Origin: Pseudomonadales bacterium | GTDB lineage: Bacteria; Pseudomonadota; Gammaproteobacteria; Pseudomonadales; Pseudohongiellaceae | Reading direction: 5' to 3' | NCBI GenBank assembly: GCA_023257855.1 | Contig: JALRBG010000321.1 | Coordinates: 1-44,760 of the forward strand | DNA: 44,760 nt | Shown: one piece after another, positions 1 to 44,760 of the stretch | How positions within the stretch are numbered: position 1 is the stretch's first letter | Layout of the letters: the number at the start of each line of letters is the position of its first letter | Translations under genes and position numbers: made by a program | The notes under the pieces: generated by a model | The model's database searches: none | The model's input: only the letters and a program-made list of their open reading frames with translations | Told to the model about the DNA's origin: nothing

Positions 1-351
1 CGTGGCCACGGGCACGCCGCCCGGCATCTGCAGGATGGAAAGCACCGAATCCCAGCCGTCGATGGAATTGGATGACAGGATCGGCACACCGATCACCGGC
101 AGCGTGGTCAGGGAGGCGACCATGCCGGGCAGGTGCGCGGCGCCGCCGGCGCCGGCAATTATGCAGCGCAGGCCGCGCTCGGCGGCGGTCTTGCCGTATT
201 CCACCATGGCTTCGGGCGTGCGGTGGGCGGAAACCACGGCAATTTCCGTGTCGATGCCGAATTCGGCCAGCATGTCGGCGGCCTGCTGCATGACATCCAG
301 GTCCGAACTGCTGCCCATGATAATGCCTACCTTGTGCACTACTTTACTCAT
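1..351 (-). CDS. purE: N5-carboxyaminoimidazole ribonucleotide mutase PurE, 3' end cut by the window edge
   Basis: Absent from the ORF track because it runs off the window. Reverse-strand ATG at 351-349. My translation [90 protein letters not shown] carries PurE signatures (GSx[17 protein letters not shown]). The start overlaps the purK stop in ATGA. Confidence 0.9.
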
Positions 352-1487
352 GCGATTACCCTGATTGCTTTCTTCACCTGCTCGACCTTGGCGCGCAGGC
401 TGGTGATATCGTTGTCGACGATCGTGATGTGGCCCATTTTGCGGTGCGGGCGCGTTTGCTGCTTGCCGTAGAGGAAGATGCTGGCACCATCGATACGCAG
501 CAGCGTATCCAGACCCTCGTACACGGCAGGTCCAGTATAGCCCGCTTCTCCCAGCAGGTTCACCATGGCGGATGGCATCATGATGGCCGTCGAGCCCAGC
601 GGCAGGCCGAAGATGGCGCGCAGGTGCTGTTCGTACTGGGAGGTCACATTGGCATTGATGGTCTGGTGACCGCTGTTGTGCGGACGCGGCGCCACTTCGT
701 TTACCAGCACCTCGCCATCCTTCGTGACGAACATTTCCACTGCCAGCAGGCCGACGATACCGAAGGCTTCGACGACCTGGCGGGCGATATTCTCGGCTTT
801 CTCCTCGATCTCCGGTGCAACATGGCTGGGGGCGATGAGGTAGTCCACCAGGTTGTGCTCGGGATGGAACACGCATTCCACCGCCGGGAACACGCTCACC
901 TCACCCTTGCTGTTACGGGCGGCGATGACGGAGACCTCGCAGTCGAAATCCACCAGCTTTTCCAGCAGGCCGGGCGCATCGAAGGCCTTGTCGAGGTCCC
1001 CTGCCCCGTTCAGCCGCTGCACGCCGCCGCCGTCGTAGCCGCCGGTGCCGAGCTTGTTGAAGGCCGGCAGGAAATCCAGGTGCTTGCTTATGTCAGCGAG
1101 GCCGTCCACCAGCACGAAATCGGCGGTGGGTATACCGTGGTCACGGTAGAACTGCTTCTGGGTGCGCTTGTCCTTGATGATGGCCACGATGTCGGGCTGG
1201 GGATAGACCACCACGCCCTCGGATTCGAGCTTGCGCAGGGCGTCCACGTTGACGTTCTCGATCTCGATGGTGAGCATGTCCATCGACTTGCCGAACTGGT
1301 AGACGGTATCGAAATCGGTGATGTCGCCGACGCGGAAGGCGCTGGCCACCTCGGCGCAGGGCGCGCCGGCATCCCGGTCCATGACCGTGGTATGGATATT
1401 GAAGTTGGTGCAGGCCTGTATCAGCATGCGGCCGAGTTGTCCGCCGCCGAGAATGCCGAGTTTCAGGTCCTGGTGAAATGCTTTCAT
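348..1487 (-). CDS. purK: N5-carboxyaminoimidazole ribonucleotide synthase PurK (ATP-grasp)
   Basis: 379-aa ORF with the N-terminal [11 protein letters not shown] loop and an ATP-grasp core typical of PurK. It is coupled to purE by a 4-nt ATGA overlap. The + strand ORF 429..1556 is its antisense shadow. Confidence 0.9.
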
Positions 1488-1607
1488 GAAGCCCTTGCCG
1501 GACGCGGAATGCGCGTCTTTTCGTCAGGAAAGCGGCGCATCATACCACCAGAGTGAGTGGAAGGAAACAGCTAAAAGCCCTTGATTTAACTGGGGTTTAT
1601 TGCACCT

Positions 1608-2576
1608 TTACAGTGCGGGTTCGCCCAATTCCGCCAGGTCGATGCGAAACAGGTCGCGCTGCTCGTTGGTCAGGATCAGCGTGGCATCATCGTCCCAGAT
1701 CACGCTCTCCACCTGCCTGAGTACCCGGGTGTCCAGCGGATAGCGGCGAGCCGTGGAGGACAGCCAGGCATCCCCGCTTTCGGGCCTGTCAAAAATCCAC
1801 AGGTCCTCGTAGGAGATCACCGCCAGGCGCTGCCCGTCCGGGGACAGTTCCGCCCCGGTGGCGGTCAGGATGTCCGGGTTGTTGTCGATAAGCACCAGGT
1901 CATTGGGCTTGTCGGTAAATTCGGTGTCCAGCCGGTACAGGTTGGCGCCGGCCTGGTAGCGGCCAAAGCCGCCGCGATGCTTGGTGATGAGATACAGCCT
2001 GCCGTCGGCGCTGAACAGCGCCTCGCTGTCGTAGTAAAGCTCGCCGCCAACCGGAGAAAAGGACACCTGTTCGGGGTAACGCACCGGCATGGCCTTGATG
2101 GCCGCGGACTGGGTGGAGGCCGTCGGATCGATCTCACTCAGGGCATAGATGACCAGGTCGCGGCGGTTGTTGCCGTTGTTGCCCGTATCGGCCACGTACA
2201 GGTAATTGTCGTCCACTGTCATGTCTTCCCAGTCGACATTGGTGGTGTACAGCACGCGGAAACCCGGCCAGGGATCCTTGCCGCGTTCGCGCTCTTCCCC
2301 GTAATAGGAAAATTTCGAAAAGGTCGGGATAAGGGTCTGGCCGTCACGATTGATGGCGAACAGGCGCGCATCGTTGCCGGAATCGTTCACCACCCAGTAC
2401 GTGTTCGGGTAGGAACGGCTCTTCACCATGCCGCTCACCTCGGTGAGCCCCTGAGCCGTGATGCGCGCGGCAAGGACGGGCGCGAGCCGGCCGGCAGGCT
2501 GGCTGTGCGCCTGCAGGAAAGCGATAGCGGCGATGATGCCGGCCACCGACAGGGCTGTGTAGGCGAGCTTGGTCAT
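1608..2576 (-). CDS. secreted beta-propeller-like protein of unknown function
   Basis: 322-aa ORF with an N-terminal hydrophobic signal-like segment (LSVAGIIAAIAFLQA). A YVADTGNNGNNRRD motif resembles NHL/YjiK-type propeller repeats. Family assignment is by eye only. Confidence 0.55.
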   Translation of the reverse strand: MTKLAYTALSVAGIIAAIAFLQAHSQPAGRLAPVLAARITAQGLTEVSGMVKSRSYPNTYWVVNDSGNDARLFAINRDGQTLIPTFSKFSYYGEERERGKDPWPGFRVLYTTNVDWEDMTVDDNYLYVADTGNNGNNRRDLVIYALSEIDPTASTQSAAIKAMPVRYPEQVSFSPVGGELYYDSEALFSADGRLYLITKHRGGFGRYQAGANLYRLDTEFTDKPNDLVLIDNNPDILTATGAELSPDGQRLAVISYEDLWIFDRPESGDAWLSSTARRYPLDTRVLRQVESVIWDDDATLILTNEQRDLFRIDLAELGEPAL

Positions 2577-2611
2577 GGCTGTTTACGAAATGAATCTGGC
2601 CTGCACGTAAT

Positions 2612-2645
2612 AAGGGGCGTTACCAACATTTGGAAAACGCCCCTT
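2612..2645 (-). terminator. hairpin downstream of the quinohaemoprotein dehydrogenase gene
   Basis: Perfect 10-bp inverted repeat AAGGGGCGTT (2612-2621) / AACGCCCCTT (2636-2645) with a 14-nt loop, 27 nt after the stop at 2672. The T tail on the minus strand is weak. Confidence 0.45.
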
Positions 2646-2671
2646 CCACATTCTTTGTTTTAGCGGAATGA

Positions 2672-4861
2672 TTATTCGTGCAGTTCCGCGTCTTCCTCTT
2701 CCTCTGCTGGCGCCGGAGCCGGAGGGGGCGCCGGTCTGCCGAAGGCTGGCGGTGGATTGTCCTTGGCAAAATTGGACAGGCTCACCACGTAGGCGCGAAT
2801 GGCGTCGGCATCGTCCGCATCCAGGAACTCCCTGAAGGACACCATGCCGTTGTTCTGCAATGCACCGTCAATGACGATGGCGCTGAACAGCTCGGCGCTG
2901 TTGAGGGCCGGTGAGTATTTCAGGTCCGGGAACAGGCTGCTGACGCGGCCGTTGTTGCCGTGGCAGCTCGCGCAGTGTTCGTTGTAGTGCTGCTCACCTG
3001 CCGCCAGTAGTGTTTCATCGCCGAAGTTGGCAGGCGGGTTCAGTTCCGGCGGCGTATAGCTCAGCATCTCCGGCAGCATCGCATCGCCGTCCAGCGTGTA
3101 CACGAGCAGGCGCGAATAACTGGGCGCGCGATAGGCGTTGGGACCGAAGCCACCGCCCTGCCCGGCCACCACCGCGATGTACTGCTTGCCATCGATGGCA
3201 TAACTGGCGGCGCCGCCGACGATGCCGGACTGCGTATCCGTGGTCCAGATCTTGTCACCGGTGTCGGCACGGAACGCCGAGAAGGTGCGATCCGCGGTGC
3301 CCTGGAATACCAGGTTGCCGGCCGTGGTCAGTACGCCGGAGCGGGAGCCGCCCTGGCGCTGCTGCCACACAGGTTCTTTTGCTACCGGGTCCCACGCCAG
3401 CAGGTAGGAGCCCGCCCCTTCCAGTTCCGGCGCCGGATCCTGCGGCCGCTTGCCCACATTGATGGACAACAGCTGGTTGCCCATTTTCGCACCGGCTTCG
3501 GCCACCAGCGGGAAGCTGCCGTAGTTGGTGGGGATGTACATGTATCCGGTGTCCGGATTAAACGCCATCGGGTGCCAGGAGTGCGCACCGCCGGCAGACG
3601 GTACCACATGGAAGCCGCGGTCGCCGAACGCGCCGTAGTTGGCGTCCGGGTTGATGACAGGGCGGAAGTTCTCGTCGAAACCCAGCATCCAGTTGGCGGT
3701 GGGTACATAGAGGTCGGCCGACAGGACTTCACCGGTGGCGACTTCGATGACATAGAACACGCCATTCTTTGGCGCCTGCATGACGACATGGCGCTCCACC
3801 CCGTCGATGACCAGGTCGGCAGTGGTTAGCTGCTGGGTGTTGTCAAAATCCCAGCTGTCCATCGGCGTGGCCTGGTAATGCCAGCGATATTCGCCGGTGG
3901 TGGCGTCCAGCGCCACGATGGAAGCGGTAAAGAGGTTGTCACCGCCGCCCGGTGAACGAATTTCGGCAGGCCACGGTGCACCGTTGCCGGTGCCGATGAT
4001 GACCATGTCGGTTTCCGGGTCATACACAATGCCGTCCCAGGGCGTGCCGCCGCCACCGGTTTCCCACCAGTCGCCGTTCCAGGTATCGGCGGCCCAGGCC
4101 AGTTCCGGTTGCTCGAATCCGAGCTCCGGATTGCCAGGCACCGCCCACCAGCGCCACAGTTCCTCACCGGTATAGGCATCGTAGGAAGCCAGATAGCCGC
4201 GCATGTGGAATTCGGAGCCGGCTTCACCGATGAAGATGCGGCCGTTGGCGATGCGCGGCGCACCGGTGATAGACAACTGCTTGCTGCGGTCGGTGGCCTG
4301 TTTTTCCCAGACCAGCTCACCGGTTTCTGCGTTGACGGCAACCAGGCGGCCGTCGAGCGTGCCCCAGATCACCATGCCGTCCCAGGTGGCGACACCGCGA
4401 TTGACGATGCCACAGCACAGGTTCACCGCCCACTCACCCGGTACTTCCGGATCGTACTTCCACAGCTGTTCGCCGGTAGCAGCATCGAAGGCGTAGACCT
4501 TGCTCCAGGGCGCAGACACGTAGATGCGCCCGTCGTAGACCACCGGCGTGGTTTCGTAGGCGCCGCCCTTCTCCGCCAGGTCCGCATACCAGCCCAGGCT
4601 GAGCTGGTCGATATTGTCGGCGTTCACCTGGTCAAGCGGGCTGTAGCGCTGCTCTGAGTAGTCGCGGCCATAGGCTGGCCACTGGCCCGGATCGGCCATG
4701 GCCTCGACTGTGCCGGGCGCGGTCGCGGCCAGCGCGGGCACCGAGCCCGCCGCAGCGGTATCGGAGGTTGTGGCAGCAGGCGTGCCTGAATCACCGCAAC
4801 CAGAAAGGGCGATGGCCAGGAACGATACGGCAAAAAGCCGGTTGGGATTAAGGTAATGCAT
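2672..4861 (-). CDS. PQQ-dependent quinohaemoprotein alcohol dehydrogenase (type II-like, C-terminal cytochrome c domain), predicted lipoprotein
   Basis: PQQ propeller signatures are present: WPAYGRDYSEQRYSPLDQVNADN and the vicinal Cys pair in NLCCGIVNRG. A C-terminal CASCHG haem motif is present. I place the start at ATG 4861 (MHYLNPN..., RBS AAGGGGAG upstream) rather than 4906. The lipobox is ALSGC. The protein ends in a Pro/Ala-rich then acidic tail, PPAPAPAEEEEDAELHE. Confidence 0.88.
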   Translation of the reverse strand: MHYLNPNRLFAVSFLAIALSGCGDSGTPAATTSDTAAAGSVPALAATAPGTVEAMADPGQWPAYGRDYSEQRYSPLDQVNADNIDQLSLGWYADLAEKGGAYETTPVVYDGRIYVSAPWSKVYAFDAATGEQLWKYDPEVPGEWAVNLCCGIVNRGVATWDGMVIWGTLDGRLVAVNAETGELVWEKQATDRSKQLSITGAPRIANGRIFIGEAGSEFHMRGYLASYDAYTGEELWRWWAVPGNPELGFEQPELAWAADTWNGDWWETGGGGTPWDGIVYDPETDMVIIGTGNGAPWPAEIRSPGGGDNLFTASIVALDATTGEYRWHYQATPMDSWDFDNTQQLTTADLVIDGVERHVVMQAPKNGVFYVIEVATGEVLSADLYVPTANWMLGFDENFRPVINPDANYGAFGDRGFHVVPSAGGAHSWHPMAFNPDTGYMYIPTNYGSFPLVAEAGAKMGNQLLSINVGKRPQDPAPELEGAGSYLLAWDPVAKEPVWQQRQGGSRSGVLTTAGNLVFQGTADRTFSAFRADTGDKIWTTDTQSGIVGGAASYAIDGKQYIAVVAGQGGGFGPNAYRAPSYSRLLVYTLDGDAMLPEMLSYTPPELNPPANFGDETLLAAGEQHYNEHCASCHGNNGRVSSLFPDLKYSPALNSAELFSAIVIDGALQNNGMVSFREFLDADDADAIRAYVVSLSNFAKDNPPPAFGRPAPPPAPAPAEEEEDAELHE

Positions 4862-5052
4862 GCGTGAACTCCCCTTGTGCGTGCATAAGCATATGACAGC
4901 GCACAATGTTACCCGCTAGCGCGGTTAGCGCAAAGGATTGAAAAATCCCGCTTCAGTAAAGCAGGCGTCGTGATCCGGCCGGGCATTGCTGGACGCCACC
5001 GGATCAGGCGATTATTCTCGCCTGATGCACTGGAAGCAGTAAAAAGCGAGTC

Positions 5053-5496
5053 ATGGATATTGCCATCACCAAACTGTCCGACGCCGAGCATCGCGTCAGT
5101 ATCACCCGTCGTGACGGTTCTACGGAATCGGCGACGATGGTGACCCGTGAGTTCCTGCGCCATGATTTTGCGCACTTCATCGTGGAAACCGAGGTGCCGG
5201 TAGCACTGGGCTACTGGGGCTGTGTAGCGGGGGGCGCCTCCCTGACAGGTGAAGGCACTGGCGGTTGGGACATCGCCTTCGCCGAGACCCTGGCGGGCCC
5301 GGTGCAGACGCTGATGCGACTCGAGGCGACGTCGGACCAGTATCTGGACATGCTGGAACGGATTCAGCCGCAGATCGCGACACAGGACCTCGCGCAGCGT
5401 ATCTTTGAATTCGCACGCCAGCTGGCCGGACAATGGCGTGCGACGCCCTTTGGCGAAACCATGCACTTTGAGTGGCAGGAACAAGATACAAAATGA
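5053..5496 (+). CDS. hypothetical protein
   Basis: 147-aa ORF with coding-like codon usage and no recognisable family. Its RBS is weak. A perfect 9-bp hairpin (ATCAGGCGA / TCGCCTGAT, 5003-5026) lies 27 nt upstream. The competing minus ORF 4909..5598 looks spurious. Confidence 0.5.
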   Translation: MDIAITKLSDAEHRVSITRRDGSTESATMVTREFLRHDFAHFIVETEVPVALGYWGCVAGGASLTGEGTGGWDIAFAETLAGPVQTLMRLEATSDQYLDMLERIQPQIATQDLAQRIFEFARQLAGQWRATPFGETMHFEWQEQDTK

Positions 5497-5549
5497 AAGG
5501 TTCTCATATGACACGCCTGGCACAGAATGATTGAATAGAGGTAACAGCC

Positions 5550-5789
5550 ATGAAAACCATGACATGCCGCCAGCTTGGCGGTGCCTGCGACGAAACATTC
5601 ACCGCCGAAACCTTCGAACAGATTGCTGCCCTGAGCCAGCAGCATGGCATGGACATGTTCGAGAAACAGGATGCCGCCCACCTGGCCGCCATGCAGGCGA
5701 TGCATGAACTCATGCATGAGCCGGATGCCATGCAAAAGTGGTACAACGAAAGAAAAGCGGAATTCGAGAACCTGCCCGAAGACGTGTGA
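5550..5789 (+). CDS. DUF1059-like small protein
   Basis: 79 aa. The N-terminus MKTMTCRQLGGACDETFTAETFEQI fits the M-x4-C-x5-C-D-x-F pattern of DUF1059 small proteins. RBS AGAGG upstream. Confidence 0.7.
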   Translation: MKTMTCRQLGGACDETFTAETFEQIAALSQQHGMDMFEKQDAAHLAAMQAMHELMHEPDAMQKWYNERKAEFENLPEDV

Positions 5790-5850
5790 TACCAGCCGCG
5801 CCCAAACCGGCCAGTGAACAAGTCCTGATCGTTAACCGCTGACTTAGTGG

Positions 5851-6588
5851 TCAATAGCCCATGGACTGATTGTAAATGTAGACCGAAAGCGCTTTGATTT
5901 CGGCGGCACTGAGCGTGTCCGCCCAGGCGGGACAGCTTTCGACCCTGCCCCGGGCAATCACATCGAATATCTGCTCCCGGGAATCGCCAAACAACCAGAC
6001 GTCATCAGTAAGGTTCGGTCCGCCGAAAGGCTTGTAGCCGCTGCCGTCCTCGGCATGGCAATCTGCGCAAAGCTCGACCAGGTTGGCGACCCCCTCGACA
6101 GCAGCGGCATCATGGCTTTTACCTGCCAGGCTGAGCACATAATCCACCAGTCCGTTGAGCTGGTCCTCGGTCAGGTCCAGATCCCGGTAACTTGGCATCT
6201 GCGAGTAACGCGTATCGGGACAGCCGCCGTACCGTTTCAGGTCATCATCGCAGTTGGTGTTGCGCACACCGTAAAGAATGGTCTGCATGATTTCGAACAC
6301 CCCTTCCGCCTGGGTCATTTCAAAGCCGGTCATACCCCAGTTCCAGTCGAAATCCACCAGGTTGGGCACCCCGATCCTGCCGGTAAGGTCGGCACCGTGG
6401 CAGCCCGCACAATGCTCGGCGATGGCAGACTGTGCCAATGACTCCATGCGAGCCTTCAATGCCGGCGTGGCCGCAATGACGTCCGGGGATGCCAGCACCA
6501 GGCGATCATCGAGATCGGACTTGGCGAAGCCGGCATGGCAGGCCAGGATGGCAGCAGACAGAAAAAATTTACGGGACAGGGATATCAA
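5851..6588 (-). CDS. dihaem c-type cytochrome (CcoP-like class I domains), secreted
   Basis: 245 aa with a signal peptide (ILACHAGFAKS) and two CXXCH motifs (CAGCHG, CADCHAEDGSG). Confidence 0.85.
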   Translation of the reverse strand: MISLSRKFFLSAAILACHAGFAKSDLDDRLVLASPDVIAATPALKARMESLAQSAIAEHCAGCHGADLTGRIGVPNLVDFDWNWGMTGFEMTQAEGVFEIMQTILYGVRNTNCDDDLKRYGGCPDTRYSQMPSYRDLDLTEDQLNGLVDYVLSLAGKSHDAAAVEGVANLVELCADCHAEDGSGYKPFGGPNLTDDVWLFGDSREQIFDVIARGRVESCPAWADTLSAAEIKALSVYIYNQSMGY

Positions 6589-6688
6589 TCATGGCGCGTC
6601 CTCCTACAGCGGATTGCGTCACTCTACTCCGGTGAACGGCTGGATTGAAGGGTAATTTGGACGTTGGTTGACGGGCGTCAATACCCGG

Positions 6689-7318
6689 TCAGGCCTTGAG
6701 ACCGCGGAGGACGAATTCAATGTGAGCTTCGCAATACTTGTCCATATCGAGTGGCGAGTGGGCATCGAACTGCAGGCGCCAGAGTGCGCTGATCATGGCC
6801 GGTGCTATCAAGATCTGCGTGAACTCCACGGGGAAGGATTCGCGGAATTCACCGCTGGCCACACCCTTCTTGACGACTTTCCTGAGCATTTCCTGGTTGC
6901 GGCTGACCATTTCGCGGAAGAAGAAATCGGCAAGGGTGGGAAAACGCGTGGCTTCACTCATGATGAGCGCGACCAGCTGCGGCATGTTGTCTTCGTTGAG
7001 CGAGGCATACATGCGGCGGATGTGCATGGTCAGCAGCTCGGTTGCCGTGCCCTTGAATTCGGCGGAGAAATGCTCCGCTTCATCGCGCACTGGAAACAGG
7101 TTCTTGCGGATGACTTCCTCGAACAGGCTTTCCTTGCTGTCGAAATAAAGGTAGATGGTGCCCTTGCCGATACCGGCGCGCACCGCCACGTCGTCGAGCT
7201 TGGTTGCGGTGAACCCCTGCAGGATGAATTCCTGGAAGCCGGCGTCGATAATGGCGTGGCGACGAGCTTCTTTTTGAAGCTCGCGTTTGCTCGATATGCG
7301 CTCTTTGACAGCTTCCAC
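6689..7318 (-). CDS. TetR/AcrR family transcriptional regulator
   Basis: 209 aa. The N-terminal HTH region AIIDAGFQEFILQGFTATKLDDVAVRAGIGKGTIYLYFDSKESLF is the canonical TetR signature. Confidence 0.9.
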   Translation of the reverse strand: MEAVKERISSKRELQKEARRHAIIDAGFQEFILQGFTATKLDDVAVRAGIGKGTIYLYFDSKESLFEEVIRKNLFPVRDEAEHFSAEFKGTATELLTMHIRRMYASLNEDNMPQLVALIMSEATRFPTLADFFFREMVSRNQEMLRKVVKKGVASGEFRESFPVEFTQILIAPAMISALWRLQFDAHSPLDMDKYCEAHIEFVLRGLKA

Positions 7319-7330
7319 CTTGGGAGGAAC

Positions 7331-7387
7331 CTAGTTTTGATTACTAGAAAAGGATTTAAATTATAAAACTGACTGACTGGTCAGTCA
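7331..7387. promoter_or_regulatory. two palindromes upstream of the tetR gene (candidate operators)
   Basis: CTAGT-N7-ACTAG lies at 7331-7347. TGACTGAC-TG-GTCAGTCA (8-bp perfect arms) lies at 7370-7387. They sit 13-70 nt upstream of the tetR start at 7318, in an AT-rich spacer. Confidence 0.5.
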
Positions 7388-7557
7388 ATCAAGCGTCCGT
7401 CGGTGTGCCAAACAGACCCGTATTGCAGGACACAGGCACGTCCTCCTGAAGCAATAGAACATGGGATTAGGTCCGCTTTTATAGCAAAATCAGACCTTTT
7501 AATAACGATTAACAGGGTTTGGCAGGGACTTCCACTTCGGGTCGTTAGTAGACCTTG

Positions 7558-8289
7558 TTACTTGAGGTGTTCGTCCAGGAATTCGATGAGCTTTTCCCAG
7601 GCATCTTCACTGGCTGCCTGGTTGAAACGCTCCGGTATGGGAAAGTTCTGAAAGGCGTGCCCCGCCCCGTCGTACTGGTGGAACTGGTGACTGATGCCAG
7701 CGGTCGCAAGGGCGGCGCTGTAATCGTCCACGTCTTGCGGTGAGGGGTTAGTGTCCTCGTTGCCGAAGAAGCCGATTACCGGGCACGGGATGTTGGCGGC
7801 GAGATCGATGGGCGCGATCGCCCCCTCGCCCAAGCCCTTCTTGATATTGCCGCCGTAGAATAGGGCCAGCGCGCGGAACTGGGGGATATGGCAGGCGGCA
7901 AGCCAGGCTACCCGGCCGCCCCAGCAGTGGCCAAGCATGGCGATGCGCTCACCGTCGGCATAGTCCTGTTCGGCCAGCAGGTTGAAGGCAGCGCTGACGT
8001 CCTCGAGCGTCCAGTCGTCGCGACTTTCGGTTTTCTTGGTGTCCATGGACCCGCTTTTCGGCCACCAGTGGAATATGAAGGGTACGGCTACGGCATAACC
8101 GTTATCCGCAAGACGCTGCGCCGTGGTCAACGAGAAGGTGTCGTTCTCGATACCGGTGTGGCCAACCGGAATATGCTGTGCCAGGACGATGCCGGGAAAC
8201 GCACCCTCACCCTCTGGTCGAAACAGGAACACCTCCATCGGCGAGCCCAGTACTTCGAGGGTTTCCACGCTGTAGTTGAATTTGCTCAT
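7558..8289 (-). CDS. dienelactone hydrolase family protein (cytoplasmic)
   Basis: 243 aa with the alpha/beta hydrolase nucleophile motif GHCWGG and overall DLH-like layout. The start overlaps the upstream stop (TGATG). Confidence 0.8.
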   Translation of the reverse strand: MSKFNYSVETLEVLGSPMEVFLFRPEGEGAFPGIVLAQHIPVGHTGIENDTFSLTTAQRLADNGYAVAVPFIFHWWPKSGSMDTKKTESRDDWTLEDVSAAFNLLAEQDYADGERIAMLGHCWGGRVAWLAACHIPQFRALALFYGGNIKKGLGEGAIAPIDLAANIPCPVIGFFGNEDTNPSPQDVDDYSAALATAGISHQFHQYDGAGHAFQNFPIPERFNQAASEDAWEKLIEFLDEHLK

Positions 8290-9275
8290 CAGACGATGTC
8301 CTTTTCACTGACCTTGTGAAGCAAGGCATGGCCCTGGCTGATGCGATGTAGGTTGTCGATGAAGAGATCATCGCTGCGGCTGCGCATGCCGCTGCCGCCG
8401 TTGGAGCAATGCGGGGTGAGCGTGACACGTGGATGATCCCAGAACCAGCTGTCTGCTGGTAGCGGCTCCTCCCGGAATACATCGAGGATGGCGTGAGCCG
8501 GCTTGCCCGCATCCAGGGCGGCGCGCAGGTCCTCCTCAACCACCAGGTCGCCGCGAGCGATATTTACCAGCACCGCACCCTCTTTCATATTCGCCAGGAA
8601 TCCGGCATCGACAACATCATGCGTACGCGCGTTTGACGCACAGGCGAGCACGACAACATCGGACCGCTGCAGCGCCGGCTGCATGTCATCAAGCGAGCAA
8701 ACAGCATCGGCAAGGCCCTCGTCATCCAGGTTGCGCCTGGCGGCGGTGATGTGAACGCCGAACACCTGTGCACGGCGTGCGATTTCCTGCCCGATGTGGC
8801 CGAAGCCGATAATGAGCCAGCGGGTGTTGCCGATTTCGCGGAAATGCCTGTAGACCCAGTCTTTCTCGCGTTGCCGCGTGGCATATCCCGGCAGGTCCTG
8901 GAATAACGACAACACGTGTGCCATGACATACTCGGCGATGGCGATGGCCTGCGAATGGTTGTTGGTAATGGTGAGCCCGCCGCGCAACAGGTCGAGGTAT
9001 GGCCCCTTGTCCAGGCCGGTGTTGATGGTATGCAGCCAGCGCGCTGAGGGGAAGCTGCCGATCATGCCGAGGTAGTCGCGAAACAGGGACGACTTGAACA
9101 GCTCGGAATGAATCCAGAAATACTCGGGCTGGATGTCTTTCGCCGCAACCGGTTTACCGGCATGGGTAATCTGGCCCTGCTCGTTGATAAGCACGATATC
9201 CAGCCCGGGCGCGGCCTGCTCGATGCGCTCCCGGAGGCGTTCAAAGGATGGTTGGTAAAACAGCGCCTGGCTCAT
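8289..9275 (-). CDS. D-isomer-specific 2-hydroxyacid dehydrogenase family, NAD-binding
   Basis: 328 aa with GFGHIGQEIARRA (GxGxxG), NIARGDLVVEEDL and the TPHCSN catalytic His region. Confidence 0.8.
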   Translation of the reverse strand: MSQALFYQPSFERLRERIEQAAPGLDIVLINEQGQITHAGKPVAAKDIQPEYFWIHSELFKSSLFRDYLGMIGSFPSARWLHTINTGLDKGPYLDLLRGGLTITNNHSQAIAIAEYVMAHVLSLFQDLPGYATRQREKDWVYRHFREIGNTRWLIIGFGHIGQEIARRAQVFGVHITAARRNLDDEGLADAVCSLDDMQPALQRSDVVVLACASNARTHDVVDAGFLANMKEGAVLVNIARGDLVVEEDLRAALDAGKPAHAILDVFREEPLPADSWFWDHPRVTLTPHCSNGGSGMRSRSDDLFIDNLHRISQGHALLHKVSEKDIV

Positions 9276-9286
9276 GATAAGGAACA

Positions 9287-9310
9287 GCCGCCGGCATCAG
9301 TGCCGGCGGC
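9287..9310 (-). other. intercistronic GC-rich hairpin between the dioxygenase and dehydrogenase genes
   Basis: Perfect 10-bp stem GCCGCCGGCA / TGCCGGCGGC with a 4-nt loop. No clear U-tract follows, so it could be an attenuator or mRNA-stabilising structure rather than a full terminator. Confidence 0.5.
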
Positions 9311-9327
9311 CGGTTAGCAGGTGGGTA

Positions 9328-10188
9328 TTAAGGCAGGACGAAGGTGTAATCCAGGGTGAAGAAGGGTTTCTTTAGCCCCCTCGCCTTGATCTCGGCCTTG
9401 TCGGTGTGCTCGGTCACATCAACGCGGAAATCCTTCACCGAGAAGATGGTGTCGGAATCCACGTACGGCGAGCGGTTGAAATACATCATGGTGGTGAACT
9501 CGTCGTGGCCCTTGGCGTGGATCTTGTAGTGGATGTGGGCGGCGCGGTAACCGTGGCGGCCAAGCTGGTGCAGCATCGAGCCGGTGGGGCCAGCCAGAGG
9601 CACCGGGTAGTCGCCCGGGATAACGGTAGCCACATCGAATTCGCCGGTCTTGCTGGTGGTGAAGCGGCCGTAGAAATTCCACTCGGGCAGATGTTCGCGC
9701 TGGACGAAGTAGTAGCCCTCGCCGTTGGGCTGCCAGATGTCCACCTTGGCGCCGACTACCGGCTTGCCATTCTTGTCCACGACCTTGTGGTGGATGAACA
9801 GCGGATTGTCCTTTTTACCGATTTCGCCGATCAGTTCACCGGACTTGCGCTTGGGGAGGCCGGGTATATACAGCGGGCCCTCCACGTTCATCTCGGTGGT
9901 CTTCTTGTTGGCAGCGTCTTCCAGCAGCACGGCGATCTCGGAGATGCCCAGGCAGTCGCTCATCAGGTGGATTTCCCCCATCGGGAAGTCCTGGTTGGGC
10001 TGCGCCAGCTTGAACAGGAACTGGCGGCCGATCTCCAGTTCCTCGGTGGTCAGGTTCACCTCTTTCTGGAAGGCGTGCAGATGCTTGATCAGGCTGGAAT
10101 AGATTTCATGCAGGCGAGGATTTCGCTTGCCCCCGTCACCATGGTTGATAACGGCCTTGGTGATGTTTTTCAGGGTGATGGCTGTCAT
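9328..10188 (-). CDS. intradiol ring-cleavage dioxygenase (catechol / hydroxyquinol 1,2-dioxygenase family)
   Basis: 286 aa with EGPLYIPG, DIWQPNGEGYY, GRFTTSKTGEF and YRAAHIHYKI (Tyr/His iron-ligand regions of intradiol dioxygenases). Confidence 0.88.
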   Translation of the reverse strand: MTAITLKNITKAVINHGDGGKRNPRLHEIYSSLIKHLHAFQKEVNLTTEELEIGRQFLFKLAQPNQDFPMGEIHLMSDCLGISEIAVLLEDAANKKTTEMNVEGPLYIPGLPKRKSGELIGEIGKKDNPLFIHHKVVDKNGKPVVGAKVDIWQPNGEGYYFVQREHLPEWNFYGRFTTSKTGEFDVATVIPGDYPVPLAGPTGSMLHQLGRHGYRAAHIHYKIHAKGHDEFTTMMYFNRSPYVDSDTIFSVKDFRVDVTEHTDKAEIKARGLKKPFFTLDYTFVLP

Positions 10189-10219
10189 GTGTTGGTTCCC
10201 CTAAATGGCAATTACTATT

Positions 10220-10271
10220 ATTAATGTTTATTGGTATTTATTGGTGTTAATCTTTGTTAATAAGAGTTAAT
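10220..10271. promoter_or_regulatory. helically phased AT-rich repeat array upstream of the dioxygenase operon
   Basis: TTTATTGGT occurs at 10227 and 10237. GTTAAT occurs at 10246, 10256 and 10266, with ATTAAT at 10220. All spacings are 10 bp (9 bp at the junction between the two motif series). The array lies 30-85 nt upstream of the start at 10188. Confidence 0.5.
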
Positions 10272-10363
10272 CGGCGTTTGCTGGTTCAATAAAGAACGGA
10301 GCAGGCATGATACCGCTTCACGGGAATTATTCCAGCACCCGCAGGCAACCGGACATCAGTCCT

Positions 10364-11083
10364 TCAGTCCAGCAGCCGCAGGTTGCCGATCACCGTTTCG
10401 GCCGCAACCGGGCTGATCAGCGAAGCACACAGGTTGACTGCCTGCAACGGTACTGCGGATTTCTGCCTGAGAAGCTCCAGGGCCTCTCCCCCGCCTGTCA
10501 TCAGGTCTGCCGCCACGGCGGGACTTATCGCGCCAACCTGCGGTAGCAGGTCAAAGGCATACAGGGAATGCAGCGCCGACAGCAACTTTGGACCAACCAT
10601 CTGCGGCGCAACATGATCTGCATCAACGCGGCGGATAATTGATAACACGGTTTCCGCGAGAAACGGCAGCACGACGCAGCCGCGCCGGAACAGGCACACC
10701 GCATTGTGGACATTCCGGCGCGCCTTCAGACTGCCGCCTTCTGCCTGGATCCAGGTTTCCTGGCCAAAGGCGCAACTGCCGTCACAGGAAAGTACCATCG
10801 CCTTGTCCATGACGAAGACATCCGCATCCAGCCAGATGGCCTGTTCGTAACCCTGTGCATCCAACGCATCCTGCAGCAGGATGAGACGTCCGTAATCGGT
10901 GGCGACAGGCCCGCGGCCGCTCTTGTCCAGGTACCAGCCGGGCACGCCATCGAAAATCGCGTCGCCGACGAAGCGATAGTCAAATCCCCTTGCCTGGCTC
11001 CAGGCACGTACCGAGGCCATGCAGGCCTCTATCCAGGGCGGCACCTGGTTGGTACGAAAGGACTGGATGACAACGGTACGCAA
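10364..11083 (-). CDS. glycosyltransferase-like protein with DXD motif (GT32-like sugar-binding region)
   Basis: The TDYGRLILLQDALDAQGYEQAIWLDADVFV block resembles the DXD-containing region of GT32/capsule-type transferases. The 370-aa track ORF overlaps the upstream ThDP gene, so I shorten it to a TTG start at 11083 (MRTVVIQSF...). The start is uncertain. Confidence 0.5.
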   Translation of the reverse strand: MRTVVIQSFRTNQVPPWIEACMASVRAWSQARGFDYRFVGDAIFDGVPGWYLDKSGRGPVATDYGRLILLQDALDAQGYEQAIWLDADVFVMDKAMVLSCDGSCAFGQETWIQAEGGSLKARRNVHNAVCLFRRGCVVLPFLAETVLSIIRRVDADHVAPQMVGPKLLSALHSLYAFDLLPQVGAISPAVAADLMTGGGEALELLRQKSAVPLQAVNLCASLISPVAAETVIGNLRLLD

Positions 11084-11088
11084 GCCGA

Positions 11089-12750
11089 TTACTTCACCAG
11101 GCCGTGAGGATTTTCGGGAACCTGCTTGCGCACTTGCGGCAGGAAGCGCAGCCAGAATGGCGACTCGAGATGGTCGAGCCGATAATCGATCACCGCCGGA
11201 ATATTGCGCGCGACAAATTCCTTCAGCGCCGCCTGCATCTCCCGCGTCGTGGTCACCCGCCTGGCCTCGACACCGAAGCTTGCGGCAAAGGCGACAAAAT
11301 CGGGATTTTGCAGTGACGTCGCGATGGCCCTGCCGCCATAGGCATTGTTGAGTATGCCTTCGACGTTCCTGTAGGAGTTGTTGTTGATGATCAACATGAT
11401 CACGGGAATATTGAACTGCACCGCCGTGGCCAGTTCCTGCGCGGCATACATGAAGCCGCCATCGCCGATCAGGCATACCACCGGCACGTCCGGCCTGCCG
11501 ATTTTCATGCCCATGGCCGTGCAGGGCCCGAAACCCAGCGCGCCCTGGTAGCCGGAGGAAACATAGGTATGCGGATGATGCACCGGCAGCAGTTCCAGGC
11601 AGGCATGGTTGATCTGGGTGACATCCACGACGACGATGCCGTCTTCACCGATTTCCTGCCTGATCGCACCGAGGATGTCGGCAGCCTGCTGCTGTGGTGC
11701 CATGGCTTGCTGCACTTCCTTGCGCACCGCCGCGCAGGGAGCAGACAGGTCCTTCTTTTTATCGAGGTATTTCGGCACCCGTTCCAGTAGCGCTGCCACG
11801 ACTTGCCCGATGTCCCCGAGCACGCCTTCAATGGGCGCGGGCAGCCGGGTCAGTTCGGCGGGATCGATGTCCACCTTGATGATGTGCAGGTCGTCGTCCC
11901 AGCCCCAGTTGTACACCGGTGCATACAGGCGCGTGCCGAGGGCCAGCACCACGTCGGCTTGCGCCCATAACTTGTTGGAGCCGAGCTGGTTGAAGGCCAG
12001 CGGGTGCCGGCAGTCGATCGTGCCCATGCCGTTTTCCGACATGCCCACCGGCGCACCCAGCATTTCCGCCAGGGCCTGGATGGATTTTCCGAACGCGGCC
12101 GTACCGCCGCCGGCGAGCAAGAACGGAAACTGCGCCTGCGCCAGCTGCCGGGCGACGCCGTCAATCTGGTCCATGTCGAGTTCAGGCAGGCGCCTGTCGG
12201 TGTCCGCAAATATGCTGTCGTTGTACTCGATCTCCATGCGCACGATATCCGACGGCAGCTCCAGGTAAACCGGTCGCGGCCGCTCCGCCTGCACCTCGGC
12301 AAGCGCCTTGGCGATGCCGGGTGCAATCTGGTGAGGGTCTTCCACCCGGCTCGCCCACTTGGTCAGGCTGCGGGCAATGCCGATCTGGTTGTCGAGTTCG
12401 TGCAGGACGCCGACGCCCGAACCTATGAACATGCGCTCGGACTGTCCGGCCAGGCACAGCACGGGTGTGTTGCAGGCATGCGCTACCAGCATGCCGGTGG
12501 TGGCGTTGAGGAAGCCGGGGCCGGGTACGACCAGCAGCGTGCCCGGGCGCCCACTGGCATGGGCGTAGCCGAAAGCCATGAGCGCGGCGCCCTGCTCATG
12601 CCGCGGATGAATGACCCGCAGCTGGTTGCTGACATCGTGCAAACCGGCGAACACCGGGTCGAGCTGTACGCCGGGAATGCCGAACAAGGTGGAAATGCCG
12701 TTGGCAACGAGGGACTGGGCGACGACTTCACCGCCGGAGAGGATGCTCAT
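11089..12750 (-). CDS. thiamine-diphosphate-dependent enzyme (acetolactate synthase large subunit-like family)
   Basis: 553 aa. The N-terminal Pyr domain reads GIPGVQLDPVF...HEQGAALMAFGYA. The ThDP-binding motif is IGDGGFMYAAQELATAVQFNIPVIMLIINNNSY. Confidence 0.85.
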   Translation of the reverse strand: MSILSGGEVVAQSLVANGISTLFGIPGVQLDPVFAGLHDVSNQLRVIHPRHEQGAALMAFGYAHASGRPGTLLVVPGPGFLNATTGMLVAHACNTPVLCLAGQSERMFIGSGVGVLHELDNQIGIARSLTKWASRVEDPHQIAPGIAKALAEVQAERPRPVYLELPSDIVRMEIEYNDSIFADTDRRLPELDMDQIDGVARQLAQAQFPFLLAGGGTAAFGKSIQALAEMLGAPVGMSENGMGTIDCRHPLAFNQLGSNKLWAQADVVLALGTRLYAPVYNWGWDDDLHIIKVDIDPAELTRLPAPIEGVLGDIGQVVAALLERVPKYLDKKKDLSAPCAAVRKEVQQAMAPQQQAADILGAIRQEIGEDGIVVVDVTQINHACLELLPVHHPHTYVSSGYQGALGFGPCTAMGMKIGRPDVPVVCLIGDGGFMYAAQELATAVQFNIPVIMLIINNNSYRNVEGILNNAYGGRAIATSLQNPDFVAFAASFGVEARRVTTTREMQAALKEFVARNIPAVIDYRLDHLESPFWLRFLPQVRKQVPENPHGLVK

Positions 12751-12759
12751 GTTGTCGGT

Positions 12760-13596
12760 TTACTGCTCGTCACCCGTGGCCACCGGACGGGAAGGATCGG
12801 TAATCCATTCGCTCCAGGAGCCGGGATACAACGGCGGCGTATCCAGGCCGGTGATTTTCATCGCGAGTATGTTGTGGGCGGCGGTGACGCCGGAACCACA
12901 ATAACAGACCACCGGTTTGCCGGATGCCAGCACGGGCGCGAATTTCTCTTTCAGCGCGGCCGGAGACAGAAACTTTTTACTGGCGTCCAGATTGGCGGAA
13001 AACGGTGAGCAGGCGGCACCGGGAATATGCCCTGCCACCGGATCCAGCGACTCGGTATCGCCCCGGTATCGGGGCAGGTCGCGGGCATCCACCAGCTGCT
13101 GGGTGGCGGTATCGAGCTCATCGGCACTGACCGTTGTAACAAGTGCGGGTTTAACCGGGTAGGCAGAAACGGCCACGGCTCCCGGTGATTCAGTACTTTC
13201 GGGTTGGCCGGCCGCCTGCCAGGCTTGCCAGCCGCCGTCGAGCACGGCAGCTTGTTCGTGCCCGATCCAGCGCAGCATCCACCACATCCGCGCCGCCATG
13301 GCGCCGCCGGCATCGTCGTACATCACGACCTGCCTGCCGGGTTGTATGCCCAGTGCGCCTGCGACCTGGCGCCAGTCGGCAATATCCGGCAGCGGATGGC
13401 GCCCGGTCTTGCCGGGTATATGGGGTGTGCTGAGATGGTCATCCAGGCTGATATAGTGGGCGTCGGGAATGTGACCGGTGTTGTAAGCCTTGCGACCGGC
13501 CGCGGGATCGGCCAGGGAAAACCGGCAATCTACGACCACCCAATCCGGGTTGTCCAGGTTTGAAGCCAATTCACCGACAGTGACCAGGGTATCCAT
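12760..13596 (-). CDS. sseA: 3-mercaptopyruvate / thiosulfate sulfurtransferase (tandem rhodanese)
   Basis: 278 aa with two rhodanese domains. The active-site loop is CYCGSGVTAAH (the CG[ST]GVT type typical of 3-MST). Confidence 0.75.
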   Translation of the reverse strand: MDTLVTVGELASNLDNPDWVVVDCRFSLADPAAGRKAYNTGHIPDAHYISLDDHLSTPHIPGKTGRHPLPDIADWRQVAGALGIQPGRQVVMYDDAGGAMAARMWWMLRWIGHEQAAVLDGGWQAWQAAGQPESTESPGAVAVSAYPVKPALVTTVSADELDTATQQLVDARDLPRYRGDTESLDPVAGHIPGAACSPFSANLDASKKFLSPAALKEKFAPVLASGKPVVCYCGSGVTAAHNILAMKITGLDTPPLYPGSWSEWITDPSRPVATGDEQ

Positions 13597-13693
13597 CAGA
13601 ATGCTCCTTGAGGATTCACAGGATTCCGCACGTCAACCGCGCCCCACCTGCTGCGTTATTACCGTCAGCAATGTAGCAAACCTGGAGAACAAC

Positions 13694-14173
13694 ATGAAAA
13701 CCTTTTTGGTCAAATCCGGCCTGGTGACCGCAGGCCTACTGCTGGCGTCAGGCCTGCTGTCATCGGTCGTATATGGCCAGGACGACGTCGATGAAGAGCG
13801 CCGTGCCCGCATGGAAGCGCGGCGCGCGGAAATGGAACAGCGCCGGGCCGAATACCTGGAAGCAAACCCCGACGAGGCCGAACGCATGGAAGCCAGGCGC
13901 CGCGAACGCGAGGAGTTTCTTGCCAACAATCCGGAAGCCGCTGCCCGCATGGAAGAGCGTCGCGGGGAGATGCGCGAACGCTTCGAAAACGGTGAAGGCC
14001 GGCCGCGCGGACCGGACTTTGAAGGACGCCGTCCGGGACCGGGCGGTTTCGAGGGCCGCAGACCGGGACCACCCCGGGGTGATGTCGACCGTCGCCGACC
14101 TGGCCTGCCTCCCGGCAATTCCGGAGGGCGCCGCAGCGATTCAGCGCCGGATGAAAATCGCGACCGGTTTTAG
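13694..14173 (+). CDS. secreted Arg/Glu-rich internally repetitive protein
   Basis: Start moved to ATG 13694 (RBS GGAGA, signal peptide MKTFLVKSGLVTAGLLLASGLLSSVVYG). Internal repeats are RMEARRAEMEQRRAEY / RMEARRREREEF / RMEERRGEMRERF, followed by FEGRRPGP x2. Confidence 0.6.
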   Translation: MKTFLVKSGLVTAGLLLASGLLSSVVYGQDDVDEERRARMEARRAEMEQRRAEYLEANPDEAERMEARRREREEFLANNPEAAARMEERRGEMRERFENGEGRPRGPDFEGRRPGPGGFEGRRPGPPRGDVDRRRPGLPPGNSGGRRSDSAPDENRDRF

Positions 14174-14248
14174 GGCATCCAGGACCCGGGCTGATGTTAC
14201 ACTTCCTCCACCATGGCAACACAACATCCGGAGAGAGTGAACAGCAGT

Positions 14249-14851
14249 ATGCATATAGATCCCGCAACCCTGAACAACAAGGAAATGTACAAGTTCCTCA
14301 TCGGGGGGGTCGCACCCAGGCCCATCGCCTGGGCCGGCACGCGCAGCAAGGACGGCTTCAACAACCTGGCCCCGTTTTCCTTTTACAACGCCTTCAGCTC
14401 GACACCGCCGATCGTGGGGTTCTCTACCATCCCCCGCCTGGACGGGCGCAAGAAGGACACCCTGCAGAACGTCATCGACAATAAATGTTTCACGCTGAGC
14501 GCCGTCAGCCGCAGGCTGGTCACGGAGATGAGCAAATCCGCCGCCCTGCTGGAGCCGGAGGAGGATGAGTTCAGCTATGCCGGGCTGGAGCCTGCCGAGG
14601 CGCAGACTATCAATGCACCTTACGTAAAGGACGCCCTCCTCGTCTTCGAGTGCGAGCTCAACCAGGTCATCAGCTTCGGCGACGTCGAGGGATCCGGCAA
14701 CCTGATCCTTGGCCAGATCAAGCACATCAATATCAATGACGACATTTACGAGGACGGGTACGTTAATTTCGAAAAACTCGACCCGGTCGGCCGCCTGGCC
14801 GGCAATTGGTACGCAACCATCCGGGATAAATTCGAACTGAAACGGGGATAA
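14249..14851 (+). CDS. flavin reductase-like FMN-binding protein
   Basis: The motif VAPRPIAWAGTRSKDGFNNLAPFSFYNAFSSTPPIVGFS matches the flavin reductase-like split-barrel domain. Start placed at MHID (14249) behind GGAGAGAG. Confidence 0.8.
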   Translation: MHIDPATLNNKEMYKFLIGGVAPRPIAWAGTRSKDGFNNLAPFSFYNAFSSTPPIVGFSTIPRLDGRKKDTLQNVIDNKCFTLSAVSRRLVTEMSKSAALLEPEEDEFSYAGLEPAEAQTINAPYVKDALLVFECELNQVISFGDVEGSGNLILGQIKHININDDIYEDGYVNFEKLDPVGRLAGNWYATIRDKFELKRG

Positions 14852-14853
14852 TC

Positions 14854-15348
14854 ATGACACGTATTTTTATTGCTGTGTTTTTTCTGCTGTTTACTTCACT
14901 GGCTGCCGCCCAGGAAATCGATGACGCCGCCATCGCCACGCGCGTCAACTTTGCCCTGCAAAACAGCAAGGCACTGACGGGTGCGGATTTCATGGCATTC
15001 AGCGTGAACGGTTATGTCCTGCTCGCCGGACAGGTGTTGAGCGAAGAACAGCGCAATACCGCTGCCGCCGCTGCCGCGTTTGCGTCCAGGGATATTCGCC
15101 GGCTCATCAACGAACTTGAAGTGGTGGAGGCGCTAGACGATTCGTTTGATGCCGCCGACAGGCAGATCCTGGCGCAGATCGAGGCCGTCATTCCCGCAAT
15201 GTCCCCTGCCACGATTCCGGTCATCCACAATGGCGTGGTATTCCTGCTGGGTCGTGTCACCCGCGCCGACGGCAATGACGTCGCCCAGCAGATCAGCCGC
15301 ATGGACGGCGTGAAGGCCATCAGGATCAGCTACGAATACACGGATTAG
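14854..15348 (+). CDS. BON domain-containing periplasmic protein (OsmY/DolP-like)
   Basis: 164 aa with a signal peptide and two BON-like segments (FSVNGYVLLAGQV; HNGVVFLLGRVTRADG). It starts 3 nt after the upstream stop. Confidence 0.75.
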   Translation: MTRIFIAVFFLLFTSLAAAQEIDDAAIATRVNFALQNSKALTGADFMAFSVNGYVLLAGQVLSEEQRNTAAAAAAFASRDIRRLINELEVVEALDDSFDAADRQILAQIEAVIPAMSPATIPVIHNGVVFLLGRVTRADGNDVAQQISRMDGVKAIRISYEYTD

Positions 15349-15360
15349 ATTTATTGGATA

Positions 15361-15391
15361 AAAAAAGGGCCGCGATTGCGGCCCTTTTTTT
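15361..15391. terminator. bidirectional rho-independent terminator
   Basis: AAAAAA-GGGCCGC-GATT-GCGGCCC-TTTTTTT, lying between convergent genes that end at 15348 (+) and 15404 (-). Confidence 0.9.
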
Positions 15392-15403
15392 GCCAGGATT
15401 ATT

Positions 15404-17569
15404 TCAGTAATCCATCGGTGTTTCGCGGATCTGAAATTGCACCATTTTGCCGGTGGTGCCCTTGCCACCTTCGGTATGCCAGATCAGGTGGTTGCCGTAG
15501 TTGGCCCAGAGGGAGCGGCCTTTCCAGCCCAGGTCCGGATCGTCGATACGGCCGTCCAGACCGCGATGGTAGAAGCCCATCGGGTACGGAACGCGCAGGA
15601 AGGTCCAGTCACCGGATTCCGGATCCAGTGCGATCAGAGAATCTGAGTTGGAGCCGGTGATGATCGGCGTGTCCTTGCCCAGGCCGCTGACATTATGCTG
15701 GTCGACCCAGCCGAAGTAATGGAAATCGGCTGGTACGTCGCTGTTGCCCATCTTCGGACCCGGAGTCTGGTAAAGGGTCCAGCCGGCATCACAATGGGTG
15801 CCGGTTTCAGTGCCGGGTCCATTCAGGACGGGACAGGCGCTGCGATCGAGCTTGGCCCAGTGCGAAGAACCTGCCAGGGCGACCCAGGGATTGCCCTTGC
15901 TGTCCAGGTCCATGCCGCGCGGGTCGAAGCCGGGATCAGGAATCGCATAGACTTCAGCGATACAGGTTTCCGGCGGATTATTGCCGCGATCCAGGCGGAT
16001 GATGGAGCCGAACGGGAAGCCCGCACCGCTGTCCTCGTTGGCGCCCCAGACGATGTTGCTGTTGTTGGGGTCGGGGATCACGGTGTACATGTTGTTGCGG
16101 ATTTCGGTATCCAGGTTCGGATCCTTTTCATCGGCATCCCAGGCGTTCCACGGGCGGGTAATCACACCGTCACCGTTGGTGTCGATGATCTGCGGACACC
16201 AGCCCTGGGACAGTTCCTCGTCATGGGTCTGGTCCCAGATGCGTGTGTTGACCCAGCCGAATACCGGGCCCAGCAGCTCGTTGAAGTACAGGGTGTTATC
16301 CGGATCGGTGCCGAACTGCAGGTGATGCGTGGCGAAACAGGTGTCGATCAGCTCGAACTGGCCGGTGACCGGATCAAACACGGAGGCCTGGCGGTTGCTG
16401 AAAGTCAGCGGGTAATACTGCGCGTACTTGTTGTCGGAATCGCGACCGCAGAATGCCGGCTGGTCATTGCGCACCTTGGACGTCATCCAGACGCGGCCAT
16501 CGGGACCGATCATCGGGTTGTGCGGGTCGGCCGGGTTGTAGTCCGGTCCCCACAGGTGCTCGAAGCCCCAGAAGTTGGAGGGGTTGCCCGGAGCCGGGAA
16601 GCGGCCGCGCACGATGCGGGGGTCTTCCTTGGTGGGGATGGTATAGAAGTAGGAGTCGTTGGTGATCGGGTCCACCACCGCCAGGGTACCGTGGCCGGAG
16701 GAAACCGCGTAGGTCGGGCCGTAGGCGTTTACCGTGGGGTTGTTCTTGTCCGTGGTGATTTCGTCGTGCATGAAATCATGGTCGCCGCCGATATCACGCA
16801 GGGTAACTACCACATTGCGCTCTACGCCGGTCGGGCGCGGCGGTTGCGGAGGTACCGCGCCGCCTTCGATCTTGCGGGTCCAGTTGGCGAGCATGTCGAC
16901 CATGCCGTTCATGCCGATGCCGGCCAGGTTGGCCGCCATGGAGCCGCCGCGGACACCCAGCGTGGTGCGATAGCGCCAGGCTTCTTCGTGGGAGTCGAAA
17001 CCAAGGTGATCCATGTGGTCCAGGGAGCGGGTCACCTCGTTGCCAAGCTGGTGACAGAACTCGCAGTCGCTCTTGAACTCGTGCAGCATTTTTTTCTGGC
17101 TGGTGATGGCCGGCATGAAACCGTTGGCACCGGTACCCGGGAAATTCTCGTCACCCGGTATTTCGATCAGGGACAGCCAGTAGTCAGGCGGGTAGACCTT
17201 GGCGGCGTCAGCGGGTGTCGGTGCAACGCTGACGCTCAGCGCCACATCCCGGTCGCCCGGGCGGCCTTCGGTGGTCTCGGAATCGAGCAGGCCGTAACCA
17301 CGCACCCACAGGTTGTAGGTGACATCCGGCAGCTGGGGCATGACCCAGCGTCCCTGGTCATCGGTGACAACGATCTTGATGAAGCCGGTATTCAGCTCGT
17401 TGGTTTCCGCGATCACCCAGACGCCAGCTTCGGGACCGTTTTCACTGGTCACGGTGCCGGTAATATAACCATCGGGGTATTTGCGTTCTGTGAACCCGGG
17501 AACCTGGGCCATCATTGCCGTGCTCACGAAAAGCAGGCCAACTGCCATGGCTCTGAAAATAGTCTTCAT
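15404..17569 (-). CDS. secreted multidomain protein: carboxypeptidase-regulatory-like beta-sandwich + single c-type haem motif + large propeller-like region; function unknown
   Basis: 721 aa with signal peptide MKTIFRAMAVGLLFVSTAMMAQ. The segment GTVTSENGPEAGVWVIAE...VVTDDQGRWVMPQLPDVTYNLWVRGYG looks like a CarboxypepD_reg fold. There is one CXXCH (CEFCHQ). The C-terminal ~450 aa are rich in W/G/D repeats. Confidence 0.65.
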   Translation of the reverse strand: MKTIFRAMAVGLLFVSTAMMAQVPGFTERKYPDGYITGTVTSENGPEAGVWVIAETNELNTGFIKIVVTDDQGRWVMPQLPDVTYNLWVRGYGLLDSETTEGRPGDRDVALSVSVAPTPADAAKVYPPDYWLSLIEIPGDENFPGTGANGFMPAITSQKKMLHEFKSDCEFCHQLGNEVTRSLDHMDHLGFDSHEEAWRYRTTLGVRGGSMAANLAGIGMNGMVDMLANWTRKIEGGAVPPQPPRPTGVERNVVVTLRDIGGDHDFMHDEITTDKNNPTVNAYGPTYAVSSGHGTLAVVDPITNDSYFYTIPTKEDPRIVRGRFPAPGNPSNFWGFEHLWGPDYNPADPHNPMIGPDGRVWMTSKVRNDQPAFCGRDSDNKYAQYYPLTFSNRQASVFDPVTGQFELIDTCFATHHLQFGTDPDNTLYFNELLGPVFGWVNTRIWDQTHDEELSQGWCPQIIDTNGDGVITRPWNAWDADEKDPNLDTEIRNNMYTVIPDPNNSNIVWGANEDSGAGFPFGSIIRLDRGNNPPETCIAEVYAIPDPGFDPRGMDLDSKGNPWVALAGSSHWAKLDRSACPVLNGPGTETGTHCDAGWTLYQTPGPKMGNSDVPADFHYFGWVDQHNVSGLGKDTPIITGSNSDSLIALDPESGDWTFLRVPYPMGFYHRGLDGRIDDPDLGWKGRSLWANYGNHLIWHTEGGKGTTGKMVQFQIRETPMDY

Positions 17570-17592
17570 AGATCCTCCTGAGATAATCCCTG

Positions 17593-17633
17593 GGATATTG
17601 AAAGTGGATATTCGGCCAAAACCGGATATTGAA
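17593..17633. repeat. three GGATATT direct repeats in the leader/promoter of the 721-aa gene
   Basis: GGATATT occurs at 17593, 17606 and 17624. The outer two copies extend to GGATATTGAA and are 31 bp apart. The array lies 24-64 nt upstream of the start at 17569. Confidence 0.45.
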
Positions 17634-17877
17634 TTTGCTGGAATTCTTGGTCTGATTCCTTCTCCTCGAAGGACGCCGAGTATACCTGAACTCGTTTTTC
17701 AACTTAAAGCCTTTATGCCCTGAAATCCCTGATTTCCCCGGTTTGTGCAGGGTTCCGTTTTGAGGGTATACACAATACAATCTTGGGCCTTTCAGCCGTA
17801 AATACACTCACCAGCCAGCGGGATTTTCGGCCCAAGTTTTCGGTCGCGTTTTACGAAAACCGCAGCAAGAGGTACCC

Positions 17878-20064
17878 ATGCCCAATAATATCGCCGCCAA
17901 CAGCCTGCAGATCAGCCAGGTACTCTACGATTTCATCGAAAAGGAAGCTGCCCCGTACACCGGCATCACGCCTGATCATTTCTGGAGATCGCTGTCGCGG
18001 ATCGTGGCGGATTTTGCACCCAGAAACAGGGAGTTACTGGCGAAACGTGATGCCTTGCAGGAACAGATTGACGCCTGGCACAAAAGCCACGACATGGCGT
18101 ATTACCTGGCCCACCGCGACGAGTACAAACAGTTCCTGACCGACATCGGCTACCTCGTGCCCGAGGGCCCGGACTTCAAGGTCAGCACCTGGAATTCCGA
18201 CTTCGAGATTTCCATCGTTTCCGGCCCCCAGCTGGTCGTACCCGTGATGAACGCACGCTATGCCCTCAATGCCGCCAATGCGCGCTGGGGCAGCCTGTAC
18301 GATGCACTCTACGGTACCGATGTCATCCCCTTCACCGGCAACGAAAAGAAAGGCTATGACCCAGAGCGCGGCCAGAAGGTCATCGACTGGGCCGACGACT
18401 TCCTCGACCAGGCCATTCCCCTGGAAAACGGCCGTCATTCCCAGGTGCGCGAATACACGCTGATCAACCAGGACGGCCATATCGTCCTGAAAGTGGAACT
18501 GGAGGATGGCACCTACACCCAGCTGACCAACCAGGACAAGCTGGTCGGCTGGCAGGGTTTTTCCGAAGCGCCCGAGGCACTGCTCTTCGTCAATCACGGC
18601 ATGCACATCGAAATGCAGATCGACGATGAACACTTCATCGGCAAGCAGCACCATGCCAGCATCCGGGACATCGTGATGGAATCGGCCATGACGACGATCC
18701 AGGACTGCGAGGACTCCGTTGCCGCCGTCGACGGCAGCGACAAGGTAAGCGTCTACCGCAACTGGCTCGGCCTCATGCGCGGCACCCTGCAGGCGAATTT
18801 CCAGAAAGGCGACAAGACCCTCACGCGCGTACTTAACCAGGACCGCTTCTACAAAGGCACCAGTGGTGAAACCGTTTCCATGCAGGGCCGCAGCCTGCTG
18901 CTGGTCCGTAACGTCGGCCACCTCATGACCACCGATGCCGTGCTGGACAGGCAGGGCAATGAAATTCCCGAAGGCATTCTCGATGCCATGGTCACCACCC
19001 TGTGCGGCCTCCACGACCTGCAGCGGAACAGCCCGTTCCGCAACAGCCGTAACGGCAACATCTATATCGTGAAGCCGAAGATGCATGGCCCCGAGGAAGC
19101 CGCCTTCACCAACGACCTGTTCAACGCCGTCGAGGATGCCCTTGGCCTTAAGCGCAACACCATCAAGGTGGGCGTCATGGATGAGGAGCGCCGGACCAGC
19201 GTCAACCTCAAGGAATGCATCCGCGCCGTAAAGGAGCGCGTGTTCTTCATCAACACCGGCTTCCTCGATCGCACCGGCGATGAAATCCATACCAGCATGC
19301 ACGCCGGCCCCTTCCTGCCGAAGGCGGCGGTGAAAGGCGAGCCATGGATCAGCGCCTATGAAGATTCCAACGTCGACATCGGCATCCGCTGCGGCTTCAT
19401 CGGCAAGGCGCAGATCGGCAAGGGCATGTGGGCGATACCCGACAAGATGGCCGACATGATGATGCAGAAAGTGGCGCATCCCAACGTGGGCGCCAGCTGC
19501 GCCTGGGTGCCCTCGCCTACCGCGGCCACCCTGCATGCCATTCACTACCACCAGATTAACGTCACCCGCACACAGCGCCGGCTTGCCACGCGCAACCCCG
19601 CCAGCGTGGACGACATCCTCAGGATTCCGCTGATGGTGGAGAACAAGCTCACGCCGGAGCAGATCCAGAAGGAAATCGACAACAACGCCCAGGGCATTCT
19701 CGGATACGTGGTGCGCTGGATCGACCACGGGGTGGGTTGCTCCAAGGTGCCGGATATCAACAACGTTGGCCTCATGGAAGACCGCGCCACCTGCAGCATT
19801 TCCAGCCAGCACATCGCCAACTGGCTGTGCCATGCCATCTGCTCGCAGGAACAGGTGATGGAAAGCATGAAGCGGATGGCGAAGATCGTCGACGAACAGA
19901 ATGCCGCCGACCCCCAATACCTGCCGATGGCGCCGGGATACGACGGCATCGCTTTCCAGGCCGCTTGCGACCTCGTGTTCAGGGGCATGGAGCAGCCTAA
20001 TGGATATACCGAGCCGGTCCTGCATGCCCGGCGCAAGGAACTGAAGGAAAAACTGGCTGGCTGA
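17878..20064 (+). CDS. glcB: malate synthase G
   Basis: 728 aa. Length and sequence ([30 protein letters not shown]..., ...[17 protein letters not shown]..., [12 protein letters not shown]) are characteristic of GlcB. The ORF 18034..20025 (-) is an antisense shadow. Confidence 0.93.
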
Positions 20065-20090
20065 GCGGAATTATTATCAGGGGGATAACC

Positions 20091-20906
20091 ATGAAAACCA
20101 TCATTCGCACGCTGTTGCCCGTCCTGGCCGCAGTCACTTTGTCACAGACCACACTGGCACAAACTGCGGCGCCAAACGCCACCGGCATCAGTGCGGGACA
20201 TACCCACCTGATCGTGCCTGACGTGGCGAAACATCGTGAAATCTGGAAAACGCTTGGCGGCGTCGAACGCTCTTCCGGCCGCCTGCAGCCATTGATGTTC
20301 CCCGGCATGTTCATCCTGCTGCGCGAAGGCGAACCCTCGACCGCCTCCATCAATACCACGGCCAACCACATCGGATTCACCGTCAATGACTATGAGGATT
20401 ACAAAGCCAGGCTGGAGTCCGTTGGTGCCAGCATCTTTTATGATGACGGCAGCAACCAGGTGCTTGCCGACCTGCCCGATGGCGTGCGTTTTGAATTCGC
20501 GGTCGACCCCGAGCAGGTCGAACCCATCAGGTTCCATCACACCCACCTGTCACCCGCCGATGCCGAAGGCCTGCGCCAGTGGTACGTGGACGTGTTCGGC
20601 GCCGAGGTCGGCGAGCGCCGCAACCTGCCCTCTGCCGTGATTCCCGGCGGTCGGGTTGATTTCATTCCCAACCGCAACGGCGACCCGCTGCCCACCCAGG
20701 GCACGGCCATAGATCATATCGGTTTCGAAGTGACGGACTTACAGGCTTTTGCTACCCGGCTGGAGGGCATGGGCATTGCCTTCGACCGTGCGCCGGAATG
20801 CATCGAGGCGATCAACCTGTGCATTGCCTTCATCACGGACCCGAAAGGCACCTACATCGAGCTGACCCAGGGGTTGGCCAATATCACGGAACCAGCATCC
20901 CGGTAA
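20091..20906 (+). CDS. secreted two-domain VOC (glyoxalase/bleomycin resistance/dioxygenase) family protein
   Basis: 271 aa with signal peptide LLPVLAAVTLSQTTLAQT. Two repeated modules begin with H-T/H-H-L and contain NHIGFTV / IDHIGFEV motifs. Confidence 0.7.
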   Translation: MKTIIRTLLPVLAAVTLSQTTLAQTAAPNATGISAGHTHLIVPDVAKHREIWKTLGGVERSSGRLQPLMFPGMFILLREGEPSTASINTTANHIGFTVNDYEDYKARLESVGASIFYDDGSNQVLADLPDGVRFEFAVDPEQVEPIRFHHTHLSPADAEGLRQWYVDVFGAEVGERRNLPSAVIPGGRVDFIPNRNGDPLPTQGTAIDHIGFEVTDLQAFATRLEGMGIAFDRAPECIEAINLCIAFITDPKGTYIELTQGLANITEPASR

Positions 20907-20939
20907 ATAAATTACATTAAGTATTAAATGTAATTTATT
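20906..20939. terminator. almost pure A/T hairpin between convergent genes
   Basis: AATAAATTACATT (20906-20918) / AATGTAATTTATT (20927-20939) form a perfect 13-bp stem with an 8-nt loop. It lies inside a ~60-bp AT-only spacer (20904-20966). Confidence 0.55.
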
Positions 20940-20966
20940 GATTTAAATATTTTTTATTAATATTTC

Positions 20967-23021
20967 TTATTTCCCCGGCAGGGCAAAGACGTACAGGTTG
21001 TTGCCCGATCCGTTATCGATGTTCAGGCGCACCGGGCCCATGGTGCCGTTGCTGATGCCGGGTGCCGACAGGTTATTGCCAGTGATGACGGCGATGTACT
21101 GGCGACCATCGACACTGTAAGTGATATTGCTGGTGGAGATCGGCCCGCCGAGCACCGTTTCCCACAGGACCTCCCCGGTATCCAGGTCCTGGGCCCGGAA
21201 GCGCCGGTTGACGTCACCCCAGAACAACAGGCCCCCCCCTGTGGTGAGGATGGATGCCGTGGTCGGGATCATCCCGGTATGCCAGTAGTCGATCTCCCCG
21301 GTTTCCATGTTGATCTTCGCCATGCCATTGAGTTCGTCCGGTGTCGTGCCGGGCGCGCTGATGCCGATGCGGCTCTGCGGCATGGCCGGCAGGCCTTCCG
21401 AGGCCGGCATGGCGGATGTCATGTTCAGGCAGTTGCGCACGAAAGGTACGTACATGGCATTGCGTTCCGGGTTGTAGGAACTGGGCCAGTACGAGCGGGT
21501 GTTGAAGTAACAGATGATGCGGTGGGCGCCGGGTTCGGTCAGTAGCAGGTCGCGGTTGATGGTGGTCAGCCCGGTGTTGACGTCGATATCCTCGATCAGG
21601 AAGTTCTCATGTTCTTCCGGGAATGGCAGCGCCCAGAGAAATTCACCCGTGTGCTTGTCCAGTACCCACAGGCCTCCCCCTTCCCCGACGTTGACCACCA
21701 CGTCGCGTTCCTGGCCGACCACTGCCGGGTTGATCCACTTCACGTGCTCGGGATCCGGATTCACCCGGGTGCGGAAAATGATGCGTTCTTCGTTCATGTC
21801 CTCGTCCCAGTCGTCACCCGGCAGGTGCTGGTAGTACCAGGCCAGGTTGCCGGTGTCCGGATCGATGGCGACGGTGGAATTACTGTACAACTCGGCAGGC
21901 GCCTGCAGGGGCACGGCGAAGGAATCGCCGCCATGACGATCGTAACGGGTATAGGGGGACGGATTGGCGATGCCCCAGTAGATGAGCCCGGACTCGGGAT
22001 CGTAGGAACCGGGCAAGCCCCAGGCGGAGGCACGACGGTCGTCCAGCGGCACGCCGGCCCAGGTATCGTAGCCCGGCGGCTGATCCGGCGCCTGGGTGGT
22101 ATAGAAGGTCCATTGCAGTTCGCCGGTCAGGGCATCATGGGCCGTGATCACGCAATCGGCGCGCGTACGGCAGGTGCCGGCAGACAGGACCTTGCCATCG
22201 GCCACGAAGGTGCCGGACGTGATGTCGCGGCCGTTACTCTCGCTGCGCCAGCGTTGCTCGCCGGTTACCGCGTCGATGGCGATGATCGAGCCGTCGGAAG
22301 CGCCGAAATAGACCATATCCTGGTAAATGGACATGGTCTTGGAACGGCCTGCCCGACCGGCCAGGATTTCCGGGGTGTGGCGCCAGATAAGGTCACCCGT
22401 CGTGGCATCCAGGGCAACGATGGTGGCATCCGGCATGGTCAGGTACATGACCCCGTCATAGACGGTGGGAATGGTTTCGGTGACGCCGTCGGGCAGGCCC
22501 CGCGACCATGCCAGGCCGATTTCCCCGACATTGTCCCTGTTGACCTGGTCCAGCGGGCTGAAACGCTGGGCGTCGAAGGTGCGGCTGAACATGAGCCAGT
22601 CGGCCGGGTCCGGGTCGGCCAGCATCGCGTCCGTCACGGGCCGATAGTTCTCGATGGCGGACATGGAGGCCAGCGGATTGAAGGAGGTGGCGTTGTCCAT
22701 CGAGGAAGGACTGAAATTGACGGCCAGGAATCGCACGTAGTCCAGCAGTGCGGGCATCTGCCCGTCATCAATGACGACAGGTGGCATACCCTTTTCCGGG
22801 TTGCCGGTGCGCAGGAAGGCGATCAGCGCCTGTTCATCCTCGCTGCCCACGCGTTCGAGAATGCTGGGACCCAGTGTGCCGCCGGAGCCGTTGGCACCAT
22901 GGCAATGGGCGCAGACCGTGTTGAAAATCTCGAGCCCTTCCGCCATTTCCTGGGCATAACCAGCGTGAGCGTAAACGCTGAAAATCAAACCTGTGCAAAA
23001 AAGGTTTTGTTTAAAGTTCAT
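20967..23021 (-). CDS. PQQ-dependent quinohaemoprotein dehydrogenase with N-terminal cytochrome c domain
   Basis: After the signal peptide comes CAHCHGANGSG plus a distal GMPP (class I cytochrome c). The PQQ propeller start follows (DWLMFSRTFDAQRFSPLDQVNRDNVGEIGLAWS). I prefer ATG 23021 (MNFKQ..., AGGTGA 9 nt upstream) over the GTG at 23033. Confidence 0.85.
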   Translation of the reverse strand: MNFKQNLFCTGLIFSVYAHAGYAQEMAEGLEIFNTVCAHCHGANGSGGTLGPSILERVGSEDEQALIAFLRTGNPEKGMPPVVIDDGQMPALLDYVRFLAVNFSPSSMDNATSFNPLASMSAIENYRPVTDAMLADPDPADWLMFSRTFDAQRFSPLDQVNRDNVGEIGLAWSRGLPDGVTETIPTVYDGVMYLTMPDATIVALDATTGDLIWRHTPEILAGRAGRSKTMSIYQDMVYFGASDGSIIAIDAVTGEQRWRSESNGRDITSGTFVADGKVLSAGTCRTRADCVITAHDALTGELQWTFYTTQAPDQPPGYDTWAGVPLDDRRASAWGLPGSYDPESGLIYWGIANPSPYTRYDRHGGDSFAVPLQAPAELYSNSTVAIDPDTGNLAWYYQHLPGDDWDEDMNEERIIFRTRVNPDPEHVKWINPAVVGQERDVVVNVGEGGGLWVLDKHTGEFLWALPFPEEHENFLIEDIDVNTGLTTINRDLLLTEPGAHRIICYFNTRSYWPSSYNPERNAMYVPFVRNCLNMTSAMPASEGLPAMPQSRIGISAPGTTPDELNGMAKINMETGEIDYWHTGMIPTTASILTTGGGLLFWGDVNRRFRAQDLDTGEVLWETVLGGPISTSNITYSVDGRQYIAVITGNNLSAPGISNGTMGPVRLNIDNGSGNNLYVFALPGK

Positions 23022-23099
23022 GGTAATTTTCACCTGGTTTCTACCTATCGGAAATTAGACCACAACCCAGGAAGCGTGACGAGCGCAGGTGTTATCCTG

Positions 23100-23585
23100 T
23101 CACTCCATCTGCCAGTCGTTAATCATGCGATAGCGTGCCGTGCGGATTCTCTTGAACTTGCCGTCCTCGATATCGTAGATGCCCCAGCTGATGATGCGCA
23201 TCACCTGCCCTTGCTCCAGCGGCACGCCCCAGAAGCTGTCTTCCCAGTCCTTGATGACTTCAAAAGTCGTCGGAATTTCCACGGCCAGTTGGTTACCGTC
23301 CGTGATGAAGGTGGTCACGTCGACCCGCTCCCTGATGTACTGCTTCACGTTGGCGTAAAAATCGCGGATGCCTTCGGCTCCGACGATTTGGGAGGTACCC
23401 AGTTCCAGCACCACGTCCGGGTGGTAAAACTTGATGAAGGTCGGGTCGTTGGCATTGAAGAGTTCGAGGTATTCATTGTACGCGTCGCGGGTCATGCCCT
23501 CGTCAGCAGCAAAGCCGTGAACCGGCAATACCAGCAGCAAGCACAGCGCCACCTTACGCAGAATGCTTATTGTTGATCGGCCCAT
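23100..23585 (-). CDS. secreted SnoaL/NTF2-like fold protein
   Basis: Start moved to 23585 (MGRSTISILRKVALCLLLVLPVHGFA, RBS GGGGGA). The body (YNEYLELFNANDPTFIKFYHPDVVLE...GAEGIRDFY) resembles the SnoaL-like fold. Confidence 0.6.
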   Translation of the reverse strand: MGRSTISILRKVALCLLLVLPVHGFAADEGMTRDAYNEYLELFNANDPTFIKFYHPDVVLELGTSQIVGAEGIRDFYANVKQYIRERVDVTTFITDGNQLAVEIPTTFEVIKDWEDSFWGVPLEQGQVMRIISWGIYDIEDGKFKRIRTARYRMINDWQME

Positions 23586-23778
23586 CCTGAATCCCCCTTG
23601 TCGCCTCGAAACCCGCAAAAACAGCCAATCGAGCATACTGCAGTCACGCCGGTGCCACAACTTGCGGACGCTTGCCGGCAATAGACTTTGATGACGCGTA
23701 TGGCTATTCTTGGGTGCTCTCTAATCAGCGATCCATCCGCTGCCAGACAATAAAAAACCTACCGCAGGGGGAATACCG

Positions 23779-24654
23779 ATGTGTGACGAAAGAACCTGGA
23801 AAGAAGACAAGGCTTACCTGGGCAAGAAAAAACTGAGCCGCCGCCAGTTCAACCGCCTGACCGCCGGGGCGTCAGTGGCCATGATGCTGCCGCCGGTAGC
23901 CAACGCCCAGCAGGTGACCTCCAGTCACGTCGAGATCACCACGCCTGACGGCGTCGCCGACTGCTTCTATGTGCATCCCGCGTCAGGCAAGCATCCGGCC
24001 GTGCTGGTATGGCCCGACATCTTCGGCCTGCGCGATGCCTTCGAAACCATGGGCACACGCCTGGCGCAGTCTGGCTATTCCGTGCTGGTGGTGAATCCTT
24101 TCTACCGCATCCAGCCCGCGCCGACGTCCGAGCCCGGCGCCGACTTCAACGATCCCGACACCCGCAACAGCCTGTTCTCCATGATGGGTTCACTGAATGC
24201 CCAGACGCACTTCACGGATGCGCAAGCCTTCCTCGGCTGGCTGGACCAGCAGGATGAAGTCGACACCAGCCGCGGTGCCGGCACCACCGGTTACTGCATG
24301 GGCGGTCCGATGGTCATGCGCACCGTGGCGGCCGTACCGGATCGCTTTAAGGCCGGTGCCACCTTCCACGGCGGCGGCCTCGCCACCGATGCCGCAGACA
24401 GCCCGCACCTGCTGATTCCGCAGACCCAGGCGAGCATGCTGCATGCCATCGCCGCCAACGACGACGAAGCCAGCCCGACAGTGAAGGACACCCTGCGCGA
24501 TGCCTATGCTGCGGCCGGTATCGCTGCCGAGATCGAGGTTTACACCGGCACGCTGCACGGCTGGTGCGCCATCGACTCGCAGGTGTACAACATGGCGCAG
24601 GCCGAACGGGCCTGGAATCGCCTGCTGGCCCTGTTTGAAACGGCACTCGCCTGA
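23779..24654 (+). CDS. Tat-exported dienelactone hydrolase family protein
   Basis: 291 aa with twin-arginine motif SRRQFNRLTAGASVAMMLPPVANA. The DLH-like body contains the GYCMGG nucleophile elbow. RBS GGGGGA. Confidence 0.8.
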   Translation: MCDERTWKEDKAYLGKKKLSRRQFNRLTAGASVAMMLPPVANAQQVTSSHVEITTPDGVADCFYVHPASGKHPAVLVWPDIFGLRDAFETMGTRLAQSGYSVLVVNPFYRIQPAPTSEPGADFNDPDTRNSLFSMMGSLNAQTHFTDAQAFLGWLDQQDEVDTSRGAGTTGYCMGGPMVMRTVAAVPDRFKAGATFHGGGLATDAADSPHLLIPQTQASMLHAIAANDDEASPTVKDTLRDAYAAAGIAAEIEVYTGTLHGWCAIDSQVYNMAQAERAWNRLLALFETALA

Positions 24655-24670
24655 CACTGACCAATCGGAC

Positions 24671-25468
24671 ATGCCCATGAAACTGATGAAACCTCGACTG
24701 GCGATAGTGGTGGCTGCCATGCTGCCCTGTCTCGCCGCCGCGCAAACCGGCTTTGAAGGCGTCTGGAGCGGTGCCATGACCACCCCCAATGACGAGCACT
24801 GGAAGGTCGAGGACATCACCCATTGCTGGGCAGGATGTCCCCTTGTGCCCTACCAGCAACTGGGTGCGATGCTGGATGATCCCGCCAACGATGAACTGAC
24901 CTGGGAAGAACTCGAAGGCCGCTATTATGGCAGCATGGCCCAGCACCTGCGCAGTATTTCCACAGAAGCGGGGCTTGAAATACTCAACGGCAGCACCGAT
25001 GCCAACAACCCGTCCATCCATTGTCATGATTACGGCTACATGCGCCAGTCGCTCAACCCGCTGCCGATGGCCATCATCAACAATGGTGACCACCTGACGT
25101 TCAAGTACGAGGAATGGAACCAGGAGCGCACCGTGTATATTGATGGCCGTGATTTCCCGGCCAACATGCAGCCCTCCCAGTTCGGCTATTCCATCGGCCA
25201 CATGGACAACGGCGACCTCGTCATCGAAACGCGCGGTATCGCTGCCGACATCTACAACCCCTTCTCGGGCGGCGGCGGTTACAGCGACCAGGTGGTCGGC
25301 ATGGAGCATTATTCGCTTTCAGGCAACCCGCCCGTGCTGAGCGTGGTGATGACGCTGACCGATCCCGTGACACTCAAGGAGCCCTACCGTTTTCACAAGG
25401 AGTGGTTATCCACACCCGACCTGGTATTGCTTGAAGACAGCTGTGTCGACGTCCCCGGAGAATTCTGA
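24671..25468 (+). CDS. L-family secreted protein, copy L1 (uncharacterised)
   Basis: Signal peptide MKPRLAIVVAAMLPCLAAAQ. Shares the Cys / DGRDFP / GYSIGH...LVIE / DP..L..P / C-terminal Cys architecture with L2-L4. Start could be 24671, 24677 or 24686. Confidence 0.7.
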   Translation: MPMKLMKPRLAIVVAAMLPCLAAAQTGFEGVWSGAMTTPNDEHWKVEDITHCWAGCPLVPYQQLGAMLDDPANDELTWEELEGRYYGSMAQHLRSISTEAGLEILNGSTDANNPSIHCHDYGYMRQSLNPLPMAIINNGDHLTFKYEEWNQERTVYIDGRDFPANMQPSQFGYSIGHMDNGDLVIETRGIAADIYNPFSGGGGYSDQVVGMEHYSLSGNPPVLSVVMTLTDPVTLKEPYRFHKEWLSTPDLVLLEDSCVDVPGEF

Positions 25469-25469
25469 G

Positions 25470-25892
25470 ATGAAAAAAACAATCACGATGCTGCTTGCCG
25501 CGGCCGTCAGTTCGGTTGCCAGCGCACATCACTCGGCAGCGGTATTCTACAAGATGGATGAGGAAATCACACTCACGGGCAAGGTCACCGAATTCCGCAT
25601 GGGCAACCCGCACCTGCGCATCTATTTCGATCGGGTCAACGAGGATGGTGAAACAGAAAAGTGGATGGCTGAAGGCGGTTCGCGCACCGTGCTGCTGAGG
25701 CACAACTGGACCGGCAATGAAATCAAGGAAGGCGACGTCATCACCATGACCGGCAACCCGTCACGCGACGAAGATTCGAACATCGTCCACGTCAAGGACA
25801 TCATCCTGGCAGATGGCAGGGAAATGTTTGCCGAGGATCTCAATCCCGACAACGCCGCCCGCCTGCTGGAAGAGCGCCGGCGAAGGGATTAA
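25470..25892 (+). CDS. S-family small secreted protein, copy S1 (uncharacterised; predicted mature N-terminus HHS)
   Basis: 140 aa, MKKTITMLLAAAVSSVASA|HHSAAVFY..., with the GNPHLRIYF motif. The ATG lies 1 nt after the L1 stop, with GGAG 9 nt upstream. Confidence 0.75.
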   Translation: MKKTITMLLAAAVSSVASAHHSAAVFYKMDEEITLTGKVTEFRMGNPHLRIYFDRVNEDGETEKWMAEGGSRTVLLRHNWTGNEIKEGDVITMTGNPSRDEDSNIVHVKDIILADGREMFAEDLNPDNAARLLEERRRRD

Positions 25893-25902
25893 GAACAGCA
25901 GC

Positions 25903-26424
25903 TCAAGGATTTTCCCTTAACTGAAACCAGGGAAAATCCTGGTTGGCTGGTTTTACCTTACCTGCCGCCTCAAGCAGGGCATCGCCAATGTACCTGATAT
26001 AATAGGGCGGTGGTATGGGCTTGATACTGTCCCACCATTCCCTGCCGCCCGGAGTCAGTAAGTAGGAAAGGAATATATTCCGGACCCCTACCATTTCGGC
26101 TTCGGCCAACTGCCCCGCATTGTAGAGATTCCAGACGCTGCCAAATCCATGGTGCATGGCATGGAGATGGGAATGGAAACATCCCATCTCCGCCTTGCTC
26201 AGGCTCTTCATGTCATTCAGGCCGCGGGCGAATATATCGGCAATCTCGGGTGTGCTCGTAGTGCGGTCAAAAAGATCCAGGAATTCCTTGCGCACGTTCT
26301 GCAAGGAATCAAACAAGGTTCTCTTTCTCAAATCCCTGACTTCCTTGGCCAGGTAGAGCAAGGTGACTATCACCCCCAGGGCAGAAACAATTTCTGCCAG
26401 GGCACTCCAGTCAGAGAAGGTCAT
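25903..26424 (-). CDS. membrane-anchored hypothetical protein
   Basis: 173 aa with one N-terminal TM helix (ALAEIVSALGVIVTLLYLA) and a His-rich patch HSHLHAMHHG. The gene is visibly lower in GC than its neighbours. Its start lies 2 nt after the amidohydrolase stop. Confidence 0.6.
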   Translation of the reverse strand: MTFSDWSALAEIVSALGVIVTLLYLAKEVRDLRKRTLFDSLQNVRKEFLDLFDRTTSTPEIADIFARGLNDMKSLSKAEMGCFHSHLHAMHHGFGSVWNLYNAGQLAEAEMVGVRNIFLSYLLTPGGREWWDSIKPIPPPYYIRYIGDALLEAAGKVKPANQDFPWFQLRENP

Positions 26425-26426
26425 AC

Positions 26427-27683
26427 CTACCTTGCTACCTCGTCTCCGCGATAAACCACAGTACGAATTTGCCGGGTGTTGGTGATGTCATCCAGCGGGT
26501 TGCCATTGAGCACGATGAAATCCGCACTCATGCCCGGGGCCAGCGTACCCGCGTCCCCGATACCCAGGAATTCCGCCGCGCTGGATGTCGCCGCCACGAT
26601 GGCCTGCATCGGCGTCATGCCGGCGACCACCATATCCTCGATCTCGACGTGCGCCGCGTAGGGCACGTTGCCGTCAGTACCGAGGGCAACTTTCATGCCG
26701 GCACGGGTCAACACGTACAGGTTGCGCGCCTGGATGGCCCAGGATTCCGCCGCTGCCTCGTTTGCTTCCTGCGCCTGCAGCCGCTCCAACTCATCCGTCG
26801 GCACCAGGCCGGTCAGCCAGTCGTAGTTCGTGGGCACACCCCGGTACGGCATGTTCGGCACCAGCACGACATCGGGCCGCGCCTGCACCATGTCGACGAA
26901 TTCCGCGTCCACATCCATATCCCGCACCCCATGCGCAAACGCATCGAGTCCTGCCTCGAGGAGGCCCTTGGCATCCGACAGGTTGTAGATGTGTGCAGTC
27001 ACGCGCACGCCGTTGGCATGGGCTTCATCGATTACGGCACTGTACAGCTCGGGCGTAATCTTTTCGTACTGGCCGTTGCGGTCGTCGACCCATATCTTGA
27101 TGATATCCACACCGCGGGCAGCTTCCTCAGCGGCGGCGGCCCGCGCCTCTTCAGGCGTATTCACCCAGTGCGGCACTTCCGTGCGTCCCGGCTCGGGTCG
27201 TGTAATGCCGCGGCCGGCGGCAAAATAGCGGGCGGCGCCGGTGATGGTCTCATCCCGTATCGCCAGTATCTCGTCATCGGCATCCATGCCCAGGCTCATG
27301 GCGGCGCCGACACCGAACACGACGCGATTGCGCAGGTCCTGGATGAGGGCTTCACGGGTGGTGCTCAGGTGGACGTGGGTATCCAGCATCATCGGCATCA
27401 CGGTAGCGCCGGCCAGGTCCACTCGGCGGGCACCGGCAGGCAGTGACATCGCTGCAGTCTGACCCACCATGGTGATCTGGCCGCCGTCGACCACGATGGT
27501 GCCGTTTTCGATCGGTGCGCTGCCGTCGCCGGTGATGATACGCCCGCCCTCATAGATCACGGCGGAGGATGTCGGCACTTCGGCATCCTGCTCGTCGGAG
27601 GAACAGCTGGCTATGAATGCCGCTACAGACAACAGTGCCAGCAGTTTTAGTTTACGAAAATTGATAGTGTTCAAGTCCAACAT
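26427..27683 (-). CDS. amidohydrolase family metallo-hydrolase, predicted lipoprotein
   Basis: Contains the HxH motif (LDTHVHL), VTAHIYN, AFAHGVRD and ALGTDGN. The lipobox is FIASC. Start set at 27683 (MLDLN..., GGGGGA 4-5 nt upstream). Confidence 0.8.
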   Translation of the reverse strand: MLDLNTINFRKLKLLALLSVAAFIASCSSDEQDAEVPTSSAVIYEGGRIITGDGSAPIENGTIVVDGGQITMVGQTAAMSLPAGARRVDLAGATVMPMMLDTHVHLSTTREALIQDLRNRVVFGVGAAMSLGMDADDEILAIRDETITGAARYFAAGRGITRPEPGRTEVPHWVNTPEEARAAAAEEAARGVDIIKIWVDDRNGQYEKITPELYSAVIDEAHANGVRVTAHIYNLSDAKGLLEAGLDAFAHGVRDMDVDAEFVDMVQARPDVVLVPNMPYRGVPTNYDWLTGLVPTDELERLQAQEANEAAAESWAIQARNLYVLTRAGMKVALGTDGNVPYAAHVEIEDMVVAGMTPMQAIVAATSSAAEFLGIGDAGTLAPGMSADFIVLNGNPLDDITNTRQIRTVVYRGDEVAR

Positions 27684-27730
27684 GATTTCCCCCGTTGTCA
27701 TTCTTCAGAATAATTTTTCAGTAATGTTGC

Positions 27731-27753
27731 TTTACCTGCACTTTACCCTGCAC
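27731..27753. repeat. tandem 11/12-mer TTTACC(C)TGCAC x2
   Basis: The repeat lies immediately downstream of the L4 stop, in the spacer before the amidohydrolase gene. Confidence 0.4.
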
Positions 27754-28814
27754 TAAGGCAAACGCGAGTAGGTGTAATCTCCCGATACATGGGAAAGAAT
27801 AAACGACTCTACCTCGCCGTCATCGTTGACGACAAAACGGTACGACAGTCCCAGGCCGTCGAACAGGGTCTCTGACAGCGGCACCAGCGTACGCGGTACA
27901 CCCTGCTCCAGCCCCGCCGCCCCGAGCCCGAGTGCGCTGTAGTTACCGACGATCTTCGCGATCAGTTCGTTGCCCTCCAGGGTGACTTCGTAGGTGCGCG
28001 GGCCGTCAGTATAGATCCCGCGATACGAGCCCACATATTTTGCCAAGATATCCGGCGACACCGAGACACCCTTGTCGGCCGCATCGGTGAGCCTGCCTTC
28101 CCAGGTTTCACTGCCGCGCTCACAGACCGACTCCAGCATGCCGGTATCAGCCTGCAGGCGCATGGCCGAGGTGTAGCCCCACGGTGCCGTGAAGGCATCG
28201 GGATCACTGAAGGTCGCCTCGATCTGCAGATGGCCAAAATCCGTGCGCGTGATGCGCTCGGTGACGCGCAGTGCCTCCGTATGCGAGACACCGTATCGGC
28301 TCACCCAGGTCTGGTCGTTGAAACCGTTTGATTCCACCACGAGGGTGTCGCCTTCCCAGTGCCCGGCGGAGTGACCCGTAAAACTCGGAAAGGGATTGGT
28401 TTCGAGTTCGCGCCCGTCGAGGTGTATCACCCGCCAGGTCAGGTCTTCATTCAGGATGACCAGCATGTCCGGTGTTTGCACATAACGTTTCCAGCCGCCG
28501 GCACTTTCCGTTTCGGGGCCGTTCGGCAGGCAGGTGAACAGTGGGCGTGCCTTGTAATACTCAACCTGGCGGTCCCGGGCCAGGTCGGCGACCCATGGCT
28601 GCAGGATAGCGGGATCCAGATCCGCGACGGGCGGCGGACCGTTCCACAGGCCGGTGAGATCCGGCTTGCCATCCGGCGTGCGAGGTGCTGGCGCGCTCAG
28701 ATCCGGGCTGCCATCCGGGGAGCGCGGAATACCCGGCCACGGCCGGTCCAGCCACTGGGCGGCTGCAGGCAGCGATAGTGCGATCAGTACAGTAAATGCG
28801 AAGACATGTTTCAT
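27753..28814 (-). CDS. L-family secreted protein, copy L4 (orphan, with extra C-terminal domain)
   Basis: Start moved to 28814 (MKHVFAFTVLIALSLPAAAQ, RBS GGAGAGGG). Contains DLTGLW, LFTCLPNG, IHLDGRELE, GHSAGHWEGDTLVVE, DPDAFTAPW and SVCERG. An additional ~100-aa C-terminal beta-rich domain follows (YVGSYRG...TYEVTLEGNELIAK...). Confidence 0.75.
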   Translation of the reverse strand: MKHVFAFTVLIALSLPAAAQWLDRPWPGIPRSPDGSPDLSAPAPRTPDGKPDLTGLWNGPPPVADLDPAILQPWVADLARDRQVEYYKARPLFTCLPNGPETESAGGWKRYVQTPDMLVILNEDLTWRVIHLDGRELETNPFPSFTGHSAGHWEGDTLVVESNGFNDQTWVSRYGVSHTEALRVTERITRTDFGHLQIEATFSDPDAFTAPWGYTSAMRLQADTGMLESVCERGSETWEGRLTDAADKGVSVSPDILAKYVGSYRGIYTDGPRTYEVTLEGNELIAKIVGNYSALGLGAAGLEQGVPRTLVPLSETLFDGLGLSYRFVVNDDGEVESFILSHVSGDYTYSRLP

Positions 28815-28884
28815 GTATATCCCTCTCCCGGGACATCTTACCGCAGTAATCAGTGCTATGGAGAATCCTCCACCTGCTCCAGCG

Positions 28885-29790
28885 TCATGCGCCCTTCCCT
28901 TCAATCACCCAGGCGGCGCATTCGGTACCCAGCTCTTTAACCGCCAGGTCGACATATTCCTGGTAGTCAGCCTCGGTCAGCACATCCTTCCAGCGGTTGT
29001 TGGTACCCTTGTTAATGAATGCCTTCGCCCCGCCGGCAAACACCTGCCCGCCCATGGGGGTGACCTGTTCGGCATGCGCCTTCATCCAGTCGAAGATGCA
29101 GTATTCGACGATTTTCGGCCAACGGCTTTCCTCGACGTCGATTTCCAGGAAATCGGCGATATCGCGCATCTCTCCCTCGAGGTCGTGCTTGAGGTCGTTG
29201 TAATGGAAAAGTTTGATATTGGGCAGGTCGCGGTACTGCCACCAGGTGCGGATGTTTTCCCAGAATGACCACATGGGATAACCATCCTCGCGCAGCATGC
29301 GGTACCAGAACGTTTTCACGTCCGCAGGGGGCGGCTCAAGCGGCGGCCCCACCAGTCCCGGCGTGTCGTTGAACATGTGATAGGCCTCCTCGGTGAAATT
29401 GAGCAGGTGGTTGTGCAGGCTCCAGACGATGTCGGGAAAATTACGGGTGACATAGAGGTACTTGCAGGCCGGGTTGAAGACGAGCGCGTCCAGCGGCAGG
29501 TGGGTCTTGATGAAGCGGCGTTTTGTCTGCCCCTCCAGGATATCCATCTTAACTTCATAGGGCATGACGCGGACTTCCAGCCAGGGTGTCAGCTGCTCGG
29601 TGGGCAGGTTCGGATCACCGCCGTAAATCAGCTGGCCGACAATCTGCTGTGTCCAGGTGGTGCCCGCCTTGGCGTAGGTGCCGATGATGATGTCGTCATC
29701 ACGAAACGGAAAATCATTCCAGATGGTGGAATCCATGTGATGGTTATGGAGTTCCCGGGTCTTGCACGGCAGCGGTATGGCGTCGCTCAT
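28885..29790 (-). CDS. PAPS-dependent sulfotransferase (cytosolic SULT-like, Sulfotransfer_1 type)
   Basis: 301 aa. The 5'-phosphosulfate-binding loop is TYAKAGTTW. The catalytic His region is IKTHLP. The 3'-phosphate motif is YVTRNFPDIVWSLHNH. No signal peptide. Confidence 0.8.
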   Translation of the reverse strand: MSDAIPLPCKTRELHNHHMDSTIWNDFPFRDDDIIIGTYAKAGTTWTQQIVGQLIYGGDPNLPTEQLTPWLEVRVMPYEVKMDILEGQTKRRFIKTHLPLDALVFNPACKYLYVTRNFPDIVWSLHNHLLNFTEEAYHMFNDTPGLVGPPLEPPPADVKTFWYRMLREDGYPMWSFWENIRTWWQYRDLPNIKLFHYNDLKHDLEGEMRDIADFLEIDVEESRWPKIVEYCIFDWMKAHAEQVTPMGGQVFAGGAKAFINKGTNNRWKDVLTEADYQEYVDLAVKELGTECAAWVIEGKGA

Positions 29791-29808
29791 GATTTACCTA
29801 CTATTATC

Positions 29809-29855
29809 GTTTCGAAACAGTGAAACTTTTCAGGTCAGCTATCAGACCTGAAAAG
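29809..29855. promoter_or_regulatory. palindrome GTTTCGAAAC and an 11-bp-stem hairpin upstream of the sulfotransferase gene
   Basis: GTTTCGAAAC lies at 29809-29818, about 20 nt upstream of ATG 29790. CTTTTCAGGTC (29826-29836) / GACCTGAAAAG (29845-29855) form a hairpin with an 8-nt loop. Confidence 0.45.
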
Positions 29856-30026
29856 GTTTTCCGACTGCTCCTGCATGTTCTTCCTCAGGTCTTCATCGTT
29901 CTGCGAGGCGATCATGACATCGAGCAGCTTGCGGGTTTCATCCCGGCTTGGCAGTGTGCCGGATGATCCGGGTCAAGTAAACGCCGGAATCCAGCGACAC
30001 GGTAATTCTGTGTGCATTCGGCAGGA
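29835..30026 (-). pseudogene. possible frameshifted ribbon-helix-helix-like small gene remnant
   Basis: One minus-strand frame reads VVLPNAHRITVSLDSGVYLTRIIRHTAKPG*. The frame shifted by one nt continues ...SRDETRKLLDVMIASQNDEDLRKNMQEQSENLFRSDS*. There is no canonical start codon. The hairpin at 29826-29855 overlaps the stop. This is my own translation and is speculative. Confidence 0.25.
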
Positions 30027-30072
30027 CAACTCATTATTATTTCTACCCTGTACAACCTAGGGGGTTATCACC

Positions 30073-30474
30073 ATGTTTAGCAAGTTGCTTTCGTGCCTGG
30101 TCCTGATTGGCCTGCTGCACGCATCAGGTGCACAGGCACACCACAGCTTTGCCGCTGAATTCAGTTATGACGAATTCGGGACGATCGAAGGCGAGGTGAT
30201 CGAGGTTCTGTTCGTCAATCCGCACGCCCGGTTCTTCGTCGCCGTCATCAACGAGGCCGGCGAGGAGGAGATCTGGGACACCCAGACATCGAGCAGTGTC
30301 GGCCTTACCCGTTTCGGCTGGGTCAAGGATTCCCTGCAGGTGGGCGACAAGGTAGAAATGGAAGGCAATCTGGGCCGCAACAATACGCGCAAGCTCTGGA
30401 TTCGCAAGGTCACTTTTGAAGATGGCCGCGTGATTACACCGACACCGGGAGGAGCAGCCAGTGAAAAGGATTAA
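30073..30474 (+). CDS. S-family small secreted protein, copy S2 (predicted mature N-terminus HHS)
   Basis: 133 aa, ...LLHASGAQA|HHSFAAEF..., with VNPHARFFV, LTRFGW and GDKVEMEG motifs. RBS GGGGG upstream. Confidence 0.8.
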   Translation: MFSKLLSCLVLIGLLHASGAQAHHSFAAEFSYDEFGTIEGEVIEVLFVNPHARFFVAVINEAGEEEIWDTQTSSSVGLTRFGWVKDSLQVGDKVEMEGNLGRNNTRKLWIRKVTFEDGRVITPTPGGAASEKD

Positions 30475-31480
30475 TCCCCTCCTGCAGTTCACCACCCTCA
30501 TAGCCTTCCTGCTGCTGGCCCCTGTCGCCGGCGCCCAGATCACCGGCCAGTGGTTCCTCACCATCGATCACGGCGGTGAGCGCCTTGGCATACTCACCGT
30601 GGAGGAAAACCAGGGCAGCCTGGAAGGCTTCATTGACGGCGGCCCCATCGACCTCAGCCTGCAGGGCAGTACCATCGAAATGACGGCGGATTACCGTGAT
30701 GGCGGCGGCAGGCTGCTCAGCCGGCATCTCACCGGATCCGTGGCCAACGGCATGATGAGCGGCACCCTGGTAGCCGTCCATGACAATTCAAGCGGTACCT
30801 GGCGTGCAGAACCGTGGCGTGGTCCGTCATCATCCGCGCCCCCAGCCCCGGTCGACCTGACCGGCATCTGGTCACGCATCTCGGCCGGCACGGAAAAGGT
30901 CCACCTGGATTACACGGCTGCCGCAGATGCTCGAATCGCCGACTATCATTACCTGGACGATCCCGCCCTGCGCTGCATATCCCCCGGCCTGGTTCGCGTC
31001 TCCGGCTGGCCCTATCCGGTGGAAATCGTGCAGAACGACACGCAGGTCACCATCCTTTACGAAAGCTTTCACGAAGTCAGGCGCATTTTTACAGACGGCC
31101 GCGATTTTCCCGACGACCTGCCCGCAACGGCGATGGGCTATTCCATCGGCCACTGGGAAGGCAGCACCCTGGTGGTGGAAACGCGCCAGTTGAAACCCGG
31201 CTATGTGGACCTGGCGGGGCAGCCCCTGTCGGAGAATGCCCTGGTCACCGAACATATGTCCCTGGCAGACAACGGCAACATACTGCGCAGCCTGCTGACC
31301 CTGCATGACCCGGAATTCTATGCACGCCCCATCACCCGCTATCGGCAGTGGCGGCGCACCCCGGATACCGCGATCCTGGAATACGACTGCGACCCCTACC
31401 CCTTCTTCCGCGGCCTGGAACTGGAGGGAACGCTGGACGAGTACTGGCAGCGCATGCGCCAGGCCGCGCGCAGGCGCTGA
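30461..31480 (+). CDS. L-family secreted protein, copy L2 (with extra N-terminal beta-rich domain)
   Basis: GTG start 6 nt after GGGAGGAG, overlapping the S2 3' end by 14 nt. Signal peptide LLLAPVAGAQ. Contains DLTGIW, ALRCISPG, RRIFTDGRDFP, GYSIGHWEGSTLVVE, HDPEFYARP and YDCDP. Confidence 0.8.
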   Translation: MKRINPLLQFTTLIAFLLLAPVAGAQITGQWFLTIDHGGERLGILTVEENQGSLEGFIDGGPIDLSLQGSTIEMTADYRDGGGRLLSRHLTGSVANGMMSGTLVAVHDNSSGTWRAEPWRGPSSSAPPAPVDLTGIWSRISAGTEKVHLDYTAAADARIADYHYLDDPALRCISPGLVRVSGWPYPVEIVQNDTQVTILYESFHEVRRIFTDGRDFPDDLPATAMGYSIGHWEGSTLVVETRQLKPGYVDLAGQPLSENALVTEHMSLADNGNILRSLLTLHDPEFYARPITRYRQWRRTPDTAILEYDCDPYPFFRGLELEGTLDEYWQRMRQAARRR

Positions 31481-31498
31481 ACACGGCCTGAACCGTAT

Positions 31499-31525
31499 GC
31501 CCGGTGAAATGGACATTCACCGGGC
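31499..31525 (+). other. intercistronic hairpin between L2 and the YVTN propeller gene
   Basis: GCCCGGTGAA / TTCACCGGGC form a 10-bp perfect stem with a 7-nt loop. No U-tract follows. Confidence 0.5.
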
Positions 31526-31569
31526 CAGTTCATATCCTAGTAACTGACGACAACCTACCGGCTACCGTA

Positions 31570-32601
31570 ATGAAAAAGTTATTCCCTTTTCTTTCCATGT
31601 TTCTTTCCATGTTCATTTCCGCGCTTGCCATCGCCCAGGAAGGCAGCGTTATCTATGTCACCAACGAGGATTCCAACACGGTATCCGTGATTTCCGGCGA
31701 CACCCACGAGGTCATCGCCACCATTCCCGTCGGCAAGCGCCCGCGCGGCATCAAGGTGAGCCCGGATGGCAGCGTCTTTTATGTCGCCCTGAGCGGTTCA
31801 CCCAAGTGCCCGCCAACCATGGACGACGAGGAATGTGAAAAGATGGTGGCCGACAAGTCTGCGGACGGCATCGCCGAAGTGAATGCCGTGACACAGGAAG
31901 TGGTCCGTATTCTGCCGAGCGGCTCCGACCCCGAGCAATTCGACGTGAACTGGGAGACCGGCAGACTGTATGTGTCAAACGAGGACACCCACACCTCGAG
32001 CATCCTCGACCTGAACAGCGGCACCCTGCTGATGACCATTCCCACCGGCCTGGAACCCGAGGGTGTGCGCCTGACGCCAGACGGCAGCCGTTTCTACGTG
32101 AGCGGGGAAGTGGCCAGCGACATAACCGTGCTCAATGCCAGTACCGGTGCCGAGATCACCCGTATCGGTGTTGGGCTGCGCCCGCGTGACATCCTGTTTA
32201 CCGCCGACAGCTCGACGGCTTACATCTCCGCCGAATTCGGCGCCCTGATCAACATCATCGATGTGGCCAGCAATACCGTAACCGGTGAAATCGCGCTGCC
32301 CGAAGGCTCTCTGCCCATGGGCCTGGTGCTGTCGCCCGACGAAACCATGCTCTATGTCGCCAACGGCCGCGGCCAGACCGTGACGGCCATCGGCCTGGCC
32401 AGCAGGCAGGTGGTGAATTCCGTGGTGGTTGGTCCGCGTCCCTGGGGACTGGCCATGAGCCCTGATGGCACAACACTGTATTCAGCCAACGGTCCGTCCG
32501 ACGATGTATCCGTCATCGATATCGCCAGTTTCGAGGTGGTGAAGAAGATTCCCGTGGGTGAGACGCCCTGGGGCGTCGTGACGGGTCCCGCTCCCCGCTG
32601 A
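31570..32601 (+). CDS. YVTN-family beta-propeller repeat protein (of the type associated with PQQ-dependent catabolism)
   Basis: Signal peptide MKKLFPFLSMFLSMFISALAIAQ. Repeated units are of the form YVTNEDSNTVSVI...IPVGKRPRGIKVSPDGS. Confidence 0.8.
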   Translation: MKKLFPFLSMFLSMFISALAIAQEGSVIYVTNEDSNTVSVISGDTHEVIATIPVGKRPRGIKVSPDGSVFYVALSGSPKCPPTMDDEECEKMVADKSADGIAEVNAVTQEVVRILPSGSDPEQFDVNWETGRLYVSNEDTHTSSILDLNSGTLLMTIPTGLEPEGVRLTPDGSRFYVSGEVASDITVLNASTGAEITRIGVGLRPRDILFTADSSTAYISAEFGALINIIDVASNTVTGEIALPEGSLPMGLVLSPDETMLYVANGRGQTVTAIGLASRQVVNSVVVGPRPWGLAMSPDGTTLYSANGPSDDVSVIDIASFEVVKKIPVGETPWGVVTGPAPR

Positions 32602-32616
32602 ACGCGGGTACAGGCC

Positions 32617-33186
32617 CTACCTGAATCGTGCCGCCATCCGGATAACGGATTGCGGCTGGCCGTCGATCCGGTACATGTCCTGAATTTCACACAAGTGCTC
32701 GAAACCGGCACCCTGGTACAGGGCCAGCGCTGGCGTATTGCCGCCAAGCACCTCGATATCGATCCACTCGATGCCGTCGCTGTCGCGCACCCACTGGCAG
32801 ACATAATCCAGCAGTTGCCGTGACAACCCCCGCCGCCTGAACGCCTTGCCCACACCCATGCCCAGCAGCGCCCTGTGCAATATCACGCTGTCTACATGGG
32901 CGCGCAGGTCGACATGTCCCATGATGTCGCCCGCCGCGTTGCAGATGACCCAGGCACGCCGCCATCCCGGCTGGCCAATGGACCTCGACAGGCCGGCAAC
33001 GAAAGCCGATTCTTTTTCTGAGGGGAATTCCACCACGTCACGCGATACTGGCTGGAACAGGGGATAGCCTTCCTTGCCATTGATGGCAAGCTGGGCATTC
33101 AGGTACGCGAAAAAATCCGGGTAATCCGCTGCAGCCAGTTCACGAATGTGTGTTTCCATGGCAGTCAGGGCAAGGACATCAGGCAT
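32617..33186 (-). CDS. GNAT family N-acetyltransferase
   Basis: 189 aa with the acetyl-CoA-binding segment LLGMGVGKAFRRRGLSRQLL. The start may instead be METH at 33159. The 33186 start overlaps the upstream stop by 8 nt. Confidence 0.75.
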   Translation of the reverse strand: MPDVLALTAMETHIRELAAADYPDFFAYLNAQLAINGKEGYPLFQPVSRDVVEFPSEKESAFVAGLSRSIGQPGWRRAWVICNAAGDIMGHVDLRAHVDSVILHRALLGMGVGKAFRRRGLSRQLLDYVCQWVRDSDGIEWIDIEVLGGNTPALALYQGAGFEHLCEIQDMYRIDGQPQSVIRMAARFR

Positions 33187-34102
33187 ATTCGCTAGCCAGC
33201 CTGGTCCGGGTCCGCTCTAGCAGCGCCTTGGTCAGCCGGATGCCCTCGACATCCTCGATGGTACGGCCTTCGTACTCGACGCCGACGTAACCGCGGTAAC
33301 CTGCATCGAGGACGATTCGCATCATGCGGTCGAAGTCCGTGAAAGTTTCATTGCCAGCGGCATCGAAATCATACGTCTTGGCACTGGCCCCCCGCGCGAA
33401 AGGCATCAGCTCCTGCACGCCCAGGTAGTGGTCGTACATCTCCTCGGGCGTAATGCGGAAATTGCCGAAATCAGGCAGTGTGCCGCAGTTGTCCGCATCG
33501 ACTATCTGCATGACGCCGGCCAGCCACTTGCCGTTGCTGGACAGGCCGCCATGATTCTCCACGATGACATTGATGCCGTAATCGGCGGCAAATTCACACA
33601 GGCGCTGCAGCCCGTCTGCAGCCAGCTTCTGCTGCTCTGCATACTCGCCACTGGACTGCGCATTGACGCGGATGGAATGACAGCCAAGCCAGGCGGCCGC
33701 CGCAACCCACTTGTAGTGGTTGGTAATGGCCATGGTACGAGCGGCGCTGTCAGGATCACCCAGCGCCCCTTCCCGGTCACACATGATGAGTACGCTGCGG
33801 ACCCCGTTGTCGTCGCAGCGCTGTTTCAGTTCAGCGAGGTAATTCTTGTCCTCTGCCTTGTCCATCCAGAACTGGTTGACGTATTCCACCGCCGCGATGC
33901 CGAATTCATTGCGGGCATAGGCGGGAAAATCGAGATTGGTGAGTTCACCGCCGAACAGGCGCCGAAACAATGACCACTCCGCGAGGGATATATCGAAAAG
34001 CTCTTTGTCCTGCCCGTAAGCAAGTGTAGACAGGCAGGACCCCATGGCCATGCTGCAGCCGGCTACTGCGGTCGATTTCAGGATTTTTCGGCGATTTGTC
34101 AT
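33179..34102 (-). CDS. Tat-exported xylose-isomerase-like TIM-barrel protein (sugar phosphate isomerase/epimerase family)
   Basis: Start moved to 34102 (MTNRRKILKSTAVAG..., RBS GGAGGG). The twin-arginine motif is NRRKILK. The body has family-typical blocks (IAAVEYVN, HSIRVN, VIVENHGG, VGVEYEG). Confidence 0.75.
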   Translation of the reverse strand: MTNRRKILKSTAVAGCSMAMGSCLSTLAYGQDKELFDISLAEWSLFRRLFGGELTNLDFPAYARNEFGIAAVEYVNQFWMDKAEDKNYLAELKQRCDDNGVRSVLIMCDREGALGDPDSAARTMAITNHYKWVAAAAWLGCHSIRVNAQSSGEYAEQQKLAADGLQRLCEFAADYGINVIVENHGGLSSNGKWLAGVMQIVDADNCGTLPDFGNFRITPEEMYDHYLGVQELMPFARGASAKTYDFDAAGNETFTDFDRMMRIVLDAGYRGYVGVEYEGRTIEDVEGIRLTKALLERTRTRLASEYA

Positions 34103-34201
34103 ATGCCCTCCAGGCATGTTCCGCGTTGATAGGGCATTACCCTTCCTTGCCGTGTGGCCCCAATAGTGCCATATTCTGCGCCTGGTCGGCCAAAAATAAA
34201 T

Positions 34202-34225
34202 AACCACAAAACCACAAAACCACAA
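34202..34225 (+). repeat. AACCACAA x3 tandem repeat in the leader of the MFS transporter gene
   Basis: Three perfect 8-mers are followed by AAAAAGAA (34224-34231), 15 nt before ATG 34246. Confidence 0.6.
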
Positions 34226-34245
34226 AAAGAATATCAGGGGATGCT

Positions 34246-35508
34246 ATGAATCTCGCCATTCGGTCGAAGCTCTCGATCATGATGTTTTTGCAATTTTTCA
34301 TCTGGGGCTCATGGAATGTCACCATGGGTACCTACCTGCTCAATATCGGGTTTGACGGTATTTCGGTCGGCGCCTCCTATAGCACCATGAACTGGGGCGC
34401 CATCTTCGCTCCCGTCATCGTCGGCATGCTGGCCGACCGCTTCTTCCCGGCGCAAAAAGTCATGGCTATCCTGCACCTGATGGGCGCCGTCCTGCTCTAC
34501 TGGATCTCGACCATCAGTGAACCTACGGCATTTTTCTGGTCCCTGTTCGCCTATGCCCTTTGCTATATGCCCACACTAGCCCTAGCCAATTCGGTGTCTT
34601 TCAACCAGATGGACGATCCCGGCAAGCAGTTCCCGGGCATACGCGTCATGGGCACGCTCGGCTGGATCGCAGTAGGACTCATCATCGGCGTTTTTGTTCC
34701 CACCCTGACTGGCAGTTCCATCGAGGCGACCAACCTTCCGCTGCGGATCGGCTCCGTCAGTTCGCTGGTCATGGGACTGTACTGTTTCGCCCTGCCGGAC
34801 ACCCCTCCCAGCACCGTGGGCCGAAAACCTTCGGTTGCCGAATTACTGGGCCTAGAAACCATATCACTGATGAAAGACCGCTCCTTTGCCGTGTTCATCA
34901 TCGGCTCGCTGCTGATTTCCATACCGCTGACGTTCTATTACAACTTCGCCAACGCCTTCCTCAACGAAAGCGGCATGGAGAACGCTGCCGGCAAAATGAC
35001 CATGGGCCAGATGTCTGAGGTGATCTTCCTTGTACTGATTCCATTCTTTTTCGTACGCCTCGGTGTTAAGAAAATGCTGCTTATTGGCATGGCTGCCTGG
35101 GTCCTGCGTTACGTGATGTTCGCTTTTGGTAATAACGACACACTTGTCTTCATGCTGTATGTCGGCATCATTTTGCATGGCGTCTGTTTTGATTTCTTTT
35201 TCGTGACCGGACAGATCTATGTCGACAAATTCGCACCGGCTCACATTCGCTCCAGCGCACAGGGATTTATTCACGTTGCCACCTACGGGGTCGGCATGGT
35301 GATCGGCTCTTGGGCCTCCGGGGCCATCGTCGACAGTTATGTCGTTGCCGGCAACTTGCATGACTGGAGCACCATCTGGTTAATACCGGCCGGCATGGCT
35401 TTCATGGTCATGCTTGGCTTCATGTTTTTTTTCAGGGAGCCCAACAGCGTACCTGCCGGACAAACCGAAACCACCACCATGGGAGATAGCTATGATACGC
35501 CGCATTAA
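34246..35508 (+). CDS. MFS transporter of the nucleoside:H+ symporter (NupG/XapB/YegT) family
   Basis: 420 aa. The N-terminus LSIMMFLQFFIWGSWNVTMGTYL...GAIFAPVIVGMLADRFF closely parallels the NupG N-terminus. About 12 hydrophobic segments. Confidence 0.85.
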   Translation: MNLAIRSKLSIMMFLQFFIWGSWNVTMGTYLLNIGFDGISVGASYSTMNWGAIFAPVIVGMLADRFFPAQKVMAILHLMGAVLLYWISTISEPTAFFWSLFAYALCYMPTLALANSVSFNQMDDPGKQFPGIRVMGTLGWIAVGLIIGVFVPTLTGSSIEATNLPLRIGSVSSLVMGLYCFALPDTPPSTVGRKPSVAELLGLETISLMKDRSFAVFIIGSLLISIPLTFYYNFANAFLNESGMENAAGKMTMGQMSEVIFLVLIPFFFVRLGVKKMLLIGMAAWVLRYVMFAFGNNDTLVFMLYVGIILHGVCFDFFFVTGQIYVDKFAPAHIRSSAQGFIHVATYGVGMVIGSWASGAIVDSYVVAGNLHDWSTIWLIPAGMAFMVMLGFMFFFREPNSVPAGQTETTTMGDSYDTPH

Positions 35509-36031
35509 ATCCATCCTGCCGGTCCTGCTAACACTCGTTTTGTACACTGCATCCGCGCAGGCGCAAAACATGAACCACGACATGAATCACGACATGGCGG
35601 AGCACATGGCCATGCTGCAGCGCATTGCGGACCGCGAGGAAATCGAGCATCTGATGTGGCGCTACACGCGCGCGCTGGATTCCTTCGATCCCGACGCCTA
35701 CGTCGCCGTTTTCACCGAGGACGGCGCTTTTGGCAACATCAAGGGACGGGATGCCCTGTACAAGATGATTGCCGACCTGCGCGATTCCCGCGCGAAACAG
35801 GCCGCCGAGGGTAACCCGCCGGCGCCGATGTACCATGCCACGGAAAATTACTGGACGGAATTCGTCAGCGAGAATCATGCCCGCCATCATGCCTACTGGG
35901 TGACCTACTTCGGCGCCAATGGTGCGGACTCCCCCGCCCGCATGGTTTCCGTCGGCCGCAGTGTCGATGACCTGGTCCGCGTCAACGGGGAGTGGCGCAT
36001 CCACCTGCGCAACATCGCACCACAAGACTGA
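35492..36031 (+). CDS. secreted SnoaL_4/NTF2-like protein
   Basis: Start at 35492 (MIRRIKSILPVLLTLVLYTASAQA, RBS GGGAGA), overlapping the MFS gene by 17 nt. Contains REEIEHLMWRYTRALDSFDPDAYVAVFTEDGAF. A His/Met-rich stretch, NMNHDMNHDMAEHMAM, follows the signal peptide. Confidence 0.7.
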   Translation: MIRRIKSILPVLLTLVLYTASAQAQNMNHDMNHDMAEHMAMLQRIADREEIEHLMWRYTRALDSFDPDAYVAVFTEDGAFGNIKGRDALYKMIADLRDSRAKQAAEGNPPAPMYHATENYWTEFVSENHARHHAYWVTYFGANGADSPARMVSVGRSVDDLVRVNGEWRIHLRNIAPQD

Positions 36032-36055
36032 AACCACCGATATCTTTCCACCAAC

Positions 36056-36083
36056 GGCCCGCTGGATTGCGGGCCCGCGTTTT
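36056..36083 (+). terminator. rho-independent terminator after the MFS-SnoaL pair
   Basis: GGCCCGC-TGGATT-GCGGGCC followed by CGCGTTTTAT. Confidence 0.6.
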
Positions 36084-36099
36084 ATCGCGATGATCGCGC

Positions 36100-36440
36100 T
36101 ACCTGTCGACACCCTTTCATACACACAAAACAAATCCTCAAAGTATTATGTGACGCGGTTCACATTTTGTTCCGGGGACCCGGATTGCCTCTAGGGTAAA
36201 TCCCCAGCAGTACTTTGTTTTCCGCGTCATTGCTTTGATTAAACACACGATTAAAGTACATTAATGTGGCATCTGCTTCTGGTGAAATATCATTTTGATA
36301 TCGAACTAAGTAGCAAGACTTTGAAACCAGTGTAATTTTTCCCGGGTGTTCCATAATTATCCGATGTTTTGAAAATATCATTCTAATTACAGCATTAGGC
36401 ACGCAGGGAACAGGGAGTGAGCGGCGGTGACGGAACATGA
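36100..36440. other. AT-rich non-coding-looking island
   Basis: Visibly lower in GC than everything around it. No convincing intact gene. The only ORF (minus strand) has a weak RelE/ParE-like C-terminal pattern. Confidence 0.5.
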
Positions 36441-36544
36441 TAACAGCAGCAATACCGCCGGCATCTGCCAGCCAAGGCCAAACTGTCCGTAGATTAGCTA
36501 GAAGAGCGCTTCGCTGCGGGACGTCCCTGATAGGTTGTAAAAAT

Positions 36545-37588
36545 TTAGTCGAGCCCGAGGATTTTGAGGTTGCCTTCGGCATCAACGCCGGAGGCGGCGA
36601 AATCGTCGAAGGCTCTGTCCGTCACTCGGATCATATGCTCCCTGATGAAAGGCGCCCCTTCCCGTGCGCCATCCTCGGGATGCTTCAGGCAGCATTCCCA
36701 CTCCAGCACAGCCCAGCCATCGTACCCGTAGCTGGCGAACTTGCTGAATACCTGGCGGAAATCGATCTGTCCGTCTCCCAGTGAACGGAAACGTCCCGGC
36801 CGCTCGACCCAGTCCTGGTAGCCGCCATAGACTCCCGACCGGCCGTTCGGCCGGAACTCCGCATCCTTCACGTGGAAGGCCCTGATGCGGTCATGGTACA
36901 GGTCTATGAACTGCAGGTAGTCCAGTTGCTGCAGCATGAAGTGGCTAGGGTCGTAGAGAATATTGGCAGCGGCATGCCCGTCAACCGCATCCAGAAAACG
37001 TTCGAACGTGGCTCCGTCATGCAGATCCTCACCCGGGTGGATTTCGTAGCAACACGCGACACCGTTGTCGGCAAAGGCATCAAGCACCGGGCGCCAGCGC
37101 CTCGCGAGTTCCGCGAAGCCCGCTTCCACCAGTCCGGCAGGACGCTGCGGCCATGGATACATCGTGTGCCATAACAGCGCACCGGAAAACGTGGCATGGG
37201 CCGACAGGCCAAGCCGCTTGCTGGCCTTGGCCGCGGCAATGAGTTGCCCGGTCGCCCATTCCGGCCAGGCTTTCGGGTTGTCGCGTACTTCCGGTGCCAC
37301 GAATCCGGCAAACATCTGCTCGTAGGCCGGATGCACCGCAAGCAGCTGGCCCTGCAGGTGCGTGGACAACTCGGTGATCTGTATGCCGTGCCGCCCGACC
37401 TTGCCTGTAACCTCGTCACAGTAATCCTGGCTGTCGGCTGCAATGGTCAGGTCGAACAGGGCCGGGTCCGTAGGTACCTGGATGCCGACATAACCGAGGT
37501 CGGCAGCCCACTTCGCCATGTGCTCCAGGGAATCGAACGGTGGTTCAGTGCCTGCAAACTGCGCCAGGAAAATTGCCGGTCCCTTCAT
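36545..37588 (-). CDS. xylose-isomerase-like TIM-barrel protein (sugar phosphate isomerase/epimerase family), cytoplasmic
   Basis: 347 aa with family blocks CYEIHPGE, AFHVKDAE and WAVLEWE. No signal peptide. Confidence 0.8.
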   Translation of the reverse strand: MKGPAIFLAQFAGTEPPFDSLEHMAKWAADLGYVGIQVPTDPALFDLTIAADSQDYCDEVTGKVGRHGIQITELSTHLQGQLLAVHPAYEQMFAGFVAPEVRDNPKAWPEWATGQLIAAAKASKRLGLSAHATFSGALLWHTMYPWPQRPAGLVEAGFAELARRWRPVLDAFADNGVACCYEIHPGEDLHDGATFERFLDAVDGHAAANILYDPSHFMLQQLDYLQFIDLYHDRIRAFHVKDAEFRPNGRSGVYGGYQDWVERPGRFRSLGDGQIDFRQVFSKFASYGYDGWAVLEWECCLKHPEDGAREGAPFIREHMIRVTDRAFDDFAASGVDAEGNLKILGLD

Positions 37589-37627
37589 CTTGTTACCTCG
37601 GGTTGCTTGCTGCGGTTTGTGAATCGG

Positions 37628-38776
37628 TCAATGTTTGGGCATGTCCAGCCAACGACACCCTTTTGTCGAGGATGCTACCGTGGTTTCGATGAACGCCATG
37701 CCGCGCAGGGCTTCCTGGATTCCCGGGATGGTCCTGTCTATGACTTCGCCGTCGCGAAAGGCCATGATCTCTTCGGCAAAGGTGCGGTACAGGTTGGCAA
37801 AGGCCTCGATATACCCTTCCGGATGGCCGGGAGGAATGCGCGTATTGGCTGCCGCTCCGGGTCCGGTGGCAGGCGTACCGGTGCGGATCATCTGCGCAGG
37901 TTCAATGTTGGATTTCAGCCATAACGTGTTGGGATCCATCTGCTGCCAGTCCAGGCTCGCCTTGTCACCGTAAATGCGCAGGCGCAGGTTGTTTTCGTCA
38001 CCGACACAGACCTGGCTGGCCACCAGCGTGCCGCGGGCACCGTTGTCGAAATGCATCAGCACCGTGCCGTCGTCATCCAGCTGGCGACCATCGACGATGG
38101 CATTCAGCTCCGCCGCGAGCCTGGTCACCGAGAGGCCGGAAACGAACTCTGCCAGGTTGAAGGCATGGACGCCGATATCCCCCATGCAGCAGCTGATACC
38201 GGCTTTTGCCGGGTCCAGTCGCCAGGCAGCTTGTGCATTGCCGCGATCTTCCTCGCGTCCGGCGAGCCAGCCCTGCGTGTATTCCACCAGGATTTTTCGC
38301 ACCGTGCCGAGCTGGCCAGCTGCAACCCGCTCGCGTGCTTCACGGATCATCGGGTAGCCGTTGTAGGTGTGGGTGAGTCCATACAGGAGGTTGGAATCTT
38401 CCAGCAGCCAGGACAGGTGCTCGCATTCTTTCAGCGTGGCTGTTGCCGGTTTGTCCGACAGGACATGGAAGCCATGCTTGAGTGCGGTGGCGGCGATGTC
38501 GTAATGGGTGTGGTTGGGAGTGACGATGACGACGCATTCCATGCGCTTCTCCAGCGGCAGGGAAGCCTCGATCTCGCACATGGTGAAGTAATCGGCATAA
38601 CAGCGGTGTTCATCCAGGCCCAGGGCCTTGCCCGAGTCCATGGAGCGGGCTTCGTTGCTGGAGAATGCGCCGCACACCAGCTCGAAACTGTCATCCAGGC
38701 GGGCGGCCATGCGATGCACTTCACCGATGAAGGCTCCCTCCCCGCCGCCGACCATGCCATAACGTACTTTGTTCAT
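37628..38776 (-). CDS. Gfo/Idh/MocA family NAD(P)-dependent oxidoreductase
   Basis: Start moved to 38776 (MNKVRYGMVGGGEGAFIG..., Rossmann GxGxxG-like). VIVTPNHTHYDIA and SDKPAT are family motifs. The start lies 8 nt after the PQQ gene stop. Confidence 0.85.
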   Translation of the reverse strand: MNKVRYGMVGGGEGAFIGEVHRMAARLDDSFELVCGAFSSNEARSMDSGKALGLDEHRCYADYFTMCEIEASLPLEKRMECVVIVTPNHTHYDIAATALKHGFHVLSDKPATATLKECEHLSWLLEDSNLLYGLTHTYNGYPMIREARERVAAGQLGTVRKILVEYTQGWLAGREEDRGNAQAAWRLDPAKAGISCCMGDIGVHAFNLAEFVSGLSVTRLAAELNAIVDGRQLDDDGTVLMHFDNGARGTLVASQVCVGDENNLRLRIYGDKASLDWQQMDPNTLWLKSNIEPAQMIRTGTPATGPGAAANTRIPPGHPEGYIEAFANLYRTFAEEIMAFRDGEVIDRTIPGIQEALRGMAFIETTVASSTKGCRWLDMPKH

Positions 38777-38784
38777 ATCATCCT

Positions 38785-40425
38785 TTAATACATTACGAAG
38801 GCGAACAGGGTATCCCGGACTGCCGCCAGCAGGTACTGCCTGCCGTCGATCAGGTAAGTCTGGGGACCGTTGGAAATATTGCCGATGCGGCTGTGCCACA
38901 GCAGGTCGCCATTCTCGCCGTCAAAGGCCACGAGGTTGCCGCTGCCGTCGCCGGTGAAGACGAGACCTGTCGCCGTCGTGAGCACACCGGCGCCGACGGG
39001 GGCGCCGCCCGGCCATTCGTGCCGCCACACGGCTTCACCGGTGCGGTAATCCAGGGCATTGAAGGCATTGCCGTCGGTGCCGACGATGGCGACCCGCTTG
39101 CCACCGAGGCCCATGGAGCCGCGCGGATCCGGGTCCGTGAGATAGACGATATTGAAGCCGTTGTTTTCGTGGGTATAGAACAAGCCGAAATCCGGATTGA
39201 AGGCCGGTGGCTGCCAGTTGGCCACACCGCCTTCTATCGGCGACACCAGAGCGCCGGGAATAATGGCTTCCTTCTGCGGGTTGGGAATCGGCGAGCCATC
39301 CTCGCGAACACCCAAGTCCCAGTTGGATTTGGTGCCGTATTTTTTCGTTGCCACCGATTCGCCAGTGATGCGATCGACGGTAAAGAAATAACCGTTGCGC
39401 GCTGCCGTGGAGACCAGCTTGCGCGGCTGCCCGTCGATCTCGCCATCGATGAGGATCGGCGTCTGGGCAGAATCCCAGTCGTGCGTGTCATGGGGTGAGG
39501 TCTGGTGATACCAGGCCATCTCGCCGGTATCGACGTTCACCGCCATCAGTGTGCAGGTAAACAGGTTGTCACCGGGGCGGGCCACACCGGTATAACCGGG
39601 AGTCGGATTGCCGGTGCCGAAAATGTAGTAGCGGGTTTCCGGATCGAACACGCCGGGCACCCACACCTGGCCGCCGCCGTTGCGGGCCGCATCGAGATTG
39701 GGCCAGGTATCCAGTCCGGGATCGCCGGGATTTTGCGGCACAGTAAAGAATTTCCATTGCAACTCGCCGGTGGCCGGATCGAAGGACTGCAGGAACCCGG
39801 GACTGTCGAGGTCGTTGCCGGTACCCACCAGCAGGTGGTCATCCACCACGATGGGCGCCATGGTGGAGAAGTATTGCTGCTCTAGGGGCGCGATCTGCAC
39901 ATGCCAGTTTTCTTCCCCGGTATGGATGTCCAGGGATACGAGATAGTTGTCCGGCGTCTCGAAAAACAGCGCGTCGTTCCAGATGGCCGGGCCGCGGTTG
40001 CCGATATGGATGCCGCCGCGGGAATGCCAGAAGTAATGCCACAATTCGGTACCGTCGCGGGCGTCCATGGCCCAGACATGGTCAGGGGAAGTGACGTAAA
40101 GAATGCCGTTCACCATCAGGAAGCTGCCTTTCAGGTTGGCGCCGGGCGGCAGGTAGTTGCCATCGCCCTCCCCGCCCTGCACGGTGACGATATTGCCCTG
40201 CGTGCGGACATTGGTGTTCATGCGCACGGTCCAGGCCAGGGTCAGGTGCTGGACATTGTCCTTCGTTACCTGAGTGAGCCGGCTGTAGCGCTGGCCGGTG
40301 TAATCACCGGAATAGGTCGGCCACTCCTCCGCCAGCGGGAAATACAGGTCGGCAGGTTCCACACCCTGTGCCGAACCGATGGCGGGAATGCCCACGAGCA
40401 CTGACAGTAACAACAGATTCTTCAT
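38785..40425 (-). CDS. PQQ-dependent dehydrogenase-like beta-propeller protein (no fused haem domain, no vicinal Cys pair)
   Basis: Start set at 40425 (MKNLLLLSVLVGIPAIGSAQG, AGGAG 7 nt upstream). Contains WPTYSGDYTGQRYSRLTQVTKDNVQHLTLAW and repeated W-motif blades. Confidence 0.78.
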   Translation of the reverse strand: MKNLLLLSVLVGIPAIGSAQGVEPADLYFPLAEEWPTYSGDYTGQRYSRLTQVTKDNVQHLTLAWTVRMNTNVRTQGNIVTVQGGEGDGNYLPPGANLKGSFLMVNGILYVTSPDHVWAMDARDGTELWHYFWHSRGGIHIGNRGPAIWNDALFFETPDNYLVSLDIHTGEENWHVQIAPLEQQYFSTMAPIVVDDHLLVGTGNDLDSPGFLQSFDPATGELQWKFFTVPQNPGDPGLDTWPNLDAARNGGGQVWVPGVFDPETRYYIFGTGNPTPGYTGVARPGDNLFTCTLMAVNVDTGEMAWYHQTSPHDTHDWDSAQTPILIDGEIDGQPRKLVSTAARNGYFFTVDRITGESVATKKYGTKSNWDLGVREDGSPIPNPQKEAIIPGALVSPIEGGVANWQPPAFNPDFGLFYTHENNGFNIVYLTDPDPRGSMGLGGKRVAIVGTDGNAFNALDYRTGEAVWRHEWPGGAPVGAGVLTTATGLVFTGDGSGNLVAFDGENGDLLWHSRIGNISNGPQTYLIDGRQYLLAAVRDTLFAFVMY

Positions 40426-40439
40426 GTGATTGCTCCTGC

Positions 40440-41384
40440 TCATTCCAGTGTCATCAGGTAGGCGGTGACGTCATGCATGATCTCGTTGGTCAGAACCGAC
40501 AGCAGGTCACGATGCGCCTGCAGCGGATCAGCGATGACCACGCCGGTCACCCGTGGATCGGTATTCTCATGTAGGGTGAAGCTGCGATACTGCCCTGCGT
40601 CGGTTGTCAGGCTGACGATGAAGTCGTCGCGCCGGTTCAGGCGGCCGGACACTGACTGGCCATTGCTTAAGGTGACTGTAGCGCGGACTTCGCGGCGGGA
40701 CGTATCGGCATTGGGATCTGGCGCGCCCCAGCGGCGACCTGCCACCCAGGAGTTCTGCAGGTTTTCCGGGTTGCCGATCCTGGCAGCGATGTCAGCAAGG
40801 TCGCCGGCCACCGAGTGGCAACTGGAGCATTGCGCATTGAAAAATATCTCACCGGCGGCGGCATCGCCGACAACGATATTGAGCTCCACTGTCTCGCCCG
40901 GCGGCGGACCACCCTGCCCGGACTGGCGCGCCCACACGCTGTGGATGTATTCCGCCACGGCGACACTGTCCTGCACCGACACCTGCAGCGGTGGCATTTC
41001 CGGCATGCCTGGCGTGCTGCGTCCGTTCTGGATGATCTCGCCGATCAGTTCACCGTGCTGGTCGTTGAGGACGATCTGCGAGCGCAAAAGGTTGGGGCCG
41101 CCCTGATCGCCGCCACGCATGTCGGCACCGTGACAAGCCCTGCACAAGCCTTCATAAATCGTTTCGCCGCGCGCCAGCACTTCCGGCGCTGCCAGTTCAC
41201 GCACCTGGGACGGAAAGATGGCAAAGGGTATGGCCTGGGGCGAAGAACTTTCCGGCGCTGCCGGCGCAGTAATTGCGGCGGGTGATGTGTCCGTGGCGTC
41301 ACTCGCAACCTGTTCCTGCTGGCCACAGGCAGCCAGTCCAAGTGACAGGCACAACACGCAGGAAACTCGTGGAATTAATGGCAT
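40440..41384 (-). CDS. dihaem c-type cytochrome, predicted lipoprotein
   Basis: Start moved to 41384 (MPLIPRVSCVLCLSLGLAAC, lipobox LAAC, RBS GGAG). Two CXXCH motifs (CRACHG, CSSCHS). Confidence 0.8.
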   Translation of the reverse strand: MPLIPRVSCVLCLSLGLAACGQQEQVASDATDTSPAAITAPAAPESSSPQAIPFAIFPSQVRELAAPEVLARGETIYEGLCRACHGADMRGGDQGGPNLLRSQIVLNDQHGELIGEIIQNGRSTPGMPEMPPLQVSVQDSVAVAEYIHSVWARQSGQGGPPPGETVELNIVVGDAAAGEIFFNAQCSSCHSVAGDLADIAARIGNPENLQNSWVAGRRWGAPDPNADTSRREVRATVTLSNGQSVSGRLNRRDDFIVSLTTDAGQYRSFTLHENTDPRVTGVVIADPLQAHRDLLSVLTNEIMHDVTAYLMTLE

Positions 41385-41554
41385 GGATACTCCGGCTTTT
41401 ATTATTTTTGGCCACTGCGGTATCAGAGCAATGAAGGTACAAGCATAGGAAAAACGGCTGGAAATTGACAGCCATATTGCGTGCATTTGCCACGGCGATG
41501 ACAGCGGCATCGTTTTTGGGTAGCCTGTGCCGATCAACCCTGGGGAGTATGACC

Positions 41555-42340
41555 ATGGCCCTCACCCGCCGCACACTGACAAAATCCCTTGCCGCCTCCG
41601 CCATCCTGCCGGCCGGCATCACGCTGGCCCAGGCAAAACCGCGTCTCGGCATGATCTTCCCCGTTATCGACCGCGATGTACCCGAAGAGGCCATCCGCAT
41701 GTATGGCGACCGCATCGAGTACGTGGTAGAAAACCTCGACCTGCAAACCATGACACCCGACGGCTACGACGCCGTCATCGGCGACATACCGGCTCTGGCA
41801 CAGAAACTGGTTGAACAGGATGTAGATGCCATCATGGTCATGGGCACGTCGCTGACCTTCTACCAGGGCCGCGAATTCAATGAACGCCTGACAAGCACCA
41901 TTGCCGATTCCACCGGTCTGCCGACGTCCACCATGAGCAACGGCATCATCAACGGCCTGAACGCCGTCGGCGGCAGGAACATTGCCTGCGCCACCGCCTA
42001 CAATGACGTGGTCAACGACAGGCTGGTGCGCTTCCTGACCCAGCATGGTTTCAACGTCACCAATATCGAAGGCCTGGGTATAGAAGCGGTTGGCGATATT
42101 TTTTCGGTCACCCAGCCGCAGCTGATCGATTTCTGCAGCAGTGTCGGCGGCGCCGCCGCGGAAGCGGATGCGATCCTCATCAGTTGCGGTGGCCTGATTA
42201 CGCTCGACGTGCTGGAGCCGGTGGAAAACCGGACCGGCAGGCCCGCTATTTCCAGTACTCCGCATGCGCTTTATGAAGGCGCCAGGCTATTGGGCATCGA
42301 TGCCCGGGTGCCGGGTTACGGCAGGCTGCTCTCAATCTAG
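41555..42340 (+). CDS. Tat-exported Asp/Glu-racemase-superfamily protein (maleate isomerase / arylmalonate decarboxylase-like)
   Basis: Start at 41555 (MALTRRTLTKSLAASAILPAGITLAQA, GGGGAG 7 nt upstream). The body has LGMIFPV..., DAIMVMGTSLTF, IACATAYND and ILISCGGLITLDV blocks typical of this fold. Confidence 0.6.
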   Translation: MALTRRTLTKSLAASAILPAGITLAQAKPRLGMIFPVIDRDVPEEAIRMYGDRIEYVVENLDLQTMTPDGYDAVIGDIPALAQKLVEQDVDAIMVMGTSLTFYQGREFNERLTSTIADSTGLPTSTMSNGIINGLNAVGGRNIACATAYNDVVNDRLVRFLTQHGFNVTNIEGLGIEAVGDIFSVTQPQLIDFCSSVGGAAAEADAILISCGGLITLDVLEPVENRTGRPAISSTPHALYEGARLLGIDARVPGYGRLLSI

Positions 42341-42359
42341 GACTCCAGCCTGAGACTCC

Positions 42360-43151
42360 TCAGTCCCCTGGACCGACAATGTGCTCCAGGTCGAGGTTGT
42401 TGTCCTGGCAGAAATATTCCGCCATCGGGAAGGTAGACCAGGGGACGTCCCAGCTGGCCGTCCACGGCCGCGTATAGGCGCCGGGGTCGTCGATGGTCAC
42501 CTCGTAATGCAGGGTATCGTGATCCGGTCGTGAAATTCTTTCCACCAGGTGCAGCTGTTCTGTGTGCGGCATCCCGGTCGGGCGGCGCGCAAACCAGAAA
42601 CGCTCGTTAAAGCCCACACTGTCCACGACCAGCGTATCCCCTTCCCAGTGCCCGACCGAGTGACCGAAGAACGTCGGTGTATAGGTAGCCAGGTCCGGGT
42701 GTTCACGGCCGTCCATCCAGATTTCGCGCCAGCTGCGGTTGGCGCCGCCGGACATCACCAATATCCGGTCCAGACCCTTGTCGTGCACGATCTCCAGACC
42801 CCACGGGGTGTGGAACTGGCGCGGGCCGCCCGGCGGCATGCAGCGCGGGTGCGGGTCGTCCCGTCCCAGCGTGGCAAGGCGCTCCTTGACCAGCTGCAGG
42901 GCCCAGGGCTGGAACGGGGCCACCTTGTCGATCTCCTCCGGGTGCACCAGGAAAGCGCCTTCCATCTCGACAAAGTTTTCCGACAGGTTGCCGACGCCGC
43001 TGTTCCAGTGACCGATCTCCCCACGAGCCGCACCCAGGTTCACGGTGCCGTCGTCAAAGCGTGGTGCCGGCTGCTGTGCCAGCACAGGAAAAGTCGTAAC
43101 TGCCAGCAGGCAAGTGGCCAGGTATTTCTTGGTATATGTAAATTCAGTCAC
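42360..43151 (-). CDS. L-family secreted protein, copy L3
   Basis: There is no in-frame ATG before the signal peptide. GTG at 43151 (VTEFTYTKKYLATCLLAVTTFPVLAQQ) overlaps the S3 3' end by 8 nt, with GAGGAAAG upstream. Contains HPRCMPPG, REIWMDGREHP, GHSVGHWEGDTLVVD, DDPGAYTRPW and YFCQDN. Confidence 0.75.
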   Translation of the reverse strand: MTEFTYTKKYLATCLLAVTTFPVLAQQPAPRFDDGTVNLGAARGEIGHWNSGVGNLSENFVEMEGAFLVHPEEIDKVAPFQPWALQLVKERLATLGRDDPHPRCMPPGGPRQFHTPWGLEIVHDKGLDRILVMSGGANRSWREIWMDGREHPDLATYTPTFFGHSVGHWEGDTLVVDSVGFNERFWFARRPTGMPHTEQLHLVERISRPDHDTLHYEVTIDDPGAYTRPWTASWDVPWSTFPMAEYFCQDNNLDLEHIVGPGD

Positions 43152-43551
43152 TGGCGCTTTCCTCGCGGCTGGAACCGGCAAACAGACGCCTGCCGCTGTC
43201 GGCCAGGGTGACCGTATTGGCGTTGACCAGGTTGCTGCCGTCCCGGGCCAGGCTGCCTTCCACTTCGAGAATATCGCCCACGCTGACCGAGTTGCGCGTC
43301 CAACCGTTGCGTTCCATAGCAATGGGCGAGCCCATTTCGAAAGCCCATTCCACGTAGTCACCATCCTCGGTTTCCACTTCCAGGAAGAAGTACACATGCG
43401 GATTGCGCCAGTCCATCTTGATCAGGTAGCCGGTGAGGGTTACGGGCCTGTCGGCGTCGTACTGGGCTGTAAAGGAATGGTGGCTTGAGGCCACCGGTGT
43501 GATGAAGGCCGCTGATACCAGCAATAACCTTGTAAACAAGCGTAGTGACAT
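43144..43551 (-). CDS. S-family small secreted protein, copy S3 (predicted mature N-terminus HHS)
   Basis: Start moved to 43551 (MSLRLFTRLLLVSAAFITPVASS|HHSFTAQY, RBS GGGGGA). Contains RNPHVYFFL, MERNGW and GDILEVEG. Confidence 0.8.
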   Translation of the reverse strand: MSLRLFTRLLLVSAAFITPVASSHHSFTAQYDADRPVTLTGYLIKMDWRNPHVYFFLEVETEDGDYVEWAFEMGSPIAMERNGWTRNSVSVGDILEVEGSLARDGSNLVNANTVTLADSGRRLFAGSSREESASD

Positions 43552-43633
43552 GGTTTCCCCCTGGGTAACTTCCCCGGAAAGCGTATGCCGGTTATGCAAA
43601 AAAGTCCATTCACCTGGTCAGGCAAACGGGGAT

Positions 43634-44713
43634 TTATGCCACGGGTATATAGTAGGCCGTGCCTGCCATCAGCAGCCGGGCCGTGCGCATGATGGCAACA
43701 CTCTTCGGCGCCGGATCGGCAGGATCGTCACTGAGCTCCACTTCCACGGCCAGCGCGCCGGTGGGATGCTCGACGTGGCAGAGCTTGCGCTCCCCCGCCG
43801 GTATCGTGGCAAGGTCATGGCCTACGGCCCCTGGCGTGGTGGCGGCCACGGCCACACTGGCGGCCGCAAGTACGCCTACCGCATCGTGCACACGGTGGGG
43901 GATGAAACTGCGGGTGTTGATGAGGCCGCCGTTTTGCGCCGGCGACACGATGGTCATTTTCGGAACGGTTTTATCCTTCACATCACCCAGGTTCATCATG
44001 GGACCCACCTTCAGGCGGATGGCTTCGACACGTTCTTTCAACGCCGTATTGCCTTCCAGCGCCTCGATGCTTTCATCGCCTTTCAGACCCAGGTCGGGTG
44101 CAGAGATCATTACCACGGGCATGCCGTTGTCGACCAGCGTGACCGGTATGCCATCGACTTCGTCAACCACATTGCCGGAGGGAAACAGCGCACCGCAACT
44201 GGAGCCGGCCACGCCGACGAATTCGATCATGATGGGCGCATGGGTGCCGGGAACGCCATCGATGGCGGCATCACCGTCATACTGCACTTGCTTGCCCGGC
44301 GTCAGGATGCGCTGGCGGGCGATGCTGTCGGTATTTTCCATGTAGACGGTAACGATGGTTTCACCGTCATTGGCTTCCACCAGCCCGTTCTCGATGGCGA
44401 AGGGACCAACACCAGCAAGGATGTTGCCGCAGTTCTGAGCCGTTGACGTGCGCGCCTCGTCCACGACGACCTGCACGAAGAGATAATCGACGTCTATGCC
44501 TTCGCGCGCCGATTTCTTGATGATGGCGACCTTGCTGGTCAGCGGATGGGCGCCGCCGACACCGTCGATCTGGCGAGAATCGGGCGAGCCCATGACACGC
44601 AGCAGGACTTCCTCACGGGCAGCCGGATCTGCGGGCAGGTCGCTGTCCAGGTAATAGGTGCCCTTGGAGGTGCCGCCGCGCATCAACATGCATGGAATGG
44701 CTTTCTGCATCAT
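43634..44713 (-). CDS. PrpF-family isomerase, 4-oxalomesaconate tautomerase (GalD)-like
   Basis: 359 aa. The N-terminus IPCMLMRGGTSKGTYYLDSDLP and the SKVAII...NCGN block are characteristic of PrpF/GalD proteins. The ORF 43433..44446 (+) is an antisense shadow. Confidence 0.8.
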   Translation of the reverse strand: MMQKAIPCMLMRGGTSKGTYYLDSDLPADPAAREEVLLRVMGSPDSRQIDGVGGAHPLTSKVAIIKKSAREGIDVDYLFVQVVVDEARTSTAQNCGNILAGVGPFAIENGLVEANDGETIVTVYMENTDSIARQRILTPGKQVQYDGDAAIDGVPGTHAPIMIEFVGVAGSSCGALFPSGNVVDEVDGIPVTLVDNGMPVVMISAPDLGLKGDESIEALEGNTALKERVEAIRLKVGPMMNLGDVKDKTVPKMTIVSPAQNGGLINTRSFIPHRVHDAVGVLAAASVAVAATTPGAVGHDLATIPAGERKLCHVEHPTGALAVEVELSDDPADPAPKSVAIMRTARLLMAGTAYYIPVA

Positions 44714-44760
44714 TTTCCCCTCATCACTGCAATGACGTCCGGCATTATCGGGGTTTGCCA

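Follow-up and report, generated by a model that had tools for sequence, protein, structure and literature searches.

The histidine brace is a T-shaped copper site with three nitrogen ligands, namely the terminal amine, the pi-nitrogen of His1 and the tau-nitrogen of a second histidine, and it is the cleavage of the signal peptide that unmasks the amine for copper binding (PMC10952591). A histidine directly after the leader is uncommon, being found at position +1 in only 2.6% of signal-peptide proteins, and the four bacterial classes that were chosen for an N-terminal histidine after cleavage have all been characterised as metalloproteins (PMC12537917). The N-terminal histidine is conserved in 65–79% of two DUF families, and DUF4198, DUF6702 and Ang-1/2, which show at most weak redox activity, have been assigned roles in transport or capture (PMC12537917). 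YceI-like X158 domains, for their part, are ubiquinone-8 binders for which a role as LPMO redox partners has been proposed (PMC8981238).

Here we describe a family of small exported proteins, DUF6152 (PF19649, hereafter S), together with a larger partner family, L, as they occur in a stretch of 44,760 nucleotides from a Pseudomonadales bacterium (contig JALRBG010000321.1), which we call the window. A literature search for DUF6152 or PF19649 found no paper, the family has no solved structure, and neither the signal-strapping paper nor its supplements mention it (PMC12537917). An earlier note on this DNA had proposed that three S proteins mature to an N-terminal His-His-Ser and use it, with a downstream NPH, as a metal site. 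That interpretation is partly supported by our analysis, and our best reading is that S and L constitute a new two-part periplasmic module.

S Genes of the Window and the DUF6152 Family

The window contains three S genes and four L genes within 45 kb (Table 1). The product of S2 reads MFSKLLSCLVLIGLLHASGAQA/HHSFAAEF..., where the slash marks the predicted cut, and the corresponding junctions are VASA/HHSAAVFY in S1 and VASS/HHSFTAQY in S3, so that all three copies carry a Sec-type leader followed by HHS at a rule-compatible site, just as the earlier note had it. Pairwise identity among the three is 31–36%, and in each of them NPH lies exactly 23 residues past HHS (GNPHLRIYF, VNPHARFFV and RNPHVYFFL in S1, S2 and S3). 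Two blocks were said to be shared as well: GD-x-(I/V/L)-x-(M/V)-x-G is indeed common to all three, but R-x-GW is present in two of the three copies, S1 carrying RHNW at this place. Likewise the size given there, 135 aa, is that of S3 but not of S1 or S2.

Table 1. Coordinates of S and L genes in the window.
Feature	Position	Strand	Details
L0, L-family paralogue, ~265 aa	24671..25468	+	core barrel only; blastp to L2 2e-26
S1, DUF6152 protein, 140 aa	25470..25892	+	leader 25470-25526; HHS 25527-25535; NPH 25605-25613
L1b, orphan L-family paralogue, 353 aa	27753..28814	-	without adjacent S gene
S2, DUF6152 protein, 133 aa	30073..30474	+	leader 30073-30138; HHS codons 30139-30147; NPH codons 30217-30225
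L2, partner of S2, 339 aa	30461..31480	+	Sec leader (mature part about 27-339), two predicted 8-stranded beta-barrels, C-terminal helix
L3, L-family paralogue, ~263 aa	42360..43151	-	adjoins S3
S3, DUF6152 protein, 135 aa	43144..43551	-	leader 43483-43551; HHS 43474-43482; NPH 43396-43404

S1, S2 and S3 belong to DUF6152 with scores of 88.6, 69.4 and 88.2 bits against a Pfam gathering threshold of 27 bits, and PF19649 is present in all 240 of the 240 homologues listed. Searches of Pfam, NCBIfam, PDB sequences and PDB profiles with S returned DUF6152 as the sole match. The family is very large, numbering about 14,000 clusters when sequences are grouped at 50% identity, and is often multicopy per genome, as in Acidobacteriota (Bryobacterales, Terriglobia, Vicinamibacterales), Pseudohongiellaceae and Woeseiaceae. 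Its carriers in culture include Pseudohongiella, Woeseia oceani, Bryobacter and 'Solibacter'. The label "ring-hydroxylating dioxygenase large subunit" that JGI attaches to some S1-like proteins was treated as a misannotation; these are chains of 137 aa without Cys, and a Rieske motif is therefore impossible in them.

The claim of three invariant histidines stands when it is extended from the window to 375 aligned family members, among which His1 is found in 374, His2 in 373, Pro28 in 374 and His29 in 370. These four positions stay essentially invariant over 375–479 diverse sequences, divergent subfamilies of the types A/HHG...NPH and A/HHS...FPH included. The remaining letters of the two motifs are less constant: position 3 is Ser in 336 of 375 sequences (~90%) and otherwise Ala, Gly, Asn or Thr, and divergent subfamilies have F, Y, S, A or Q in place of the Asn of NPH. 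NPH is thus invariant in the three window copies, but family-wide only Pro-His stays, and of the mature start HHS it is His-His that is kept. The alignment has two further fully invariant columns, G18 and W46, and no conserved Cys or Met, with no Met even among nearly invariant columns. Given the low identity of the window paralogues, these counts and the leader junctions described below, the pattern is far beyond chance. For gene context we used a sample of 80 loci that had been selected by the peptide pattern AHHSFAAE, so that motif counts from this sample are biased and the unbiased support is that of the profile search.

Leader and Predicted Cleavage Site

Cleavage sites are rule-based predictions, called where a hydrophobic core is followed by residues that fit a simple rule for positions -3 and -1. 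Under this rule signal peptidase could cut at X/HH in 243 of the 244 homologues taken from the database, and equally in S1, S2 and S3, which bears out, at the level of prediction, the proposal that the mature protein starts with His-His. Of 375 sequences, 353 have Ala at -1, and the residue at -3 is one of A, V, L, T and S. By the same rule His is predicted to be residue 1 of mature S, as it is in a histidine brace. Export of S as a lipoprotein or through the Tat route was considered and ruled out, as there is no conserved lipobox Cys in the 244 DUF6152 leaders and a twin-arginine-like motif in only 16 of them. Since most leaders lack the twin-arginine motif, S is taken to be a Sec substrate, which would acquire any metal only after reaching the periplasm.

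The Histidine Triad and the Predicted Free N-Terminus

S domains also occur in tandem, and these arrangements allow N-terminal and internal copies to be compared. In seven tandem S-S proteins, domain 1 keeps HH and NPH in 7/7 cases, while the full triad is found in none of the seven internal domains; His29 has been lost in six of them and HH in three. When tandem S genes are exported separately, the triad is kept, and S forms the N-terminal part in all 14 of the 14 S+L fusions. The triad therefore depends on an N-terminal position. Together with the covariation described below, the internal loss and the N-terminal placement of S in fusions suggest, indirectly, that the triad needs a free N-terminus. 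HHS is, however, retained in 4/7 internal domains, where a free amine is impossible, and for this reason HH may also serve a role that is independent of the alpha-amine.

Fold of S and Covariation

The small beta-barrel predicted in the earlier note turned out to be a confident OB-fold. The AF2 model of mature S2 (pLDDT 90, pTM 0.83) has strands at residues 8–25, 30–37 and 43–49, a helix at 53–58 and strands at 71–79 and 85–93, which is the beta1-beta2-beta3-alpha-beta4-beta5 order of a five-stranded OB barrel; the first 10 residues are modelled with a lower pLDDT of 74. The best Foldseek neighbours are SSB and the OB domains of LysRS, the best SSB chains reaching target-normalised TM-scores of 0.58–0.68.

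Covariation was analysed by mean-field DCA (Neff 265), and couplings with the fully invariant columns (H1, H2, P28, H29, G18, W46) were ignored as pseudocount or outlier artefacts. The analysis recovers the beta2-beta3, beta3-beta5 and beta1-beta4 ladders of the OB-fold. It also yields the pairs F4-G79 (rank 9), F4-N77 (rank 33), A5-V26 (reciprocal best partners) and V26-N77, which place the N-terminal helix between the L12 loop, bearing NPH, and the L45 loop.

The Partner L and the Gene Neighbourhood

A larger partner had been postulated for S, and L answers to this description. The 80 loci come from Gammaproteobacteria and Acidobacteriota and contain 97 S genes, of which 65 stand beside L on the same strand, 7 form a fusion with it and most of the others belong to S-S-L arrays; arrays such as S-L-L-L-L and S-S-S-L occur, several S loci were found within one MAG, and in some proteins S is joined to a YceI-like domain. 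In the window, the GTG start of L2 overlaps the 3' end of S2 by 14 nt, and that of L3, preceded by AGGAAA, overlaps the 3' end of S3 by 8 nt. Only 1 nt separates S1 from L0, which is upstream of it and itself follows a dienelactone hydrolase gene; this L-to-S order recurs in a relative's genome (locus L001), and S1-type loci keep only this pair. L1b is flanked by a sulfotransferase gene and an amidohydrolase gene, and its C-terminal part has a weak DUF3471 match.

The L family has no Pfam model and no PDB sequence similarity, and its relatives are all annotated as hypothetical. The AF2 model of L2 (pLDDT 83) shows two sets of eight strands (29–118 and 187–299). Its Foldseek matches are weak (BFA1, BF2706, AimA, the C-lobe of TbpB, CRABP, lipocalins and designed barrels), with TM-scores of 0.2–0.3 for the whole chain and 0.5–0.6 per single-domain target; the nitrobindin-like Rv2717c is also among them. 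The possibility that L is a distant YceI homologue was rejected at the sequence level, with an hhalign probability of 0.1%. L partners are only about 30% identical to one another, and they share the invariant charged residues R207, D212, E264, D283 and E307, no invariant His, and a sole conserved Cys pair that looks like a disulfide.

Neighbour clustering of the 80 loci revealed no universal third gene beside S-L and shows only L, the largest neighbour cluster being an antisense ORF artefact of high G+C content. Three PQQ dehydrogenases are encoded in the window, the quinohaemoproteins at 2672-4906 and 20967-23033 among them, and near S-L such dehydrogenases and c-type cytochromes are found in 11 and 9+4 of the 80 loci, as raw counts without a genome-wide background. 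That S3-L3 shares an operon with the cytochrome c and PQQ dehydrogenase genes downstream of it was considered and rejected, since the intervening same-strand ORF is spurious; the real gene in between is of the Amdase family and lies on the + strand. Genes for copper or nickel homeostasis or transport were found neither in the window nor among the recurrent neighbours of the 80 loci, and no haem-uptake or ccm genes are linked to S-L.

Proposed Role and Alternative Explanations

The N-terminal His-His of DUF6152 probably forms a metal-binding site, as far as this can be judged from sequence. We read S, with a probability of roughly 0.45, as a Sec-exported OB-fold protein with an N-terminal histidine that serves as the metal-bearing subunit of a two-part periplasmic module with L. 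Signal peptidase I would cut after the conserved A-x-A-type site and expose His1-His2. A short N-terminal helix (residues 2–7) would then lie on the canonical binding face of the OB barrel, between the L12 loop (Asn27-Pro28-His29) and the L45 loop, where the free alpha-amine, the imidazoles of His1 and/or His2, and His29 could converge on a mononuclear transition-metal site. By its chemistry such a site would be an amino-terminal chelate of the Cu(II)/Cu(I) or the Ni(II) type, histidine-brace-like but on a new scaffold. S would be the cofactor-bearing subunit, with the predicted 8-stranded, lipocalin-like barrel of L as its obligate partner, or a YceI-like barrel in some fusions, and L would presumably hold a small hydrophobic ligand or substrate beside the metal. 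A physical complex of S with L and a redox or catalytic role are inferred as well; hints of redox chemistry come from the fusions with YceI-like domains and from the PQQ dehydrogenases and c-type cytochromes that recur in the neighbourhood. Counting against this reading are the lower model confidence over the first ten residues, the internal domains that keep HHS, the rule-compatible cleavage sites just upstream in the window copies, the lack of conserved Cys and Met in S, and the lack of copper or nickel genes around it.

Several other explanations have to be weighed against this one. Unlikely, although it is the strongest competitor, is a motif without metal, in which L docks onto the HHS peptide and the NPH loop, or these two bind an organic ligand (quinone, carboxylate or phosphate) held by L. 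The obligate coupling and the fusions of S with L, the position of the motif on the canonical OB ligand-binding face, the internal domains that keep HHS without a free amine, and the invariant charged residues of L, which could pair with histidines, would all fit this. What it leaves unexplained is that HH stands exactly at the cleavage junction in nearly all homologues, that S is never C-terminal in fusions and that His29 is lost specifically from internal domains; moreover, interfaces rarely need three strictly invariant histidines across phyla when the partners have diverged as far as those of L. Equally compatible with the site itself, yet somewhat less probable, is that S traffics or sequesters metal, as a metallochaperone or by anglerase-like capture, so that Cu, Ni or Zn is passed on and L is an adaptor. 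CusF is an example of how a periplasmic OB-fold can be a metallochaperone. The roles assigned to DUF4198, DUF6702 and Ang-1/2 are of this kind (PMC12537917). A metal-homeostasis protein would nevertheless not usually have such a copy number, with arrays and multiple loci per genome, the recurrent neighbours of S-L include no transporter, efflux pump, P-type ATPase or metal regulator, and the obligate barrel partner offers neither an invariant His nor, beyond the disulfide-like pair, a conserved Cys. The earlier note had left the choice between a metallo-subunit and a metallochaperone, and the many paralogues, together with the lack of metal-homeostasis genes nearby, make the second less likely.

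That the histidines are axial ligands of a haem or tetrapyrrole within the L barrel, as in nitrobindin, nitrophorin or haemophore-like proteins, with a CcmE-like OB-fold, we consider very unlikely. The predicted barrel of L would be lipocalin/FABP-like, with Rv2717c among its weak matches, the neighbourhoods are rich in cytochromes, and CcmE is a periplasmic OB-fold haem chaperone; but no His, Met or Tyr that could serve as a ligand is conserved in L, a CxxCH motif is lacking from S, haem ligation does not require a free N-terminus, and haem-uptake and ccm genes are missing from the linked neighbours. Least probable of all is that the leader is cut elsewhere, for example 1–3 residues upstream, so that His is not N-terminal and the cluster is an ordinary side-chain metal or catalytic site. 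Rule-compatible sites do exist just upstream in the window copies (S2 ASG/AQA, S3 VAS/SHH, S1 VAS/AHH), but at most 48% of the 244 homologues would allow a cut at any given upstream offset, and only the X/HH junction, with its strongly preferred residues at -1 and -3, is kept in register.

The reading of S as a metal-bearing subunit could be extended to a catalytic one, in which S-L would represent periplasmic copper oxygenases or peroxygenases of a new class, with a histidine-brace-like Cu site of His1, His2 and His29 at the mouth of the L barrel. We regard this as quite improbable, less so than the haem reading and more so than metal trafficking. L would present hydrophobic small-molecule substrates, with its diversified paralogues supplying the substrate range, and electrons would be drawn from the quinohaemoprotein PQQ dehydrogenases and c-type cytochromes encoded nearby. 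LPMOs receive electrons from PQQ dehydrogenases and cytochromes. If true, this would be a widespread unrecognised oxidative system of soil Acidobacteriota and marine Gammaproteobacteria. For the main reading it is enough that the site binds Cu or Ni: no earlier histidine-brace-like site would then be known on an OB-fold, nor any with a lipocalin-like protein as obligate partner. Extracytoplasmic metalloproteins with N-terminal histidine would in that case reach well beyond the beta-sandwich families, and L, likewise a large family, would gain a role.

Comparison with Known Systems

No OB-fold protein is known to us to carry a histidine brace, and a literature search for the two together found nothing. 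The periplasmic OB-fold protein CusF is a Cu(I)/Ag(I) chaperone whose His/Met/Met/Trp metal site lies on the barrel face with a conserved Trp near. S is similarly a small periplasmic OB-fold with a conserved Trp and a candidate metal site on the barrel face; unlike CusF, it lacks conserved Met ligands, its site would be N-terminal, and no cusCBA genes accompany it. There was no match to the CusF_Ec Pfam model or to a CusF PDB profile, and CusF is not in the best 50 fold matches. An amine, a histidine at position 2 and a distal histidine could give a planar site of four nitrogens, as in NikM, where the planar Ni site is formed by Met1-His2 and His67. S shares with such Xaa-His chelates (GHK-type Cu(II), NikM) the His2, the predicted free amine and the distal His, but NikM is a membrane ECF S-component, whereas S is a soluble OB-fold with a further His at position 1. 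With Ser, Ala, Gly or Asn at position 3, S does not carry an ATCUN motif (NH2-X-X-His).

With the histidine-brace copper proteins (LPMO AA9–AA17, CopC, PmoB/PmoD, X325/Bim1, and YcnI with its mono-histidine brace) S has in common its export, the predicted cleavage that exposes an invariant His1, a further invariant His some 28 residues on, and a metal that would be loaded outside the cytoplasm. The kinship with LPMOs, CopC and YcnI that had been suggested did not survive: S is an OB-fold, whereas LPMO, CopC, PmoB, X325 and YcnI are beta-sandwiches (Ig/FnIII-like), and it therefore does not belong to the LPMO, CopC or YcnI families; nor did Pfam, PDB-sequence or PDB-profile searches give any match to LPMO, CopC, YcnI, PmoB or X325. 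Unlike these proteins, S adds an invariant His2 and an obligate barrel partner. Closer in logic are the signal-strapped families (Ni-binding DUF4198, DUF6702, and the anglerases Ang-1 and Ang-2), in which a histidine right after the leader predicts a metal site and DUF4198 uses His1 together with a conserved His18 (PMC12537917). S has no Pfam match to any of them and their PDB entries are absent from its fold and profile matches; they are beta-sandwich proteins with His1 in 65–79% and adjoin metal transporters or regulators, whereas DUF6152 is an OB-fold with His1 in more than 99% and does not. Finally, Cbp2D and Cbp2E combine an X158 ubiquinone-8 domain with c-type cytochrome domains and are proposed LPMO reductants (PMC8981238). 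They thus bring together an 8-stranded quinone/lipid-binding barrel and a redox partner, much as S-YceI fusions exist and quinohaemoprotein PQQ dehydrogenases and cytochromes c are found near S. No LPMO or carbohydrate-binding module is involved in the case of S, and L is without YceI sequence similarity; unlike Cbp2D and Cbp2E, S-YceI joins a putative metal domain and a barrel in one chain.

The S family and its predicted mature end

By six-frame motif scan exactly three ORFs in the window, S1, S2 and S3, carry HHS...NPH, with the motif codons confirmed by translation and the mature proteins just 31–36% identical. As the earlier note had claimed, HHS stands at the predicted leader junction in all three (cleavage is marked here by an arrow), NPH follows in each (exactly 23 residues on, where the note gave about 25), and the block GD-x-(I/V/L)-x-(M/V)-x-G is common to them; the other block described as shared, R-x-GW, is present in S2 and S3 and reads RHNW in S1.

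Features of the window, with positions on the contig
Feature	Position	Strand	Remarks
S1	25470-25892	+	HHS...NPH ORF, DUF6152
S2	30073-30474	+	HHS...NPH ORF, DUF6152; 133 aa; MFSKLLSCLVLIGLLHASGAQA↓HHSFAAEF...
S3	43144-43551	-	HHS...NPH ORF, DUF6152
L0	24671-25468	+	L paralogue upstream of S1, 1-nt gap
L1b	27753-28814	-	Orphan L paralogue, no S gene adjoining; extra C-terminal domain, weak DUF3471 match
L2	30461-31480	+	L paralogue, 14-nt overlap with S2
L3	42360-43151	-	L paralogue, 8-nt overlap with S3
PQQ-dependent dehydrogenases (three), then cytochrome c genes (two), in listed order	2672-4906, 20967-23033, 38785-40443, 5851-6588, 40440-41537	-	
Aromatic/lactone-catabolism-like set	9328-10188, 7558-8289, 23779-24654, 41465-42340, 43634-44713		Intradiol dioxygenase, two dienelactone hydrolases, Amdase-family, PrpF
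YncE-like beta-propeller gene	31504-32601	+	Signal peptide; directly after L2
721-aa exported protein	15404-17569	-	Weak CarboxypepD_reg-like N-terminal domain, CxxCH haem-binding motif (SDCEFCHQ), otherwise no Pfam match

Cleavage was predicted simply, from the (-3,-1) rule combined with the presence of a hydrophobic core. X↓HH is a permitted site in 243/244 database homologues, and each upstream offset is permitted in at most 48% of them. Cleavage at the conserved SFA↓A (+5) is implausible, the hydrophobic core being 12 residues away. Only 16/244 leaders have a twin-arginine-like motif, and S is therefore presumed to be exported by Sec. Since each window protein has an alternative rule-compatible site nearby (S2 ASG↓AQA, S3 VAS↓SHH, S1 VAS↓AHH), individual cleavage sites remain predictions.

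All three proteins match Pfam DUF6152 (PF19649) at 69–89 bits (cut-off 27). Zero NCBIfam models and, by sequence or profile search, zero PDB chains match them, and the literature searched under the names DUF6152 and PF19649 makes no mention of the family. Searched by profile, 1.84 billion representative proteins yielded 14,000 clusters (50% identity) at E ≤ 1e-3 and 6,938 at E ≤ 1e-10. Genome matches fall in Pseudohongiellaceae (the closest relatives of the window), Woeseiaceae, other Gammaproteobacteria and many Acidobacteriota (Bryobacterales, Terriglobia, Vicinamibacterales), commonly with several S loci per MAG. Conservation figures were taken from the unbiased profile search because the peptide AHHSFAAE had served as scan pattern for the 80 loci, whose motif counts are thus biased. 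HH is found in 147/148 representatives, and the one without it is a fragment truncated at its N-terminus. At position 3, S occurs in ~110, A in ~25 and G, N or F in the remainder; the loop is NPH, rarely APH, SPH, QPH or NPP. In the HMM alignment, with mature numbering, the counts are H1 374/375, H2 373/375, N27 361/375, P28 374/375 and H29 370/375, with Ala at -1 in 353/375 and A, V, L, T or S at -3. Divergent subfamilies keep A↓HH...x-P-H as well, for example A↓HHG...NPH. At Woeseiaceae-type loci (L018-L020, L022, L026; three named Woeseiaceae, one labelled just Proteobacteria) a third gene after S-L, such as L019:7409-8185, encodes a divergent 258-aa DUF6152 protein with A↓HHS...FPH and a C-terminal extension of ~150 aa. 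Five S1-like proteins of 135–141 aa (P0454, P0457, P0479, P0481, P0494) bear the JGI label 'phenylpropionate dioxygenase-like ring-hydroxylating dioxygenase large terminal subunit', which is almost certainly a misannotation.

Fold of S and possible cooperation of its histidines

The AlphaFold2 model of mature S2 (115 aligned sequences; pLDDT 90, pTM 0.83) has helix 2-7, strands 8-25, 30-37 and 43-49, helix 53-58 and strands 71-79 and 85-93. The model is an OB-fold whose L12 loop carries NPH, in agreement with the small beta-barrel expected earlier. Its closest PDB folds by Foldseek are SSB and LysRS anticodon-binding OB domains (E ~1e-3; TM-score ~0.5 query-normalised, up to 0.68 target-normalised for small SSB chains), and LPMO, CopC, YcnI, DUF4198 and CusF are absent from the top 50 PDB matches. 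The proposed kinship with LPMO, CopC and YcnI is accordingly abandoned. Membership in DUF4198, DUF6702, anglerase or CusF was also rejected, as was an ATCUN motif.

Seven tandem S-S proteins occur among the representatives. Domain 1 has HH and NPH in 7/7, and the internal domain has this full triad in 0/7, having lost His29 in 6/7 (KPR, FPN, NPR, GGR, DPI, AGA) and HH in 3/7; HHS is retained in the other four, which counts against a purely amine-based role. Where tandem S genes have a leader apiece the triad is intact, and S is the N-terminal part of 14/14 S+L fusion proteins. Mean-field DCA (479 sequences, Neff 265, 4,950 pairs) returns the expected antiparallel ladders beta2-beta3 (30-50, 31-47, 35-45, 38-44), beta3-beta5 (48-86/88) and beta1-beta4 (17-71/73). 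It also couples F4-G79 (rank 9/4,950), F4-N77 (33), A5-V26 (53, reciprocal best partners) and V26-N77 (55), and these pairs place the N-terminal helix on the face by which OB-folds canonically bind, flanked by the NPH-bearing L12 loop and by L45. The tandem, fusion and covariation results fit a site that needs a free N-terminus and His29 together.

The partner L and its genomic coupling to S

The L family, a large one, has no match in Pfam, NCBIfam or PDB-profile searches, and every named homologue is 'hypothetical'. In the AlphaFold2 model of L2 (pLDDT 83) a leader is followed by two 8-stranded beta-barrels (29-118, 187-299) and then a C-terminal helix. Its weak Foldseek matches fall among double-barrel and lipocalin-like proteins (BFA1, BF2706, AimA, the TbpB C-lobe, CRABP, lipocalins and designed barrels). 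The second barrel alone is common to all L paralogues and most fusions. C172, C310, R207, D212, E264, D283 and E307 are invariant, both cysteines lying in the model's only low-confidence loops, and the family has no invariant His. L was rejected as a YceI relative for want of sequence similarity. Some S proteins are fused to a YceI-like domain (Pfam E 3e-39 and 4.5e-36); in P0124 and P0128 this polyisoprenoid- or quinone-binding barrel lies C-terminal to DUF6152, in place of L.

Among 97 S genes in 80 loci, 7 are fused to L, 65 are its same-strand neighbours (53 S→L, 12 L→S) and most others belong to S-S-L arrays. S-L-L-L-L arrays are also found. Bryobacterales loci L028, L079, L082 and L065 have one S gene followed by three or four L paralogues, or three S followed by one L, which suggests that several L proteins can share a single S. 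At S1-type loci in other genomes the L→S pair alone is conserved. Long spurious ORFs antisense to L genes (L059:5956-7236, minus strand, and 27 other loci), an artefact of high G+C, made up the largest 'neighbour cluster' and can mislead any context analysis that takes ORFs at face value.

Gene neighbourhood

Genes for periplasmic oxidative catabolism abound in the window, which besides those tabulated has amidohydrolases and a sulfotransferase. Two of its three PQQ dehydrogenases are quinohaemoproteins (cytochrome c fusions), and the separate cytochromes c are multi-haem-type, all within 45 kb. One dienelactone hydrolase gene heads the string DLH-L0-S1, whose order is the same in L001, the closest genome; there a 339-aa gene with no Pfam match takes the place of the YncE-like gene, whose placement does not carry over to more distant loci. 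The window has no metal transporter or metal regulator. Genes that recur near S-L in the 80 loci encode PQQ dehydrogenases (11 loci), TonB-type outer-membrane barrels (11) and c-type cytochromes (9 and 4); PQQ dehydrogenases and cytochromes do so in Acidobacteriota too. The interest of the PQQ and cytochrome association lies in the electron supply of LPMOs, which are histidine-brace enzymes: their known or proposed donors include PQQ dehydrogenases with cytochrome domains, c-type cytochromes and ubiquinone-binding YceI-like X158 domains (PMC8981238). The association, in raw locus counts with no genome-wide background, is a lead and not a result.

Interpretation and comparison with histidine-brace proteins

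Our leading reading, with a probability of roughly 0.45, makes S the OB-fold subunit that carries the metal in an obligate periplasmic module of two parts. Removal of the signal peptide would expose His1-His2, which with His29 would form a candidate amino-terminal chelate, by its chemistry of Cu or Ni type, and L, or YceI in some fusions, would supply a hydrophobic ligand pocket. A metal-free docking or ligand-binding motif is unlikely, as it accounts neither for the motif's exact alignment to the cleavage site nor for the N-terminal-only architecture. Metal trafficking or capture by S seems somewhat less likely again, given the high S-L copy number and the absence of linked metal-homeostasis genes. 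Haem ligation by the S histidines is improbable, and cleavage of the leader elsewhere than at X↓HH slightly more so.

The metal-subunit reading has good precedent, since four bacterial classes picked for a post-leader N-terminal His all proved to be metalloproteins (PMC12537917). The known histidine-brace families are all beta-sandwiches (PMC10952591; PMC12537917), and the modelled OB scaffold of S therefore differs from every one of them. If real, the site would function as histidine braces do, with both scaffold and partner new.

Follow-up and report, generated by a model that had tools for sequence, protein, structure and literature searches.

The locus examined here raises the question of whether a gene for a cytoplasmic enzyme of aromatic ring-fission metabolism, followed on the same strand by two genes for exported proteins, constitutes a functional unit, and of what the exported pair, designated S3 and L3, might contribute. 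The initial annotation proposed that this arrangement, at the third S-L copy in the 44,760-nt stretch of DNA analyzed (the window), links the pair to the metabolism of ring-fission products. All coordinates and distances were re-derived from the sequence of the window. On the minus strand, the gene assigned to the PrpF superfamily is followed after 82 nt, counted from its stop codon to the S3 ATG, by S3, which in turn overlaps L3 by 8 nt, with the L3 GTG start located within the end of the S3 coding sequence; the common strand, spacing, overlap and start codon described earlier were thereby all recovered. The locus comprises the following features:

41549..42340, plus strand: gene for an arylmalonate-decarboxylase-like protein with a Tat leader (PF17645, E = 5e-74; NF052327)
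42360..43151, minus strand: L3, an exported 263-aa protein of an unnamed family (GTG start at 43151, leader at residues 1-25)
43144..43151, minus strand: 8-nt S3/L3 overlap, GTGACTGA, with the L3 GTG inside the S3 stop region
43144..43551, minus strand: S3, an exported 135-aa DUF6152 protein (ATG at 43551; PF19649, E = 4e-25)
43634..44713, minus strand: gene for a LigU/GalD-type 4-oxalomesaconate isomerase/tautomerase of the PrpF superfamily (359 aa; PF04303, NF033377, LigU in the PDB)

Sequence comparisons support the identification of the PrpF-family gene as a LigU/GalD ortholog, in agreement with its earlier reading as a 4-oxalomesaconate tautomerase gene. Its product matches PF04303 over its full length (E = 1e-96) and scores above the cut-off of the NCBIfam 4-oxalomesaconate tautomerase equivalog NF033377 (500.2 bits, cut-off 440), reaching only 195 against the PrpF equivalog TIGR02334 (cut-off 440). 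It also matches LigU over its full length (PDB 6P3H/6P3J, E = 2e-130), and its K61 (LTSKV) and C95 (QNCGN) align in the PDB alignment with LigU K66 and C100, which we take to be the catalytic Lys/Cys pair. The alignment with LigU begins at residue 5, consistent with the reported absence of a leader, and the protein is predicted to be cytoplasmic; dN/dS for the gene is 0.04. The likeness to LigU, the (4E)-oxalomesaconate delta-isomerase of Novosphingobium/Sphingobium (6P3H), and to GalD, the 4-oxalomesaconate tautomerase of Pseudomonas putida, hence spans the full-length match, the Lys/Cys pair and, in relatives, a LigK neighbor. Only 47 nt of the window remain upstream of the gene; in four relatives, the region just past this edge holds a divergently oriented LigK (CHA aldolase) equivalog (TIGR02798, 366 bits, cut-off 304.5) and, likewise divergent, a 315-aa GFO/IDH/MocA gene. 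No gene for a ring-cleavage dioxygenase or OMA hydratase is adjacent to it in the immediate neighborhood of the locus. The enzyme would catalyze a cytoplasmic step of the protocatechuate-4,5-cleavage/gallate lower pathway. In itself the gene is routine; unlike in known lig and gal operons, which to our knowledge lack such genes, it is followed here by genes for exported proteins.

S3 is assigned to the Pfam family DUF6152 (PF19649, gathering score 27), as are its counterparts in the other two copies of the window (88.2 bits for S3, 88.3 for S1 and 69.4 for S2), and the Pfam entry gives no function. When scanned against Pfam at E ≤ 0.01, S3 matched no family besides DUF6152, and neither CusF nor BOF, searches by sequence found no solved relatives, and our literature search found no paper mentioning DUF6152. 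By visual inspection and comparison with aligned homologs, both S3 and L3 carry Sec-type leaders with presumed cleavage sites, in keeping with their earlier description as exported. The S3 leader spans residues 1-23 (MSLRLFTRLLLVSAAFITPVASS, followed by HH), and the mature protein would begin at His24-His25, encoded at 43477-43482. This His pair directly follows an AxA-type cleavage site (A/HHSF, the slash marking cleavage) and is invariant in 41 sequences and in the fusions; N50, P51, H52 and W84 are also invariant, the first three forming an NPH motif. The AF2 model of S3 (pLDDT 83) predicts a five-strand OB barrel, and Foldseek searches with the model retrieved OB folds (LysRS N-domain, PriB, SSB; E from 3e-4), all top 50 PDB structural matches being OB-fold proteins. 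The dN/dS of S3 (0.15) indicates purifying selection.

Beyond the Pfam entry, DUF6152 thus acquires a predicted OB-fold, an invariant mature His-His and an obligate association, as a pair or as a fusion, with a partner family that has no name. S3 resembles the copper/silver chaperone CusF and the BOF family (YgiW/YdeI) in being a small exported five-strand OB barrel, but differs from both in lacking a match to their families, in having nucleic-acid-binding OB folds as its top structural matches, and in always being accompanied by a partner subunit. The strictly conserved His at the presumed first mature position is also reminiscent of the histidine-brace copper proteins (LPMOs, CopC, PmoF) and their cytochrome or PQQ donors, a likeness that extends to a fusion order keeping the S His N-terminal and to the frequent presence of cytochrome c and PQQ dehydrogenase genes nearby. 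In contrast to these proteins, S3 is predicted to adopt an OB-fold rather than an Ig-like or cupredoxin-like sandwich, and an LPMO/CopC-like sandwich was rejected on the basis of this model. Our literature search returned nothing relevant on the combination of a histidine brace with an OB-fold.

The initial annotation had also allowed for L3 being a pseudogene without a start, an outcome that would have counted against its proposal. However, a GAGGA Shine-Dalgarno site is present at 43160-43164, 8 nt upstream of the L3 GTG, and a GTG start with such a site is ordinary. Close junctions also occur in relatives: L005 and L006 have the same overlap, L007 and L009 an ATGA overlap, and L008 a short spacer between the two genes. 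The dN/dS of L3 (0.06-0.10) indicates purifying selection. On the strength of the Shine-Dalgarno site, the conserved junctions and the dN/dS values, L3 is a real gene and the pseudogene reading is ruled out; S3 and L3 are translationally coupled, as had been suggested. The L3 leader (VTEFTYTKKYLATCLLAVTTFPVLA, followed by QQ) is of the Sec type, and an alternative reading of L3 as a lipoprotein, based on the sequence LATC, was rejected because Thr occupies position -1, because the preceding stretch of hydrophobic residues is too short, and because relatives do not keep the Cys.

L3 matched no family in Pfam or NCBIfam, and a PDB profile search with it found nothing. It has more than 7,600 homologs, and the L family comprises at least 18,735 representatives of 50%-identity clusters at E ≤ 1e-3 in public data. 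Its AF2 model (pLDDT 88, pTM 0.84) predicts an extended, partly helical N-terminal part followed by an eight-strand beta-barrel at residues 119-239, and the invariant residues C104 and C248 probably form a disulfide. H101, D147, R149, H151, H164, H196, H201, E204 and D222 are further conserved positions of L. Foldseek searches with this model yielded weak calycin-type matches (best E = 0.013, TM ~0.43 relative to the target). The likeness to the calycin superfamily (lipocalins, FABPs, avidins, YceI, ZinT) resides in the predicted eight-strand antiparallel barrel of the C-terminal half, the best matches, all weak (E 0.01-0.1, TM about 0.4 relative to the target), being CRBP/FABP, streptavidin and Tp0751; unlike calycins, L3 has an extra N-terminal part of ~90 residues and resembles no solved structure in sequence. 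Among distant members of the L family, the only domain fusions found were those with DUF6152, the OmpA C-terminal domain and DUF3471.

The association between the two families was assessed on 79 genomic loci with 166 copies of L; these represent the most L3-like loci and are phylogenetically non-independent. S is located directly upstream of L on the same strand in 120 of the 166 copies, with an in-frame fusion of the two in 37 cases, and in many Acidobacteriota the S and L halves form one fused polypeptide. S-L junctions overlap or nearly abut in six genomes, as they do in copies 1 and 2 of the window, and at the locus studied here the DUF6152 gene lies upstream of the L-family gene and overlaps it by 8 nt. 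Judged from these sequence comparisons, S and L are a conserved and very widespread two-part exported module. S3 and L3 would be the two translationally coupled parts of a single exported protein, presumably periplasmic and putatively heterodimeric, in which S3 would provide an OB-fold subunit with a His-His mature N-terminus and L3 a subunit with a calycin-like barrel and a probable disulfide. The window harbors further members of both families:

24671..25892, plus strand: copy 1, a paralogue in reversed order (L1 at 24671-25468, then S1 at 25470-25892)
27753..28814, minus strand: lone L paralogue without an S partner and with a C-terminal extension
30073..31480, plus strand: copy 2 (S2 at 30073-30474, L2 at 30461-31480), with a 14-nt overlap

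Like L3, L2 starts at a GTG (30461) overlapping its S gene; it carries an extra N-terminal domain weakly similar to a third component, 'c2', for which no separate gene is present near copy 3 in the window. A beta-propeller protein encoded after copy 2 resembles a PQQ-catabolism-associated family. Several L copies per genome were found in estuarine Gammaproteobacteria and in soil or peat Acidobacteriota, with up to six copies within 20 kb (L069).

Analysis of the genomic contexts revealed that the position of S-L beside a LigU/GalD gene is a local, lineage-specific arrangement and not a rule. A PrpF gene occurs near S-L only in four close relatives, and the PrpF-S-L order seen here only in the two closest, L005 and L006; in L007 and L008 an oppositely oriented gene intervenes between PrpF and S, together with further genes in L007. 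Among the other loci, only L016 has a PrpF-family gene (37% identical) within 10 kb of L, the remaining loci having none, and most S-L copies, including the other copies in the window, lack a PrpF neighbor. The notion of a conserved PrpF-S3-L3 unit could thus not be upheld. Clusters containing PrpF, RraA, Amidohydro_2 or LigB genes within 10 kb were found in 16 of the 79 loci, a raw count that covers several different architectures. In other Gammaproteobacteria and in Acidobacteriota, S-L lies beside genes for LigB-type dioxygenases, Amidohydro_2, RraA/LigK-like and MFS proteins, and an MFS gene is located convergently, 10-300 nt after L, in seven loci. The proposed link to ring-fission metabolism is partly supported, by the LigU/GalD orthology and by these LigK and LigB contexts, but not as a conserved gene order.

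Our preferred explanation, which we hold with evenly balanced confidence, is that a cytoplasmic LigU/GalD isomerase is encoded here beside a separate exported S3-L3 module that would act in the periplasm, at a stage before the aromatic ring is cleaved. Such a role is plausible: S-L may perform periplasmic ligand binding or metal-dependent processing of phenolic or aromatic substrates, a step that would precede inner-membrane uptake by MFS transporters and cytoplasmic meta-cleavage and that would often operate alongside periplasmic PQQ dehydrogenase and cytochrome c systems. The heterogeneity of the contexts speaks against this explanation: in most Acidobacteriota loci, the neighborhood is limited to tandem S-L arrays, TonB receptors, cytochromes and a third small exported protein. 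Direct action of S-L on ring-fission products is topologically unlikely, since S-L is exported and these products are cytoplasmic intermediates.

The neighborhood of S-L also lends itself to a different interpretation, in which S-L serves more generally as a periplasmic module for redox chemistry or metal handling, with a His-ligated metal center that would exchange electrons with c-type cytochromes or PQQ dehydrogenases, or handle metal for them, the adjacency to ligU being incidental. Of 358 genes lying no more than two genes away from S or L, 25 encode proteins with CxxCH motifs, versus 9 of 567 far away (P = 4e-5), an enrichment that fits the preferred explanation as well. Eight Bryobacterales loci have a small cytochrome c gene that abuts or overlaps S-L, and PQQ dehydrogenase and cytochrome c genes occur together within 6 kb in 16 loci as well as in this window. 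The beta-propeller after copy 2 and the invariant N-terminal His-His and NPH motif fit the same picture. However, neither protein has a known cofactor motif, S-L is also found beside exported enzymes that are not redox proteins (AMDase-like, dienelactone hydrolase, sulfatase and metallo-beta-lactamase fold), and the recurrence of S-L beside LigB, Amidohydro_2, RraA and MFS sets would be left unexplained. We regard this interpretation as possible but rather unlikely.

A further reading is the original proposal, that PrpF, S3 and L3 form one operon whose exported pair acts directly with the isomerase in ring-fission-product metabolism. The 82-nt spacer contains the following elements:

43603..43608, minus strand: -35-like hexamer TGGACT, kept upstream of S in five genomes
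43580..43585, minus strand: -10-like hexamer TACGCT, 17 nt past the -35-like hexamer and ~28 nt before the S3 ATG
43596..43629, minus strand: terminator-like hairpin and T-run directly after the PrpF stop codon, overlapping the -35-like element

A TGGAC(T/A)-N17-TAnnCT block is present upstream of S in all five genomes, with TAATCT or TAGGCT at the -10-like position in relatives, and in two of these genomes the upstream neighbor of S is not PrpF. Because the block is conserved whatever the upstream gene, S-L probably has its own promoter within the spacer. The initial annotation had named a separate S3-L3 promoter as an observation that would speak against it, and the conserved block points to one, but the hexamers are weak, with 4/6 and 3/6 consensus matches that fall below the threshold of a consensus scan. 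The most likely arrangement would be transcription of S-L from this weak promoter, with read-through from ligU possible. An intrinsic terminator between PrpF and S3 was not accepted: the hairpin scan returned three sites versus 2.2 expected in shuffles, the fold z-score is -0.6, and neither L005 nor L006 keeps the T-run intact, indicating that the hairpin is probably not a functional terminator.

The shared strand, the short spacer without a convincing terminator and the identical order in L005 and L006 are consistent with a single operon, as is the representation of ligU, S3 and L3 in estuary and marine metatranscriptome contigs, which indicates that all three genes are transcribed in situ; among contigs from eight public metatranscriptome runs, which are short and of low depth, none spans 43552-43633 or 43144-43151. 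A single ligU-S3-L3 operon would keep its genes adjacent and contain no internal promoter, whereas oppositely oriented genes separate PrpF from S in L007 and L008 and the promoter-like block is kept independently of PrpF. With oxalomesaconate and its products being cytoplasmic, the S-L proteins carrying export leaders, and the sole PrpF-family gene beyond the four close relatives being the divergent one of L016, we consider this proposal improbable.

A ZnuA gene was observed at the edge of one locus. That S-L functions in periplasmic metal trafficking or buffering unrelated to carbon catabolism, like OB-fold CusF or calycin-fold ZinT, would accord with the predicted OB-fold and calycin-like barrel, with His-rich invariant positions in both proteins and with this ZnuA gene, but is highly improbable, as neither protein has a Pfam match to CusF, BOF or ZinT, none of these is among the top 50 Foldseek matches, and tandem arrays, up to six L copies per 20 kb and catabolic neighbors are atypical of metal homeostasis.

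A further and improbable conjecture is that S-L represents a new class of periplasmic metalloprotein, with a histidine-brace-like Cu or Fe center fed with electrons by neighboring c-type cytochromes and PQQ dehydrogenases, converting phenolics before uptake and ring cleavage. The center would be formed by the His-His of the OB subunit together with its NPH His and/or with His, Asp and Glu positions conserved in the barrel subunit, and the substrates would be lignin- or tannin-derived phenolics, oxidized or otherwise converted in the periplasm. S-L is annotated nowhere beyond "DUF6152" and "hypothetical protein", and demonstration of its ligand or reaction would provide a function for a very large unannotated block of exported proteins and could reveal a missing periplasmic step in the bacterial turnover of lignin- and tannin-derived aromatics; the conserved N-terminal His-His offers a concrete, testable handle on this function.

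The gene on the opposite side of L3 had been described as encoding a Tat-exported, maleate-isomerase-like protein. Its convergent orientation, the 19 nt (GACTCCAGCCTGAGACTCC) between its end at 42340 and the L3 stop, and its twin-arginine motif (TRRTLTK), kept in orthologs, were all borne out, but its product is closer in sequence to arylmalonate decarboxylase (AMDase). It scores 249.7 bits against NF052327 (cut-off 225), and its PDB matches are far better for AMDase (E = 2.5e-54) than for maleate isomerase (E = 1.4e-11). The first Cys position is occupied by Gly (MGTS), as in AMDase; we presume that Gly74 and Cys188 are the corresponding AMDase residues and that maleate isomerase relies on two catalytic cysteines. 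A maleate cis-trans isomerase was rejected on both counts. The Gly-Thr-Ser and single-Cys (SCGG) segments of the Bordetella bronchiseptica enzyme (PDB 2VLB) are kept, but unlike solved AMDases, whose PDB chains align from residue 5-7 onto its residue 30, the protein has a Tat leader, on account of which it is predicted to be periplasmic. Our literature search yielded nothing relevant on a periplasmic AMDase. The AMDase-like gene is located next to L3 in all four close relatives.

The region comprises three minus-strand genes, encoding a PrpF-family isomerase, the DUF6152 protein S3 and the unnamed-family protein L3, and one convergent plus-strand gene encoding a protein similar to arylmalonate decarboxylase (AMDase):

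43634-44713, minus strand, PrpF-family ORF, 359 aa
43608-43603, minus strand, -35-like hexamer TGGACT
43585-43580, minus strand, -10-like hexamer TACGCT
43557-43561, minus strand, GGGGG preceding the S3 start
43551 (ATG) to 43144, minus strand, S3, starting 82 nt past the PrpF stop
43160-43164, minus strand, GAGGA ahead of the L3 start
43151 (GTG) to 42360, minus strand, L3, starting inside the last S3 codons
41549-42340, plus strand, convergent AMDase-like gene, ending 19 nt from the L3 end

These coordinates agree with the spacings reported in the initial annotation. The S3/L3 overlap consists of the 8 nt GTGACTGA, and this junction is identical in two (L005 and L006) of the four loci from the closest relatives (L005-L008). 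S and L share an ATGA overlap in L007 and in a further locus, L009, and are separated by a short spacer in L008. Within the window, L2 of copy 2 also starts at a GTG, overlapping S2 by 14 nt, and copy 1 has the reversed order, L1 then S1, with a 1-nt spacer. Tight coupling is thus the rule in the S-L family and, given the junctions in relatives and the similar start of L2, the GTG start of L3 is unremarkable. The earlier proposal that L3 starts, without an ATG, at a GTG in the coding end of S3 is upheld by the GTG at 43151, the GAGGA ahead of it and the preservation of the junction in L005 and L006; L3 homologues elsewhere have ATG starts and leaders similar in length. Comparison with the two closest relatives yielded dN/dS values of 0.06-0.10 for L3, 0.15 for S3 and 0.04 for the isomerase. 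The values for L3 and the junctions kept among relatives contradict the alternative that L3 is a pseudogene lacking a start; by these sequence measures, L3 is a functional gene.

S3 matches DUF6152 (88 bits, cut-off 27), a catalogued family of unknown function for which a literature search found no paper mentioning it; L3 has no match in Pfam or NCBIfam, and there is no family model for L at all. A word-indexed search returned more than 7,600 L3 homologues, all unnamed, many of which are single polypeptides with an N-terminal DUF6152 and a C-terminal L domain, and an exhaustive L profile search recovered 18,735 representatives of 50%-identity clusters at E ≤ 1e-3, of which 10,767 remained at E ≤ 1e-10. 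Across 79 genomic loci from GTDB species genomes, S lies directly upstream of L on the same strand for 120 of 166 L copies, is fused to it in frame in 37 of these 120, and often recurs in tandem S-L-S-L arrays. Carriers in these loci are almost all uncultured Gammaproteobacteria (including Pseudohongiellaceae-type, Pseudomonadales, Nevskiaceae and Steroidobacteraceae) and Acidobacteriota (including Bryobacterales, Terriglobia and Vicinamibacterales), and the window sequence itself is present intact in estuary metagenomes. S-L is very probably a conserved two-part exported module.

The locus L009 (Terriglobia MAG, OZ253554.1; genome labelled Acidobacteriota) holds an L copy 77% identical to L3 and lacks PrpF and AMDase neighbours, which would be explained by horizontal acquisition of the pair or else by faulty binning or labelling. 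MAG labels are unreliable here: that of L006 reads 'Enterobacteriaceae', yet its sequence is almost the same as that of the window.

Structure modeling predicted an OB-fold for S3 (pLDDT 83), matching the LysRS anticodon-binding domain, PriB, SSB and Stn1 in the PDB (E from 3e-4). Invariant across 41 S family members are two histidines just past where the leader is cleaved (A|HHSF), together with an Asn-Pro-His turn, a single Trp and three Gly, and the fusion order, S then L, keeps the N-terminus bearing the histidines free. The L3 model (pLDDT 88, pTM 0.84) comprises an N-terminal part that is extended and partly helical, and eight strands within residues 119-239, with weak structural matches to FABP/CRBP, streptavidin and Tp0751 (E 0.013-0.1); at the sequence level, L3 matched none of the solved chains. 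Residues C104, C248, R142, D147, R149, E204 and D222 of L3 are invariant even in the distant paralogues of the window. The obligate pairing and fusion, the predicted combination of OB-fold and barrel, and the invariant His-His at the N-terminus appear to be undescribed so far.

The assignment of the PrpF-family gene to the 4-oxalomesaconate tautomerase type was confirmed: its product is a full-length match to PF04303 (E=1e-96), scores 500 bits against a cut-off of 440 for the corresponding NCBIfam equivalog and falls below the cut-off of the true PrpF equivalog (195 vs 440). Among solved structures it is closest to LigU, the (4E)-oxalomesaconate delta-isomerase (E=2e-130), and its K61 and C95 align with the Lys/Cys pair of that enzyme; this ligU gene is already known biology. 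The convergent gene had been described as a Tat-exported maleate-isomerase-like gene, of which only the export stands. Its product matches PF17645, exceeds the arylmalonate decarboxylase equivalog cut-off (249.7 vs 225) and aligns with solved AMDase at E=2.5e-54, as opposed to about 1e-11 for maleate isomerases. It also keeps the Gly-Thr-Ser and single-Cys segments of AMDase, and a twin-arginine leader (TRRTLTK), present in orthologues as well, predicts a periplasmic location; 'AMDase-like, Tat-exported' is therefore the appropriate label. AMDase has no known natural substrate. The gene lies convergently 7-24 nt past L in all four closest relatives, and is also found beside L copies of a more distantly related fifth genome (L018).

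The arrangement PrpF-S3-L3, which had been taken to tie the module to ring-fission-product metabolism, recurs in the same order in L005 and L006, but one oppositely oriented membrane-protein gene separates PrpF from S in L008, and this gene plus three more do so in L007. Close LigU-type genes (81-97% identical) occur within 10 kb of S-L only in these four loci; in L016 an L copy has a PrpF-family gene of 37% identity at a distance of about 1.6 kb. The order is thus peculiar to this lineage and does not define the module. Alignment of the spacers upstream of S in five genomes revealed a TGGAC(T/A)-N17-TA(C/A/G)(G/A/T)CT block about 28-35 nt ahead of the start codon, kept in L007 and L008 despite their different upstream gene. 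The window hexamers are too weak for a consensus promoter scan; that they are nonetheless conserved suggests a promoter belonging to S-L itself, probably one that depends on an activator. A terminator-like hairpin at 43629-43606, which overlaps this block, is neither conserved nor above chance and was not accepted as a terminator. In public metatranscriptomes, contigs of low depth cover portions of the isomerase, S3, L3 and AMDase-like genes, and none crosses a junction. Co-transcription of S-L with ligU, at least in part, is conceivable but somewhat doubtful.

Clustering of neighbouring genes across the 79 loci, with representatives of the clusters compared with Pfam and NCBIfam, revealed three recurrent themes. 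The first consists of aromatic meta-cleavage-type sets, with LigB-family dioxygenase, Amidohydro_2 and RraA/LigK-like genes in 10 loci each and, counting PrpF, such genes in 16 of 79 loci in several distinct architectures (for instance AH2< S> L> MFS< c2< LigB< AH2< RraA< RraA< PQQ<). These sets were confirmed by independent gene calls and precomputed Pfam in one gammaproteobacterial and one acidobacterial contig, and one such locus, L024, shares a genome with L005. Assuming a background of a few such genes per genome, we infer an about tenfold enrichment of LigB-type genes near S-L. An MFS transporter gene converges 10-300 nt past L in seven loci.

The second theme is that of periplasmic redox proteins: proteins with CxxCH account for 25 of 358 genes within two genes of S/L and 9 of 567 at a distance of at least five (Fisher p=4e-5), and PQQ dehydrogenases occur in 16 of 79 loci. 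In eight Bryobacterales loci a small cytochrome c gene abuts (0-3 nt) the start of S or of an S-L fusion or overlaps it, which suggests translational coupling. Small c-type cytochrome genes placed in this way are seen in L084 (7576-9107), L037, L038, L048, L052, L055, L065, L066 and L067. The third theme is c2, a third small exported protein with no Pfam family, whose gene is no more than about 500 nt away from S-L in about 31 of 79 loci; the extra ~115-aa N-terminal domain of L2 is weakly similar to c2 (E=1e-4), suggesting a putative c2 fusion. The other module copies in the window, genes adjoining them and further genes of note are:

24671-25892, plus strand, copy 1, L1 then S1, reversed order
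23779-24654, plus strand, dienelactone hydrolase directly upstream of L1-S1, Tat-like leader SRRQFNR
30073-31480, plus strand, copy 2, S2 then L2
31504-32601, plus strand, beta-propeller gene right past L2 (TIGR03866, 245 bits, cut-off 287)
2672-4906, 20967-23033 and 38785-40443, minus strand, three PQQ-dehydrogenase-like genes, two with fused cytochrome c domains
40440-41390, minus strand, separate dihaem cytochrome c
15404-17569, minus strand, 721-aa exported protein, weak CarboxypepD_reg-like N-terminus, one CxxCH

Given the Tat-like leader of the dienelactone hydrolase, copy 1 is placed after another exported hydrolase. TIGR03866 is the 'PQQ-dependent catabolism-associated beta-propeller protein', and L007 and L008 hold similar propellers. 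The 38785-40443 product passes TIGR04528 ('acido-empty-quinoprotein group A'), a family defined in genomes without PQQ synthesis; the 15404-17569 protein belongs to no Pfam or NCBIfam family.

Since S3 and L3 are exported and the isomerase would act on oxalomesaconate in the cytoplasm, the pair would have no access to its metabolite pool. On the reading with the best support, S-L would be a stoichiometric two-subunit periplasmic protein, with coupling and fusions arguing for a 1:1 complex; its predicted OB and calycin-like folds are both typical ligand-binding scaffolds, and its conserved free N-terminal His-His may coordinate a ligand or metal. The occurrence of several copies per genome beside varied exported enzymes and transporters resembles that of substrate-specific accessory or binding proteins. 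One paralogue lies beside ligU/ligK in this lineage and others beside LigB, Amidohydro_2, RraA or MFS genes, placements that would fit a periplasmic step in which a phenolic substrate is captured or converted before it is taken up and its ring cleaved. The main rival reading is that of a general redox or metal module connected with PQQ enzymes and cytochrome c, as found in the second theme; a functional tie to aromatic catabolism, the reading to which the meta-cleavage-type sets point, is only tentatively proposed.

Past the position of the window edge, the relative Ca. Eutrophocola salsuginis encodes LigK (equivalog above cut-off), a 315-aa GFO/IDH/MocA dehydrogenase, an aldo-keto reductase, an NHL propeller and a tannase. 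A separate small cluster of ortho-cleavage type, 33 kb from ligU (7558-10188, minus strand; TetR at 6689-7318), encodes an intradiol (catechol/hydroxyquinol-type) dioxygenase, a 2-hydroxyacid dehydrogenase and a dienelactone hydrolase. The window also holds a lone L paralogue without an S partner (27753-28814, minus strand), with a ~100-aa C-terminal extension weakly matching DUF3471; the genes flanking it on its own strand encode a sulfotransferase (28885-29790) and an amidohydrolase (26427-27701).
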